Shown here: in pieces, positions 1 to 64,000 of the stretch
Layout: each line of letters begins with the position of its first letter
Position numbering within the stretch: position 1 is the stretch's first letter
DNA from: Bryobacteraceae bacterium
GTDB taxonomy: Bacteria > Acidobacteriota > Terriglobia > Bryobacterales > Bryobacteraceae
Reading direction: 5' to 3'
DNA length: 64,000 nt
Assembly: GCA_044358225.1 (NCBI GenBank)
Contig: JBIKOG010000008.1
Span: forward strand, 15,595-79,594
Program-made: the position numbers and the translations under genes
The notes under the pieces: generated by a model
Databases searched by the model: none
What the model was told of the DNA's origin: nothing
What the model saw: only the letters and a program-made list of their open reading frames with translations

Positions 1-12
1 ACAGGGTTGGGT

Positions 13-1068
13 TCAGGCTAGGCATTCGTGGATGAGTTTTCGGTACTGAGCGGTGCCGCAGTCGGCTGAGAATCGGGTGCGGAGGGAGCGGGTGGCTGCT
101 TCGACCGTTTTCGTCAGCGTTTCGGCGGGTACGTACTGCAGGTATTGCAGTTGGAATGCCAAATCGAAGGCGTCGTTGGCGCGGAAGTGAAAGCCGGTTT
201 TACCGGGGTCGACGATGGCGCCGGCGCCGCCGGAATTGGGGACAAGGACGGGGACGTGGGCGGCCATGGCTTCCAGGATGGCGAGGCCGAAGGGCTCTTC
301 GGGGCAGAGGTGGAGGAGGAGGTCGGACTGGCTGACGCGGAGGGGGATGTCGGGGTGGTAGCCCAGGAAGCGGACGTTCGGATTCCGCGCAAGTGCCCGG
401 GAGCGCAGGAGTTGTTCGTCTTCCCCGGTACCGTAGATTTCGAACTGGAGGTCCTTCAGGGCGGGGGCGAGGTCGAGCGCGTCGAGGAGGACGTCGATGC
501 GTTTGATGGGGTCGAGCCGGGAGACGATGACAATTTTGCGGATACCGGACTTTTGGAACGGCTCGCGGAGGGGGCTCGAATCGACGCGTTCGGGGGCGAG
601 GAAATTCTCGATGACGGAGAGGGTGGCGGGGTCGGCGCCGTGGGCGAGCATCCGTTCCCTAACGTAGTTCGATACAGCCACCTGTTTCGTTCCGAGACGG
701 TTGAGCCAGCGTTTGCGGCCGTAGCTGAGGCGTTCGTCGGCTCCGCCGTGGATAACCTGGATGTTGGCGCAGGGGCGGCCGTAGACGCGGGACCAGAGGG
801 CGGCGGCGAGGGTGTGGAGGACGCGAGTGCCGACGGCGGCGGCGCGCGGGTTGTTCGCGAAGAACTGACGAATATCGGCGGCGAAACGGAGGGGGGTCTT
901 GAAGATGATGGTGCGGAAGCCGAGGCGGCGGGCTTCGGCATGGAAGGGGCCTTCGGGAGCGACGAAGGTGGTTTCGAATTCATCGCTCAGGCCGAGGGCG
1001 GTGGCGAGCGCCATGCGCTCGGTGCCGTAGAGGTTGCCGCTATGCAGCGAGTACAGTAGGGGTGTCAT
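13..1068 (-). CDS. Glycosyltransferase family 4 (GT-B fold)
   Basis: ORF 13..1182. The C-terminal half carries the GT4-type 'EEPFGLAILEAMAAHVPVLV..SGG' signature. Start moved to ATG 1068 (MTPLLYSLHSGNLYG) because the 38 upstream codons are P/S/T low complexity. Confidence 0.8.
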   Translation of the reverse strand: MTPLLYSLHSGNLYGTERMALATALGLSDEFETTFVAPEGPFHAEARRLGFRTIIFKTPLRFAADIRQFFANNPRAAAVGTRVLHTLAAALWSRVYGRPCANIQVIHGGADERLSYGRKRWLNRLGTKQVAVSNYVRERMLAHGADPATLSVIENFLAPERVDSSPLREPFQKSGIRKIVIVSRLDPIKRIDVLLDALDLAPALKDLQFEIYGTGEDEQLLRSRALARNPNVRFLGYHPDIPLRVSQSDLLLHLCPEEPFGLAILEAMAAHVPVLVPNSGGAGAIVDPGKTGFHFRANDAFDLAFQLQYLQYVPAETLTKTVEAATRSLRTRFSADCGTAQYRKLIHECLA

Positions 1069-3067
1069 TCGAGTTTCGTTTCCTGGGAACTTTGTTGAGA
1101 ATGGCGCCGAAGGCGCTGGGGGCGAGGATGTCGAGTTTGTCGAGGGCGGCGGAGACGGCGGTTTTGTTGTCTTTTTCGGCATCGACGATGAGCAGCGAGG
1201 CGCCGAAGACGCGGACGAACTCTTCGGTGGCGAGGCTGGCGGGGAGGGGGGCGGCGTCGATGAGGACGAGGTCCCAGTCGTCGCATTGGGAATCGAGGAG
1301 CGTGATCAGCCGTTCGACGGGGAGCAGATCGTCGCAAAGGCCGGGGCCGGTGGCGATGCGGGGCGGGAGCGCGGCGGTGGCGGGGGCGATGGGGGGCTGC
1401 CCTTCGGTGCGGCCGGCGAGCCAATCGGTGAGGCCTGCGCCGGAGGGGTGGCCTTCGTAGCGGACGTCGCGGGTGAGTGCGTTGGCTTCGACGACGAGGG
1501 AGCGGATGCCGAGTCGTTTGAGGGCGACGGCAAGAGCGAGGGTGAGGGTGGTGGAGCCGCCGCCGTGATCGAGAGCGGAGACGACGATGGCACGGTGCTT
1601 CAACATGTGGAGCTGGCGGCGGATGGAGACGGCGGCGCGGAGGACGTGGGCGGGATCGGCATCGCGACCGACGGGGACCCAGCCGGTGATGGGCAGGCCG
1701 AGGTGGACCTGGAGTTCATCGGGGGCACGGAGGCGGGGGTCCAAGTAGTCAATGCCGAGCGGGACCATGAGGGCGAGGGCGAGGGCGGCGAGGAGGACGA
1801 AGACGCCGAGTTTTGTGCGGCCGCCGCTGATGGGGAATTCCGGCGTCATGGCGGGGGAGAAGACGCGGACGAAGCCGGGGGCTTTGTTTTCCAGGCGGAG
1901 GTAGCTGACGCGGACTTCAATGGCGTTGAGGCGTTTGCGGAGGCGGTCGAGCTCTTCGCCGACTTCCAAGCTGCGCTGGTAGCCGCGGTAGTAGGACTCC
2001 GTTTGCTTGCGGACGGACTGCGATTCCTGGGTGAGCTTCCGTTCGACGGCGGTGGCCTGGGCCTGGCGGGCGCGCTGGATGGTATCGAGGTTGCCGGCCA
2101 GTTTGCTTTGGAGGGAGGCGGTGACGGCTTCGAGTTCCTGCTCGATAGCGCGGATCTCTTTTTCGGCGGCGATGCGGCCGGCGTGCTGGGGTCCGAGGCC
2201 GCGGATGCTGGTAAGGAGTTCAGCCTTACGGGTGTTCAGCGAGCCTTTGAAGCCGTTGAGCCCGGTGTCGTTCATGGCGCTTTGGAGCGCCGTGGCGCGG
2301 GTGGCGTCGGGCGCGGCGGCGGCGGCTTCGGCAACGAAGCGCTGGCGGCGGGCATCGGCAAGGGCGTCGACGGTGCCGCCGAGCTGTTTGTCGAAGCTGT
2401 TGACGATGGCTCCGCTGAAGACCGTAGTGCCGAGTTCCTGGGCGAGGGTGGCGCGTTCATCGATCATTTTGTCGATGTCGGCCTCCACCTGCTGCTTCTC
2501 CTCTTCGAGGTTGCGGAGGCGGGAATCGCTATCGTAGAGCAGTTCGTGGTGGGCGGTGCGCACGTAGCTTTCCATCACTTTGTTGATGATTTCGGCCAAG
2601 CCGGCCGCCTTTTCGCCTTCAAGGGCGACGGTGATCTGGTAGGTATCGGGGACGGGGGAGATCTGGAGGGCGGCGCGGAGGCGGTCCGTGGCGCGGCGCG
2701 GGGATTCCTTGCCGAGGGTCCAGGTAGCGGCTTCGGGAGAGCCGGGAGCCAGGGCGTTGGCGACGATGTCGTAGCGGTTGATGGTGCGGACCTGCTGCTG
2801 GACGAATTCGCGGTACTGGGAGTTGGACTGGAGTTCGTGTTCAGGGTCGGTGTCGAGGTTGCGCAGGAAGCGGGGGGAGACGAACAGAACGCCTTCTGTG
2901 CGGAAGGTGGGCCGGCCCTTCCACCAGGCGGCGGGGAGGCCGAGAACGATGACGGCGAGGGCGATGCCAAGGGCGAGGCGGTAGTGCTGGCGGAGGCTTT
3001 CGAGGGGATTGATGGAACGGGGGGAGGGCTTGGGTTCGGCGTCTGGGCGGTGCGTGGTCATCGTCAC
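1040..3067 (-). CDS. Polysaccharide co-polymerase (Wzz/GumC-like) fused to a degenerate BY-kinase-like P-loop domain
   Basis: N-terminal TM, long coiled-coil region, second TM 'LGVFVLLAALALALMVPLGI', then 'AIVVSALDHGGGSTTLTLALAVAL ... DLVLIDAAPL'. GTGA start/stop overlap with the upstream exporter gene. Confidence 0.8.
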   Translation of the reverse strand: MTMTTHRPDAEPKPSPRSINPLESLRQHYRLALGIALAVIVLGLPAAWWKGRPTFRTEGVLFVSPRFLRNLDTDPEHELQSNSQYREFVQQQVRTINRYDIVANALAPGSPEAATWTLGKESPRRATDRLRAALQISPVPDTYQITVALEGEKAAGLAEIINKVMESYVRTAHHELLYDSDSRLRNLEEEKQQVEADIDKMIDERATLAQELGTTVFSGAIVNSFDKQLGGTVDALADARRQRFVAEAAAAAPDATRATALQSAMNDTGLNGFKGSLNTRKAELLTSIRGLGPQHAGRIAAEKEIRAIEQELEAVTASLQSKLAGNLDTIQRARQAQATAVERKLTQESQSVRKQTESYYRGYQRSLEVGEELDRLRKRLNAIEVRVSYLRLENKAPGFVRVFSPAMTPEFPISGGRTKLGVFVLLAALALALMVPLGIDYLDPRLRAPDELQVHLGLPITGWVPVGRDADPAHVLRAAVSIRRQLHMLKHRAIVVSALDHGGGSTTLTLALAVALKRLGIRSLVVEANALTRDVRYEGHPSGAGLTDWLAGRTEGQPPIAPATAALPPRIATGPGLCDDLLPVERLITLLDSQCDDWDLVLIDAAPLPASLATEEFVRVFGASLLIVDAEKDNKTAVSAALDKLDILAPSAFGAILNKVPRKRNSNDTPTVLAA

Positions 3068-4074
3068 TTGCCCCCTACGAAGCCGGTGCCGAAGAGCATC
3101 CAGCCGGTGAGCGGGCTGAGCTTTTGCATGACGTAGCCGAGCTTGGCCATGCCGGATTTGGAGACGTAGATGATGTCGCCGTCCTGGACGCGGACGTCCT
3201 GATTTTTGGGGAGGCGATAGAAGTCGTTGAGGTTGAAGTCGCGATCGATACCGGCGGTGGGGCGGAGGAGGCGGATCTTGCCGGTTTTGGCGTCGTCGGT
3301 GGGGCCACCGGCTTGCGCAAGGGCGGAGAGGAAGGTCATCTCCGGGGTGACGCGGACGACGCCGGGGCGTTTGACTTCGCCCATGACGTAGACGAGCTGG
3401 TCGTCGGAATCGGGAGTGTAGAGGGTGTCGTTGCGCTGGAGGCGGATGTTGAGGGCGAGATTGGTGCCGTTGAGAAGATTGCGGAGTTCGATCCAGACGA
3501 GTTTGTCGCGGCCGCGGAAGACCATGCAGCGGGCGAGGGCGGCCTTTTCGGCGCCGATGCCGCCGATGGGCAGGCCGCCGGCGCGGGTGACGGCTTCAAG
3601 GAGCGTTGGCTGGCCTTCGAAGCGGAGAAGGCCGGGGTTGGCGACGCGACCGAGGACGAATATCTTGTTGGCTTCGTAGCGTTGGACCTGGACGGTGACG
3701 TTGGGGGCGTCGTAGTATTTGCTCCAGGCCTCTTGCGCGGCCTGGGCGGCCTGGGTGCGGGTGCGATTGGCGATGGGGAAGAGGCCGACGTAGGGGAGGG
3801 TGATGTTGCCGTCGGGCCCGATGATGTGTTTGCCGCTGAGTTCGGCGCGGCCCCAGGCGGCGATTTGAATCTCGTCACCTTCGCCGAGGAGGTAGTCCTT
3901 TTCTTCGGGCGCTTCGAACTCGCGGAGGAGGTCCAGCGCGGTGACGCGATTTTCCTTATTGGGGGTTTCGAAGCCGGATTTTTCTTCGGCGGGCAGCAGC
4001 GTGGCGAGGAAGAGGAGAGCGGCCACGAACTTGAGGGGTTGCATTCGCCTGTAGAAATGCACACGACAGGCCAA
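3064..4074 (-). CDS. Outer-membrane polysaccharide export protein (Wza/OPX-like, Poly_export + SLBB repeats)
   Basis: Signal peptide 'MQPLKFVAALLFLATLLPA'. Motif 'GEGDEIQIAAWGRAELSGKHIIGPDGNITLPYVG' followed by two 'G.V..PG' SLBB-like repeats. Start is TTG 4074 (AAGGAG 7 nt upstream) or ATG 4044. Confidence 0.85.
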   Translation of the reverse strand: MACRVHFYRRMQPLKFVAALLFLATLLPAEEKSGFETPNKENRVTALDLLREFEAPEEKDYLLGEGDEIQIAAWGRAELSGKHIIGPDGNITLPYVGLFPIANRTRTQAAQAAQEAWSKYYDAPNVTVQVQRYEANKIFVLGRVANPGLLRFEGQPTLLEAVTRAGGLPIGGIGAEKAALARCMVFRGRDKLVWIELRNLLNGTNLALNIRLQRNDTLYTPDSDDQLVYVMGEVKRPGVVRVTPEMTFLSALAQAGGPTDDAKTGKIRLLRPTAGIDRDFNLNDFYRLPKNQDVRVQDGDIIYVSKSGMAKLGYVMQKLSPLTGWMLFGTGFVGGK

Positions 4075-4163
4075 AACTGCTCTCCTTTGTTTTCAACAAC
4101 TTTTGGGAGGCTCCTTTGTTTTTAGGCGGGGCGTTGTCATGATTCGAAACAGCACGGAAGGGG

Positions 4164-4562
4164 CTAGCGGGCCACGGCGAGGAAGTTGGCGGTAGCGAAG
4201 GTTTCGTGGAACTCCCTGGGGAGAGGCCCTGGAAGACGAAGCGGATGCGGCGTTCGCCGAGCATCATCGCGGCCTTCGACGTCGTTTTTTGGGAAGTCGA
4301 TGCGGGTGGTGGCGATTTGCTGGCAGTAATCGTCCACGGTGCGAAGGACGACGGTTTCGACGATGCTTTGTTCGATGCCCCAGTGGGACAGATCGCGTTT
4401 GGTGAGAGAGGCTTCGGCGCTGCCGACGAGGTGGCAGTAGAGTTTGCGTTCACCGGCTGGCTGGAGAGGCCGAAGTTTAGTGTGGGGAAGGTTCGAAGCA
4501 GTGGGCCTGGACGCGATTGACGAGAAAGGCGACGTCCTGGGTGGCTTACTGGCCTGCCAGGG
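4164..4562 (-). pseudogene. Possible gene remnant or unannotated small ORF in the gap between the acetyltransferase and exporter genes
   Basis: 399-nt open frame with GC3-rich codons (..ERKLYCHLVGSAEASLTKRDLSHWGIEQSIVETVVLRTVDDYCQQIATTRIDFPKNDVEG..). It casts the same codon-aligned G/A/D/E/V antisense shadow ORF (4206..4520 +) that real genes here cast. The only canonical start is GTG 4337 (57 aa), with no SD. Confidence 0.25.
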
Positions 4563-5121
4563 CTACCTCTTCCGCGGGTTGAGCGTGGGCGACGAAGCGG
4601 CGAGGAACCTCCTGTTCCCGAGACTTGCGGGGCAGGATACGGGCGGGGACGCCGACGGCAATGGAGTTGGCCGGGACGTCGGTGATGACGACGGCGTTGG
4701 CGCCGATCAGCACGTCGTCACCGATGTGGATTTTGCCGAGGAGTTTGGCGCCGGCGCCGATATCGACACGGTTGCCGATGACGGGGGAGCCGGGGTCGTC
4801 GCGGTGTTTGAGACCGATGGTGACGCCGTTGCGGAGGACAACGTCGTCACCAATGACGGCATCGCCACTGATGATGATGCCGCCGAAGTGTTCAATGCGA
4901 AAGCGCTGGCCGATCAAGACTTCGCAGGGGAGATCGATACCGGTGAGGATCTGGGAGAGGGTCTTCAGGACGCGGTAGATCATCGACATGGGTTTGCGGA
5001 GGAGGGCGGGGCGGAGCTGGTAGCGCCAGCGGCCGAAGCGGTAGGGGATCATGACCCAGAAGCCCTGGCTGCTGACGTGGCCTTCGTGCATGCGGTAGTC
5101 TTCGCGGATGTTTTCAAACAT
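4546..5121 (-). CDS. Hexapeptide-repeat O-acetyltransferase (serine acetyltransferase / WcaB-like)
   Basis: Start ATG 5121 (MFENIREDY). LbH repeats 'IGQRFRIEHFGGIIISGDAVIGDDVVLRNGVTIG..IGNRVDIGAGAKLLGKIHIGDDVLIGANAVV'. The upstream part of the track ORF is P/R-rich shadow. Confidence 0.8.
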   Translation of the reverse strand: MFENIREDYRMHEGHVSSQGFWVMIPYRFGRWRYQLRPALLRKPMSMIYRVLKTLSQILTGIDLPCEVLIGQRFRIEHFGGIIISGDAVIGDDVVLRNGVTIGLKHRDDPGSPVIGNRVDIGAGAKLLGKIHIGDDVLIGANAVVITDVPANSIAVGVPARILPRKSREQEVPRRFVAHAQPAEEVALAGQ

Positions 5122-5126
5122 GGTGA

Positions 5127-6110
5127 TTACCAGGGCCGCTGGGGGCAGACCCTTCCTCCATTGGTTTCCTGCCAGGCGGCGGCGAAGAGCGCCACGACGG
5201 CTTGTGATTCTTCGGCCTTGGCGGCGGCGTCGGGGGAGCTCCGGAATGAGTTTCGGAGCAGGCGAACGCGGTGCCAGAGGGTTTCGGCAAACATGACCAG
5301 CCAGGCCTGGGCGGCGTGGTGTTTGCGGTAGTAGAGCAGGGCGCTGCGCATGCGCCAGAGGGTGAGCTGGGAACCGCTGGAGGAGAGGCTTAAGCGGCGA
5401 ATGGTTTTGGAGGATTCGCCGCCGATGTGGACGACTTCGATATCGGGCCAGTAGGCGACGCGGTAGCCGGCGGCTTTGATGCGGCGGCAGAGATCGACTT
5501 CCTCGTAGTAGAGGAAGAAGCGGGGATCGAAGTGGCCGATGGTGTTGAGGACATCGGCGCGGATGATGGAGAAGGCGCCGGGAACCCAATCGGTATCGGT
5601 GGGTTGTTTGGGGTCGGCCCAGGTGCGGTCCGCGCGGCCGAAGAGGCGGGAGGAGCGGAAGCGGGCAGAGAGGCCGGTGAGGCTGAGGCAATCGTTGAAG
5701 AGAGACGGGAAGAGGCGGGCGGAGGGCTGCCAGTGGCCATCGCGGCCGACGAGGAGGCCGCCGGCGAGGCCGACGTTGGGTTCAGCATCCATGTGGGCGA
5801 CGGCGCGGGCGAGGGTGCCGGGGCGGAGGAACGCGTCGGAGTTGAGCAGGACGACGTAGCGGCCGGTGGCCTCGGCGAAGGCGAGGTTGTTGGCGCCGGC
5901 GAAGCCGAGATTGTCGGTACTGGCGATGACACGCACTTCGGGGAATTCGGCGCGGACCATGGAGGCCGAGCCGTCGCGGGAGGCGTTATCGACCACGATG
6001 ACTTCGGTGGTTACGCCCTGGTTGCGGGTGGTTTCGAGGCACTCGCGCAGCATGTCGCGAGTGTTGAAGGAGACGATGACGATGGAGACGTCGGGAGTTT
6101 GATTACGCAC
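5127..6110 (-). CDS. Glycosyltransferase family 2
   Basis: 'VSIVIVSFNTRDMLRECLETT..VIVVDNASRDGS' GT-A N-terminus and 'LLNSDAF' DxD-like motif. GTG start overlaps the upstream stop. Confidence 0.85.
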   Translation of the reverse strand: MRNQTPDVSIVIVSFNTRDMLRECLETTRNQGVTTEVIVVDNASRDGSASMVRAEFPEVRVIASTDNLGFAGANNLAFAEATGRYVVLLNSDAFLRPGTLARAVAHMDAEPNVGLAGGLLVGRDGHWQPSARLFPSLFNDCLSLTGLSARFRSSRLFGRADRTWADPKQPTDTDWVPGAFSIIRADVLNTIGHFDPRFFLYYEEVDLCRRIKAAGYRVAYWPDIEVVHIGGESSKTIRRLSLSSSGSQLTLWRMRSALLYYRKHHAAQAWLVMFAETLWHRVRLLRNSFRSSPDAAAKAEESQAVVALFAAAWQETNGGRVCPQRPW

Positions 6111-7290
6111 GGGCGGTCTCCGCCTGGCTGCGGGCGGTGCGGACCCAGGCAGCGCGGCTGCTGGAGGCGCGGAGGGTGGCGGGGATCTGGCGGAGCTTCC
6201 AGAGCAGGTAGAGCGGGACGGAGAGGATGGTGGCGAAGTCCCGGCGGGGGCTGCTGCCGTGGCCGACGGCGGTGAGGAGATGCGCGAACAGGACGGCGGC
6301 GCCGGCGAGGGCGAGGCCGCGGCCGATGGGGGACGGGATGAGCAGCGCGGTGAGGAGCAGGATGGAGTGATAGGCGAGGGGGAGCGTCAACAGTTCCAGC
6401 AGCACCTCCTTCAGCGCGCGGTTGCCGAAGAGCCAGCCGCCGGCGATTTCGGCGCCGCGTTCGCGGAGCATGCGGAGGCGGCCACCTTCCCAGCGGGCGC
6501 GCTGGGTGACGCGGCCGGTTTGCGTGCCGGGCATGGCGCCACGGACGGTGGTGGATTCCAGGAACTGGACGCGAATTCCCTGCTCCACCAGGCGGAGATG
6601 GTATTCGAGATCTTCGACGACCGAATCCGCCGTATAGGGGACGCGGGCGAGGGTTCGGGCCGACACGGCGAAGCCATTGCCGAGGATGCCGGCGGAGAAG
6701 CCGAGGCGGGAACGGCCCTTGGGGCGGACGAGATTGAAAGCGCGGAGAGCAAGATCGAACCGGGCGAAGCGTTCGGGGTCGGAGACGAGGTAGGCGCACT
6801 GGACGGCGTCGGCCCCGTTGTGGAAAGCGATGGCGACTTCTTCGATGAGGTTGGGAGCGGCTTCGGTATCAGCGTCGACGACCAGGAAGGCATCGAAGTA
6901 AGATCGCTGGCCGAGGAGGGTGAAGGCGAAGTGGAGGGCGTGGCCTTTGCCGCGGAGGGTGTCGTTGTTGCGGACGATGAGGTCGGCACCGGCGGCGCGG
7001 GCGATGGTTGCGGTTGCGTCGGTGCAGTTATCGGCGACGACGAAGAGGGTTGCCAGTTCGTCGAAGCGGTGGCAGGCGCGGACGCTTTGGAGGCAGGCGC
7101 GGATGGTTTCGCCTTCGTTGTGGGCGGGGATGACGACGGCGAGGCGAGGGAGCCGCGCGGCAGAGGGGCGGGGGGCAGGGCGGGCGGGCAGCCAGCTGCC
7201 AAAGGTGACCAGGGCGAGTTCGATGGTCCCTGGGAGGGTGGCGGCCGCGGCGGCGAGGCCGGCGACGGAGGTGATGAGTTCAGCGGTCAT
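6103..7290 (-). CDS. Membrane-associated GT2, synthase-like (Q-x-x-R-W motif)
   Basis: Start ATG 7290 (MTAELITSV). 'LAVVIPAHNEGETI', 'VVDADT', 'QRARWEGG', and C-terminal TM helices. Confidence 0.8.
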   Translation of the reverse strand: MTAELITSVAGLAAAAATLPGTIELALVTFGSWLPARPAPRPSAARLPRLAVVIPAHNEGETIRACLQSVRACHRFDELATLFVVADNCTDATATIARAAGADLIVRNNDTLRGKGHALHFAFTLLGQRSYFDAFLVVDADTEAAPNLIEEVAIAFHNGADAVQCAYLVSDPERFARFDLALRAFNLVRPKGRSRLGFSAGILGNGFAVSARTLARVPYTADSVVEDLEYHLRLVEQGIRVQFLESTTVRGAMPGTQTGRVTQRARWEGGRLRMLRERGAEIAGGWLFGNRALKEVLLELLTLPLAYHSILLLTALLIPSPIGRGLALAGAAVLFAHLLTAVGHGSSPRRDFATILSVPLYLLWKLRQIPATLRASSSRAAWVRTARSQAETARA

Positions 7291-9280
7291 TGGGGTTTCC
7301 TTCTGGTAGGGCAAGCTGAATGCCAAACGCGGGTAGGAACACTTCGAGGGTTCGGCCACGCTGGCGGAGATTGGGGAAAATGAGGCGCACGCGTTGGGGG
7401 GAGGCGGAGCGCGAGACGAGCAGGACACGCCAGCCATCTTCGGTGGCGAAGGCGGCGGCGCGGACGTCGGGGCTGGTGGCTTCGACGGCGTGATAGTTGC
7501 CGCCGATGGCTTGATTGAACAGGGCCAGGGCACCGCCTTCGGGGCGGAGGCGGTTGGGGGCGGCGAGGTCCCGGGTGATGCCGAAGAGATTGATAAGACG
7601 GCCGTTGCCTTCGCCATGTGTGTCGAAACCGGCGAGCGTGTAGATGCAGATTCGCTCGACGCCGGCCTGCAGCGCGCCGATGGTATTCCAGGCCAAGGCG
7701 GCGGCGGTGGCGGGGGCGGCGAGGATCTGATTGACGGTTTCGGCGGGGGCGGAACCGTTGAGCGAATGGGCGTTCATTTCGTAGATGGCGGTTTCGTGGC
7801 GGTTGGAAAGAGTGCGGAGGCGACGGCTGTGATCTTCGGGGAAGAAGGCGCGGGGGGCTTCGGGATCGTAGGCCCAGTAGGGGGCGAAGGCGAGGATGGT
7901 GGACGGTGGTGTTCGCTCCCACAGTGTTTCGTGTTGTGACAGGTTGGAGAACGACCCGCTTAGAACAGGACGGATGCGCGGGTCGTGGCCGGCGCCTTCG
8001 AGGAGGCGGGTGAAGGCGAGGCCGGCGGCTTCAGTGAGCGTGGCGGCGGAGAGGATGCCGGCGGGGCGGAAGAGTTCGTTCCAGTTTTCGTTGCCGAATT
8101 CGACGACGACTTCGCGGAAGCCGTATTCATCGGCCTTGGCGCGCAGGAGGGCGCCGGCTTCGGCCCACTCGGCAGGGGTGAAGGTGGTGGGCAGGACGAC
8201 CCAGGGATTGGCGCCGATTTCGTGGGAGAGGGCGAGGAAATCGGGGAGGGAGTAGGCAAAATCGGTGGCTTCCGTGCCGCCGGGACGGTAGCGGGTGGCG
8301 CGGCGGGCGTGGGTGGGGGCGAGGCGGTTCAAGAGGGTATCGCCGAGCTGGCCCTGCCAGTCGCGGAGGTATCCGGGGCGGAGGGTGTGGAGGGTTTGAA
8401 CGACTTCGTCGCGGAAGGCGGTGGGGTTGGCGGTGCGGGGGCGGAACGATGTGTCATCGAGCCAGATGTCGGCGCCTTCACTTTCGTTGGTGAAGCGAAC
8501 GGCGAGGGTGGCGGGCGCGCCGGTGTCGGCCGGGTGGATGGTCCAGCGGTACTCGCGCCATTCGGTAGCGAGAGGGACGAGCACGTTGAGGAAGGCGGGG
8601 GCGCCGCTACGGTCGATTTGCACGTGGAGTTTGGCGGAGGGGGTGGCGGCGCGGGCCCAGAGGGAGAGCGTCCATTCGCCGTTGAGGGGGAGGAGTTTAC
8701 CGGCGCGGTCGTTGATGGCGTCGAGATAGGACGCGGCGGCCGCGGTGGGAGGGAGGCGGAGGGAGCGGCGGCCGGGGCTGGCGGGGCGAGGCCCGTCGAC
8801 GGTGTGGCCGGGGCCTTCGAGCCACCACTGGGTGGGCAGTTGGCTGTCGTCGGTTTTGGTGAGGGCGACGACGTCGCCCGGGGCGAGGGCGGGGAGCGGG
8901 TTGTCGATTTGGAAGGCGGTGCGGTTGGACTGGAGGACCGTGCCGTGCTTGCCGGCTTCACGGCCGGTGAGGACGTGGAAGGCGGCCTGGTTCCAGAAGC
9001 CGGGGGCGCGGGCGAGCCAATCGGTATCGTCGGAGAAGCTATCGCCTTGCGGGTCGCGGACGGTGACGAGGGCGCGGTCGATGATGCCTTCGAAACCGGG
9101 GTTCATGAAGACGTTGGCGGAGAGCTGTTCAGCGCCCCAGGAGGTCCAGACGCCGAGGTTGAGGCCGATGCGGGGGACATCGCGGAGGGAGGCGGAGCGG
9201 GAGACGACGGCGTCGACGATGTCATCGGCGAGCGGGGCCTGGGCGCTGCAGAGGCAGGCGGTGAGGAGGAGCAACCTCAT
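7280..9280 (-). CDS. Secreted glycoside-hydrolase-like protein (clan GH-A-like TIM barrel with N-terminal beta-sandwich)
   Basis: ATG 9280 lies in an ATGA overlap with the upstream GT stop. Signal peptide 'MRLLLLTACLCSAQAPLA'. 'VVEFGNENWN' and 'AIYEMNAHS' resemble acid/base and nucleophile Glu motifs. The family cannot be assigned without a search. Confidence 0.6.
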   Translation of the reverse strand: MRLLLLTACLCSAQAPLADDIVDAVVSRSASLRDVPRIGLNLGVWTSWGAEQLSANVFMNPGFEGIIDRALVTVRDPQGDSFSDDTDWLARAPGFWNQAAFHVLTGREAGKHGTVLQSNRTAFQIDNPLPALAPGDVVALTKTDDSQLPTQWWLEGPGHTVDGPRPASPGRRSLRLPPTAAAASYLDAINDRAGKLLPLNGEWTLSLWARAATPSAKLHVQIDRSGAPAFLNVLVPLATEWREYRWTIHPADTGAPATLAVRFTNESEGADIWLDDTSFRPRTANPTAFRDEVVQTLHTLRPGYLRDWQGQLGDTLLNRLAPTHARRATRYRPGGTEATDFAYSLPDFLALSHEIGANPWVVLPTTFTPAEWAEAGALLRAKADEYGFREVVVEFGNENWNELFRPAGILSAATLTEAAGLAFTRLLEGAGHDPRIRPVLSGSFSNLSQHETLWERTPPSTILAFAPYWAYDPEAPRAFFPEDHSRRLRTLSNRHETAIYEMNAHSLNGSAPAETVNQILAAPATAAALAWNTIGALQAGVERICIYTLAGFDTHGEGNGRLINLFGITRDLAAPNRLRPEGGALALFNQAIGGNYHAVEATSPDVRAAAFATEDGWRVLLVSRSASPQRVRLIFPNLRQRGRTLEVFLPAFGIQLALPEGNPNDR

Positions 9281-10521
9281 GCGGCGCGCCGCGCTTCCAC
9301 GGTGGCGGTGTTGCCCAGGCGACGGCGGAAGATGTTGTGCAAGCGGGCGACGTTGCGGACGAGGTCGTAACTGGCGGTGACTTTGCGGCGGCCGGCTTTG
9401 CCGAGGGATTGGCGGAGGGCGGGATTGGCGATGAGGGTTTCGATGGCGGCGGCGAGTTGGGGAGCGTCCGACGGGGAGACGAGGAGGCCGGATTCGCCGG
9501 AGGTGATGAGTTCGGGGATGCCGTTGACGACGGTGGTGACGCAGGGGACTTCCATGGCCATGGCTTCCATGAGGACGACGGGGATGCCTTCGGCGAAGCT
9601 GGGGAGGACGAAGGCGTCGGTGGCGGCGTAGAGGTCGCGGACGGATTCGGGGTTGACAGCGCCGAGGAAGGCGACGTGTTCGGTGACGCCGTATTCGCGG
9701 GCCATGGTTTCCAGACGCTCGCGATCCGGGCCGTCGCCGGCGAAGGTGGCCAGGACGGGGCGGCCCTGGCGAACGAGGAGGCGAACCGCGTCGAGCAGGA
9801 CGGCCTGGCCTTTGGCGGCGACGAGGCGGCCGAGGCAAAGGATGCGGAAGTGCTCGTCTTTGTAGACGGGGCGGGGGCGGAAGAGTTGGGGATCGACGCC
9901 GAGCGGGGAGACCTCCATTTTGGACCAATGTTCGGGCGCGCTGAGCTTCATCAGTTGGCTTCGGCAGAAGCTGCCGATGGTGCAGATGAACGAGGCGGCG
10001 GCGATTTTTTCGGGGAGGTGGTGGGCGGTGACGTCGTAGAATTCGTCGGGGCCGTGGACGGTCATGGAGAAGGGGATGCCGAAGACTTCCTTGACGAAGA
10101 GAGCGACGGTCGCGGCGGGGGTGGCGAAGTGGACGTGGAGGTGGGGGAGTTGTTCGCGGCGGAGGAAGTCTCCGGTGAGGACGGCTTCGGCCAAGTAAAA
10201 GAGGCGTTTGGCGATGGCTTTGGGGTCCGTGCCGCCGAGCCGGAAGGCGAGTTGGAGACCGGCGAGGAGACCGGCGGGATGGGCGGTGAGCGTGCGCCAC
10301 ATGGCGCCGGCCATCTGCGCGGAGGCCATGCTTTTGAGGCAGACGGTAGTGGCGGCTTCGATGCGTTCTTCTTCGCTGAGCTGGGAGACGGGGCGGTCCG
10401 GAGGGTTGACGGAGACGGGGTAGATTTCGACGCCGAGGCGGCGGAGTTCGCGGATTTCGCGGAGGATGAAGGTGTGAGAGAGGGCGGGGTAGCGGCTGAT
10501 GAGATAGGCGACGCGGAGCAT
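9277..10521 (-). CDS. Glycosyltransferase family 4 (WcaL-like)
   Basis: 'MLRVAYLISRYPALSHTFILREI' N-terminus and 'PSFAEGIPVVLMEAMAMEVPCVTT..GIPELI' GT4 signature. Confidence 0.85.
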   Translation of the reverse strand: MLRVAYLISRYPALSHTFILREIRELRRLGVEIYPVSVNPPDRPVSQLSEEERIEAATTVCLKSMASAQMAGAMWRTLTAHPAGLLAGLQLAFRLGGTDPKAIAKRLFYLAEAVLTGDFLRREQLPHLHVHFATPAATVALFVKEVFGIPFSMTVHGPDEFYDVTAHHLPEKIAAASFICTIGSFCRSQLMKLSAPEHWSKMEVSPLGVDPQLFRPRPVYKDEHFRILCLGRLVAAKGQAVLLDAVRLLVRQGRPVLATFAGDGPDRERLETMAREYGVTEHVAFLGAVNPESVRDLYAATDAFVLPSFAEGIPVVLMEAMAMEVPCVTTVVNGIPELITSGESGLLVSPSDAPQLAAAIETLIANPALRQSLGKAGRRKVTASYDLVRNVARLHNIFRRRLGNTATVEARRAA

Positions 10522-10615
10522 GTCTTGGGTAATGCAACCGGGGGGCCATCGTAAGTCGTTGAAAGCAGGAAAGACGGGTGTTTCGCGTTGCGCGGGGTGT
10601 TTCGTTTCGTGCCGT

Positions 10616-11995
10616 TCAGGCGAAGACAGTGGCGAAGCGGCGGGCGCGGGTGGCGGGGATGGGCTGGGGGGCGGAGAGGAGGAGAGTGCGGTCGCCGCCG
10701 GATTGGAGATAGCTTTCGGCGAAGCCGGTGAGGGTGAAGAAAATGGGGATGACGTTGTCGCCCATATAGACGGTGAGGATGGCGAAGGCGAAGCCGGCGT
10801 AGATGCCGGCGAGGCGGAAGCTGAGGGAGCTGCCGGTTGGTTTGAGCTGGCCGGTTTGGATGCCGTTGCGGAGCAGCTTCGTGATGAGCGTGATGATCAG
10901 CAGCGCCAGCAGGGCGGTGGCGGTGACGCCGTGCATTAGTGAGAGAAGCAGGTAGTAGTTATCGATGGACGGCATGCCGGACACTTTGGGCCAGCCATTG
11001 CGGCCCCAGCCGAGGAGGCTGTGTTCCTTGGCGATATCGACGTATTTGTCGATCAGCTCCTTGCGGTAGGCGGCCGATTCCTGGGAGGCGGTGGTGGCGG
11101 CTTCGCGGCCGACGGAGGCGTATTGATATCCGACGATGGCGGCGGGGATGCCGATGGCGAGGATGGCGAGCAGGACCCAGCGGGCACGCTGGCGCGGGTT
11201 GGGGCCGGAGCCGATGGCGCAGACGGCGGCGGCGAGGACCGCGCCGATTTGCGGGCCGCGGACCATGGTCATGGCGATGCCGAGGAAGAGGGTGATGGTG
11301 AGGGCGCGGGACTTGGTGAAGCCGGGCAGTTTGAGCTTGGCGAAGTTCTGTTCCCAGTAGCCGCTTTTTTCGAGCCAGCGTTGCAGGTGGAGCCCGACGA
11401 GGAAGACGACCCCGGCGAGAATGGCGTGGCCGAAGGGCCCGGCGGTGCGGGCGAGGCCGTAGCGGAACGTCGTCACCCAGCCATCGCCCTGGCCGGGGAA
11501 GAAGCGATCGAAGATGAGGCGGAAGGGGTTATAGCCGAAGCGGAATTCGTAGGTGAAGAAGACGGTGAGAATGGCCAGGTACCAGACGATTCGTTTGGCG
11601 AAGCGGACGCGGTCGTCCGTGGTGGTGGTGAAGCCTTTGGCGAGCATGTAGGGCAGGACGCCGGCGGCGATCATGTCGAACAGGAGGTTTTGGGCTTCTT
11701 TGTAGCCGGCGTTGGCGTATTCGGAATAGCCGATTTGCGCGGCGAAGGCGAAGACGAGGATATCGATGAACGAGAACTTCCAGCGGCGGAGGAGGGGGCC
11801 GATGGCGACGGCGGCGATGGGGAGGATAGCGGCTTCGTAGAACGTGGGGTCCGGGGTGCCGGGGGTGATGAAGCGGCACCAGCCGGGGAGGAGGAAGAGG
11901 GAGAAGAGGTAGACGTCGAGGTAGGCCGCACGTGTGGAACGTCTCGCGATCCAGACGATGGCGAAGAGGCCGGGCAGGATGGCGAGAATGCTCAC
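10616..11995 (-). CDS. O-antigen ligase/polymerase-like membrane protein (Wzy-type)
   Basis: 459 aa, multi-TM throughout with one larger loop. GTG start 3 nt after the upstream stop. Sits in a Wza/PCP operon. Confidence 0.7.
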   Translation of the reverse strand: MSILAILPGLFAIVWIARRSTRAAYLDVYLFSLFLLPGWCRFITPGTPDPTFYEAAILPIAAVAIGPLLRRWKFSFIDILVFAFAAQIGYSEYANAGYKEAQNLLFDMIAAGVLPYMLAKGFTTTTDDRVRFAKRIVWYLAILTVFFTYEFRFGYNPFRLIFDRFFPGQGDGWVTTFRYGLARTAGPFGHAILAGVVFLVGLHLQRWLEKSGYWEQNFAKLKLPGFTKSRALTITLFLGIAMTMVRGPQIGAVLAAAVCAIGSGPNPRQRARWVLLAILAIGIPAAIVGYQYASVGREAATTASQESAAYRKELIDKYVDIAKEHSLLGWGRNGWPKVSGMPSIDNYYLLLSLMHGVTATALLALLIITLITKLLRNGIQTGQLKPTGSSLSFRLAGIYAGFAFAILTVYMGDNVIPIFFTLTGFAESYLQSGGDRTLLLSAPQPIPATRARRFATVFA

Positions 11996-11998
11996 GGG

Positions 11999-12928
11999 TT
12001 AGAGGGCCCTGACGAGGAGGGTGATGAGGCCGGCGAGGATGGGAAGGGCAAGCCACTTCAAGGAAACGCCACCTTCGAGCAGAGCGCCAGCGATGTGGCG
12101 TTCTTCGATTTGAATTTGCGCGTCGAGGCGGACGTTGTGGAGGATGTTGCGGGAGACGACCGAGTCGGAGACTTCGAGATCTTTGCCGAGGTACGTGCCT
12201 TCGCCGACGACGCTGCGGCAGACCACGGTGCCCGGTTCAACGACGCACTGGCGGCCGATGACAGCATGGGGGCCGAGGCGGCTGTTTTCGCCGATCCAGC
12301 TTTCTTCGCCGATGTAGCAGGGGGCAGTGATGTGGACGCTGGCGGGGAGTTTTACGGCGCGGGCTACCCAGACGCCGGGGGTGCGTTCTTCGCCTTCAAA
12401 ATGGAGGCCGGGGAAGGCGCCTTCGAGCGCGATGCGGTTGGCGAGGATGACGTGTTTTGGGGTGGCGGCAGAGAGGGAGGGCGCGTCGAGAAACACCTTC
12501 TGCGCTTGCAGGCAGAGGGTGCGGCAGGCGGTGCGCCAGTCGTCTTCGGCGGCGAGAAATTCGGTGACGGCGGCGGCGGGCATGGTGGCCCAGCCGGTCC
12601 AGCGGCTGATGCGGTCTTCGTCGTGGAAGAAGAGCGTGGGCCAGGAGCTGCCGCCGAGAGCGGGCAGTTGGGGCAGGCAGGAGGCTTCGCCCAGGAGGAC
12701 GGTTTCATTGGCGTCGGTGGCGTCGGCGCAATGGACGATTTCGATGCCCCAGCGGGTGCCGTCGCCCAGGTGCGCGGCGACGGGGCCGAGCGGCGTGGGC
12801 AGGCAGAATTCGACGCGGGTGACGCCGCCCTTGATGAGTTGTTCGACGACGTGTTGGATATAGGGGCGATCCACCACTTGCGCCATCAGATTCGCTTCCG
12901 GGCGCCGCGTCCAGAGAATTGCTTTCAT
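11999..12928 (-). CDS. Nucleotidyltransferase-like + left-handed beta-helix protein, signature motif degenerate, C-terminal TM
   Basis: Start ATG 12928 (TAATG overlap). 'MKAILWTRRPEANLMAQVVDRPYIQHVVEQL' replaces the canonical G-G-x-G-T-R-L. LbH repeats 'IGEESWIGENSRLGPHAVIGRQCVVEPGTVV'. Tail 'WLALPILAGLITLLVRAL'. Confidence 0.6.
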   Translation of the reverse strand: MKAILWTRRPEANLMAQVVDRPYIQHVVEQLIKGGVTRVEFCLPTPLGPVAAHLGDGTRWGIEIVHCADATDANETVLLGEASCLPQLPALGGSSWPTLFFHDEDRISRWTGWATMPAAAVTEFLAAEDDWRTACRTLCLQAQKVFLDAPSLSAATPKHVILANRIALEGAFPGLHFEGEERTPGVWVARAVKLPASVHITAPCYIGEESWIGENSRLGPHAVIGRQCVVEPGTVVCRSVVGEGTYLGKDLEVSDSVVSRNILHNVRLDAQIQIEERHIAGALLEGGVSLKWLALPILAGLITLLVRAL

Positions 12929-14202
12929 TACGAGTTCACCTGTTCCTGAATTTGTCCGATTCCGAGTTGCCGTTTGGCGCGTTCCGCCACTACTTTGGAG
13001 AGGAAGACCACATTGCCCACCAGGTAGCGCCGCCACATGCGGCCGGGTTCCTGATACAGGCGGAAGGTCCATTCCAGGCCGAGTTCGCGCAGCCACTGCG
13101 GGGCGCGCGGGATGCGGCCGGCGTAGAAATCAAAGAGCCCGCCGACGCCGAGGGCAGCGTGGACGCGAAGGCGGCCGGCGTTGCGTTCGATCCACTTTTC
13201 CTGGCGCGGCGCGCCGAAGGCGACGAGGAGAATGGCGGCGCCGGATTGGTTGATGCGTTCGATGAGCGCGCCTTCCTCGTTGGGGGTGAAGTAGCCGTGG
13301 GCGGTGCCGGCGATGCGGGCGCCGGGGTAGTTGGCCTGGGCCCAGACGGCGACGTCGGCGGCCACGCCGGGGCGGCCGCCGAGGAGGAAGATGCTTTGGC
13401 CGGTGGCGGCGAGACGCGCCAGCAGGAGGGGGAAGAGATCGGTACCGTTGACGTTCTGGCGAATTTCGCTGCGCAGGATGCGGCCGGCGATGCGGAGGCC
13501 GATGCCGTCGGCGAGGCGGAGATGGCTGTTGACGAGGGCGTTGCGGTAGGCGGGGTCGCGATGGGAGAGATTGACGCAATCGACGTTGATGAAGGAGACC
13601 TGGCGGAGGCGGGCGGCGGGGGTGAGGATGGCGTCGATGGCTTGATCCATGGAGAGATTGTCGAGCGGGAGGCCGAGGATGTCGGCGCGGTCGGTCAGTT
13701 CGCCGCGGGTTTCGCCGCCGTAGAGAGAGGCGAGCACGGAGCGGAGGAGGATGCCGCTGTTGGCGCGGAGAGAGCGGGTGCGGACGTATTCGGCGTCGAT
13801 GTCGTTTTGGGTGCCGTAGGCGACGTTGGTACGTTGGCGGAGTTCCCAGGTGGAGAAAAGGCCGGGCGGGACGGAGGCGACGACGCGGCACTTTTCCGTG
13901 CGGAGTTCGCTGGGGCCCACTTCGCGGGCGGCGGGGCCGACCCAGGTCAAGTCCCCTTTGGCGAGATTGACCAACCGGGGCAGGGCGTGGAAGACGGCCA
14001 CGGGGGCGCCGGCGCGATTGACGAGCGTCTGTTCCATGACCAGTGCGCCGTGGCGACCCAGGCGCGGCGTGCGGCGGACGCGCGCGCCGCGGAGCCAAAG
14101 GAGGGTGGCGACGGGTGCCGTCAACACTAGCAGCAGCGCGGCCAGGGTGCGGCCGATCGCCGCTGGCAGGGCGGCCTGCAGGGCAATCCGAAACTGGTGC
14201 AT
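12928..14202 (-). CDS. Fusion: degenerate phosphoglycosyl-transferase-like domain + WecG/TagA/CpsF (GT26) glycosyltransferase
   Basis: Start ATG 14202 (MHQFRIALQ). The N-terminal part aligns to the bacterial sugar transferase fold ('LPRLVNLAKGDLTWVGP') but lacks the D-E dyad and KFRTM. The C-terminal part, 'LGLPLDNLSMDQAIDAIL..INVDCVNL..IFLLGGRPGVA..LLVAFGAPRQEKW', is GT26-like. Confidence 0.75.
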   Translation of the reverse strand: MHQFRIALQAALPAAIGRTLAALLLVLTAPVATLLWLRGARVRRTPRLGRHGALVMEQTLVNRAGAPVAVFHALPRLVNLAKGDLTWVGPAAREVGPSELRTEKCRVVASVPPGLFSTWELRQRTNVAYGTQNDIDAEYVRTRSLRANSGILLRSVLASLYGGETRGELTDRADILGLPLDNLSMDQAIDAILTPAARLRQVSFINVDCVNLSHRDPAYRNALVNSHLRLADGIGLRIAGRILRSEIRQNVNGTDLFPLLLARLAATGQSIFLLGGRPGVAADVAVWAQANYPGARIAGTAHGYFTPNEEGALIERINQSGAAILLVAFGAPRQEKWIERNAGRLRVHAALGVGGLFDFYAGRIPRAPQWLRELGLEWTFRLYQEPGRMWRRYLVGNVVFLSKVVAERAKRQLGIGQIQEQVNS

Positions 14203-14216
14203 GGAGAGTCGCACGG

Positions 14217-14864
14217 TTAGTAGGCCCCTTTGCCGCTGACGACGGCGGGAATGGTGCGGGCGAGGAGTTCGATGTCGTAACGGAGGCTTTGCTGGCGGAT
14301 GTAGGCGATGTCCATTTCGCATTGAATGGGGAAGGCCAGATTGGAACGGCCGCTGACCTGCCAGACGCAGGTGAGGCCGGGCGTGGCATTCAGGCGGCGG
14401 CGGGCGGAGAGATCGTAGCGGGCCACTTCCGTCGGCAGGGCCGGGCGGGGGCCGACGAGCGACATGTCGCCACGGAAGACGCACCAGAGTTGGGGCAGTT
14501 CGTCCATGCTGAAGCGGCGGAGGACCTTGCCGATGCGGGTGATGCGCGGGTCGTCCTGCATCTTGAAGGTGATGGTGGCGCCGTGTTGGTTCCGGGCGCG
14601 GATGGCTTCCAGGCGGGCTTCGGCATCGACCACCATGGAGCGGAACTTGGGGAAGGCGAAGTGCCGGCCGTGCTTGCCGACGCGCGTTTGCCAGAAGAGA
14701 ATCGGGCCGCCGTCTTCCAGTTTGATGAGCGCGGCGATGAAGCCGAACAGGGGCAGGAGGCCGAGGAGGGCGAGGCCGGAGAGAAGGGCTTCCAGCGTGC
14801 GCTTGGCTTGTTTGGGGAGCGCGGCCTGGAGACGCCAGCTGGTTTTGATGAGCTTTGTTCGCAC
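14217..14864 (-). CDS. Undecaprenyl-phosphate sugar phosphotransferase (small monotopic PGT, initiating enzyme)
   Basis: 'FPKFRSMVVDAE', 'DDPRITRIGKVLRRFSMDELPQLWCVFRGDMSLVGPRP', 'TPGLTCVWQVSGR'. Confidence 0.85.
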   Translation of the reverse strand: MRTKLIKTSWRLQAALPKQAKRTLEALLSGLALLGLLPLFGFIAALIKLEDGGPILFWQTRVGKHGRHFAFPKFRSMVVDAEARLEAIRARNQHGATITFKMQDDPRITRIGKVLRRFSMDELPQLWCVFRGDMSLVGPRPALPTEVARYDLSARRRLNATPGLTCVWQVSGRSNLAFPIQCEMDIAYIRQQSLRYDIELLARTIPAVVSGKGAY

Positions 14865-14876
14865 GGTGTCCCTGGG

Positions 14877-15191
14877 TTACGCGGCGAGCGGCAGGGCGAT
14901 CGGGGAGGCGGGGTTGATCGGCAACTGGCGGTGGACGCGGAGCAGTTCGAAGTAAGCGGCGACGGTGTTGCGAACGCCGATGAGTTGAAGGCTGCCTCCG
15001 CGCGGCTGGAGACGAGCGTTGGCGTCGACGATGACTTTCGCCGCGGCCGCGGTGACGGCTTCGACGGCGGAGAGATCCAGGCTGAGGTTGCGGCCGGGCT
15101 GGGCGAGGAAGCGGAGATCCTCTTTCAAAGTGGTAAGAGCATTGCCTTCGAGACGGGACGCGCGAACGGCGAGGACGATATCGGAGTTCAT
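14877..15191 (-). CDS. STAS-domain protein (anti-sigma-factor-antagonist-like)
   Basis: 104 aa from ATG 15191. 'LSLDLSAVEAVTAAAAKVIVDA..GGSLQLIGVRNTVAAYFELLRV' matches the STAS/SpoIIAA layout. First gene of the minus-strand operon. Confidence 0.65.
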   Translation of the reverse strand: MNSDIVLAVRASRLEGNALTTLKEDLRFLAQPGRNLSLDLSAVEAVTAAAAKVIVDANARLQPRGGSLQLIGVRNTVAAYFELLRVHRQLPINPASPIALPLAA

Positions 15192-15203
15192 GGCTGTTTG
15201 TAA

Positions 15204-15218
15204 GGCATGCGGAGTGCC
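15204..15218. promoter_or_regulatory. Quasi-palindrome GGCATGCGGAGTGCC; on the minus strand it reads TGGCAC-N5-ATGC (sigma-54 -24/-12-like)
   Basis: Seen directly. GG-N10-GC spacing. The -12 GC lies 13 nt upstream of the STAS ATG. Confidence 0.4.
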
Positions 15219-15388
15219 AAACGTCAATGTGTTGAAAAGACGGTGGGTTGTGGCGAGCCGCGATCGCACGCAACAGAACAGTCCCGCCGCGACCGTCACG
15301 AAGCGAAACACTTTCGGGGAAACACCTTGTTTGGCGCTGCCGGCAGTAAGCAGCGCGATTTCATCAGCTTGCGTTCGTTTGGCCGTTT

Positions 15389-15403
15389 GGCATGCGGCGT
15401 GCC
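15389..15403. promoter_or_regulatory. Second copy of the same motif, GGCATGCGGCGTGCC (14/15 identical)
   Basis: Seen directly, 185 bp from the first copy in the same divergent intergenic region. Readable as sigma-54-like on either strand. Confidence 0.35.
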
Positions 15404-15474
15404 TTCTTCATTGGCGAAATACACGGCGGCGAAACGCACCGCTTAATCCAACCAAATCGGAGCTTGAAACACAC

Positions 15475-16221
15475 ATGAAGGGCATTATCCTGGCGGGGGG
15501 CAACGGCACACGGCTGATGCCGTTGACCGCGGTGACGAACAAGAGCTTGTTGCCGGTCTACGACCGTCCCATGATTTACTACCCGCTGCAGATGATGGCG
15601 GAAGCGGGCATTGAGGAAGTGCTCATCGTGACCGGCGGCGCCAACTGCGGCGAGATGATGCGGGTGCTGAAAGACGGCAGCCAGTTTGGGTTGAGCCGTT
15701 TGTACTTCACGGTGCAGGAAAAGGCCGGCGGCATTTCGCAGGCGCTGGCGTTGGCCGAGCAGTTCGCGCAGGGCGATAAGACCTTCGTGGTGCTGGGTGA
15801 CAATCTGGTTTTCGGCGGGAATGTGGCGGGCGCGGTGCGAGAGTTTGCGGCGCATTCGGAAGGCGCGAAGGTGTTTTTGAAACGGGTTGCGGATCCGGAA
15901 CGGTTCGGCATCGCGGGGATTTCGGATGGGCGGATTGCATCGATTGAAGAGAAGCCAAAGGCGCCGCAATCGAACCTGGCGGTTACGGGATTGTACCTGT
16001 ACGATGCGACGGTGTTCGATAAGATCCGGCAGTTGAAGCCGTCGGCGCGGGGGGAATTGGAAGTGACGGATTTGAACCGGTTGTACCTGGAGGACGAACA
16101 GTTGGGCTACGCGATGCTGGACGGCAACTGGATTGACGCGGGGACGTTCGATTCGCTGGCGGAGGCATCGGAGATGGCGCAGCAGGCGGCGGAGACGGTG
16201 CAACTGGCGGTGGCGGCGTGA
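15475..16221 (+). CDS. rfbA: Glucose-1-phosphate thymidylyltransferase (short form)
   Basis: 'MKGIILAGGNGTRLMPLTAVTNKSLLPVYDRPMIYYPL'. Followed by rfbC and rfbB. Confidence 0.8.
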   Translation: MKGIILAGGNGTRLMPLTAVTNKSLLPVYDRPMIYYPLQMMAEAGIEEVLIVTGGANCGEMMRVLKDGSQFGLSRLYFTVQEKAGGISQALALAEQFAQGDKTFVVLGDNLVFGGNVAGAVREFAAHSEGAKVFLKRVADPERFGIAGISDGRIASIEEKPKAPQSNLAVTGLYLYDATVFDKIRQLKPSARGELEVTDLNRLYLEDEQLGYAMLDGNWIDAGTFDSLAEASEMAQQAAETVQLAVAA

Positions 16222-16772
16222 GCGCGGTGATGGAGTGTCCGGTGCGGACGGAGATTCCGTCGTGCACGCCGGGGTTGGGGCATCTGATTATGAGCCCGAC
16301 GTCGGCCAAGTTGATCGACGGGGTGCTGGTGGAAAACGCCGCGCTGTGGCCGGACGATCGCGGCTGGTTCCAGGAGATCTTCCGCTTCGGGCGCGGGCTG
16401 GTGCAGAACTACCCGGCGGCCACGACGCAGGTTTCGGCGGCGGTGAGTTTTCCCTCCATCATCAAGGCGTTCCACATTCACCACTTCCAGACGGACGTGT
16501 GGGCGCCGATGACCGGACTATTCCAGGTGGCACTGGTGGACCTGCGGCCGGAGTCGCCAACGTTTGGCGAGAAGAACACGTTGTATGTGGGTGAACAGCG
16601 GCCGTGGCGCATCCTGATCCCGCCCGGCGTGGCCCACGGCTACAAGATCGTCAGCCCCGGCAGTGGGGTATTGGTGTACGCAACCGACCGTTTCTACGAC
16701 CCGGCCGACGAAGGCCGTATCGCCCACGACCATCCCGCGCTGGCCTATGACTGGTCCACCCAACACAAGTAA
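16218..16772 (+). CDS. rfbC: dTDP-4-dehydrorhamnose 3,5-epimerase
   Basis: 'DDRGWFQEIFR', 'KAFHIHH', 'PPGVAHGY'. Start is GTG 16218 (GTGA overlap with rfbA) or ATG 16290. Confidence 0.8.
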   Translation: MSAVMECPVRTEIPSCTPGLGHLIMSPTSAKLIDGVLVENAALWPDDRGWFQEIFRFGRGLVQNYPAATTQVSAAVSFPSIIKAFHIHHFQTDVWAPMTGLFQVALVDLRPESPTFGEKNTLYVGEQRPWRILIPPGVAHGYKIVSPGSGVLVYATDRFYDPADEGRIAHDHPALAYDWSTQHK

Positions 16773-16781
16773 AGGAACATC

Positions 16782-17810
16782 ATGCACATCTTTGTTACCG
16801 GCGGCGCCGGATTCATTGGCTCCCAGTTCATTCGCGATTGGGCGGAGAAGTTTCCCGAAGCGCACATCACCAACTTCGACAAGCTGACCTACGCCGGCAA
16901 TCTGGCGAATTTGACGGCGGTGGAAGGGCGCCGCAACTACAGCTTCGTGCGCGGCGACATCTGCGACCGCAACGCACTACTGGAAGCGATGCCGGCGAAT
17001 GTGGACGCCATCGTTCACTTCGCCGCCGAGTCCCACGTGGACCGCAGCATCACCGGCGCGGCCGAGTTCGTCCGGACCAATGTGATGGGGACGCAGGTGC
17101 TGCTGGACGTGGCTCGCGAGCGCGGCGCCAAACGGTTCCTGCACATCTCCACCGACGAAGTGGGCGGCACGATGGGGCCGGAGGAGTGGTTCTTCGAAGA
17201 CTCCAAGCTGGACCCGCGGAGCCCGTACGCCGCCAGCAAGACGGCGGCGGAACATCTGGTCCGCGCGGCCGGCGCCACGTTCGGCATGGACTATGTGATC
17301 ACCCGCACGAGCAACAACTACGGCCCGTATCAGTTTCCGGAGAAGCTTTTACCACTGGCGATTTGCAATGCGCTTTCGGGCCAGCCGATTCCGGTCTACG
17401 GCGACGGGCTGCAGATTCGCGATTGGGTTCACGTGGCCGACAATAGCAAGGCGCTGCAGTTGGCACTGTTACAGGGCAAGGCCGGGGAAACTTATCACAT
17501 CGGCGGGGGGAGCCCGCAGACAAACATCGACGTGTTGCGGACGCTGCTGTCGATGCTGTGTTGCCACGAATCGCTGATGAAGCGCGTCACCGACCGGCTT
17601 GGCCACGACCGGCGCTACGCCGTCAGCTACGCGAAGATTGAGCGGGAGCTGGGCTGGCGTCCGGAGATCTCTTTCACCACCGGGTTGCGCGCGACGATTC
17701 ACTGGTATCGCCAGAATCAGGAGTGGGTGAAGGCGGTTCGCAATGGCGAGTATTTGAACTACTACAAGGCGCAGTACGGGTTGAATCTGCCGGCCGGACA
17801 GGTTGTCTAG
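16782..17810 (+). CDS. rfbB: dTDP-glucose 4,6-dehydratase
   Basis: 'MHIFVTGGAGFIGSQF', 'FAAESHVDRS', 'YAASKTAAEHLV', 'DGLQIRDWVHV'. Confidence 0.92.
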   Translation: MHIFVTGGAGFIGSQFIRDWAEKFPEAHITNFDKLTYAGNLANLTAVEGRRNYSFVRGDICDRNALLEAMPANVDAIVHFAAESHVDRSITGAAEFVRTNVMGTQVLLDVARERGAKRFLHISTDEVGGTMGPEEWFFEDSKLDPRSPYAASKTAAEHLVRAAGATFGMDYVITRTSNNYGPYQFPEKLLPLAICNALSGQPIPVYGDGLQIRDWVHVADNSKALQLALLQGKAGETYHIGGGSPQTNIDVLRTLLSMLCCHESLMKRVTDRLGHDRRYAVSYAKIERELGWRPEISFTTGLRATIHWYRQNQEWVKAVRNGEYLNYYKAQYGLNLPAGQVV

Positions 17811-18905
17811 ATGGCGTTCGCGGAGGTGGCACTGGCGGCGTTGGCGATGGGTGTGAACTATACCGTCGCCCGGGGTACGAGAAGGCTGTGGGTCTTGCTA
17901 TCGGCGTGGACGACGATCAGCCTTTGCTCCGGCGTTGCCGAAGGGATCCGCTTCTACGAGTGGATGCCCGGCGCCACGTGGGTCCGCGCGCTGGGGTTTT
18001 TGTGGTTTTTGCTGGCATTGCCCGGGTATGCGCTGGCGCGGTTGTGGAAGCAATCGCGCGTGGAAGTGGACACGGGCCGGCGGCAATTGTTGCGCGCTGG
18101 CGCCACGCTGGCCGCGGCGCCGCTGGCGGCCACGGGGTTCGCGATTCACAAGGCGCGACAGGACGCCGAAGTGCGGGAAGTGGAACTGGCTATCCCGAAC
18201 CTTGCACCCGATCTGCAGGGCCTGCGACTGGTTCAGCTGAGCGACATCCACCTGGGCGCGTTCTTCTCGCAAGCGCAGTTGCGCCGGGTGGTGGAACAGG
18301 CCAACGGGCTGCGCGCCGATCTGGCTATCGTCACCGGTGACCTCATCAGTTCCTATGGCGACCCGTTGGAGGAGGCCATTGCCGAACTGGCGCGCCTGCG
18401 TCCGAGCGCCGGGATCTACGGGTGCCTGGGGAACCATGAGATTGTGGCGGAGTGCGAGGCGCCGGCGACGCAGTTGGCGGCCCGTCGCGGCATGCGGTTT
18501 TTGCGATCGCAATCGTCGACGCTGCGGTTTGGGCAGAGTAAGTTGAACATCGCGGGCGTGGACTATCAGCGCCTGGGCAGCCCGTATCTGGCGGATGCGG
18601 CGAGAATGGTGCGGCCGGGTGAGCTGAACCTGTTGCTTTCGCACAGTCCGGACGTGTTCCCGGTGGCGGTGCGGCAGAGGTGGGACGTTGTGTTATCGGG
18701 CCACACACACGGCGGACAGATCACGCTGGAGCACCTGGATTCGCGGTTGAATCCGGCACGTTTCTACACGCCCTACACCTACGGCAGGTACACGCAAGAC
18801 GGGTCGTCGCTCTTTGTCACCAGCGGACTTGGTACCGTGGGAGTGCCGGCGCGTTTGGGTACGAACCCGGAGATTGTCTCGATACGGCTCACCTCACGCG
18901 CCTAG
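17811..18905 (+). CDS. Membrane-anchored metallophosphoesterase (YkuE-like)
   Basis: N-terminal TM helices, then 'LVQLSDIHLG', 'IVTGDLIS', 'GNHE', 'LSGHTHGGQI'. Confidence 0.8.
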   Translation: MAFAEVALAALAMGVNYTVARGTRRLWVLLSAWTTISLCSGVAEGIRFYEWMPGATWVRALGFLWFLLALPGYALARLWKQSRVEVDTGRRQLLRAGATLAAAPLAATGFAIHKARQDAEVREVELAIPNLAPDLQGLRLVQLSDIHLGAFFSQAQLRRVVEQANGLRADLAIVTGDLISSYGDPLEEAIAELARLRPSAGIYGCLGNHEIVAECEAPATQLAARRGMRFLRSQSSTLRFGQSKLNIAGVDYQRLGSPYLADAARMVRPGELNLLLSHSPDVFPVAVRQRWDVVLSGHTHGGQITLEHLDSRLNPARFYTPYTYGRYTQDGSSLFVTSGLGTVGVPARLGTNPEIVSIRLTSRA

Positions 18906-18915
18906 GAGTTGGACC

Positions 18916-20229
18916 GTGAACCGCCGAAACTTTCTTGCTTCCGCTTTGGCCGCTAACGCTGCACCCGCGCCGGTCGTTCTGCTGGATGACGGCGGCTGGT
19001 GCTGGTTCGAAGACGAGCGCGCGTTGATTGTTGGCGATCACCTCATCTTCGGCACGGTGGCCACCGGCTACAAAGACCCTGCCATTACCGGGCAGATTCG
19101 CGCCACGCAGTACAACCTGAGAAGCGGCGCTTCCTCCACCTTCACGCTCCACGATCCGGCCAAGGACGAGAACCAGAAGCAGTGGACGGACGACCACAAC
19201 TCTCCGGCTTTCCTCCTCCGGCCCGACGGGAAGCTGCTGACCACCTACGCCCGCCACGGCACGCGCAATGAGATTCACTACCGCATCTCCACCGGCAAAG
19301 GGAGCGCCGCCCATTGGGAAGCGGAGCAGGTCTTCATCCCAAGCCGGAAGTCGCGCATTACCTACTCAAACCTCTACTACCTGAGCAAAGAACGCCGCCT
19401 GTACGACTTCTTCCGGGGATTCGACAACTCGTATAAGCCGTCCTACGCCTGGTCGGACGATCTGGGCAATACGTGGAAAGCTGGTGGCATCGTCATCGAT
19501 GTCCCGCTTCAATTCCGACACCGTCCTTACGCCAAATACTGCTCCAATAACACCGACACCATCCACATCGCCTACACCGAAGGTCACCCGCGCAACTTCG
19601 ACAACAGCATTTACCACGTGTTCTATCGCGATGGCCAACTGCACCGCTCCGATGGCACCGTGATCCGTTCGCTGCGAGAGGGACTGAAGGCGCCGGAAGA
19701 GGGAACCCGCATTTTCCAGGGCGGGCCGGAGGCCGTTGCGTGGACGACGGACTTCCACGTTCTTTCGAACGGCGAGTTGCTGCTTTTCTACACGGTGCAG
19801 AAGGACGGCGCGCGGCGAATGACGGAGCCGAACGGGTTCGACCATCGCTTCCGGCTAGCGCGATGGGATGGACGCGCCTGGCACGACCACGAGATCGCGC
19901 GCGCCGGCACCCGGCTCTATGCCGGAGAGGACAATTACACCGGGCTGGCTGCGATCGACCCGCACGACCCGAAGACGCTCTTCATCTCCACGAACATCGA
20001 CCCTAACTCCGGCGCCGCACTGCCCTATCGCGAGATATTCCGCGGGCGCACAGAGGACTTTGTCCGCTTCACGTGGACTCCGGTGACGGCGAACTCGGCG
20101 GCCGACAACGTGCGCCCGATCATCCCGGTCTGGCCTGGAAAGAAACGCGCACTCCTGTGGTTGCGGGGAAAGATGCGCGCCTACACCGACTACAGTTTCG
20201 AAGTCGTGGGCCTGTTTGAAAAACGCTAA
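18916..20229 (+). CDS. Tat-exported hypothetical protein, BNR_4/sialidase-like beta-propeller (from memory)
   Basis: GTG 18916 gives the twin-arginine signal 'NRRNFLASALAANAAPA'. 'HIAYTEGHPRNFDNSIYHVFYRDG' resembles the BNR-4 family. Confidence 0.5.
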   Translation: MNRRNFLASALAANAAPAPVVLLDDGGWCWFEDERALIVGDHLIFGTVATGYKDPAITGQIRATQYNLRSGASSTFTLHDPAKDENQKQWTDDHNSPAFLLRPDGKLLTTYARHGTRNEIHYRISTGKGSAAHWEAEQVFIPSRKSRITYSNLYYLSKERRLYDFFRGFDNSYKPSYAWSDDLGNTWKAGGIVIDVPLQFRHRPYAKYCSNNTDTIHIAYTEGHPRNFDNSIYHVFYRDGQLHRSDGTVIRSLREGLKAPEEGTRIFQGGPEAVAWTTDFHVLSNGELLLFYTVQKDGARRMTEPNGFDHRFRLARWDGRAWHDHEIARAGTRLYAGEDNYTGLAAIDPHDPKTLFISTNIDPNSGAALPYREIFRGRTEDFVRFTWTPVTANSAADNVRPIIPVWPGKKRALLWLRGKMRAYTDYSFEVVGLFEKR

Positions 20230-20263
20230 CCTGGCGCGGCCACGGGCTGGTAGTGTGTAAAGA

Positions 20264-21037
20264 GTGCCGCCAGAGATCGCCGAGTTTTCCCACGCATATT
20301 TCGCCCGGATGGCGGAGTTGGAAGACAAACACCCGTGGACGCGCCACATGCGCGAATTGACGTTGGACCTGCTGACCAGAGCCGGCGGCGATGGCTGCAA
20401 ACGGCGCCTGGATGTGGGCTGCGGAACCGGGCTTTTTCTAGACAACTGGCGGCGGCGCGGCACGGCGGAACGGTTGACGGGCGTGGACTTCGCCTACCCC
20501 GCGTTGGAGTTCGCCCGACAACGCACGGAAGCCGAATGGGTGACGGCCAGCGCGGCGGCCTTGCCCCTGCAGGATCAATCCTTCGACGCGATCCATTCCG
20601 CGGACGTTTTGCAGCATCTGGCAATCCACGAAGTAGGCCCGGCGTTTGAAGAGTTCGCGCGCGTGCTGAGCCCCGGCGGGCTGGTGGCGTTGCGACTGCG
20701 CGGCCCCCGCTGGCTGACGGCCACGCCCGATACCGACTACTCCGTCACGTTCACGCCCGCGCAAGTTCGGCAACAGTTGGAACGCTGCGGGTTCCAGGTG
20801 GTGTATCTCTCGCTGGTGAACACGCTGCCGTCGTTGGCGGCGGAGTTGCGGGAGCGGATGTCGGCGAACAGCCGGGGTGATGCGCCGGTGAAGGGCATCA
20901 GTTGCCATGCGGAAGGGGATCCGCGATCGGCGGGCCTGGCGCTGTATCTGCGAATGGAACGAGTCTGGTCCTACACGCTGGGCTTGCCGTTGCCCTTCGG
21001 GCACACCATTATCTGCGTCGCGAAAAAGCGGGGCTGA
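20264..21037 (+). CDS. Class I SAM-dependent methyltransferase
   Basis: 'RLDVGCGTGLFL' motif I, 'FDAIHSADVLQHL', 'LSPGGLVAL'. Confidence 0.75.
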   Translation: MPPEIAEFSHAYFARMAELEDKHPWTRHMRELTLDLLTRAGGDGCKRRLDVGCGTGLFLDNWRRRGTAERLTGVDFAYPALEFARQRTEAEWVTASAAALPLQDQSFDAIHSADVLQHLAIHEVGPAFEEFARVLSPGGLVALRLRGPRWLTATPDTDYSVTFTPAQVRQQLERCGFQVVYLSLVNTLPSLAAELRERMSANSRGDAPVKGISCHAEGDPRSAGLALYLRMERVWSYTLGLPLPFGHTIICVAKKRG

Positions 21038-21041
21038 GCGA

Positions 21042-23006
21042 TCAGTTCCCGGTGGGCTGGAACCGCAGGCGCAACCACACCTGCATGCCCATGGGATGGG
21101 CGCCGTAGATCGGCGACAGATTCGCCGGCAGTTGAAAGACTTGAAACTGGCCGCCCAACGCGGGACGGAGAAAGCTGCTCACCTTGGGGAGTTCGTAGGA
21201 ATACCCGGCGGTGTACGCCTTGATGCGCGTATACCGGTACTCCTCCAACAGACGCACGTAGGGCGCCTCTTCAAACAGCAGCAGCGAGTCCTTGTCCGTC
21301 AATTCCGCGCGGCCCCAGATCCAGTGCTTGTCCTTGAAAAACATCGTGGATTCGGCGGTGTAGGAGTTGAACGTCTGCCCCTGTACGCGGGTGGGCACCA
21401 GCACGATGTGTTCGCGTTGCCCGTTTGGCTTCCTAGGCGGCGCCGATTGCAGAATCGACAACAACTCGCCGTTGGGTTTCTGCGTGTAGGCCAGATCGTG
21501 ATTGCGGCCCCAGACAAGCGTCGTGGCCCAGTGGCCGCGCGCGGTTGGCAATACGTAGGTGGCGGAGGACGTCTGGCGGAAGGAATCGCGATCGGGGTGG
21601 GTGGCTTCGCGATTGTTAATGCGCCCGACGGAATACTGCATGGCCCAGCGGGAGGTTGGGGTGACGGTGACACGGGAGGCGAAGGAATTGATCGGGCCAA
21701 GTTCGATGCCCCAGCGCTTCTCATCCGGCTCGCGGCCGTGGAAACCGCTGGCCTCCAAAGTCACCCAGCGATGTGTCACACCCAATGTGGTCACGTTGGC
21801 GGCGATGTGTGTCGAATCCTGATAGTGGTGCGACATCACCGCCATCGGATTCTCCGATGTCGAGATGCGATGCGGGTAGGCGGTGGGTCCGATTGCCGGA
21901 TCGCCGCGCAGGCCCGCGTAGAGGTTCAACGTGGTGTTTTCGCTCAACCGGTATTGATACGACGCGCCCAGTTCCTTGACGAAGTCGTGCGGGTGCTGGC
22001 CGTTCAGAATCGGAATGTTCTTCCACGTTTCACCCGTCTGCAGCAGCAGCGGGTAGCGGCCATTGGTCACCGTCAGCGGCTCAATGGAGAACATCGTACG
22101 GACGGTGAAGATGCCACCCGCCAAGCGGCCGCTGGCCATCGGCATCACCCAGCCGGCGCCGAAGGTCTTGTCGCGCCCGCGCGGTCCGCCCTGATTGGTG
22201 TAAATGCCCCACAGCGTACCGTTGAACATCACATTCCAATTGCCGATCTGCTTGTGCAGCATCTGCATCGGCCGGGCGCCCGGCGTCTGGCTGGTGCCAC
22301 TGACGAACATGCCCGCGAACGCCGCCGAACTCGCCGTCATCCCCGCCGTCATCGTGCCGTCCATGACGGCCAGTTTCACGTCGCTCAGCGGTATGCCAGC
22401 GAAGATCCCCTCACCTGCCTGCCAGCCGTCGTAGCAATCGCCGCAGACGCCTTTTGACTCGGGCTTCTTCCCGTTCTTCGCCGGGGCCGTAGCCTTCGCC
22501 AGATCACTGCCACACGGGCACTCCGCTTCCAACGCGCACTGGCCGCAGCCGCCTTTCACGCAACACAAGAAGCGCTTCTCGCCCACCAGCGTTTTCTTGG
22601 CGGCCAGCAAAGCGGTCAGCCCCTCTTTCAACTCCGGGGGCAACTCGCCGGTGCCCGGCATGGCCTGCTTTTCCGCCGGCAGCAGTTTGATGTTCTCCGC
22701 CTTGATTCCCGGCAGGGATCCGCGACCGCTCTTCCATCCAGCCATGCACTCGCCGCAGGCGCCCATCCCGCGCATCACGTTCGCCGCGCACGCGCAGGAT
22801 CCGTTCTTGCGCATACACAGGTCGCAGCTTGGTTTCACGCAACAGGCATACCGGCCCTTGGCCTGCAGCGTCTTTTTCGCCGCCGCCAGCTTCGCCTGGG
22901 CCTGCTTCAAGTCTTTGTCCGCTTTGGTGGGGGTGGTGTTCCGCCGCCCGCCTTCATGGGCCAGCAGCAGGCTGGCGGTCATCAACAGTGTCAACGCTAG
23001 CCGCAT
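21042..23006 (-). CDS. Exported protein: two tandem 8-Cys modules + Met-rich linker + ~430-aa all-beta domain (function unknown)
   Basis: Signal peptide 'MRLALTLLMTASLLLA'. 'KGRYACCVKPSCDLCMRKNGSCAC..GACGECMAGW' and 'EKRFLCCVKGGCGQCALEAECPC..GVCGDCYDGW'. 'MDGTMTAGMTASSAAFAGM'. 'HPHDF', 'HHYQDSTH'. Confidence 0.75.
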   Translation of the reverse strand: MRLALTLLMTASLLLAHEGGRRNTTPTKADKDLKQAQAKLAAAKKTLQAKGRYACCVKPSCDLCMRKNGSCACAANVMRGMGACGECMAGWKSGRGSLPGIKAENIKLLPAEKQAMPGTGELPPELKEGLTALLAAKKTLVGEKRFLCCVKGGCGQCALEAECPCGSDLAKATAPAKNGKKPESKGVCGDCYDGWQAGEGIFAGIPLSDVKLAVMDGTMTAGMTASSAAFAGMFVSGTSQTPGARPMQMLHKQIGNWNVMFNGTLWGIYTNQGGPRGRDKTFGAGWVMPMASGRLAGGIFTVRTMFSIEPLTVTNGRYPLLLQTGETWKNIPILNGQHPHDFVKELGASYQYRLSENTTLNLYAGLRGDPAIGPTAYPHRISTSENPMAVMSHHYQDSTHIAANVTTLGVTHRWVTLEASGFHGREPDEKRWGIELGPINSFASRVTVTPTSRWAMQYSVGRINNREATHPDRDSFRQTSSATYVLPTARGHWATTLVWGRNHDLAYTQKPNGELLSILQSAPPRKPNGQREHIVLVPTRVQGQTFNSYTAESTMFFKDKHWIWGRAELTDKDSLLLFEEAPYVRLLEEYRYTRIKAYTAGYSYELPKVSSFLRPALGGQFQVFQLPANLSPIYGAHPMGMQVWLRLRFQPTGN

Positions 23007-23008
23007 AT

Positions 23009-24157
23009 CTACTTACCGCCGGCCACCACGGTGAAGGGGCCCGTCTCCACGACGCCGGCCCGCTGAATCTGCACCCACCCGCGGTAACGACCGGGCTTGG
23101 GATACCGGGCCAGGAACGCCAAATGCCCGTCCTTGCCCGCCTTCGGGTCCAGTTCATCGGGATGGGAATGGACGAACGTTTCGCCGTCCTCATGCACCAG
23201 GATCAGATGCCCCAGAGCGCCCAAATACGGCTGCACATCGTTCACTAGCGCCCCGGTCTTCGCATCGCGCACCACGCAGGCCATCCGCAACGTCTTGCCC
23301 GCGGTGAACTCCGTTTGCGCGAAAGCCACGCGGATGGAACCGGAGGCTGTTTCCCCAGTCAGCTTTTCCGCGGCGATCACAAACCGGTCCGACTTCTTCC
23401 CGCCGACTTTCATACGAACCGGAATCACCTGCCCGCCGGCACCCTTCGGAGCGACGTCCACGAACAGCGTGTAGTCACCGGCCTGCGGGAATGTGTAGCG
23501 AAGACGGAACGCGCCATCGGCGGCCATCTCCGGATGCTCGTGAGCGAAGACGCCCAGGTCCTCACGGACCACGATGAAGTGCATGAGCTTTTCGTGCTGC
23601 ACGTCGAACTCGCGAACCCGCGCGTTGTTCTGCGCGCGGGAAAACACCGCGATATCCAGGTCCACCGCCTCGCCCGCCTTCGGGCTCTTCGGCGTTGCGC
23701 GAACCTCCGCATAGAAGGGCCGGGGCTTGGCTTTGCGGTTCTTCGCCGCTACCGCATCGCCCACTTGGAGCGGAAACTGTACTTGAAACTCGGTACCGCC
23801 GGGAGGGGTGATGAACAACTGCAACCGATACTCTCCGCCGTGCGGGAACAGGGGGTGCACGCCGTACTCGCCGGGCACGCCTTCCGGGTGCGCGCTTTCG
23901 GTCATCTTCGCCATACCGGGCATCGTCGGCATGTCGATCACGCTCCGCGCCAGCGCCCGAATCACCGGCGCGGCGCCCATCACCGCATCCACCTGCGTGG
24001 CGTCCACAACGCGGTACTCGATCTGCATCTCTTCCTGTGCGGCCAGGCCATCGGCCGGCAATCGCAGGGTGACCTGGTACTTCCCGGCCCGCACCGCAGG
24101 CAATTCCGTCTGTCCCCAGACCACGCCCGCCAACATCAGGAGAGTTGTGAATCGCAT
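23009..24157 (-). CDS. Exported protein with three tandem beta-sandwich-like repeats carrying H-P-(E/D) His motifs and a Met-rich loop (function unknown)
   Basis: Signal peptide 'MRFTTLLMLAGVVWGQ'. 'MPTMPGMAKMTESAHPEG', 'LMHFIVVREDLGVFAHEHPE', 'LGHLILVHEDGETFVHSHPD'. TAATG overlap with the upstream gene. Confidence 0.75.
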   Translation of the reverse strand: MRFTTLLMLAGVVWGQTELPAVRAGKYQVTLRLPADGLAAQEEMQIEYRVVDATQVDAVMGAAPVIRALARSVIDMPTMPGMAKMTESAHPEGVPGEYGVHPLFPHGGEYRLQLFITPPGGTEFQVQFPLQVGDAVAAKNRKAKPRPFYAEVRATPKSPKAGEAVDLDIAVFSRAQNNARVREFDVQHEKLMHFIVVREDLGVFAHEHPEMAADGAFRLRYTFPQAGDYTLFVDVAPKGAGGQVIPVRMKVGGKKSDRFVIAAEKLTGETASGSIRVAFAQTEFTAGKTLRMACVVRDAKTGALVNDVQPYLGALGHLILVHEDGETFVHSHPDELDPKAGKDGHLAFLARYPKPGRYRGWVQIQRAGVVETGPFTVVAGGK

Positions 24158-26013
24158 TATCGAATCGCCACCAGCCCCGGGTTACTGCGCTGCCGGTTCA
24201 CACTGATCACCAGTTCCAACGCCGTTCCCGTCGCCGCATCCGCCGGCACCTGCACGTTGGCCTGCGCCAGCCCGACGAAGCCGGGCGTCAGGCCCAGAAA
24301 CAGCAGCGGTACTTCACGGCCGCCGATGGTCGCCGTCGAATCCAGCGCCGCCCGGTACAACGTCGTCAACGGCGCCGCGCGGCCCGCCGTCAGGTCGCCG
24401 TCCAGCGGACCAATGCCGGTGAGATAGATCGTCATCACCCGCCCGCGCGTCTCCGCGTTGGCTTCGGTGTTCAACGTGCCGTCCTGATTGATCGCCACCG
24501 CGCGCGTGCTGCCGGCGATCATAAAGATCCCCGGCGCGGCGGCACCAATGTTTACCGTCTCTTCGGAGCTCGCGCCCTGCCCGGTGGCGACGCGAATCTT
24601 CGCCTCGCCCTCCCGCAGATCGTAGGGCAGTTGCGCGTTGATCTGGTTCGGCGAAATGAAGACCAGCGGCAGGCGCGTCCCGTTGACCGTGACCGAAGTT
24701 CCGGCCATCTCCGTTGGCAGCGGCAACTCGCCGGCCTGCGTTAAACCGGTTGCGAAATTGATACCGAAAATCGAGATCAGCGCGCCTGGCGCCAGCGGCA
24801 CCGGCGCGGGCAGGAAGCTGGCCGCGTTGACGATGCCGCCCGGCGAGATGGCCGGCCGGATGGCGAAGCTGACTTTGCGAATCAGATAGTTCTGCCAGTC
24901 GGCGATCAGCACATCGCCGTTGTTATCCACCGCCACCGAAGACGGGAAGTTCAGCGGACTCTGCGTCGCCGGAATCCCCTCGGTACCGCGCCCGATCTGG
25001 CCGTTGCCGGCGATGGTGGAGATGGTCCCGTCCGGCGCCACGCGACGAACGCGATGGTTGCCCATGTCGGCGATATAAATACTACCGGCCGCGTCGACGG
25101 CGGTGGCGTTAGGCTGGCTGAGTTGGGCCGCGGTTGCGCGTCCGCCATCGCCGCTGAAGCCCGGCGCACCCGTTCCAGCCACGGTGGAGATGGCCCCGTT
25201 CGGCGCAATCCGGCGCACGCGATGGCTGCCCTGTTCGGTGACCAGCAGGTTGCCCGCGCGATCAAAAATCAGGTGCGAGGGGATCGACAGCGCGCTGCGC
25301 GTGGCGTCCGGACCATCGGCGCCGTTGCCCGGCAAACCGGTGCCGGCGATCGTCTGCAAGCGGCCATCCGCATTCATGCGGGCGATTCGGTTGGAGTGCA
25401 GTTCGGCGAAGTAGATCCGGCCTTCGCTGTCGACCGCGATGGAACTCGGCCAGTCCAACGGCGAAAGCGTGGCGGGAATCGACGGGGCAAAAAACGAATG
25501 CAGATTGCTGCCAATGATCGTAGTGATCGTCCCGTTCGGCGCCACTTGGCGGATGCGATTGTTCTTCTCGTCGCAAATCAAAAGCGCCCCATTAGGAAGC
25601 ACAATCGCATGCGAAGGGCCGTATAGTTTCGCCGCCGAGGCAGCTCCGCCATCGCCAGCTTCGGTCCCGCCGCCGAGCGGGGAACAACGGCTGGCATCGA
25701 TCGACGGCCGCTGCCCGCTGCCCGCCACCGTGGTGATGACTCCGTCCGGGGCGATGCGGCGAACGCGATTGGCATTCGTATCGGCGATGTAGATGTTCCC
25801 AGCCCGGTCAACGGAGAGGTGATTCATCTCCTCGAACCGCGCAGGGTCACATTCGTTCTGGATCCCAGCCAGCGTCAGAGAGGACAATGTCGCCTGCCCT
25901 CCGTCGCCGCCGAAACCGCGGGTGGTTCCCGCGATCGTCGAAATGATTCCGGTTTGCGCAAAAACAGGAGAAAGGAGAAGCGCGAGAGTTACTGGGAGCC
26001 GCATGGAAAACAT
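24157..26013 (-). CDS. Secreted NHL-repeat beta-propeller protein with Solibacter-type C-terminal domain
   Basis: Signal peptide. Six-fold 'G.iYiAD..NhR(V/I)RR(I/V)apdGtIsTvAG' NHL repeats. C-terminus 'GGIVNAASF..PGALISIFG..AAPGIF' (TIGR03437-like, from memory). Start is ATG 26013 or 26004. Confidence 0.8.
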   Translation of the reverse strand: MFSMRLPVTLALLLSPVFAQTGIISTIAGTTRGFGGDGGQATLSSLTLAGIQNECDPARFEEMNHLSVDRAGNIYIADTNANRVRRIAPDGVITTVAGSGQRPSIDASRCSPLGGGTEAGDGGAASAAKLYGPSHAIVLPNGALLICDEKNNRIRQVAPNGTITTIIGSNLHSFFAPSIPATLSPLDWPSSIAVDSEGRIYFAELHSNRIARMNADGRLQTIAGTGLPGNGADGPDATRSALSIPSHLIFDRAGNLLVTEQGSHRVRRIAPNGAISTVAGTGAPGFSGDGGRATAAQLSQPNATAVDAAGSIYIADMGNHRVRRVAPDGTISTIAGNGQIGRGTEGIPATQSPLNFPSSVAVDNNGDVLIADWQNYLIRKVSFAIRPAISPGGIVNAASFLPAPVPLAPGALISIFGINFATGLTQAGELPLPTEMAGTSVTVNGTRLPLVFISPNQINAQLPYDLREGEAKIRVATGQGASSEETVNIGAAAPGIFMIAGSTRAVAINQDGTLNTEANAETRGRVMTIYLTGIGPLDGDLTAGRAAPLTTLYRAALDSTATIGGREVPLLFLGLTPGFVGLAQANVQVPADAATGTALELVISVNRQRSNPGLVAIR

Positions 26014-26040
26014 GTTGGTCGTTAGCAGGACCGGACTCCT

Positions 26041-26080
26041 TGTATTGTACCGCTTACATTTGTATTGTACCGCTTACATT
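26041..26080. repeat. Perfect tandem duplication of a 20-mer (TGTATTGTACCGCTTACATT x2)
   Basis: Seen directly, 28 nt upstream of the NHL gene start. AT-richer than its surroundings. On the minus strand each unit contains TACAAT. Confidence 0.9.
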
Positions 26081-26087
26081 AGCGAAC

Positions 26088-27248
26088 TTACACCGTTACG
26101 GCTTTGCCGCGGCTCATGGAGCGAATCAGGGAAAGGTAACGATTCATGTGCGTCTGCGGTGCAAACGCCGTTAAATCGGCGGAAACCGGCTGCTCCCCGC
26201 CCAGCATGCCGCCCAGCTCCTCCGCACTCCGGAACACGCGCCCGCCCCCCGTCTGCGCCACCAATTCTGGCAGCGCTCCATGCGGCGAAACATAGACGGA
26301 CGTCTGCTGCTGCAAAGACTCCAACACCACCAGCCCAAACGTCTCATCGCAAACAGACGGCACGATCGTCGCCCGTGCGCGCCGGTACAGCGACGGCAAC
26401 TCCGCAAAGGGCACACGGCCCAGAAACTCAATATTCGGCGCCCCGGCCGCCATCGAACGGAGCTCCTGCTCCGCCTCCCCCGCCCCGGCGATCTTCAGCC
26501 GCAACCCGTTCTTCCGGAACAGCGGAAGCACCGTGTGGATGCCCTTCGCCTTTTCCAAACGGGCCACGATCAGGTAATAGTCTTCCCGTTCCATCTGCCC
26601 GGCACGCGCCGACCCCAGGAAATGCGGCAAAACCTTCATCGGCAGTTCGGGAAGGAATTCGCGCACCTTATCCTGCACAAACCGGCTGGGCGCCAGGAAC
26701 AGGTCGATGTTCTCCAGCCCGTCCCGAATGACGCCATTCTGGCGCCACAGTTGCGGCGGCCGGCCCCGGCGAATCGTGCAACTGTGGCACGTGCGCTGCG
26801 TACAGATCTCCTCGCCATTGCGAAACAGCACGTGGGAGGGACAAATCAACCAATACTCATGCAGCGTCATCAGCCGCAGTCCGGTGCCCCAACGGAATGC
26901 CTGCGGAGCGCCCAGCAAAGACGCGTTGTGCCAGTGCGTCACATCGAAACCACTGCTGAGAATCTCCCGCAGCGCGCCCGCGTACAGCCAATCGCGCCCG
27001 GCCACGTGTGCCGACAATGGCGCCAGCGTCTTGAACGGCGAACGCAGCGTATGCACGATCACCTTCTTGTGCAACGGAAATGGCGACGGCTGCACGGCGC
27101 CCCGCAACAGTTCGTAGGAATCCGCGCAATGGACGACTTCCACGTGGTGCCCGGCCTCGGCCAGCAGGTTCGCCAGCGACGCCAGAAAAATGGCGTCGCC
27201 GCCAAAATGCATCGGCGGGAAGAATGTCGTCAACAGGCAAAAACGCAT
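26088..27248 (-). CDS. Glycosyltransferase family 4
   Basis: 'MRFCLLTTFFPPMHFGGDAIF' and 'PSVCDETFGLVVLESLQQQTSVYVSPHGALPELV'. Confidence 0.8.
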   Translation of the reverse strand: MRFCLLTTFFPPMHFGGDAIFLASLANLLAEAGHHVEVVHCADSYELLRGAVQPSPFPLHKKVIVHTLRSPFKTLAPLSAHVAGRDWLYAGALREILSSGFDVTHWHNASLLGAPQAFRWGTGLRLMTLHEYWLICPSHVLFRNGEEICTQRTCHSCTIRRGRPPQLWRQNGVIRDGLENIDLFLAPSRFVQDKVREFLPELPMKVLPHFLGSARAGQMEREDYYLIVARLEKAKGIHTVLPLFRKNGLRLKIAGAGEAEQELRSMAAGAPNIEFLGRVPFAELPSLYRRARATIVPSVCDETFGLVVLESLQQQTSVYVSPHGALPELVAQTGGGRVFRSAEELGGMLGGEQPVSADLTAFAPQTHMNRYLSLIRSMSRGKAVTV

Positions 27249-27277
27249 GAAGAGGTCTCTGTTAGTCTAGGAGATGA

Positions 27278-28423
27278 TTGAACCTCTTTGCCAGAACACA
27301 GCGTCATCTCCGGCTGACGTTACGGAATTACGGTGTCGGCGAGCGGATTGGAAATCGGCCCGCGCCGCCCTTCCTGATCCTCTTCATTAACTCCATCTGC
27401 AACCAGACCTGCGAGCACTGTTTTTATTGGCGCAACCTCAATCGCAAGGACGATCTGACCGTTGACGAGTTGCGGTCGCTCTCCCAAGAACTCGGCTCGA
27501 TCGAGAACCTGAACCTCTCCGGCGGTGAACCCTTCCTGCGCAAGGAGTTCGGTGAAATCTGCCGCTTTTTCATCCAGAACAACGGCGTGAAGCAGATCTA
27601 CGTGCCCACCAACGGCACGTTCACCGATCGCACCATCGCGGCGCTGGAAGAGGTCCTCCGCGAGCCGTCGTTAACCCTGTTTGCCGTGGAACTTTCGCTC
27701 GATGGCATGGCGGACTACCACGACCGATTCCGCGGAATGAAGAACGCCTTCGCCCGATCCATGGAGACCTATCAGGCGTTGGCGAAGCTCCAACAGCGCG
27801 ACCCGCGGCTGCGCATTCACGCCATCTCCACCGCCACTTCAGAAAACATGGGCGAGATCGCCGAACTCACCCGCTACCTCTACGAAAACTGTCCGGCGAT
27901 GGACCACCACAACCTGGCCCTCATCCGCGGCGACCGCAAGAACCCCTCGCTCGTCGGCCCGACTCTCGACAACTATCGCGAACTCTACCGCTACGTCCAG
28001 TCCGTGTGGGCGCCGCGCGAAGAGAACCGCTTCGGCAGCATCGTCGAACCCATGCTGCAGTGGGCGAAGGTGAAGACCGCCATCGAACAGCGCCAGGTCG
28101 TCCCGTGCCGCGCCGGGCGGATGAGCGCGGTGGTCTATGCCAACGGCGACGTCAGCTTCTGCGAAACTCACGCCCCGCTGGGCAATCTCCGCCAAACCAG
28201 CTTCACGGAAATGTGGAATTCACCGGAAGCCGAAACCCTGCGCCAGTCCATTGACGAACGCGCCTGCTGGTGCACCAACGAAGTCTTCCTCTGGCCCAGC
28301 ATCGTGTTCCAGCCGCAGCAATTGGTCCGCGCCATGGCTCTGTCCAAACCGTGGAAGAAGCCCGACACGGTCGACAAGCCCCCCTCGCCGCGCCCATCGA
28401 ACGATCTCATCAACATCGGCTAG
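27278..28423 (+). CDS. Radical SAM enzyme with partial SPASM/twitch C-terminal domain
   Basis: '[11 protein letters not shown]' CxxxCxxC, 'LSGGEPFL', and C-terminal '[21 protein letters not shown] ... ERACWCTNE'. TTG start 4 nt after AGGAG. Confidence 0.8.
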
Positions 28424-29343
28424 GCGCGCAGCATCCACCGCGGCCCCAGCCAGCGCATCCCGGGCCATCGGCGCACCGCGCGGTACAGCGCCACCACCCG
28501 CTGCGCCAACCAGCCCATCTGCGGCGCATACAGCGGCGCGGCCTCTGTCGACCCGCTTGCCCACCCCGCCTCCCGAGCCAGCGCCATCCCCTCCCGCGCA
28601 CCGCGAAGTTGAATCCGATACGGGTGCAAATCCCCTCGCCGCCATGCGACATAGCCGGCCTGCCAACCCCGAGGCAGCCAGCCCACGCCCCACAAATGCA
28701 CGTGCGGCTCCGGCACCGGCGCCCAGCGATTGTTGCTGGTCAGCAGCAGTGAACGGCCCACGCGCCGCATCTCGCGCAGCGCCAGCGGGGCGTCGCGCAG
28801 ATGCTCCAGCGTGTCGAACGAAGTCAACCGAAAACCCGCGCCGCTTGGGAACGGCAGATGCTCCGCATTCGCGCAAACCAGCTGGCCGGCCACCCCGGCC
28901 TCCCGCAGCCGCAGCGCACCCAGCACCAGCCATCGAAACGCAATGTCGACGCCCACGCCGCCACCAGCCGCGATCAGCACCGCCCCCGTCGAACAGCCCA
29001 CATCCAACACCGGTCCGCCGCCGCGCCCATACGCCAACATCTCCCGCGCAATCGCCACTTCCGCCAGCGCTCGAGCGGTCCACAACTCCGCCAGGTCCGC
29101 CGGATCGTCTGGCGTAATCGAGTAGTAGTAGCGCACGGCCTCGGCGAAGGACATTCCACGCGTGGCCAATTCCAATGCCTCGCCCTTGGCCCGATCGGCC
29201 GCAATGTCGATGTACGGATCGGCAAACAGCCGGAAATCAGGGATGCCGCAGATCACCGGAAACCGCAGCCCGCAGGCCGCACAGGCGAACCCCGGCGCCT
29301 CGTTCCGCAACTCCGACTTGCACTGGGGACAGACGAATTCCAT
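28420..29343 (-). CDS. Trm112-like zinc-ribbon + class I SAM methyltransferase
   Basis: Start ATG 29343. '[31 protein letters not shown]', then '[12 protein letters not shown]'. Last gene of the 12-gene operon. Confidence 0.75.
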
Positions 29344-29345
29344 GG

Positions 29346-30203
29346 CTAATCCGTATCGCTGCAACTCGTCCCCGCCCCGCCCAGAAAGCCCACCATCTCC
29401 CCGGCAGCCCAAGCCGCGTAGTAGACAGCCAGTAGCGGTGCCACCACGGCAAAGCGTCCCGCCTCGCCGTTCTGCACGGCCGCCCGCAACCCGCGCCAAA
29501 ACAGCAGCGCCGCGACGAAGAAGAACACCGCCGAATGCGGCTTGCCGCAGCGCGCGCCGTAGCACCGCCCATGCCGGTACCGCAGCGCAACGTACTCCAA
29601 TAACCCACGCTGCTGTTGCTGTGTGACGCAGGCCTCCGGCACATACCAGAACGGCCCGCGCTCGCGCCGCAGCACCGTGTTGAACTCCGCCTCCCAGAAT
29701 CCATCGCTCCACTCGGTAGCAAAGGAAAGCAACTCATCCCGCCGGTACAACGCGTTGTTCCCCGGCAGATGCTGGCAATACCCTGCCCGCCCCGGCGGCA
29801 GAAACGCCGTATACCGCGTGAAGTAATGCGCCCAGCCCAGCCAGCTCGTCCGCCCGTTCCGCACCGGCCCACCCCAGCAACTGGCCGGATGTTCCGCAGC
29901 CGCGCGCAGCAGCACCCGCGCCCAATCGGCATTCACAGTGCAGTGGTCTTCGGTAATCAGGATGAACTCGCCCGCCGCGGCCCGCACCCCATCCCGCCGC
30001 AACTGCGGCACGCTGCGCCGCCCCTCCGCGCGCACCAGTCGCACGCCCTGCAGCCCGGCCGCCATCGCCGCCGTCTCATCGGCAGCCGAATACGCCACCA
30101 CAATCTCCGCGTCCAACCCAACACACGCCGCCCGCATACTCTCCACACAACGAACCAACGTCGACGTCGCCCGCCGCACCGGAATCACAATCGAAAGCGT
30201 CAC
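29346..30203 (-). CDS. GT2-like glycosyltransferase (short family, paralog 1)
   Basis: 'MTLSIVIPVRRATSTLVRCVESM', 'ILITEDHC', 'GGPVRNGRTSWLGWAHYFTRYTAFLPP'. GTGA overlap upstream. Confidence 0.7.
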   Translation of the reverse strand: MTLSIVIPVRRATSTLVRCVESMRAACVGLDAEIVVAYSAADETAAMAAGLQGVRLVRAEGRRSVPQLRRDGVRAAAGEFILITEDHCTVNADWARVLLRAAAEHPASCWGGPVRNGRTSWLGWAHYFTRYTAFLPPGRAGYCQHLPGNNALYRRDELLSFATEWSDGFWEAEFNTVLRRERGPFWYVPEACVTQQQQRGLLEYVALRYRHGRCYGARCGKPHSAVFFFVAALLFWRGLRAAVQNGEAGRFAVVAPLLAVYYAAWAAGEMVGFLGGAGTSCSDTD

Positions 30204-31339
30204 TCGCCCACCAATTCTTCCAACACCCGCGCCAACGCCCGCGCACCGCGTTCCCAGGAAAACTCAGCCGCCCGCAGCAGCGCCCGCCGCCGCAGTTCGG
30301 CGCGCAAAGCCGGGTTATCCACCACGGCTCCCAGTTCTTCCGCCCATTGCCGACGCGCCACCCGCACCGCGTCCCCGCCCACCTCTTCCAGCGCATGTCC
30401 GCCGGCCACCACACACGCGCAACCGCACGCCATCGCCTCCACCAGCGGCAGTCCAAACCCCTCTTCCAGCGACGGCATGGCAAACACCATGCACCGATTG
30501 TAGAGTCCGGCGAGTTCCTCGTCGGACACATATCCGGCGAACTCTATTCGGTCCCTCATGTCCAGCGCCACTGCCTCCGCGCGTAGCTGTTCGTAGCACC
30601 CGCGGAACCCGTCGTTTTTGTAATCCCCCACCAGCACCAGCCGTAGCGACGGCAGCTTCGACACAGCCCGAATCAACGTTCCCAGATTCTTGTTCGGGCT
30701 AATCCCGCCAACGGCCAGAACGAATGGTTCTTCCTTGGCGGCCGACGGCCGAAACACCGGCGCCGGCCCTTCGGAGACAACACTGATGCGCCGTGGGTGC
30801 AAAGAAAAATGCGCCGCGATGCTGTCGCTCGAATACTCGGAAACCGTGACAATCCGCGCCGCCTGCGCCAGCGCCAATCGCACCTTCCAATCCCAGAACA
30901 GCTTCTGTTTCCTCCCGGAAAAGGCCCACTGCGGAAACCGGTCGGCCATCGTGTCGTGAATCCCCAGGGCCACCGGCATGCGCCCCAGAATCGGGAAGTA
31001 GGAGTACACAGTGGGAAACCAGAAAGCGTCCAACTTCGCCCTGGCCACCACGGCACTCATCCGCAGCAGGTCTGTCACGCTGCGCGCGCTGTCCGCCGTT
31101 GCTCCGGCGCTCACGCTGCCGGCTGTACCCGCGGCAACCCACCGCACATTCGGCGCCTCGATCGTGTCGCTCTGCTCCTGATCCAGGAACACCGTAAAGC
31201 GCCACTGCGGCCGCACCCGCGCCAGTTCCGGCAGCAACTCCCGCAGGAAACGGCCGTACCCCCGGCGGTTGCTCCAGGTGCCACCGTCGATGCCGATTTC
31301 GAGCGGTCTAGTAGTTATGCTGCGTTCCTGAGGAGCCAA
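30200..31339 (-). CDS. Glycosyltransferase family 4
   Basis: 'LEIGIDGGTWSNRRGYGRF' and 'MPSLEEGFGLPLVEAMACGCACVVAGGHALEEV'. The only in-frame start is TTG 31339. Confidence 0.8.
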   Translation of the reverse strand: MAPQERSITTRPLEIGIDGGTWSNRRGYGRFLRELLPELARVRPQWRFTVFLDQEQSDTIEAPNVRWVAAGTAGSVSAGATADSARSVTDLLRMSAVVARAKLDAFWFPTVYSYFPILGRMPVALGIHDTMADRFPQWAFSGRKQKLFWDWKVRLALAQAARIVTVSEYSSDSIAAHFSLHPRRISVVSEGPAPVFRPSAAKEEPFVLAVGGISPNKNLGTLIRAVSKLPSLRLVLVGDYKNDGFRGCYEQLRAEAVALDMRDRIEFAGYVSDEELAGLYNRCMVFAMPSLEEGFGLPLVEAMACGCACVVAGGHALEEVGGDAVRVARRQWAEELGAVVDNPALRAELRRRALLRAAEFSWERGARALARVLEELVGE

Positions 31340-32138
31340 AACAATAGCCTAACAACTCGCCCGCGCTCCACAGTGTGTGGAACAGGAATATCCCCGGCAG
31401 GCAAGGAAAAAAGTCGTCCATCCGCCCCGCCCTTCGCGCCGCCCGCGCCGTGCGCAATGTCAACAGAAACGGCAAAGCGGGGCTCATCAGCGCAAACACC
31501 CACCGCCGTCCGCGCCGCGCCGCCGCATACCCCCGGCCATAGTGAAGTCGCTGCAGGGCGAAATCGCCCGCATCCATTGAGTTCCGAAACGTAATGCAAG
31601 CCGGCGCCGTGCGGATCCCGCGCCACTTCAAATGCAGCTGCGTCTCCCACGCGCCCGTCCGCAACAACTCGCGCTCCCCGCGTAACGCCGCCGTCTTGTA
31701 ACTCAGATGAGCCCCGCTGATATCGGCCGCCGGCGCGTCCGCCAACGGTGGCGCATACGCGGCGTATTCGCAAAACCAAACCACCGCATCCAACCAGCCG
31801 GACCCCGCGGCCAACCCCACCCCACCGCCAATCGCCGGCGCGTCTGGATACAACCCATGCGCCGCCAGAATCGACGCGCCCCACCCCGGCTCCGGCACAC
31901 ATCTCCCCTCCAAACACGCCACTACCGGCTCGGTTACCTCTGGCAACATCCGCCAGCGCATCACCGGTACATCGGTCGGCGTGGGAAAGCGGCGAACCGC
32001 GACAGGCAACACAGGCGCGACCTCCGAACAATCCGCCACCAGAATCTGCGTGACGTCCGGATCGCGCCGCAGCTGCTCCACACAAGCAAGCAGAGTCTCC
32101 GCCGACCGGTACGCCGTGACGATCACGCTCAGTCCCAC
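31308..32138 (-). CDS. GT2-like protein (short family, paralog 2; acidic DxD-like motif not evident)
   Basis: 'MGLSVIVTAYRSAETLLACVEQL', 'GGGVGLAAGSGWLDAVVWFCEYAAYAPP'. GTG start. Confidence 0.6.
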   Translation of the reverse strand: MGLSVIVTAYRSAETLLACVEQLRRDPDVTQILVADCSEVAPVLPVAVRRFPTPTDVPVMRWRMLPEVTEPVVACLEGRCVPEPGWGASILAAHGLYPDAPAIGGGVGLAAGSGWLDAVVWFCEYAAYAPPLADAPAADISGAHLSYKTAALRGERELLRTGAWETQLHLKWRGIRTAPACITFRNSMDAGDFALQRLHYGRGYAAARRGRRWVFALMSPALPFLLTLRTARAARRAGRMDDFFPCLPGIFLFHTLWSAGELLGYCFGSSGTQHNY

Positions 32139-32139
32139 G

Positions 32140-33462
32140 CTACTTGCCCGGCACCGCGGAGCGGCCCCGCCCCGTCAGCGTTCCCCAGCTGTATCGCAGC
32201 AGCCCGGCGCCAAAGGAAATGCCGTTGTAGAAGTGGTACAGCAAGTGAAATGGGATCGCGGCGAAAGCAAACGCCCGGCCCCGTTTTGCGGCCAGGAACA
32301 GATAAAACTGATTGTTCAACACCACCAGCGCCATCACGATCAGGAAGAACACGCCAATCACCAGATGGCTGGGTAAATACGCCAGAATGAACAGCACCGA
32401 AAGAGCGGCGTACAGCCCCATCAGCCACGAAACCACCTGCGATTTCCGGCTGTCGTCGAACGAGTACCGGTGCCGCAGGAACAACAGCACATACCCCAGC
32501 ACCACCGGCGGAATGATCCCCAACATGTGCGACTGCCACGCCAGCAAAACCAGAACACCGAACGCCCCGCTCACGCCCAGGAACACTGTCCGGCTCAGCG
32601 GCCCGGCCGATCCGTCCAGCCAGAACCGCCCCATCATGAACAGCAGCAGCGCGAAAACAGGCGTCAGAAAATAGCCGCGCCAATACAGCGTCATCAACAA
32701 AGCGAACCCCACGCAAAGGAACGCCAGCGCCACGCTGATCCGCTGACTCAACTGCAGATTCAGATCGTTCGGCATGTTCCGGTCGCGCAAAATCAGCTCG
32801 GTCCACGGAATGCCCCGGTCCAGAATATCCGTCTTCAGCAGGTTCCAAAACGTCCACCGCTTCAGGTGCTTCACGCGCAGGCCCTTATCCAGCACCATCT
32901 TGCGATTCGCCTGGTACAACCGGTAACCCAGCTCGATGTCTTCAATCGCCGGCCGCGCATAGCTCTCGTCAAATCCGCTGTGCGCCAGGAAGACGTCGCG
33001 CCGAATAGCGCCGCATCCGCTCCAGAAGGTCGACGCCTGTTCGTGCCCCGTCTGGTGGACAAAGCAGTGCATCAGGTTCTTGTACTGGCTCAGAAAATCG
33101 GCCTCCGCCGGATTGTCGTCGTAGGAGCCAATCACCGCGTCAACAGCCGCATCGGCGGCAAACGCCTGCTGCACCCGGCCCACCGCGTCGACATGCGCGA
33201 CGACGTCCGCGTCCAGGAAAAACAGAACCTCTCCGCGGGCCTCCCGCGCCCCCAAATTGCGCGCCTTCGCCGGCCCGCTGTTCACCCCGGTCGACAACAC
33301 CCGCGCGCCCAGCCGCGCCGCCACGTCCCGCGACCCATCGGTGGAACAGTCATCCACGACGAGTATTTCCAACGGCGCCACCAGCGATTTCGCCAACGCG
33401 CCCAGGCACTGCGTTAGCTCGGCCTCGCCGTTATAAACCGGAATGATGACGCTGACATTCAC
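32140..33462 (-). CDS. GT2 catalytic domain fused to a ~6-TM membrane domain (polyprenyl-phosphate glycosyltransferase / flippase-like, tentative)
   Basis: 'VSVIIPVYNGEAELTQCL..LVVDDCSTDGS..FLDADV', then about 210 aa of TM helices. GTG 33462 gives a GTGA overlap (the track start 33483 is also possible). Confidence 0.75.
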   Translation of the reverse strand: MNVSVIIPVYNGEAELTQCLGALAKSLVAPLEILVVDDCSTDGSRDVAARLGARVLSTGVNSGPAKARNLGAREARGEVLFFLDADVVAHVDAVGRVQQAFAADAAVDAVIGSYDDNPAEADFLSQYKNLMHCFVHQTGHEQASTFWSGCGAIRRDVFLAHSGFDESYARPAIEDIELGYRLYQANRKMVLDKGLRVKHLKRWTFWNLLKTDILDRGIPWTELILRDRNMPNDLNLQLSQRISVALAFLCVGFALLMTLYWRGYFLTPVFALLLFMMGRFWLDGSAGPLSRTVFLGVSGAFGVLVLLAWQSHMLGIIPPVVLGYVLLFLRHRYSFDDSRKSQVVSWLMGLYAALSVLFILAYLPSHLVIGVFFLIVMALVVLNNQFYLFLAAKRGRAFAFAAIPFHLLYHFYNGISFGAGLLRYSWGTLTGRGRSAVPGK

Positions 33463-34382
33463 TGCTGGCTCCGGACGTACCACTCTATCGTGTCGCGCAA
33501 CCCCTCCGACAGGGCCACACGCGGCTTGTATCCCAACCCGCGCAGCCGCGACGTATCGGCCACCCAGCGCTGCGAATCCCCCGGCCGCCGCTGCCCGGTA
33601 AAGGCAAACGCTGGACGCGCACCCATCATCTGGCAGATCATCTCCGCCAACTGCCGGATGGTCACAATCTCATCACCGGCCACATTGATCACCTCGCCGT
33701 GGAAATCGGCCTTCTCCGCCGCCAACAGGAACGCGTCCACAATATTCCGCGAATGGCTGAAGTCCCGCTCCTGCGTCCCGTCCCCGAACAATGTCAACTC
33801 CTCGGGATTCGCGTGAATCTTCCGAATCAGGTCATACACAACCTGCTTGGTCTGCCGCGGCCCGTACACCGAAAACAGCCGCAGGCTGCACGTCCGCAAA
33901 CCATAGGTATGCGCAAACGCATAACAATACCGCTCCGCCGCCAGCTTCGCCACCGCGTACGGCGAAATCGGCCAGACGCCGTCGGTCTCCTGAAACGGCT
34001 TCTCGGCCCGCTCCCCATACACCGCACCGGTCGACGCAAACAGCACTTTCGATTCCGGACTCGCCCGACGCACCGCTTCCAACAGCGCCAGCGTCGCCAG
34101 CAAATTGCGTTCGCAATCGGCCGTCGGATCCGCCACGCTCCGCGCCACCAGCGCGTCGCCCGCGAGATGAAAAATCACCTCCGGCTGCTCCGCTCGCAAA
34201 GCGTCCTCCACCGCGTCATCCCGCAACGAATGCCGCAAAATCGAAACCGGAACGCCCGCCAGATTCGCCTCCAGCCCCGTCGAAAAATCATCGACTACTG
34301 TGACGCTCCGCCCCCCGGCCACCAGCGCCTCCACGACGTGCGAACCCAGAAAACCCGCTCCCCCCGTCACCCATGTCTTCAT
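33459..34382 (-). CDS. NAD-dependent epimerase/dehydratase (extended SDR)
   Basis: Start ATG 34382 (ATGA overlap). 'MKTWVTGGAGFLGSHVV', 'YAVAKLAAE' YxxxK. Confidence 0.85.
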   Translation of the reverse strand: MKTWVTGGAGFLGSHVVEALVAGGRSVTVVDDFSTGLEANLAGVPVSILRHSLRDDAVEDALRAEQPEVIFHLAGDALVARSVADPTADCERNLLATLALLEAVRRASPESKVLFASTGAVYGERAEKPFQETDGVWPISPYAVAKLAAERYCYAFAHTYGLRTCSLRLFSVYGPRQTKQVVYDLIRKIHANPEELTLFGDGTQERDFSHSRNIVDAFLLAAEKADFHGEVINVAGDEIVTIRQLAEMICQMMGARPAFAFTGQRRPGDSQRWVADTSRLRGLGYKPRVALSEGLRDTIEWYVRSQQ

Positions 34383-35509
34383 AGATTCGCCGCCTCCCAT
34401 AGCGTCGCGAGCGTCGCCCGCGCCGTCCGCTCCCACGTGAACTGCTTCATAAATTCCAATCCCGCCGCCGCCAGCTGTCTGTGCAATTCCCGATCCTCGG
34501 CAATCCGCAACATCGCCTCCGCCAGCGGCTCCACCGCCGCCTCCGGCAACAACAGCGCGTGCCCTCCCGTGGTCTCCCGCAGCCCCGGCACATCGGTCGT
34601 AATTACCGGCACGCCCACCGCCTGCGCCTCCATCGTCGTCAGCGACAGCGCTTCATACGAATACGGCAACACAAAGCAATCGCTCGCGTTATAAAGCAGC
34701 AGCAGGTCTTCGTTCGGGACATACCCGGCATGCACGAAATGCTCCGATATCCCCAGCGATTTCGCATGTCCCGCCAGGTCGAACCCGGTCGTATTGATCC
34801 CGGCCACCAGCAGCTTATGCGGCAACTTGTGCTTGCCCTTAATCCGCGCAAAGGCCTCCATCAGCATCGGCACATTCCGCCGTGGCGTCAGCTTGCCCAC
34901 AAACAAAAAGTACGGCACATCCGCACCGAAATACTTCTCCCGGATGGATCGCAGCGCGGCCTCGTCGCGGATCGGAACGAACTCCGGCGCCGGCGCGAGC
35001 GGCGCCATTCGGATCCGCTCTTCCGGCACATCGAACGCCTTCATGATGTCGTTCTTCGCCGCCTGCGTCGTGGTCAACACCAGCGTCGCGTTCTGCGCGC
35101 TCCACCGGTAGATCGGGATGTAGATATCGGGCCGCGCGAAAAAATGGTTGCGCGGAAAATACTGCGGATACAACGCCAGCGTGGCTTCATATACCGTCAC
35201 CACCGTCTTCGCCCGCGTCACCCGCGGCCGCGAAAACGATGGGCAAAACAACACATCGTCGTCCACCGCCGGCCCCAGCCGCAGATTCTCCCAAAACAGC
35301 ATCCGCATCGCCGGCCCCAGCTGCGTGTGCCGGATCGCCTCCGGCAACGGAATCTCCCCCCGGTCCAGCGGCAAATGCGAATAAAAACGGATATCGTCGA
35401 ACGTCCCGCGCGTAAACTCCGGCGTCCAGCAACGCACCGTGTTCAGCAGATACCGGCCCACCCCGGTCCGGTGCCCGTGGATCCGCCAGCCGTTAATTCC
35501 CAGCCGCAT
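34379..35509 (-). CDS. Glycosyltransferase family 4
   Basis: 'MRLGINGWRIHGHRTGVGRY' and 'LPYSYEALSLTTMEAQAVGVPVITTDVPGLRE'. Confidence 0.8.
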   Translation of the reverse strand: MRLGINGWRIHGHRTGVGRYLLNTVRCWTPEFTRGTFDDIRFYSHLPLDRGEIPLPEAIRHTQLGPAMRMLFWENLRLGPAVDDDVLFCPSFSRPRVTRAKTVVTVYEATLALYPQYFPRNHFFARPDIYIPIYRWSAQNATLVLTTTQAAKNDIMKAFDVPEERIRMAPLAPAPEFVPIRDEAALRSIREKYFGADVPYFLFVGKLTPRRNVPMLMEAFARIKGKHKLPHKLLVAGINTTGFDLAGHAKSLGISEHFVHAGYVPNEDLLLLYNASDCFVLPYSYEALSLTTMEAQAVGVPVITTDVPGLRETTGGHALLLPEAAVEPLAEAMLRIAEDRELHRQLAAAGLEFMKQFTWERTARATLATLWEAANL

Positions 35510-36389
35510 CGCCCGCCCCCCACGTCTTCGCCAACGCTTCTTCCAACGTGTACCGCGGTGCCCAGCCAGTCGCCGTCCGCAGCTTCGACGAGTCCACCCA
35601 GATCCGCGGCGCCCCCCGTCCCGGCTCCTCTTTCGACAGCACCGGGCACCCGCTCAACCCGCTCAACACGTCCACAATCCGCCCCACCGCCACCGGCTCC
35701 CCCGTGCCCACGTTAAACACGCCGCCCACCCCCGCAAATGCCAACGCCGCCACCGCCCGCGCCGCGTCTTCCACGTACAGAAAGTCCCGCTCCGGCGCCC
35801 GCGTTCGCACCGTCGCCCGCCCATCCCGGCGCAACTGCGCCACCACCTCATGCACAATATCCGTGCGCTCCCCCGCCCACGGCCCGAACAGATTACAAAG
35901 CCGCACCGTCGCCACCGGAAAGTAGCGCTCGTAATAGTGCGCCGCCTGCTCGCCCAAAAACTGGCTCAACAAATACCGGTTCGGGTACGGATCAATCGGG
36001 CTCGCCTCCGACACCGGCATCTCCGCCCGCGTCTCGTCATAAAGCAGCACCGTCGACAACCGCACAAAACTCCGCAACGGCCGGTCCCGCAACTGCTCCA
36101 ACAAACGGACCGACGGCATCATGTGCATGGCCAACGCCTCCGTCAACGGCTGCTCCATCAACTCCACATGCCGCGACGTGCCCACACAGCTAATCACCCG
36201 GTCAAACGCTACATCCCGCAACGCGCCCAGCTCACCCAAATCAGCCACCGCAATATGCCGGTTACCCGCTAAAGGCGCGGTGCGGCCCGCCGAAATCATC
36301 TCCGGAAAGAGCCGCAATATCGACGTGCCCACAAAGCCGCTGCCGCCGAAGAGAACCGCTCCTTCGCCACGCCAGCCGTCGGCGATCAC
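35493..36389 (-). CDS. Extended-SDR-like protein with Y-x-x-S-Q in place of Y-x-x-x-K
   Basis: GTG 36389 (GTGA overlap with the upstream stop). 'VLFGGSGFVGTSIL' Rossmann motif. 'PNRYLLSQFLGEQ' aligns to 'SPYGKSKLMVEQ'. Confidence 0.7.
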   Translation of the reverse strand: MIADGWRGEGAVLFGGSGFVGTSILRLFPEMISAGRTAPLAGNRHIAVADLGELGALRDVAFDRVISCVGTSRHVELMEQPLTEALAMHMMPSVRLLEQLRDRPLRSFVRLSTVLLYDETRAEMPVSEASPIDPYPNRYLLSQFLGEQAAHYYERYFPVATVRLCNLFGPWAGERTDIVHEVVAQLRRDGRATVRTRAPERDFLYVEDAARAVAALAFAGVGGVFNVGTGEPVAVGRIVDVLSGLSGCPVLSKEEPGRGAPRIWVDSSKLRTATGWAPRYTLEEALAKTWGAGDAAGN

Positions 36390-37663
36390 GGGCAGATCAC
36401 CTCGCCGGTCCAGCCACGCGCGCGCAGCTTCGGAACGGTTTCGTCGTAGTAGTTCCACGCAAACAGAATGGCTGCGTCCGCCGGCCGCGGATCGGTGAAC
36501 ATCAGTTCCTCGTCCACAATCGGAATGTGCGCGCCGGGCAGATATTTGCCCACTCGCAGCGGGTTAATCTCGGTGATGTAATCGATCACTTCCGGCCCCA
36601 GCCGGCAGTAACTGCACACCGTCGCCGCCTTGGCCGGCGCGCCGATGCCGATCACCTTCTTGCCCGCCCGCACCAGGCTCCAAACCTTATCGTGCAACTC
36701 CCGCCGCCGTTGCTCAATCGATTGCGCCCACGCCGCCGTCGTCGCCGGATCGTACAGCTTCGCCTGCTCCTCGGCCGCCATCAATTCGCCCACGCGCGCG
36801 TGCACCGGATGCGCCCCGGCAAAGCACGCAAACACACGGAATGAACCGCCGTGTACTTCGCTCCGCCGCACGTCAAAAACTTCCAACCCATACTTCGCAA
36901 ACAGCCGCGCCAGCGGCCGCAACGAGTAATAGCGCAGGTGCTGGTGGAACATGTTGTCGTAATGCCCGGTCAGCACCATGTCCAGCCAGTACTGGTTCTC
37001 ACTCACGAAAATTCCGGTCGGCTTCAACAGCAACTGGATCCCGCGCATCACGCCACTCAAATCGGCAATATGCGCAAACACGCCGGCCGCGCTGATCGCG
37101 TCCGCCTGCCCGTGCTCCTCGCGGATCACCTTCGCCGTCTCTTCGTTGAAGAACCCATGCACCGTCGGGATGCCGGCCTCAATCGCCATCTGCACCGGAA
37201 TCGCCGACGGATCCACCCCCAGCGTCTTCACGCCAAACGGGCGATACGCCTTCAGCAAAGTCCCATCGTTCGAACCAATATCCAACGCGAACGACTGCGG
37301 CCCCAGCCCGCCCAGTTGTGCCAACTCCCCCGGAATCGTCTGCAAATGCTTCGTCGCCGTCTGCGTCGTGCCGCTCACAAACGGGAAGTATTTATAGACC
37401 ACCGCCGGGTTCACGATGTAGCCCAACTGCGTCAGCCCGCAATCCACGCAGTGGAACAACTGCATCGGATAGAACGTCTCCGGCTTCCGCAGGTCGGCAC
37501 GCGTCAGAATCAAATCGCCCACCGGCTGCGCGCCCAGGTCCAGACCCGCGTAGGTCTTGCCGCCGCAAATCTTGCAGCGCACCGCCGGCACACGGTCGGT
37601 CAGGTTGCGCCGTGCCGGAAGGCCCTTACTCTTCTTCGGTAGTTTAATTTCCGGCGTCGTCAT
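36386..37663 (-). CDS. NDP-hexose C-methyltransferase-like (Zn-binding N-domain + SAM MTase + C-methyltransferase C-domain)
   Basis: 'RCKICGGKT..LFHCVDCGLTQL', 'ALDIGSNDGTLL'. Same overall layout as TylC3-type enzymes (from memory). Confidence 0.7.
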   Translation of the reverse strand: MTTPEIKLPKKSKGLPARRNLTDRVPAVRCKICGGKTYAGLDLGAQPVGDLILTRADLRKPETFYPMQLFHCVDCGLTQLGYIVNPAVVYKYFPFVSGTTQTATKHLQTIPGELAQLGGLGPQSFALDIGSNDGTLLKAYRPFGVKTLGVDPSAIPVQMAIEAGIPTVHGFFNEETAKVIREEHGQADAISAAGVFAHIADLSGVMRGIQLLLKPTGIFVSENQYWLDMVLTGHYDNMFHQHLRYYSLRPLARLFAKYGLEVFDVRRSEVHGGSFRVFACFAGAHPVHARVGELMAAEEQAKLYDPATTAAWAQSIEQRRRELHDKVWSLVRAGKKVIGIGAPAKAATVCSYCRLGPEVIDYITEINPLRVGKYLPGAHIPIVDEELMFTDPRPADAAILFAWNYYDETVPKLRARGWTGEVICP

Positions 37664-38868
37664 GCGTTGTTCCGGAAGAAAGAATGGAAGCAGTCCAAAA
37701 TGTGATCAACCTCTTCGTCAGTCATGCCCGCGTGGCACCCAATATAAAAAGCCCGCCGGTTCAGGCGCGCCGCCACCGGATACCGGGAGTCCAAATCCCC
37801 AAACAACTGCCGGTAAATCGGCTGATTCAACAGCGGCAGCAAATAGCGCGTCTCAATCTGGTGGTCTTCCAGGTACTGAATAATGGCGCTCCGCGGAATC
37901 GATTCGCCCTGCAGCACCAGCGGGAAAAACATCCACGCGTGCTCGGCCCCGTCCCGCTCCACCGGCAACTGCAAATGGTCCGCCAACGGCGCCAACCCCG
38001 CGCACAACCGCCGCGCGATCACCTGCCTCCGCTGCCAATCGGCCTCCCGCGTTTCCAACTGCGCCAGCCCCAGCGCCGCCTCCATCTCCGTGCATCGATA
38101 GCTATATCCCAGCCGCACAAAGCTGAACCGGCGGTCGGCAATATCAAACAGCGCCTGGCCCTCGCGGCCCGCGTCGTCGTCGATCCGCGTATAGATCGAA
38201 TCCCGCCCGTGGTTCATCAGGCTCTTCAAACTCACAATCAGCTCCGTGTCATCGGTCACACAGAACCCGCCCACGCCGGTCGTAATGATGTGCGCCACGT
38301 ACGTGGAAAAGCAGCCAATATCGCTCATGCTGCCCACCGGCCGCCCGCGATACCGCACGAACATCGACTCCGCCGAATCCTCCACCACCCGCAGCCCATG
38401 CCGCGCGGCGATCTCCAACACCGGATCCATCTCGCACGGCAACCCGGCAATATGCACCGGCATAATGGCCCGCGTCCGCGGCGTGATGTGCTGTTCAATC
38501 TGCGCCGGATCGATGCAGTATTTATCCGGCTCCACATCCACAAACACAGGCGTCAGCCCGTTATAAAGGACGACGTTCGAAGTCGCCACGAACGTCAGCG
38601 CCGGCACCAGCACCTCGTCGCCGTCCTGCCACCCGTAGCGCTCCTTCAGCGCCGCCAGCGCAATCTGCAACGCGCTCGTCCCGCTGTTCGTAAACAACCC
38701 AAACCGCCGGTCATGCAGCCCCGCGATCTCCCGTTCAAACCGGTCAATCATCGGCCCGGCGCTCAGACGATTACTATCGAGCACCTCCATCACCAACCGT
38801 TTTGCGTTTTCCGACACGCGACACCCGCCAATGCCAATCTGCGGGCGCGTCGCCACCGTCTTACTCAT
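37660..38868 (-). CDS. DegT/DnrJ/EryC1-family PLP/PMP enzyme with His replacing the Schiff-base Lys (ColD/E1-type sugar 3-dehydratase candidate)
   Basis: 'GCFSTYVAHIITTGVGGF' aligns to the canonical 'SFHxxKxxTTGEGG'. ATGA and TAATG overlaps with its neighbours. Confidence 0.7.
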   Translation of the reverse strand: MSKTVATRPQIGIGGCRVSENAKRLVMEVLDSNRLSAGPMIDRFEREIAGLHDRRFGLFTNSGTSALQIALAALKERYGWQDGDEVLVPALTFVATSNVVLYNGLTPVFVDVEPDKYCIDPAQIEQHITPRTRAIMPVHIAGLPCEMDPVLEIAARHGLRVVEDSAESMFVRYRGRPVGSMSDIGCFSTYVAHIITTGVGGFCVTDDTELIVSLKSLMNHGRDSIYTRIDDDAGREGQALFDIADRRFSFVRLGYSYRCTEMEAALGLAQLETREADWQRRQVIARRLCAGLAPLADHLQLPVERDGAEHAWMFFPLVLQGESIPRSAIIQYLEDHQIETRYLLPLLNQPIYRQLFGDLDSRYPVAARLNRRAFYIGCHAGMTDEEVDHILDCFHSFFRNNA

Positions 38869-39500
38869 TAAGAATTCACTTTACCATTCAAGGCCCCCAC
38901 CGCCTCGCCAACGGCCATCACCACGCTCACCACCACCACCCCCGGCAGCGTCGACGGCCGTCGCCACCACGGCACCCGCGCCAACACCAACAACGGCAAA
39001 CCAACCCGCAACACCGCCGCCCACGGCGACACCTGCCTTGCCCCCCACTCCCGCGAATACGCATACCGCTCCCGCAAATACGCCCCAAACCCCGGCGCCC
39101 GCGCCAGCCGCACGTCCATCCGCGCGTCATGCACCCCCGCCCCCGGTAACAACGGGTCAATCCGCTCCACCGCCCCCCGCCGGTACGCCACGTTCCCCGC
39201 AGCCAGCCGCTCCGCCCAGCCATACTCCACAACGTAGTAAACCCACTCCGCCCACCCATACCCGTCCCCGGGACGCACATACCCGCCCACCGTGTCCGCC
39301 GCCCCCAACGCCAACGCCCACTCCGGCCCCGCCTCATACCGCGTGTCAAAAAACGCAACAACATCCCCGCCAGCCCGCGCCCATCCCTCCTCCCGGCTCC
39401 CCGCCCGCAGGACTTCCGTACCCGCCGCCAGCCGCGGACCCGCGCCATTCCCCAATAAAACCACCGTTACGCGCACGCCACCCTCCGCCACGACCGCCAT
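38868..39500 (-). CDS. Short GT2-like protein (paralog 3, truncated N-terminal half)
   Basis: Start ATG 39500 or GTG 39476. 'GGYVRPGDGYGWAEWVYYVVEYGWAERL..NVAYRRGAVE' parallels paralogs 1 and 2. The upstream G-rich part of the track ORF is rejected. Confidence 0.5.
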   Translation of the reverse strand: MAVVAEGGVRVTVVLLGNGAGPRLAAGTEVLRAGSREEGWARAGGDVVAFFDTRYEAGPEWALALGAADTVGGYVRPGDGYGWAEWVYYVVEYGWAERLAAGNVAYRRGAVERIDPLLPGAGVHDARMDVRLARAPGFGAYLRERYAYSREWGARQVSPWAAVLRVGLPLLVLARVPWWRRPSTLPGVVVVSVVMAVGEAVGALNGKVNS

Positions 39501-40618
39501 GTCAATCCCGCGAAACACCCCTCCGCCACCAGCGTCGATACCGCGCACCCCATCCCCCCGTACGCCGGCGCCAGCGCCACATCCAACCCCAGATTCACCG
39601 CCACCGCAATCGCCAGATTCCGCAAATCCTCCCGCTGCCCCCGGAATGCCAGCAGCGGCTGCCGGAACACCATCCGCGTCACCTGCACCGGCAACACCAG
39701 CGCCAACACCCCTACCACGCCCTTCGCCCCGCCAAACGCCTCCCCATACAGCAGCGGCAACAGAACCCCCGCCGCCCCCGCCAGCAAAATGGCAAATCCC
39801 ACCGCCGCCCCCGCGCTGGTCCGCCACACCCCGAAAGCCAACCGCTGCGCCGCCGCCCCGTCCGGATACAACCGTCCAAACTCCGGCAAAGAACTGTTCT
39901 GCAACGCCCCTAAAACCGGCGAAAACACCGTCAAAAGTCGATAAGCAGCAACATATAACCCCACTTCCGCACCACTTTTCACCGCCCCCAACACAAACAC
40001 GTCCAGGTTATACAGCAGGTTCCCCAGCAACACACTCGCCAAAAACGGCCACGCCTCCCGCTGCAACTCCCCGTCCAAACGCGCCCCCGCGCCCGCCGCT
40101 CCCCCCGCCGCCCGCCAGTACCAAACAGACGCCGCCCACTCGCCGACGCTCCACGCTCCCGCCACCCACAGCAACGGCCACCCCGCCACCACCGCGCCCA
40201 GGAACACCGCGCTCGCCAACACCGCCCCCACCGCCACCGGCCCGCTCTGCTGCCGCGCCAACAGCAACCACCGCACCTGCAGCGCCGCCGCCAGCCACAT
40301 CCCCGCCATCGCCAACAGCAACCAATTCCCCCACGCCGCCGCCCCGGCCAGCAAAACCACAAACACCGGCACCCGCAGTCGGACCACCGCCGCTCGCACC
40401 GCACCCGCCACATCCGGCTCCCGCGTCACCCGCAACATCGCCGGCACGTCCAGCCCCCGCTGCACCGCCAACAACCCATAGGAAGCCACCGCCTGCGCCA
40501 CGCCAAACGCCCCCAACGCCTCCGGCCCGAACCGCCGCGCCAGCAGCAGAAACGCCAGCGCATGCAGCCCCCGCGCCACGCCCTCCCCCGCGCTCAATGT
40601 AAGGAACTGTCGGACCAC
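39467..40618 (-). CDS. Polysaccharide flippase (Wzx / MOP superfamily)
   Basis: About 12 TM helices. 'VVRQFLTLSAGEGVARGLHALAFLLLARRFGPEALG' is a typical Wzx N-terminus. The start is uncertain (GTG 40618, or ATG 40687 which would overlap the divergent gene). Confidence 0.7.
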   Translation of the reverse strand: MVRQFLTLSAGEGVARGLHALAFLLLARRFGPEALGAFGVAQAVASYGLLAVQRGLDVPAMLRVTREPDVAGAVRAAVVRLRVPVFVVLLAGAAAWGNWLLLAMAGMWLAAALQVRWLLLARQQSGPVAVGAVLASAVFLGAVVAGWPLLWVAGAWSVGEWAASVWYWRAAGGAAGAGARLDGELQREAWPFLASVLLGNLLYNLDVFVLGAVKSGAEVGLYVAAYRLLTVFSPVLGALQNSSLPEFGRLYPDGAAAQRLAFGVWRTSAGAAVGFAILLAGAAGVLLPLLYGEAFGGAKGVVGVLALVLPVQVTRMVFRQPLLAFRGQREDLRNLAIAVAVNLGLDVALAPAYGGMGCAVSTLVAEGCFAGLTWRSWRRVACA

Positions 40619-40637
40619 GATGTTAAGATTGTCCCTT

Positions 40638-41708
40638 ATGCCAGTACGCGCTGGCGTCGTCGGCCTCGGCGGCGTCGCAGATCGCATCCACCTTCCCGCC
40701 TGCGCGGCCATCCCCGGGCTGGAAATTGCCGCCGGAGCGGACCCCAACCCGCAAACCCGCCAGACCATGGCGGCCAAGTTTGGCATCCGTGAAACCTACG
40801 CGGGCTTCGAGGAACTCCTCGCCAAAGCCAAGCCCGACTTCATCATCCTCGGCACCCCGCCCGGTTCGCACTACGACATCTGCCGCCAAGCGCTCGAAGC
40901 CGGCGTCCACGTCTTCTGCGAAAAACCGTTCATGCCCACGGTCGAAGAAGCCACCAAAATCGTCGAACTCGCCCGCGCCAGAAACCTTCTCCTCCGCGTC
41001 AATAACCAGTACCGCTACATGACCTACTACGCCGAAACCAAGCGCCGCTTGGAACAAGGCGAGTTCGGCCGGCCCTTCTACATCCAGTGCTGGCAGCAGA
41101 TGTTCCACCCCCCCGGCAAGGAAACCAACTGGCGCAGTTCGCTGAAGCAATACACGCTCTTTGAATTCGGCACCCACGCGCTCGATCTGGCCTGCTTCTT
41201 CTTCGACGCCCTGCCCGAAACCGTCAACGTCTTCACCCCCCAGGTCCGCCCGGAATTCGACGCCGACGTCCTCGTCAATGCCACCCTCCGCTTCCCCGAA
41301 GAACGCCTGGCCACGTTCTCTTTCAACCGCGTCAGCCACGCCCCCGAAAAGTACCTGGAAATGCGCATCGACTGCGAAAAAGCCTCCCTCCGCATCTCCT
41401 TGGGCGGCGTCGCCCGCGTCTCCATCGATTGGGCCAAAAACTCCCGCCGCTTCTACCTGAAACACGGCTTCGTCCGCGGCGGCCAGGCCCGCGCCGAAAT
41501 CAACGGTGTGCCCCACACCTACTGCAACAGCCCCAAGCCCGAATTCGCCGCCGCCACGGCCGAACACCTGAAGCTCTTCCTCAAACAAATGGAGCTGCCC
41601 GTTCGCCCCACCGACGCCGCCGAACACGCCCGTGACGTCCTCAGCCTCGTTTTCGCCGGGTACGAAAGTGCCAACACCGGCGAAACCGTCCGCCTGCCAC
41701 GGCCATGA
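40638..41708 (+). CDS. Gfo/Idh/MocA-family oxidoreductase
   Basis: 'MPVRAGVVGLGGVADRIHLPA', 'FCEKPF'. ATG 40620 is also open. Confidence 0.85.
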   Translation: MPVRAGVVGLGGVADRIHLPACAAIPGLEIAAGADPNPQTRQTMAAKFGIRETYAGFEELLAKAKPDFIILGTPPGSHYDICRQALEAGVHVFCEKPFMPTVEEATKIVELARARNLLLRVNNQYRYMTYYAETKRRLEQGEFGRPFYIQCWQQMFHPPGKETNWRSSLKQYTLFEFGTHALDLACFFFDALPETVNVFTPQVRPEFDADVLVNATLRFPEERLATFSFNRVSHAPEKYLEMRIDCEKASLRISLGGVARVSIDWAKNSRRFYLKHGFVRGGQARAEINGVPHTYCNSPKPEFAAATAEHLKLFLKQMELPVRPTDAAEHARDVLSLVFAGYESANTGETVRLPRP

Positions 41709-43663
41709 AACCGAATCCCCTCTGGATCATCTGGCTCCTCTTCGCCCTCGCCGTCACGTTCACGCCCTTCCGCACCCTGGCCGACGTCTTCCGCATCCAT
41801 AGCCCCGCCCCCGTCGCCGCCGCCCTCCCGGCCATCCCGTTCCTGCTCGCCCTCGGCGCCTGGCTCACCCATCGCCTCCGCCTCCCCCGCTGGGAACCCA
41901 TCCTATTAATTGCCCTGCCCACACTGCTCTGCCTCGTCAAAGCCCCCATCCCCACCCTCCTCGCCGCGGCGCTCTTCCTCTCCGCCCACGCCATCGGCGC
42001 CCGCCTGCTCTCGGATCCGCCAGCCTCCCCCGCCCTCCGCATCGGCCTCCGCTTCGGCTTGGGCATCGGCGTCATCACCTTCGTCCTCTTCCTCGCCGGC
42101 CTCGCCGGTCTCCTCCGCTGGCCCCTCGCCGTACTCCTCCTCCTCCCCGCCCTCGATATCCGCGCCCTCCTCCCCGACATCGAACTCCTCCGCACCCGCT
42201 GGGCCGACGCCGAGGACATCCGCCACCCCGCCGTCTCTCTGGCCTACTTCTTCGCCCTCGGCTTCGCCCTCCTCGGCGCCCTCTGGATCCTAACCCCCAA
42301 CATCGCCTGGGACCCCCTGAAAATGCACCTCGCCAGCGCCCGCTGGTATGTCGAAACCGGGACACTCTCCCCTGTCCCCCTCGTCCCCGAATCTTACTAC
42401 CCGCAAGGCGCCGAAGTGCTCATGGCGCTCCTCTGGACCCTCGGCGGCCAACCCGCCGCCCAACTCGTCGCCCCCGTCTACTTCCTCGGCATTCTGCTCC
42501 TCACCGCCGCCGTCCTTCGCGAATGTGGCCTCCAACCTGCCGCCGTCTTCTGCGGCATCGTCGCCGCCGCCTCCACCCCGTTCCTCCACTGGACCGCCTT
42601 CGTAGCCAAAAACGACACTCCGCTCGCCTTCTTCCTCCTCGCCTCCCTCGTCTGCCTCCTCCGCAAACGAGTCCTACTCGCCACCGTCTTCCTAGCCCTC
42701 GCCTTCGGCATCAAACACGTGGCCCTGTTCGGCGCCATCGGCCTCACCCCGCTCTTCCTCCGCGAAATCTGGCAATCGCCCAAACGGATCCGCACCCTCG
42801 CCGCCGTCGCCGCCCTCTTCCTCGCCCTCGGGACGTTTTCCCTCGTCCGCACCTACGTGCTCACCGGCAACCCACTCTATCCCGAAAACGCCAGCCGCAC
42901 CGTCGACGTCAGCGTCGTCAACCATCCCTATCAGTCCACCGGCGAACGCGTCATGCGCTACGTCGGCATCCCCTGGCTCCTCCACTTCGACGGCCAGCGC
43001 GCCTTTGAATCTTCCTCGCCCAACCCCATGGGCTTCTGGCTCGTCTTCTTCGCCCTCGCCGCGCTCTCCTGGATCATAGACCGCACCACCGCCCTCCGCC
43101 TCACCCTCCTCTTCTGCGGGATCTATCTCCTGTATTGGGTCTCCATCCTCGTCACCCTCCGCTACGCCTTCGTGCCGATACTCCTCTTAATCTCCCTCAC
43201 CGCCCCCGCCCTCTTCCGCCTACCCCGCTGGCTCTCGGTGCCCGCGGCGTTCTACTGCCTCACCTTCTCCCTCGCCGTCTGCACCCTCATCGAAGTCTCC
43301 CCGCCCCAACTCCTCTGGGCCGCCGGCCGCCTGAACACCGATGGCTTCCTCCGCCAGGCCCTCCCCGTGTACGCCGCCTCCCAATCCCTCCACGGCAAGG
43401 CCAATAAAGCCGATCGCATCCTCGCCCTCGACGCCTGCCCCACCCCCTACGCCCCCTTCCCAGGCACCGTCCGCTGCCTCCACCACTCCGATTTCAACGA
43501 CTCCGCCCCTCGCCTCCTCGACGAGATCAAAACCGGCGCCTATCGCTTCGTCATCCTGCCCCCCACGCCCCTTCGCCAGCAGGCCCTCTTATCCCTTACT
43601 CCCAAAGAGGTCTACTCCGATCCCCAATTTGCCGTATACGACCTTAGGCCCCTCGAAAAATAG
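41705..43663 (+). CDS. Polytopic membrane protein, GT-C-like (ArnT/PMT-type glycosyltransferase candidate)
   Basis: 652 aa, more than 12 TM helices and a soluble C-terminal domain of about 110 aa. ATGA overlap with the oxidoreductase. The family call is from architecture only. Confidence 0.5.
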   Translation: MKPNPLWIIWLLFALAVTFTPFRTLADVFRIHSPAPVAAALPAIPFLLALGAWLTHRLRLPRWEPILLIALPTLLCLVKAPIPTLLAAALFLSAHAIGARLLSDPPASPALRIGLRFGLGIGVITFVLFLAGLAGLLRWPLAVLLLLPALDIRALLPDIELLRTRWADAEDIRHPAVSLAYFFALGFALLGALWILTPNIAWDPLKMHLASARWYVETGTLSPVPLVPESYYPQGAEVLMALLWTLGGQPAAQLVAPVYFLGILLLTAAVLRECGLQPAAVFCGIVAAASTPFLHWTAFVAKNDTPLAFFLLASLVCLLRKRVLLATVFLALAFGIKHVALFGAIGLTPLFLREIWQSPKRIRTLAAVAALFLALGTFSLVRTYVLTGNPLYPENASRTVDVSVVNHPYQSTGERVMRYVGIPWLLHFDGQRAFESSSPNPMGFWLVFFALAALSWIIDRTTALRLTLLFCGIYLLYWVSILVTLRYAFVPILLLISLTAPALFRLPRWLSVPAAFYCLTFSLAVCTLIEVSPPQLLWAAGRLNTDGFLRQALPVYAASQSLHGKANKADRILALDACPTPYAPFPGTVRCLHHSDFNDSAPRLLDEIKTGAYRFVILPPTPLRQQALLSLTPKEVYSDPQFAVYDLRPLEK

Positions 43664-43707
43664 ATACACTAGTGTAGGCAACGTGTCTTACGTTGAGGGG
43701 TACCTCC

Positions 43708-45300
43708 ATGCGTCGTTTATGGATCAGTCTGGCTTTCGCTTCCGTGGGTTGGGGTCATTGCGCCATTCCTGGCTTTGAACTCTACCCCACATGTCCAACC
43801 GTTCCCGCGCCAACACCAACACCAACGCCGACGCCGACGCCCACCCCTACACCCACTCCTACACCGCCCCCCACGCCCACTCCGCCCCCGCCAGACCCCA
43901 CCTCTCCGCCCGAGACCACCAGCATCTACATCGTCGCCTCCGAGGTCTTCCTGGAATCCATGACCGGCGCCTCCTCCCCAGCCAGCATGACCTACCCGCT
44001 GATCTTCCTCGGCGAAGGCGCCTATTGGAGAGCCGACATCAAGACGGATGACGGCGCCTCCTGGCTCACCATGACCCCCGGCCAGGGCACAGGCGATTCC
44101 GACATCCGCGTCGTCGCCAACCCCGCCGGTCTTAAAGGCGGCAGCTACACCGCCCGCGTCACCATCGTCTCCCCCGGCTCCACCAATAGCCCCGCCAACT
44201 TCCGCGTCAACTTCCGCGTCCGCGATCCCATCCCCGCCACCCTCCGCACCAGCCTCACCTCCCTCGCCTTCACCGCCCGCGAAGGCGATACCACCAACCC
44301 CGCCTCCCAGCAGATCACCATCAAAATGGAGGGCGAAACCAAGCCCGACTGGACCGCCACCGTTACTTCCCTCAATGGCGGCAACTGGCTCGCCATCACT
44401 CCCGCCGCCGGCAAGGCCGATGGCGAGATCACCGCCACCGCCCGCCTCGCCGATCTCCCCGCCGGCACCTACGCCGCGCGCATTGACCTTCGCGCCCCTA
44501 CCGCCTCCAACCCCACCCTGCAAATCCCCGTTTCGTTCACCATCTCCCGCCAGCGCACCCTCCTCACCGCCAACGGCATCGTCAACGCCGCCAGCCTTCG
44601 CTCCGGCCCCATCGCCCCCGGCCAGTTAATCACCCTCGCCGGCGACCGCATGGGCCCCCGCAACGGCCTCGCCGCCAAGCCCAATGAGTCCACTAATCGC
44701 TACGCCACCGCCCTCGGCGGCACCCGCGTACTCTTCGATAACGTTCCCGGCGTGGTGCTCTACGCCTCCACCAACCAAGTGAACGCCATGGTGCCCTTTG
44801 AAATCGCCGGCCGATCCACCGTGAAAGTCAGCGTGGAATCCGCCGGCTACGAAGCCTCCACGCCCATCGATGTTCCCGTCGCCCCCGCCGCCCCCGGCCT
44901 CTTCTCCGCCGATGGCGTCCGCGCCGCCGCTCTCAACCAGGACTACTCGTTCAACACCCCCACCACGCCCGCCGCCGCCGGCGAAGTCATCCAGCTCTTC
45001 CTCACCGGCCAGGGCCTCACCACTCCGCGCGTTGAAACCGGGGCCCTCGCCCCCTCCGTGGCGCCCTTCGCCACCCCCGATGAACCCGTAGTCATTCTCA
45101 TCGATGGCCAGCGCGCCGAAGTCCTCTTCGCCGGCCTTGCCCCCGGCTCCATCGGCCTCCTGCAGGTCAATGCCCGCATTCCCGCCAACATCGCGCCGTC
45201 CGCTAACGTCATCGTCGGCGCCCGCATCGGCTCCGTCGGCCTCCAGGACGCCATGCACATCGCCATCAAGGCCGCACCCGCCGCCGATCCCCAGCCGTAG
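43708..45300 (+). CDS. Secreted protein: (Pro-Thr)9 linker, two Ig-like domains, Solibacter-type C-terminal domain
   Basis: ATG 43708 (GAGGGG 8 nt upstream). Signal peptide 'MRRLWISLAFASVGWG'. 'PAPTPTPTPTPTPTPTPTPTPPPTPTPPPPDPTSPPETT'. 'GIVNAASLRSGPIAPGQLITLAG..AAPGLF'. Confidence 0.8.
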   Translation: MRRLWISLAFASVGWGHCAIPGFELYPTCPTVPAPTPTPTPTPTPTPTPTPTPPPTPTPPPPDPTSPPETTSIYIVASEVFLESMTGASSPASMTYPLIFLGEGAYWRADIKTDDGASWLTMTPGQGTGDSDIRVVANPAGLKGGSYTARVTIVSPGSTNSPANFRVNFRVRDPIPATLRTSLTSLAFTAREGDTTNPASQQITIKMEGETKPDWTATVTSLNGGNWLAITPAAGKADGEITATARLADLPAGTYAARIDLRAPTASNPTLQIPVSFTISRQRTLLTANGIVNAASLRSGPIAPGQLITLAGDRMGPRNGLAAKPNESTNRYATALGGTRVLFDNVPGVVLYASTNQVNAMVPFEIAGRSTVKVSVESAGYEASTPIDVPVAPAAPGLFSADGVRAAALNQDYSFNTPTTPAAAGEVIQLFLTGQGLTTPRVETGALAPSVAPFATPDEPVVILIDGQRAEVLFAGLAPGSIGLLQVNARIPANIAPSANVIVGARIGSVGLQDAMHIAIKAAPAADPQP

Positions 45301-45357
45301 CTTTTTCCTGTCATTGCGCCGCAGTAATTGCCGCGCGGGGTGGTACCCTGAAGGAAA

Positions 45358-46029
45358 GTGAAATTTGGCGTAGTTGTCTTTCCTGGTTCCAACTGCGATC
45401 ACGATGCGCAGTTCAGCGTCACGGCCAATCTTGGGGAAAGGGCCGAAATGTTGTGGCACCGCGATGCCGCGATTCCCAACGACATCGACGCCGTCATCCT
45501 CCCCGGTGGCTTTTCTTACGGCGATTATCTGCGCTGCGGCGCGATCGCTAAATTCTCGCCCATCATCGGCGCGGTGAAGGCGTTCGCTGCCAAAGGCGGC
45601 CTCGTCATCGGCATCTGTAATGGATTCCAAATCCTTACCGAATGCCACCTTCTCCCCGGTGCCCTGGTGCGGAACACCAACCTGCAGTACATCTGCAAGC
45701 CAGTCGATCTCCGGATCGAAACGACGAACACCCCCTTCACCAATCAGGCCACCAAAGGCCAGATCGTCACCTTCCCCATCGCCCACGGCGAAGGCCGCTA
45801 CACAGCCGACCCCGAAACTCTGGATCAATTGGAAGCCGAAGATCGCGTCGTCTTCCGTTACGTCGACAACCCCAATGGCTCCCTGCGCGACATCGCCGGC
45901 ATCTGTAATAAAGAGCGCAACGTGCTCGGCATGATGCCCCACCCCGAACGCGCTACGGACCCGCTCATGGGCTCCACCGACGGTCTCACTGTCTTCCGTT
46001 CCATCGTCACCGCATTCGCGGCCAAATAA
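45358..46029 (+). CDS. purQ: Phosphoribosylformylglycinamidine synthase I (glutaminase subunit)
   Basis: '[15 protein letters not shown]', 'GICNGFQ', 'HGEG', 'MPHPER'. Confidence 0.92.
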
Positions 46030-46032
46030 TCC

Positions 46033-48226
<2,194 letters not shown>

Positions 48227-48234
<8 letters not shown>

Positions 48235-49666
48235 AGAAGATGACGACCTGCACTTCGATAAGCTCCATGAGGAGTGCGGGGTGTTCGCCATTTATGGCCA
48301 CCCGGAAGCCTCGAACGTAACTTATCTCGGCCTCTACGCCCTCCAGCATCGTGGGCAGGAGTCGGCGGGTATCGCCTGCGGCAACGGCCGCGTCGTTACC
48401 TGCCGGAAGGATATGGGGCACGTCGCCGATATCTTCAAGCCCGAGGTTCTGGCCCAGCTCCCCGGCCACATGGCCATCGGCCACACCCGCTATTCCACCA
48501 CCGGCGATTCGAAGATGTTGAACGCGCAACCGTTCAGCGTCACCTGCAACAAAGGGCCTATCGCCGTCGCCCACAATGGAAACATTACCAACGCCGCCGA
48601 ACTGCGCCGCGAACTGGAATCCGACGGGTCGATCTTCCAAGCCACCAGCGATACCGAAGTCATTCTCCACCTGGTCGCCCGCTCCCGCGAGCGCACCATG
48701 GCCGGCGCCCTCCGCGAAGCCCTTCTCCAATTGGAAGGGGCGTTCTCGCTCGTCTTCCTCGCTGCGGATCAGTTGATCGTCGCCCGCGACCCGCACGGTT
48801 TCCGCCCGCTCGCCATGGGCCAGATGGAGTTGAGCGAACACCGCACCGGCTACGTCTTCGCCAGCGAAACCTGCGCCTTCGATCTCATCAACGCCGTTTA
48901 TTTGAACGATGTGGAACCCGGCGAAATGGTCATCGTCGGGCCCAACGGCGTCACCCGCGAACGCTACGCGCCCAAGCGCCCGCTCGCCCACTGCGTCTTC
49001 GAACACGTCTATTTCGCCCGGCCCGATTCGCTGGTCTTCGGCCGCCCCGTGCAGCAGAGCCGGGAATGGATGGGCCGCCTGCTTGCCCGTGAAGCCCCCG
49101 CCGATGCCGATGTCATCGTGCCCGTGCCCGATTCCGGGGTCGCCGCCGCCCTCGGCTTCGCCACCGAAAGCGGCATTCCCTTCCGCCAGGCGCTGATTCG
49201 CAACCATTACGTCGGCCGGACGTTCATCGAGCCCTCCCAGGCCATTCGCGATTTCGGCGTCAAGCTGAAGCTGAATCCCGTCCGCCATCTCCTCGAAGGC
49301 AAGCGCGTCGTGCTGGTCGATGATTCCATCGTCCGCGGGACCACCTCCCGCAAGATTGTCCGCATGGTCCGTCAGGCCGGCGCCAAAGAGGTGCATATGC
49401 GCATCTCCTGCCCGCCCACCATCAGCCCCTGCTTCTACGGGGTCGATACGCCCACCAAGCAACATCTCATCGCCGCCAACTCCACCATCGAAGACATCCG
49501 CCGCTTCGTCGAAGCCGATTCGCTCGGCTATCTCTCGCAAGGTGGCTTGAGCCGCGCCGTCTCCGATGGCAACCGCGACTTCTGTTACGCCTGCTACACC
49601 GGCGAGTATCCCACCGAACTCGTCCAAATCGCCGAGTTGATGCGCGAAAACCCCGATTTGGGGTAA
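48227..49666 (+). CDS. purF: Amidophosphoribosyltransferase
   Basis: ATG 48227 (8-nt overlap with purL). 'CGVFAIYGH', '[11 protein letters not shown]', PRPP loop '[14 protein letters not shown]'. Confidence 0.92.
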
Positions 49667-49678
49667 AACCTAAACATA

Positions 49679-50836
49679 GTGCCAATCGCCGTAGCTGAGT
49701 CCGCTCGCGCCGTGCCCTACTCCCGTATCCGGGAGCTGGCGGAAATCGCCATGACCATGGACGGCGTCCACAAGCTGTACTTTGGCGAGTCCAATCTACC
49801 CACGCCGGAGTTCCTCAAACGCGCCGCCGATCAGGCCATGCGCGACGGCTTTACCTTCTACACGCCAAACTCCGGCCTGCTCTCCACCCGCCAGGCGCTG
49901 GCCCGCTACTACCAACGTCACCAGGGCGTCACGCTCAACCCCGAGAACGAAATCGTCGTCACCAACTCCGGCGTCCAGGCGCTCCACGTCGGCCTCCGCT
50001 GCACCATCAATCCCGGTGACGACGCCCTCGTCCTCACCCCCGCCTGGCCCAACGCCTGCTCCATTCTGCAGATGTACGGCGCCCGGCCCATTGAGCTCGC
50101 CCAGCCCATCGTCAACAACCGCTACACCATCGACATCGCGCAGATGGAAGCCGCGCTCACCCCGCGCACCCGCCTGCTCATCTACACCTCTCCCTCGAAC
50201 CCGCTCGGCTGGGTCGCCACCGTCGAAGAGCAGCAACAGCTTCTCGATTTCGCCCGCCGCCACCATCTCTGGCTCCTCGCCGACGAAGTCTACGAACGCC
50301 TCGTCTACGACGGCCGCTCCGTCGTCCCCAGCATTCTCCAACTCGCCACCCGGGAAGACGCCGTCCTCGTCGCCCAGAGCTTCTCCAAAGCCTGGTGCAT
50401 GACCGGCTGGCGCCTCGGCTGGCTCATCGCCCGCAAGGATCTGGCCCAGCGCGCCGCGCAGTTGAACGAGTTCATCATCAGCTGTGCCCCGTCGTTCGTC
50501 CAGCGCACCGGGGAAACAGCGCTCGATGGCGGCGACGAAACCGTCACAGGTCTCGTCTCCATGCTCAAGGAGAACCGCGATTTCTGCCTCTCCGCGCTCC
50601 GTTCGATGCCCGGCGTCACGGTTCCCGAACCCGAAGGCGCGTTCTATCTGTTCCCCAAAATCGACGGCCTCACGGACTCGTTCGATTTCTGCAAGCGTCT
50701 CCTGCTTGAAACCAAAGTCGGCATCGCCCCCGGTGTCGCCTTCGGCGCGGGGGGTGAAGGTAACGTTCGTATCTGTTACGCCGTGGAAAAGCCCATACTG
50801 GAAGATGCCATGGAGAGGCTCGCGCGGTTCCTATAA
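49679..50836 (+). CDS. Class I/II pyridoxal-phosphate aminotransferase (aspartate aminotransferase-like)
   Basis: 'SPSNPLGW', 'SFSKAWCMTGWRLGW' (PLP Lys). Confidence 0.85.
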   Translation: MPIAVAESARAVPYSRIRELAEIAMTMDGVHKLYFGESNLPTPEFLKRAADQAMRDGFTFYTPNSGLLSTRQALARYYQRHQGVTLNPENEIVVTNSGVQALHVGLRCTINPGDDALVLTPAWPNACSILQMYGARPIELAQPIVNNRYTIDIAQMEAALTPRTRLLIYTSPSNPLGWVATVEEQQQLLDFARRHHLWLLADEVYERLVYDGRSVVPSILQLATREDAVLVAQSFSKAWCMTGWRLGWLIARKDLAQRAAQLNEFIISCAPSFVQRTGETALDGGDETVTGLVSMLKENRDFCLSALRSMPGVTVPEPEGAFYLFPKIDGLTDSFDFCKRLLLETKVGIAPGVAFGAGGEGNVRICYAVEKPILEDAMERLARFL

Positions 50837-50841
50837 GCATC

Positions 50842-54018
<3,177 letters not shown>

Positions 54019-54067
54019 TTAGCGTGAAAAGTTTTCGCGCCGTTTCCGCTCTCCGTCCTGAGGATCC

Positions 54068-55132
54068 ATGAGAACCATTGCGCTCAGTCTCTTTCTACTC
54101 TTCCCCATCGGCCTCCGCGCCGCCTGGACGTTTGAAACCATTTCCAACACCTCCGAAGGCCACATGGCCTCCCGCGTCATAGCGATTGACCAGGAACGTA
54201 CGCTCGTCGCCTACAAAAGCGGCACCGCGCTTGTCGCCGCTACCTCCACCGGTGGCGCGCTCGTGCCCGAAACGCTGCTCCCTGTAACTATTCCCAGCAA
54301 TATCTACGCCTCGGTCGGTACCCGCGGCGCCGGCCTCATCAGCTTCTGGAACGCCGGTGCGTTCTGGTACGCCCTCCAGCTCACCCCCGGCGCCGGCAAC
54401 TGTGGCCCCAGCTCCAACTGGCAGTGCGGCACCGTCAAAATGCCCGCCAACACCACCGGCCAAATCGTCGACACCATCGTCGGCCAGGCCGACGCCCTTC
54501 TCAACGCCCACTTCTTCTACCGCCTCCGCACCTCGAACGGCCTCAACAACGGCATCTTCTACGTCAAGCGCTCCGCCGCCGGCCTCTGGTCCGCCCCCGT
54601 CAAAGTCACCCTTGCCAGCATGACCGGCAAAGGCCCCGTGGCCATTGAAGTCACGTCGGATTCCTCCATGGGTTTCCTCGCCGCCGGTAGCGGCGGCGCC
54701 ACCTATGTCAGCCGCTTCAACGGCGTCTTTAGCGATAACAATAGCCTCAACACCCTCCCCGTCACCGGCCTCACCAGTGCCGACATGCAGAAGGTGCTCG
54801 GCCCCTCCCAGTTCTGCGTCACCAAGGACCCCGGCGAACTGCGCCTCGTCAAGCGCAGCACCATCAACGGCCTGTGGATCGGCGCGCCCCTCATCACCGC
54901 GCCTCTGGAAACCGCCCGCCCCCACTGCTCCATCCAGGTCCGCTCCGCCGGCGATCCCGTCGTCGCCTACACCTCCACCGCCGACGTCGTCCGCCTCTGG
55001 AGAGACGGCGTGTGGGAAACCGTCGATGCCTCCGGTGTCTTCTCCAAACCCATCATCGACCTCACCCCCGCCAATAAACTCCTGATCCTCTACCGAGGCG
55101 CCGGCTTCCTCAAGTTCGGTCGCGAACAGTAG
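54068..55132 (+). CDS. Secreted hypothetical protein (beta-rich, no recognisable domain)
   Basis: Signal peptide 'MRTIALSLFLLFPIGLRA'. GC3-rich codons. I recognise no motif. Confidence 0.6.
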   Translation: MRTIALSLFLLFPIGLRAAWTFETISNTSEGHMASRVIAIDQERTLVAYKSGTALVAATSTGGALVPETLLPVTIPSNIYASVGTRGAGLISFWNAGAFWYALQLTPGAGNCGPSSNWQCGTVKMPANTTGQIVDTIVGQADALLNAHFFYRLRTSNGLNNGIFYVKRSAAGLWSAPVKVTLASMTGKGPVAIEVTSDSSMGFLAAGSGGATYVSRFNGVFSDNNSLNTLPVTGLTSADMQKVLGPSQFCVTKDPGELRLVKRSTINGLWIGAPLITAPLETARPHCSIQVRSAGDPVVAYTSTADVVRLWRDGVWETVDASGVFSKPIIDLTPANKLLILYRGAGFLKFGREQ

Positions 55133-55154
55133 CGCCTCCGCTACACTTGGGGGT

Positions 55155-56477
55155 ATGCCCGAAGAAGAAGTGCCAGAGCCGGAACTGGTCCCTGACCCAG
55201 TTCCGGACCCCGAGCCGGCCCCGGAGCCCGAACCCGAGCAAATCCCGCTCACCCCGGTAGCCCGCCAGGAGCGCATCGCCGCCATGGACGTCCTCCGCGG
55301 CCTCGCCGTCCTCGGCATTTTTCTCATCAATATGCCGCTCTACGTCGGCCCGATGAATGCGTTCTTCAACTGGGAAAACAACCCCTATTGGACCTCCGTT
55401 CCGGACCGCCTGGCCACTCTGTTCATCTACATCTTCGCCCAGGGCAAGTTCTACACACTCTTCTCGTTCCTCTTCGGACTCGGCTTCGGCGTGCAACTCA
55501 TGCGCGCCACCGAACGCCATTCGCCCAACTTCCTCTCCACCTTCCGCCGCCGCCTCTCCGTCCTCCTCGCAATTGGAGTCCTGCACTTCTTCCTCGTCTG
55601 GTGGGGCGACGTGCTGCACGTCTACGCACTGCTCGGCTTCCTCCTTATCTTCTTCCGCGAACGATCAGATAAGACCCTCGCCATCTGGATCGCCGCGCTT
55701 ACCTTCCTCCCCCTGACACTGGCCTCCATCGGCACCACCGTCGAACACTTCACCCGCAAGGAACCCACCGTCGAAGAAAAGAAGAAGGAGGCCGAACGCA
55801 AAGAGCAAAGTGCCAAGCGGTTGATGGACGATGTGAAGGCCTACTCCTCCGCCCCATTCCCGCAACTCCTGGCCCACCGGTTCCAGGGCAACCTCCGCCA
55901 TCTCCCCGGCGAAATCGGCTGGTCCACGGAGCTCTTCGCCAACTTCCTCATCGGCCTCTGGGTCTCCCGCCGCCGCATCCTGCAGGACCCGCAGTCCTAC
56001 CGTCCGCTACTCACCAAACTCGCCTACATCGCCCTGCCCCTGGCCATCCTCATCACCACGGCGGACCAGGTCTGGGGCTATCAGCACCCCGGTGCCGACA
56101 CCCCTCACTGGCGCACCCTCCTGGGCCTATTCCGCGAGTTCCTCTGCCGCCCCGCCATGGCCTACGGCTACGCGGCGCTGCTGCTGCTAATCGGTATCAA
56201 ATCCTGGATGAGCCCCTTCGCCGCCGTCGGCCGCATGGCGTTGACGAACTACCTCCTCCACTCCCTCGTCTGGACCACGGTAGCCAACAGCTACGGCATG
56301 GGCCTGTACGGCAAGATCCACCCGCTCCAAGGCCTCATCTACTGCTTCGCCTTCTACGCCCTGCAGCTCCCCTTCAGCGTGCTCTGGCTAAAGGTCTTCA
56401 ACTACGGCCCCGCCGAATGGGCCTGGCGCAGCCTAACCTACGGCAAAGCCCAACCCTTCCGCCGCCAAGCCGCCTGA
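55155..56477 (+). CDS. DUF418/YeiB-like membrane protein with acidic Pro-rich N-terminal extension
   Basis: 'ERIAAMDVLRGLAVLGIFLINM' and multi-TM topology. N-terminus 'PEPELVPDPVPDPEPAPEPEPEQ'. Confidence 0.75.
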   Translation: MPEEEVPEPELVPDPVPDPEPAPEPEPEQIPLTPVARQERIAAMDVLRGLAVLGIFLINMPLYVGPMNAFFNWENNPYWTSVPDRLATLFIYIFAQGKFYTLFSFLFGLGFGVQLMRATERHSPNFLSTFRRRLSVLLAIGVLHFFLVWWGDVLHVYALLGFLLIFFRERSDKTLAIWIAALTFLPLTLASIGTTVEHFTRKEPTVEEKKKEAERKEQSAKRLMDDVKAYSSAPFPQLLAHRFQGNLRHLPGEIGWSTELFANFLIGLWVSRRRILQDPQSYRPLLTKLAYIALPLAILITTADQVWGYQHPGADTPHWRTLLGLFREFLCRPAMAYGYAALLLLIGIKSWMSPFAAVGRMALTNYLLHSLVWTTVANSYGMGLYGKIHPLQGLIYCFAFYALQLPFSVLWLKVFNYGPAEWAWRSLTYGKAQPFRRQAA

Positions 56478-56729
56478 TCAGCAATCCCCTCCGGGGACAT
56501 ACGTGCCGGAGGGAGCGAGAGCGACCGTAGGCCGTGTGTCCCCCAAACCCGACCATCGCCCGCAACCGCACCGCCAACGCAAACAAGTGCATCGAACGAC
56601 TCCGCCGCCAAGCCGCCTGATCAGCGTCATCACCACCCACACAGCGACACCCCCTCCGGGGACATTCGTGCCGGAGGGAGCGCAGCGACCGTAGGCCGAG
56701 TGTCCCCCAAACGCGACCATCGCCCGCAA
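56459..56729. repeat. Imperfect tandem duplication: the 24-nt gene 3' end is copied once and an ~80-nt hairpin-bearing unit occurs twice
   Basis: 'ccgccgccaagccgcctgatcagc' occurs at 56459-56482 and 56602-56625. The ~80-nt unit occurs at 56486-56565 and 56651-56729, differing by a few substitutions and one indel. Confidence 0.85.
56487..56513 (+). terminator. GC-rich hairpin (8-bp stem CCCTCCGG/CCGGAGGG, 11-nt loop) 10 nt after the DUF418 stop; no U-tract
   Basis: Seen directly. An identical hairpin recurs at 56652-56678 within the duplicated unit. Confidence 0.3.
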
Positions 56730-56766
56730 AAGAAGTGTGGGATGATCGTCCTCTGGAGAACCCGGA

Positions 56767-64000: not shown

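Follow-up and report, generated by a model that had tools for sequence, protein, structure and literature searches.

The locus lies in a window of 64,000 nucleotides from a contig of a soil acidobacterium (Bryobacteraceae), this window being the whole stretch of DNA that was analysed. It consists of three minus-strand genes, apparently co-transcribed, and an upstream intergenic region, with the following features.

24157..26013, minus strand: gene 1, 618 aa, an exported six-bladed NHL beta-propeller followed by TIG/Ig-like and TIGR03437 domains
23009..24157, minus strand: gene 2, 382 aa, a candidate copper chaperone of the periplasm, exported and built of three Ig-like YtkA-type domains
23753..24094, minus strand: gene 2 domain 1 (aa 22-135), a canonical YtkA/CrdA-like domain
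23903..23932, minus strand: gene 2 Met motif M76-P-T-M79-P-G-M82-A-K-M85 (MxxMPGMxxM), a predicted Cu(I) site with H90
23012..23725, minus strand: domains 2 (aa 145-255) and 3 (aa 262-382) of gene 2, both of them divergent YtkA-like sandwiches
21042..23006, minus strand: gene 3, 654 aa, a porin-sized outer-membrane beta-barrel preceded by a signal peptide, a His at the predicted mature N-terminus and two 8-Cys modules
22956..22958, minus strand: His17 of gene 3, the predicted first mature residue (A-x-A before H-E-G-G, at an inferred cleavage site)
22359..22937, minus strand: two tandem 8-Cys repeats of gene 3 (aa 24-112 and 118-216), predicted to be periplasmic
21045..22319, minus strand: gene 3 beta-barrel domain (aa 230-654), of approximately 16-18 strands by DSSP strand pattern
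21807..21998, minus strand: gene 3 loop region (aa 337-400) with the family-invariant Q-H338-P-H340-D, H379-R380 and H393-H394-x2-D397-S-T-H400
26014..26087, no strand assigned: intergenic region 5' of gene 1, a candidate operator

Read directly, the gene 1/gene 2 junction is cga TAATG cga, in which the final A of the gene 1 TAA (24157) is also the A of the gene 2 ATG, and the gene 2/gene 3 junction is aag TAG at ATG cgg, with a gap of 2 nt (23007-23008), which bears out the layout given in an earlier sequence-only reading. That reading had also assigned a signal peptide to each gene, and by inspection all three proteins do begin with hydrophobic, signal-peptide-like stretches (MFSMRLPVTLALLLSPVFA, MRFTTLLMLAGVVWG and MRLALTLLMTASLLLA, followed by Q, Q and H, respectively). 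It recognised no enzyme, transporter or regulator domain in genes 2 and 3, however, and in this it was mistaken: gene 2 is a triple YtkA-like protein, and gene 3 is an outer-membrane barrel with the porin fold, a fold of the transporter type.

Gene 1 matches the Pfam families TEN_NHL (1.6e-34), NHL (5.8e-25) and TIG (6e-06), together with the TIGR03437 'Solibacter C-terminal' domain (3.8e-65). It is found upstream of gene 2 only in Bryobacterales-type loci, including a few MAGs labelled Acidobacteriales or Acidobacteriaceae, and is absent in other lineages. No Cys/Met ligand pattern is conserved among 15 orthologues, and gene 1 is regarded as a lineage-specific accessory of the module.

Gene 2 has a Pfam match to YtkA (5.4e-11), and its AF2 model consists of three beta-sandwiches (pLDDT 91.1), for which Foldseek returned only generic Ig/FN3 tandems. 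Scanned alone, domain 1 scores 32.9 bits against a YtkA cut-off of 25.9; domain 2 resembles YtkA weakly (16 bits), and domains 2 and 3 match one another by BLASTP (3e-7). No Pfam CopC match was found in gene 2. A profile of 44 homologues gives a modest match (E 3.8e-4, 22.8 bits) to PDB 9ll2_A, a 'Copper resistance protein', over aa 65-130, with the alignment running through MPEMPGMPAM. YtkA is CtaK, a copper chaperone in CuA assembly, and YcnJ has a C-terminal YtkA domain (PMC13344008, PMC9145763). The H. pylori CrdA motif is MMXEMPGMXXMXEM, and MXXMPGM is common to CrdA, CopC and PcoC (PMC9182242). In a motif comparison, the 9ll2_A motif equals that of H. pylori CrdA, and 9LL2 is, going by this motif identity, presumably CrdA.

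Conservation was assessed in alignments of 44 gene 2 and 48 gene 3 homologues at approximately 50% identity. In gene 2 domain 1, M76, P77, M79, M82, H90, E92 and H106 are invariant, as are H188, H193, H206, H208, P209, H317, H330, H332 and P333, domains 2 and 3 each having an H…H-x-H-P-(E/D) His cluster. The MPTMPGMAKM stretch and the His motifs singled out in the sequence-only reading are present, with the first two Met residues, the first Pro and M82 under strict conservation. Like B. subtilis YtkA/CtaK and the YtkA domain of YcnJ, domain 1 is extracytoplasmic, scores above the YtkA cut-off and has conserved His and Met. Unlike YtkA/CtaK, gene 2 has three domains, two of them divergent and with HxHP clusters, lacks a lipobox, belongs to a diderm host, and has an outer-membrane barrel gene as its partner in place of oxidase or CopCD genes. 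With H. pylori CrdA and the Cu(I) site of CopC/PcoC it shares MxxMPGMxxM, and CrdA likewise works in the periplasm alongside an outer-membrane or efflux component. CrdA, however, is a single small domain without His, whereas gene 2 has an extra invariant His and two more domains, and no RND genes adjoin the trio in the window, in contrast to crdAB-czcBA.

Gene 3 has no match in Pfam, NCBIfam or PDB sequences. The best Foldseek matches of its AF2 model (pLDDT 82.7) are general porins such as OmpF and Omp38 (E 1e-10 to 1e-8, TM up to 0.68, target-normalised). Unlike OmpF, OmpC and Omp38, to which its identity is 6-11%, it has no Pfam porin match, and it carries an invariant loop set of His, Asp, Glu and Arg and a 200-aa N-terminal domain. 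At the head of this domain, H17 is invariant in the 48 homologues, and position -1 is always a small residue (A, G or C). The 8-Cys repeats follow the pattern of a helix and then CC-x4-C-x2-C-x6-C-x-C-x(10-29)-C-x2-C…GW, with all eight cysteines invariant across 23 repeat copies (alignment A3) and 16/16 cysteines of gene 3 either invariant or at least 90% conserved. The repeats have no significant Pfam or PDB match, and the module was found nowhere but N-terminal to barrels of this family. As a counterpoint to copper, sixteen exported cysteines could merely form eight structural disulfides.

In the loop region, Q337-H338-P339-H340, H379, R380, H393, H394, D397, T399 and H400 are invariant, and D341 reaches at least 90%. 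By DSSP of the AF2 model, these residues fall in the long loops, the short turns being on the opposite face. The loop motif is also invariant in barrel-only relatives and in 43 distant fused members, the six His persisting at a mean column identity of 18%. The Met patch MDGTMTAGMTASSAAFAGM, by contrast, is poorly conserved, with M223 alone reaching 90%; in MPMASG, which lies inside the predicted barrel strand E280-295, M288 is invariant and A291 stands at 90%. Every gene 3 motif listed in the sequence-only reading is present, and its sixteen cysteines and the His of HPHDF and HHYQDSTH are conserved, but the quoted Met patches mostly are not. According to the alignments, conservation in gene 3 falls on the cysteines, the His predicted at the mature N-terminus and the His cluster of the loops.

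In 26/27 loci of the Cys type, the gene immediately upstream of gene 3 is gene 2 (L017 and the truncated contig L009 depart from this), whereas gene 2 is upstream of the barrel in 0/62 barrel-only loci. The pair is found in Bryobacterales, Blastocatellia and Chthonomonadales, three phyla-level groups, across which the two ORFs overlap or nearly abut. The conserved unit is the gene 2 and gene 3 pair; co-occurrence of all three genes, which had been proposed as a check, extends only as far as the Bryobacterales-type loci that have gene 1. Neighbours of the trio include methyltransferases, a BNR protein, a metallophosphoesterase, glycosyltransferases and a radical SAM/SPASM protein, and the earlier statement that no metal genes are adjacent holds for approximately 6 kb in both directions. 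As a counterpoint to copper, neither a copper sensor nor a P-type ATPase or multicopper oxidase was found beside the trio, whether in this window or at about 20 related loci.

The barrel family of gene 3 comprises 3,908 clusters in the representative library, and its HMM has matches in 90 loci. Fusions among 43 long members involve cytochrome c (four), SCO1/SenC (three), YHS (two), YtkA (two), plastocyanin/azurin cupredoxin (two), Cupredoxin_1 (one) and Cu-oxidase_2 (one), with a single ORF encoding a signal peptide, the domain, a His/Met linker and the barrel. In L022, a YtkA/CrdA-like domain with IDMPSMPGM is joined directly to the barrel, and most, though not all, barrel-only relatives have N-terminal MPGM, MQGM or His-rich leaders. 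Cytochrome c genes with His-rich tails adjoin barrel-only members in 6 loci. In four loci, CusA/CzcA-type RND genes lie no more than 10 kb from the barrel, with a TIGR00914 match confirmed for L078 (1078 bits) and L086. The transmembrane-helix-4 signatures are Cus-like in L078, L090 and L029; that of L086 is Czc-like, a counterpoint to copper, since such a neighbour implies divalent cations.

Pfam and PDB searches detected no sequence relationship between the gene 3 barrel and PcoB/CopB or any solved protein. PcoB/CopB (Pfam CopB, PF05275) nevertheless resemble gene 3 in joining an outer-membrane beta-barrel to a periplasmic N-terminal metal-binding extension, as is predicted for gene 3, and the Met/His-rich leaders of the barrel-only relatives (MPGM, MQGM and DH… repeats) recall the N-terminal domain of PcoB. 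The N-terminal domain of PcoB is required for Cu resistance (PMC12509749). Gene 3, however, has no Pfam CopB match, PcoB is not in its top 50 Foldseek matches, and folded 8-Cys modules stand where the leader would be. Its barrel is porin-sized, whereas that of PcoB is smaller, with 12 strands, and we know of no PcoB counterpart for the loop His cluster. Unlike the Pco system, the trio operon has no PcoA-type multicopper oxidase.

An envelope copper-handling system is the most likely explanation because relatives of the barrel are repeatedly fused to known copper-binding modules and gene 2 resembles copper chaperones. The trio probably forms an envelope copper-trafficking module around a previously unnamed outer-membrane beta-barrel family. 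The sequence-only reading had proposed copper-type metal handling outside standard cop/cus/pco layouts; homology (YtkA and 9LL2), motif conservation, synteny, domain fusions and RND neighbours all favour this, although copper itself is what we infer from them. Its word 'undescribed' suits the barrel family and the 8-Cys module, but not the kind of system.

As the outer-membrane component, gene 3 would offer a selective metal site in its long loops, formed by the six invariant His with Asp, Glu and Arg and probably facing the lumen or the outside. The two 8-Cys modules, headed by the predicted N-terminal His, would extend into the periplasm and there accept or donate metal through thiolate or His-brace-type ligation. 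Gene 2 would be the soluble periplasmic partner, with the CrdA/CopC-type Cu(I) motif MxxMPGMxxM…H in domain 1 and one His cluster offered by each of domains 2 and 3, and copper may pass among the barrel, the tethered Cys domain and gene 2. By analogy, the PcoB-like leaders and CusA/CzcA neighbours of relatives suggest efflux or detoxification, and the YtkA and SCO1 links suggest supply to cuproenzymes.

The same architecture could serve another metal, whether Zn, Cd, Co or Ni (Czc-type) or thiophilic Hg, Cd or Ag, with the 8-Cys domain as a metallothionein-like periplasmic buffer. The density of CC, CxC and CxxC in the repeats is metallothionein-like, the His-rich clusters fit Zn or Ni too, the RND protein beside the L086 barrel has a CzcA-type DFG…DG…VEN signature, and an HME-RND family match leaves the metal unfixed. 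We consider this unlikely, as MxxMPGM, Met-rich leaders and partners of the YtkA, SCO1, cupredoxin and YHS types are hallmarks of Cu(I)/Ag(I), and the three remaining RND proteins with a signature read are CusA-like. It is similarly unlikely that the barrel is instead an outer-membrane redox conduit or metalloenzyme, in which the six His would hold redox or catalytic copper or iron, with electrons relayed by interchangeable periplasmic modules (cytochrome c, cupredoxin, Sco, 8-Cys). Such a barrel would be a copper-based counterpart of Cyc2-type porin-cytochromes and might, for example, oxidise Fe(II), Mn(II) or Cu(I) at the cell surface. Cyc2 also combines an N-terminal periplasmic or lumenal cofactor domain with a 16-18-strand outer-membrane barrel; the cytochrome c and type-1 cupredoxin fusions are continuous ORFs with CxxCH and a C…H…M pattern, the cytochrome c genes beside barrel-only members would fit, and such loop conservation is rare in porins outside functional sites. 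Gene 3, however, has no CxxCH heme motif, even the cytochrome-fused members lack the Cyc2-defining PxFAR[Q/K][T/Y] (PMC8406198), and Cyc2 barrels are poorly conserved, in contrast to the invariant loop motifs here. In most members, moreover, the barrel is accompanied by nothing but Met/His leaders or Cys modules, whose ligands are of the transfer rather than the redox type, and a Sec-type signal peptide speaks against preassembled cofactors.

The flanks of the trio in the window form a polysaccharide-biosynthesis cluster (rml-type sugar-nucleotide genes, GT4, GT2, methyltransferases, radical SAM/SPASM), and sugar-modifying genes also flank L001, L004 and L010. The trio might belong to an EPS/O-antigen cluster. 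In that case gene 3 would be a porin for exporting or anchoring glycan, genes 1 and 2 would encode Ig/propeller proteins acting at the surface to bind or modify the polymer, and the cysteines would form structural disulfides. AlgE, PgaA and BcsC do export polysaccharides through barrels with periplasmic N-domains. These glycosyltransferase-rich flanks are not conserved, however, with GT2 in only 3/111 neighbours of Cys-type loci and no dominant sugar family among 148 neighbours of barrel-only loci, and a glycan role would account neither for the invariant sets of Met/His/Cys ligands nor for the homology to YtkA/CrdA, the fusions to copper domains or the CusA neighbours, which makes this reading very improbable. 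That gene 3 is no more than a diffusion porin whose N-terminal domain is decorative, in a fortuitous gene order and with no dedicated system, is already disfavoured and very unlikely: general porins are its best structural matches and no annotated family matches it, but the close pairing with gene 2 across phyla-level groups, the tracking of the Cys domain by gene 2 and the loop residues that stay invariant in a divergent family all speak against it.

Upstream of gene 1, the intergenic region contains a perfect 20-bp tandem repeat (26040-26079) and a TACAnnTGTA palindrome (26055-26064), neither of which is conserved as such in the related loci compared. The palindrome is the sole copy in the window, where 0.05 would be expected, and the repeat and palindrome may possibly represent an operator.

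The three genes all lie on the minus strand, in exact agreement with what the sequence-only reading of this DNA had described:

21042-23006, minus strand, gene 3 (654 aa), tandem 8-Cys modules followed by a predicted outer-membrane beta-barrel
23009-24157, minus strand, gene 2 (382 aa), exported protein with three YtkA-type domains
24157-26013, minus strand, gene 1 (618 aa), NHL beta-propeller

Both junctions can be read directly in the sequence, as that reading had stated: genes 1 and 2 overlap by one base at 24157 ('cgaTAATGcga'), and a 2-nt gap at 23007-23008 separates genes 2 and 3 ('aagTAGatATGcgg'). On inspection, each of the three products starts with the hydrophobic, signal-peptide-like segment that had been claimed for it, and cleavage of these segments is probable.

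Gene 2 is, as judged by sequence, a member of the YtkA domain family (PF13115; CtaK), with a Pfam match at 5.4e-11 and a whole-protein score of 43.4 bits against a gathering score of 25.9. The earlier statement that no domain is recognizable in genes 2 and 3 therefore fails for gene 2, and by predicted fold it fails for gene 3 too, a porin-type barrel (vide infra). By sequence, gene 3 matches nothing in Pfam, NCBIfam or the PDB, whether searched as a single sequence or as a profile. The AF2 model of gene 2 comprises three beta-sandwich domains (pLDDT 91.1, pTM 0.86). Scanned alone, domain 1 reaches 32.9 bits and domain 2 only 16 bits against the YtkA cut-off of 25.9; domain 3 has no Pfam match, yet is homologous to domain 2 (BLASTP, 3e-7). 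Foldseek searches with gene 2 recovered generic Ig/FN3 tandems only, and Pfam CopC (PF04234) did not match at E<=1.

An alignment of 44 gene 2 homologues (44-92% identity) contains three groups of invariant residues: M76, P77, M79, M82, H90, E92 and H106; H188, H193, H206, H208 and P209; and H317, H330, H332 and P333. The first group includes the conserved His and Met residues of the YtkA type (M76, M79, M82, H90 and H106), and domain 1 carries a conserved MXXMPGM motif (M76-P-T-M-P-G-M82-A-K-M85). A profile of these homologues matched one solved structure in the PDB, 9ll2_A, a 110-aa 'Copper resistance protein', with a modest score (E 3.8e-4) over 66 residues (gene 2 65-130) running straight through 'MPEMPGMPAM'. 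No publication for PDB 9LL2 was found in a literature search, but its 'MMPEMPGMPAMKEM' is the motif published for Helicobacter pylori CrdA, MMXEMPGMXXMXEM (PMC9182242), and by identity of motif it is presumably CrdA. CrdA, CopC and PcoC have the MXXMPGM core in common as their Cu(I) Met site (PMC9182242). YtkA itself, or CtaK, is a Bacillus subtilis lipoprotein needed together with Sco for CuA assembly (PMC9145763, PMC13344008), and its conserved His and Met residues have been put forward as ligands of copper (PMC9145763). The copper importer YcnJ has a C-terminal YtkA domain that is partly redundant (PMC9145763, PMC13344008); beyond these, no YtkA domains had been studied experimentally as of 2025 (PMC12362106).

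The AF2 model of gene 3 (pLDDT 82.7) has two parts, N-terminal repeats and C-terminal strands. Residues ~230-654 form a run of long antiparallel strands which, as counted by DSSP, fits an antiparallel barrel of 16-18 strands, and a Foldseek search of the PDB returned general porins (Omp38, OmpF, OmpK35) at E 1e-10 to 1e-8, with TM values of 0.5-0.68 normalised to the target. Links between strands alternate between turns of 2-7 residues and long loops (335-342, 369-401, 424-440, 464-474, 510-543, 574-590 and 626-638). Across 48 homologues (49-84% identity), the invariant residues are Q337-H338-P339-H340 (with D341 conserved in at least 90%), H379-R380, H393-H394-x2-D397-x-T399-H400, G424-R425-E426-P427 and E429, and all of the invariant His/Asp/Glu/Arg motifs are located in the long loops. 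In porins, long loops are as a rule either exposed to the outside or folded into the lumen, and the DSSP assignment alone suggests the same for the invariant loops of gene 3. The 'MPMASG' string, with M288 invariant and A291 conserved in at least 90%, lies inside a predicted beta-strand (E280-295).

The N-terminal part (aa 24-216) is modelled as two repeats, each a long helix followed by the pattern CC-x4-C-x2-C-x6-C-x-C-x(10-29)-C-x2-C…GW. All 16 cysteines are invariant or at least 90% conserved among the 48 homologues. His17 never varies, and the residue ahead of it is always a small one (…A/G/C before H-E/D…); His17 is therefore the predicted first residue of the mature protein. The dense, invariant CC/CxC/CxxC pattern is metallothionein-like, and disulfides and metal thiolates look alike in silico. 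The Pfam and PDB matches to a profile of the 8-Cys repeat, an HMA CxxC protein (E 0.19) and CODH (0.64), were discarded as insignificant, and with the Cys domain alone as query a database search brought up nothing but fragments of this barrel family. The Cys, Met and His strings quoted in the sequence-only reading are all present, but most Met residues of gene 3 are poorly conserved; in the 'MDGTMTAGMTASSAAFAGM' patch only M223 reaches 90% or more of the 48 homologues. This degenerate Met stretch (aa 214-233) stands just ahead of a conserved 'SGTSQxP', in the position occupied by the leaders of relatives without the Cys domain (vide infra). With most gene 3 Met residues excepted, the ligand-like residues of genes 2 and 3, in Met3-His, His-cluster, Cys16 and His6 sets, are invariant and thus under strong selection. 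In one lineage only (locus L004), a protein with DUF2092 and a thioredoxin/redoxin fold (TlpA-like) is encoded divergently from the trio (5743-6981, minus strand), and could keep the exported cysteines reduced.

The trio, with overlapping or abutting ORFs, recurs in other genomes at 73% (L001), 52% (L004/5) and 50% (L010) identity, and exact-protein look-ups show that its flanks differ in each. A scan of species genomes, from which 80 loci were kept, brought the number classified to 90, sorted by HMMs of the barrel, gene 2, the Cys repeat and gene 1. Co-occurrence of all three genes, which the sequence-only reading had named as a check, is seen in Bryobacterales-type loci (including a few MAGs labelled Acidobacteriales/Acidobacteriaceae), whereas Bryobacter spp., Solibacteraceae, Blastocatellia and Chthonomonadales (Armatimonadota) have gene 2 and gene 3 without gene 1. 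A further 62 loci contain the barrel without the Cys domain and without gene 2; nearly all are from Terriglobia-type acidobacteria, including Occallatibacter savannae AB23, with one labelled Bryobacterales and one Binatia. Of 27 Cys-type loci, 26 have gene 2 immediately ahead of the barrel gene (exceptions L017 and the contig-truncated L009), as against none of the 62 barrel-only loci. Gene 2 tracks the Cys-type gene 3, and the conserved core is therefore gene 2 plus Cys-type gene 3, an exported YtkA/CrdA-type protein paired with an outer-membrane porin-fold barrel.

Gene 1 is accessory to this core. It encodes an NHL beta-propeller (Pfam TEN_NHL, 1.6e-34; NHL, 5.8e-25) followed by a TIG domain and then the TIGR03437 'Solibacter C-terminal' domain (3.8e-65). 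Fifteen syntenic orthologues exhibit the ordinary conservation of NHL blades, and no Cys/Met ligand pattern was found among them. A second NHL-repeat protein, a paralogue of gene 1 (phmmer E 2e-21), is encoded in the window at 43693-45300 on the plus strand.

In the window, the trio is surrounded by a large sugar-nucleotide/glycosyltransferase cluster (15019-21037 and 26088-33483). One flank encodes an NTP-transferase, a sugar isomerase, an RmlB-like dehydratase, a metallophosphoesterase, a BNR (BNR_4) protein and a methyltransferase; the other encodes GT4, a radical SAM/SPASM protein, a methyltransferase, GT2, GT4 and GT2. A radical SAM/SPASM gene is also found near the trio in L004. Among 111 genes flanking 21 Cys-type loci, the commonest families are TPR (4), GT2 (3) and methyltransferases (3), and of the 148 genes neighbouring 26 of the 62 barrel-only loci, no more than six belong to any one family. 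This census led to the rejection of polysaccharide export as a general explanation; the module stands on its own, and its polysaccharide surroundings are a local feature of the window. Oxidase genes are absent next to the trio in the window and from the flanks of the 21 Cys-type loci.

The barrel family is large, with 3,908 clusters (defined at 50% identity) at E<=1e-3 and 1,001 at E<=1e-30 in a representative library of 1.84 billion proteins, and relatives in at least 590 genomes when one genome per species was scanned. Most, but not all, barrel-only proteins follow the signal peptide with MPGM, MQGM or MDM repeats and His residues, as in 'MPGMQMPGAGQQHGGHAQMPGMQM' and 'SMPGMDMSQMPGMNM' and in the Occallatibacter leader 'HSMGGMDSGKDQGMMRLMGEMH'; in the family member P0273 the Met-rich leader extends to 200 aa. 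Among 43 selected long members, which are a part of the family, Pfam identified fusions to cytochrome c (four, e.g. P0358 and P0286), SCO1/SenC (three, e.g. P0365 and P0397), YHS (two), YtkA (two), plastocyanin/azurin-type cupredoxin (two), Cupredoxin_1 (one), Cu-oxidase_2 (one) and NHL (one); P0394 is a cupredoxin-barrel fusion. In the fused members a single ORF encodes signal peptide, domain, His/Met-rich linker and barrel, in that order. The Sco CxxxC motif is kept (CGGAC, CPDIC), as are the heme CxxCH and the type-1 C…H…M pattern, and at L022 (9701-11335) one YtkA/CrdA-like domain, bearing 'IDMPSMPGM', is joined straight to the barrel. From their sequences, these natural fusions look like a modular 'copper head + barrel' design.

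The barrel itself is well preserved at its loops. Across these 43 members, which are distant (mean column identity 18%), the equivalents of gene 3 H338, H340, H379, R380, H393, H394, D397, H400, E426 and R431 are invariant, and the same residues are conserved in the barrel-only set. One distant relative has a BBP2 match, below the threshold. Four loci have genes for CusA/CzcA-type heavy-metal RND proteins no more than 10 kb from the barrel, and in two of the four, L078 (1078 bits) and L086, the match to TIGR00914 was confirmed. By the transmembrane-helix-4 signature rule for HME-RND proteins, those in L078, L090 and L029 are CusA-like (AIG…DA…VEN/TEN) and that in L086 is CzcA-like (DFG…DG…VEN). 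In L078 (2651-11149) and L086 (2384-9492) the barrel gene comes immediately after a same-strand OMF-MFP-CusA/CzcA RND operon; two small ORFs intervene in L090 (3795-11176), and in L029 (2407-11227) the RND operon is on the opposite strand, ~2.4 kb from the barrel. By fusion or adjacency, the barrel family is systematically coupled to copper modules: PcoB-like leaders, SCO1, cupredoxin, YHS, YtkA and the new 8-Cys domain.

Other neighbours include, in L064 and L090, a Met-rich protein of 217 aa ('MSMSPDMDMH…') with TTLRI as its C-terminal end, encoded a short way upstream. There is also an unannotated family of small secreted Cys/His proteins (~105-130 aa), typically 'C-H-x-H … P … Y/H-x-C-C-Q-x-G-H' with the ending '…PP..PLR[ILV]'. 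In 28 of the 62 barrel-only loci (e.g. L030:5319-5678, L034:9264-9614 and L050:9258-9629) such a protein is encoded immediately ahead of the barrel, and in pair-type loci (L019:8418-8744, L020:5562-5882 and L023-L025) upstream of gene 2. Neither these proteins nor the other unnamed neighbours have a Pfam or NCBIfam match, and the 64-kb window encodes no member of the small Cys/His family.

Of the known systems, the closest in logic is PcoB/CopB with a periplasmic Met-motif chaperone (PcoC, CopC or CrdA). However, Pfam CopB (PF05275) does not match gene 3 at E<=1, a profile search found no PDB sequence match, and the best Foldseek matches of gene 3 are 16-strand general porins rather than PcoB, which is absent from the best 50. 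PcoB has a disordered His/Met-rich N-terminal domain that is required for copper resistance (PMC12509749), whereas gene 3 has folded 8-Cys modules and a degenerate Met linker (aa 214-233); it is the barrel-only relatives, not gene 3, that share a PcoB-style His/Met leader. Cyc2 is defined by PxFAR[Q/K][T/Y] ahead of a CXXCH heme motif (PMC8406198). Gene 3 has no CxxCH (none of its four CxxC is followed by His), and the PxFAR[Q/K][T/Y] motif is missing from the cytochrome-fused relatives P0358 and P0286, so membership in Cyc2 was rejected. General porins of the OmpF type fit gene 3 in strand count and by Foldseek, but the Pfam and NCBIfam porin models do not match it. Gene 3 is outside CopB, Cyc2 and every annotated porin family, and neither the barrel family nor the 8-Cys module is named in Pfam or NCBIfam or has a solved relative by sequence. 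The defining features of these families were tested for and are lacking. Envelope copper homeostasis, the proposed function, is of a known kind; what is new is the outer-membrane family and its Cys domain.

Taken as a whole, and with all function assigned in silico, the trio is probably a copper-handling system, which would give the envelope metal-handling operon of the sequence-only reading copper as its metal. The barrel would provide copper-selective passage across the outer membrane, with the loop His cluster as the site of selectivity or binding. On the periplasmic side, copper may be accepted or donated by the tethered 8-Cys modules and by the predicted N-terminal His, for which the amino-terminal His sites in CopC and YcnI would be a parallel, and gene 2 may shuttle Cu(I) via its Met site and Cu(II) via its His clusters. 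As to direction, efflux or detoxification would fit the PcoB-like leaders and the Cus/Czc neighbours, and cuproenzyme supply the YtkA and SCO1 links; we lean slightly towards efflux or buffering. A Czc-type RND neighbour and the metallothionein-like Cys pattern would also suit a different metal as cargo, which we consider unlikely given the copper modules to which the family is coupled.

Marginally less probable still is a redox conduit or outer-membrane metalloenzyme, to which the cytochrome c and cupredoxin fusions and the unusually invariant loops could be referred. It is similarly doubtful that the barrel is a copper-centred redox or metalation machine rather than a passive channel; its six invariant loop His would then hold one or two copper ions inside the barrel, and exchangeable heads (8-Cys, Sco, cupredoxin, cytochrome c, YtkA) would feed in electrons or copper. 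Were this true, Acidobacteriota would widely possess a copper-based equivalent of the porin-cytochrome conduits, serving for example to oxidize Fe(II), Mn(II) or Cu(I) at the surface. That the trio is part of a polysaccharide cluster, as its surroundings in the window might suggest, is quite improbable in view of the unconserved flanks, and an ordinary porin with fortuitous neighbours, for all its general-porin fold, is the least probable of these readings, as both the synteny and the loop invariance speak against it.

Acidobacteriota are among the most abundant soil bacteria, and to our knowledge essentially nothing is known of how copper crosses their outer membrane. If confirmed, copper handling by the trio would mean that bacterial copper homeostasis has a further, new component in the outer membrane and that the YtkA chaperones, a little-studied family, extend to diderm bacteria; it would also provide a testable marker of copper handling in soil metagenomes. 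Occallatibacter savannae AB23 is a cultured carrier of the barrel-only form.

In a scan of 20.5-27.6 kb, terminator-like sites did not rise above background and no promoter-like site was detected. The intergenic gap at 26014-26087 contains, immediately ahead of gene 1, a perfect 20-bp tandem repeat (TTGTATTGTACCGCTTACAT x2; 26040-26079). Its junction forms TACAnnTGTA (26055-26064), the sole match in the 64-kb window against 0.05 expected, and each repeat unit also contains TGTA-N5-TACA. We take this palindrome to resemble the CopY/BlaI-type 'cop box'. Similar palindromes occur ~45-60 nt upstream of gene 1 in L004 (TACA-N6-TGTA) and L010 (TACA-N4-TGTA), but the repeat and palindrome sequence of the window is not conserved in related loci, and it is therefore kept only as a lead. 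The GC skew of the window is +0.2 to +0.34 over 1-15 kb and -0.2 to -0.43 over 28-64 kb. The change, near 19000-22000, is independent of gene orientation and unusually large in amplitude, and this plus-to-minus shift looks like a replication terminus near the convergent junction of gene 3 and the methyltransferase gene.
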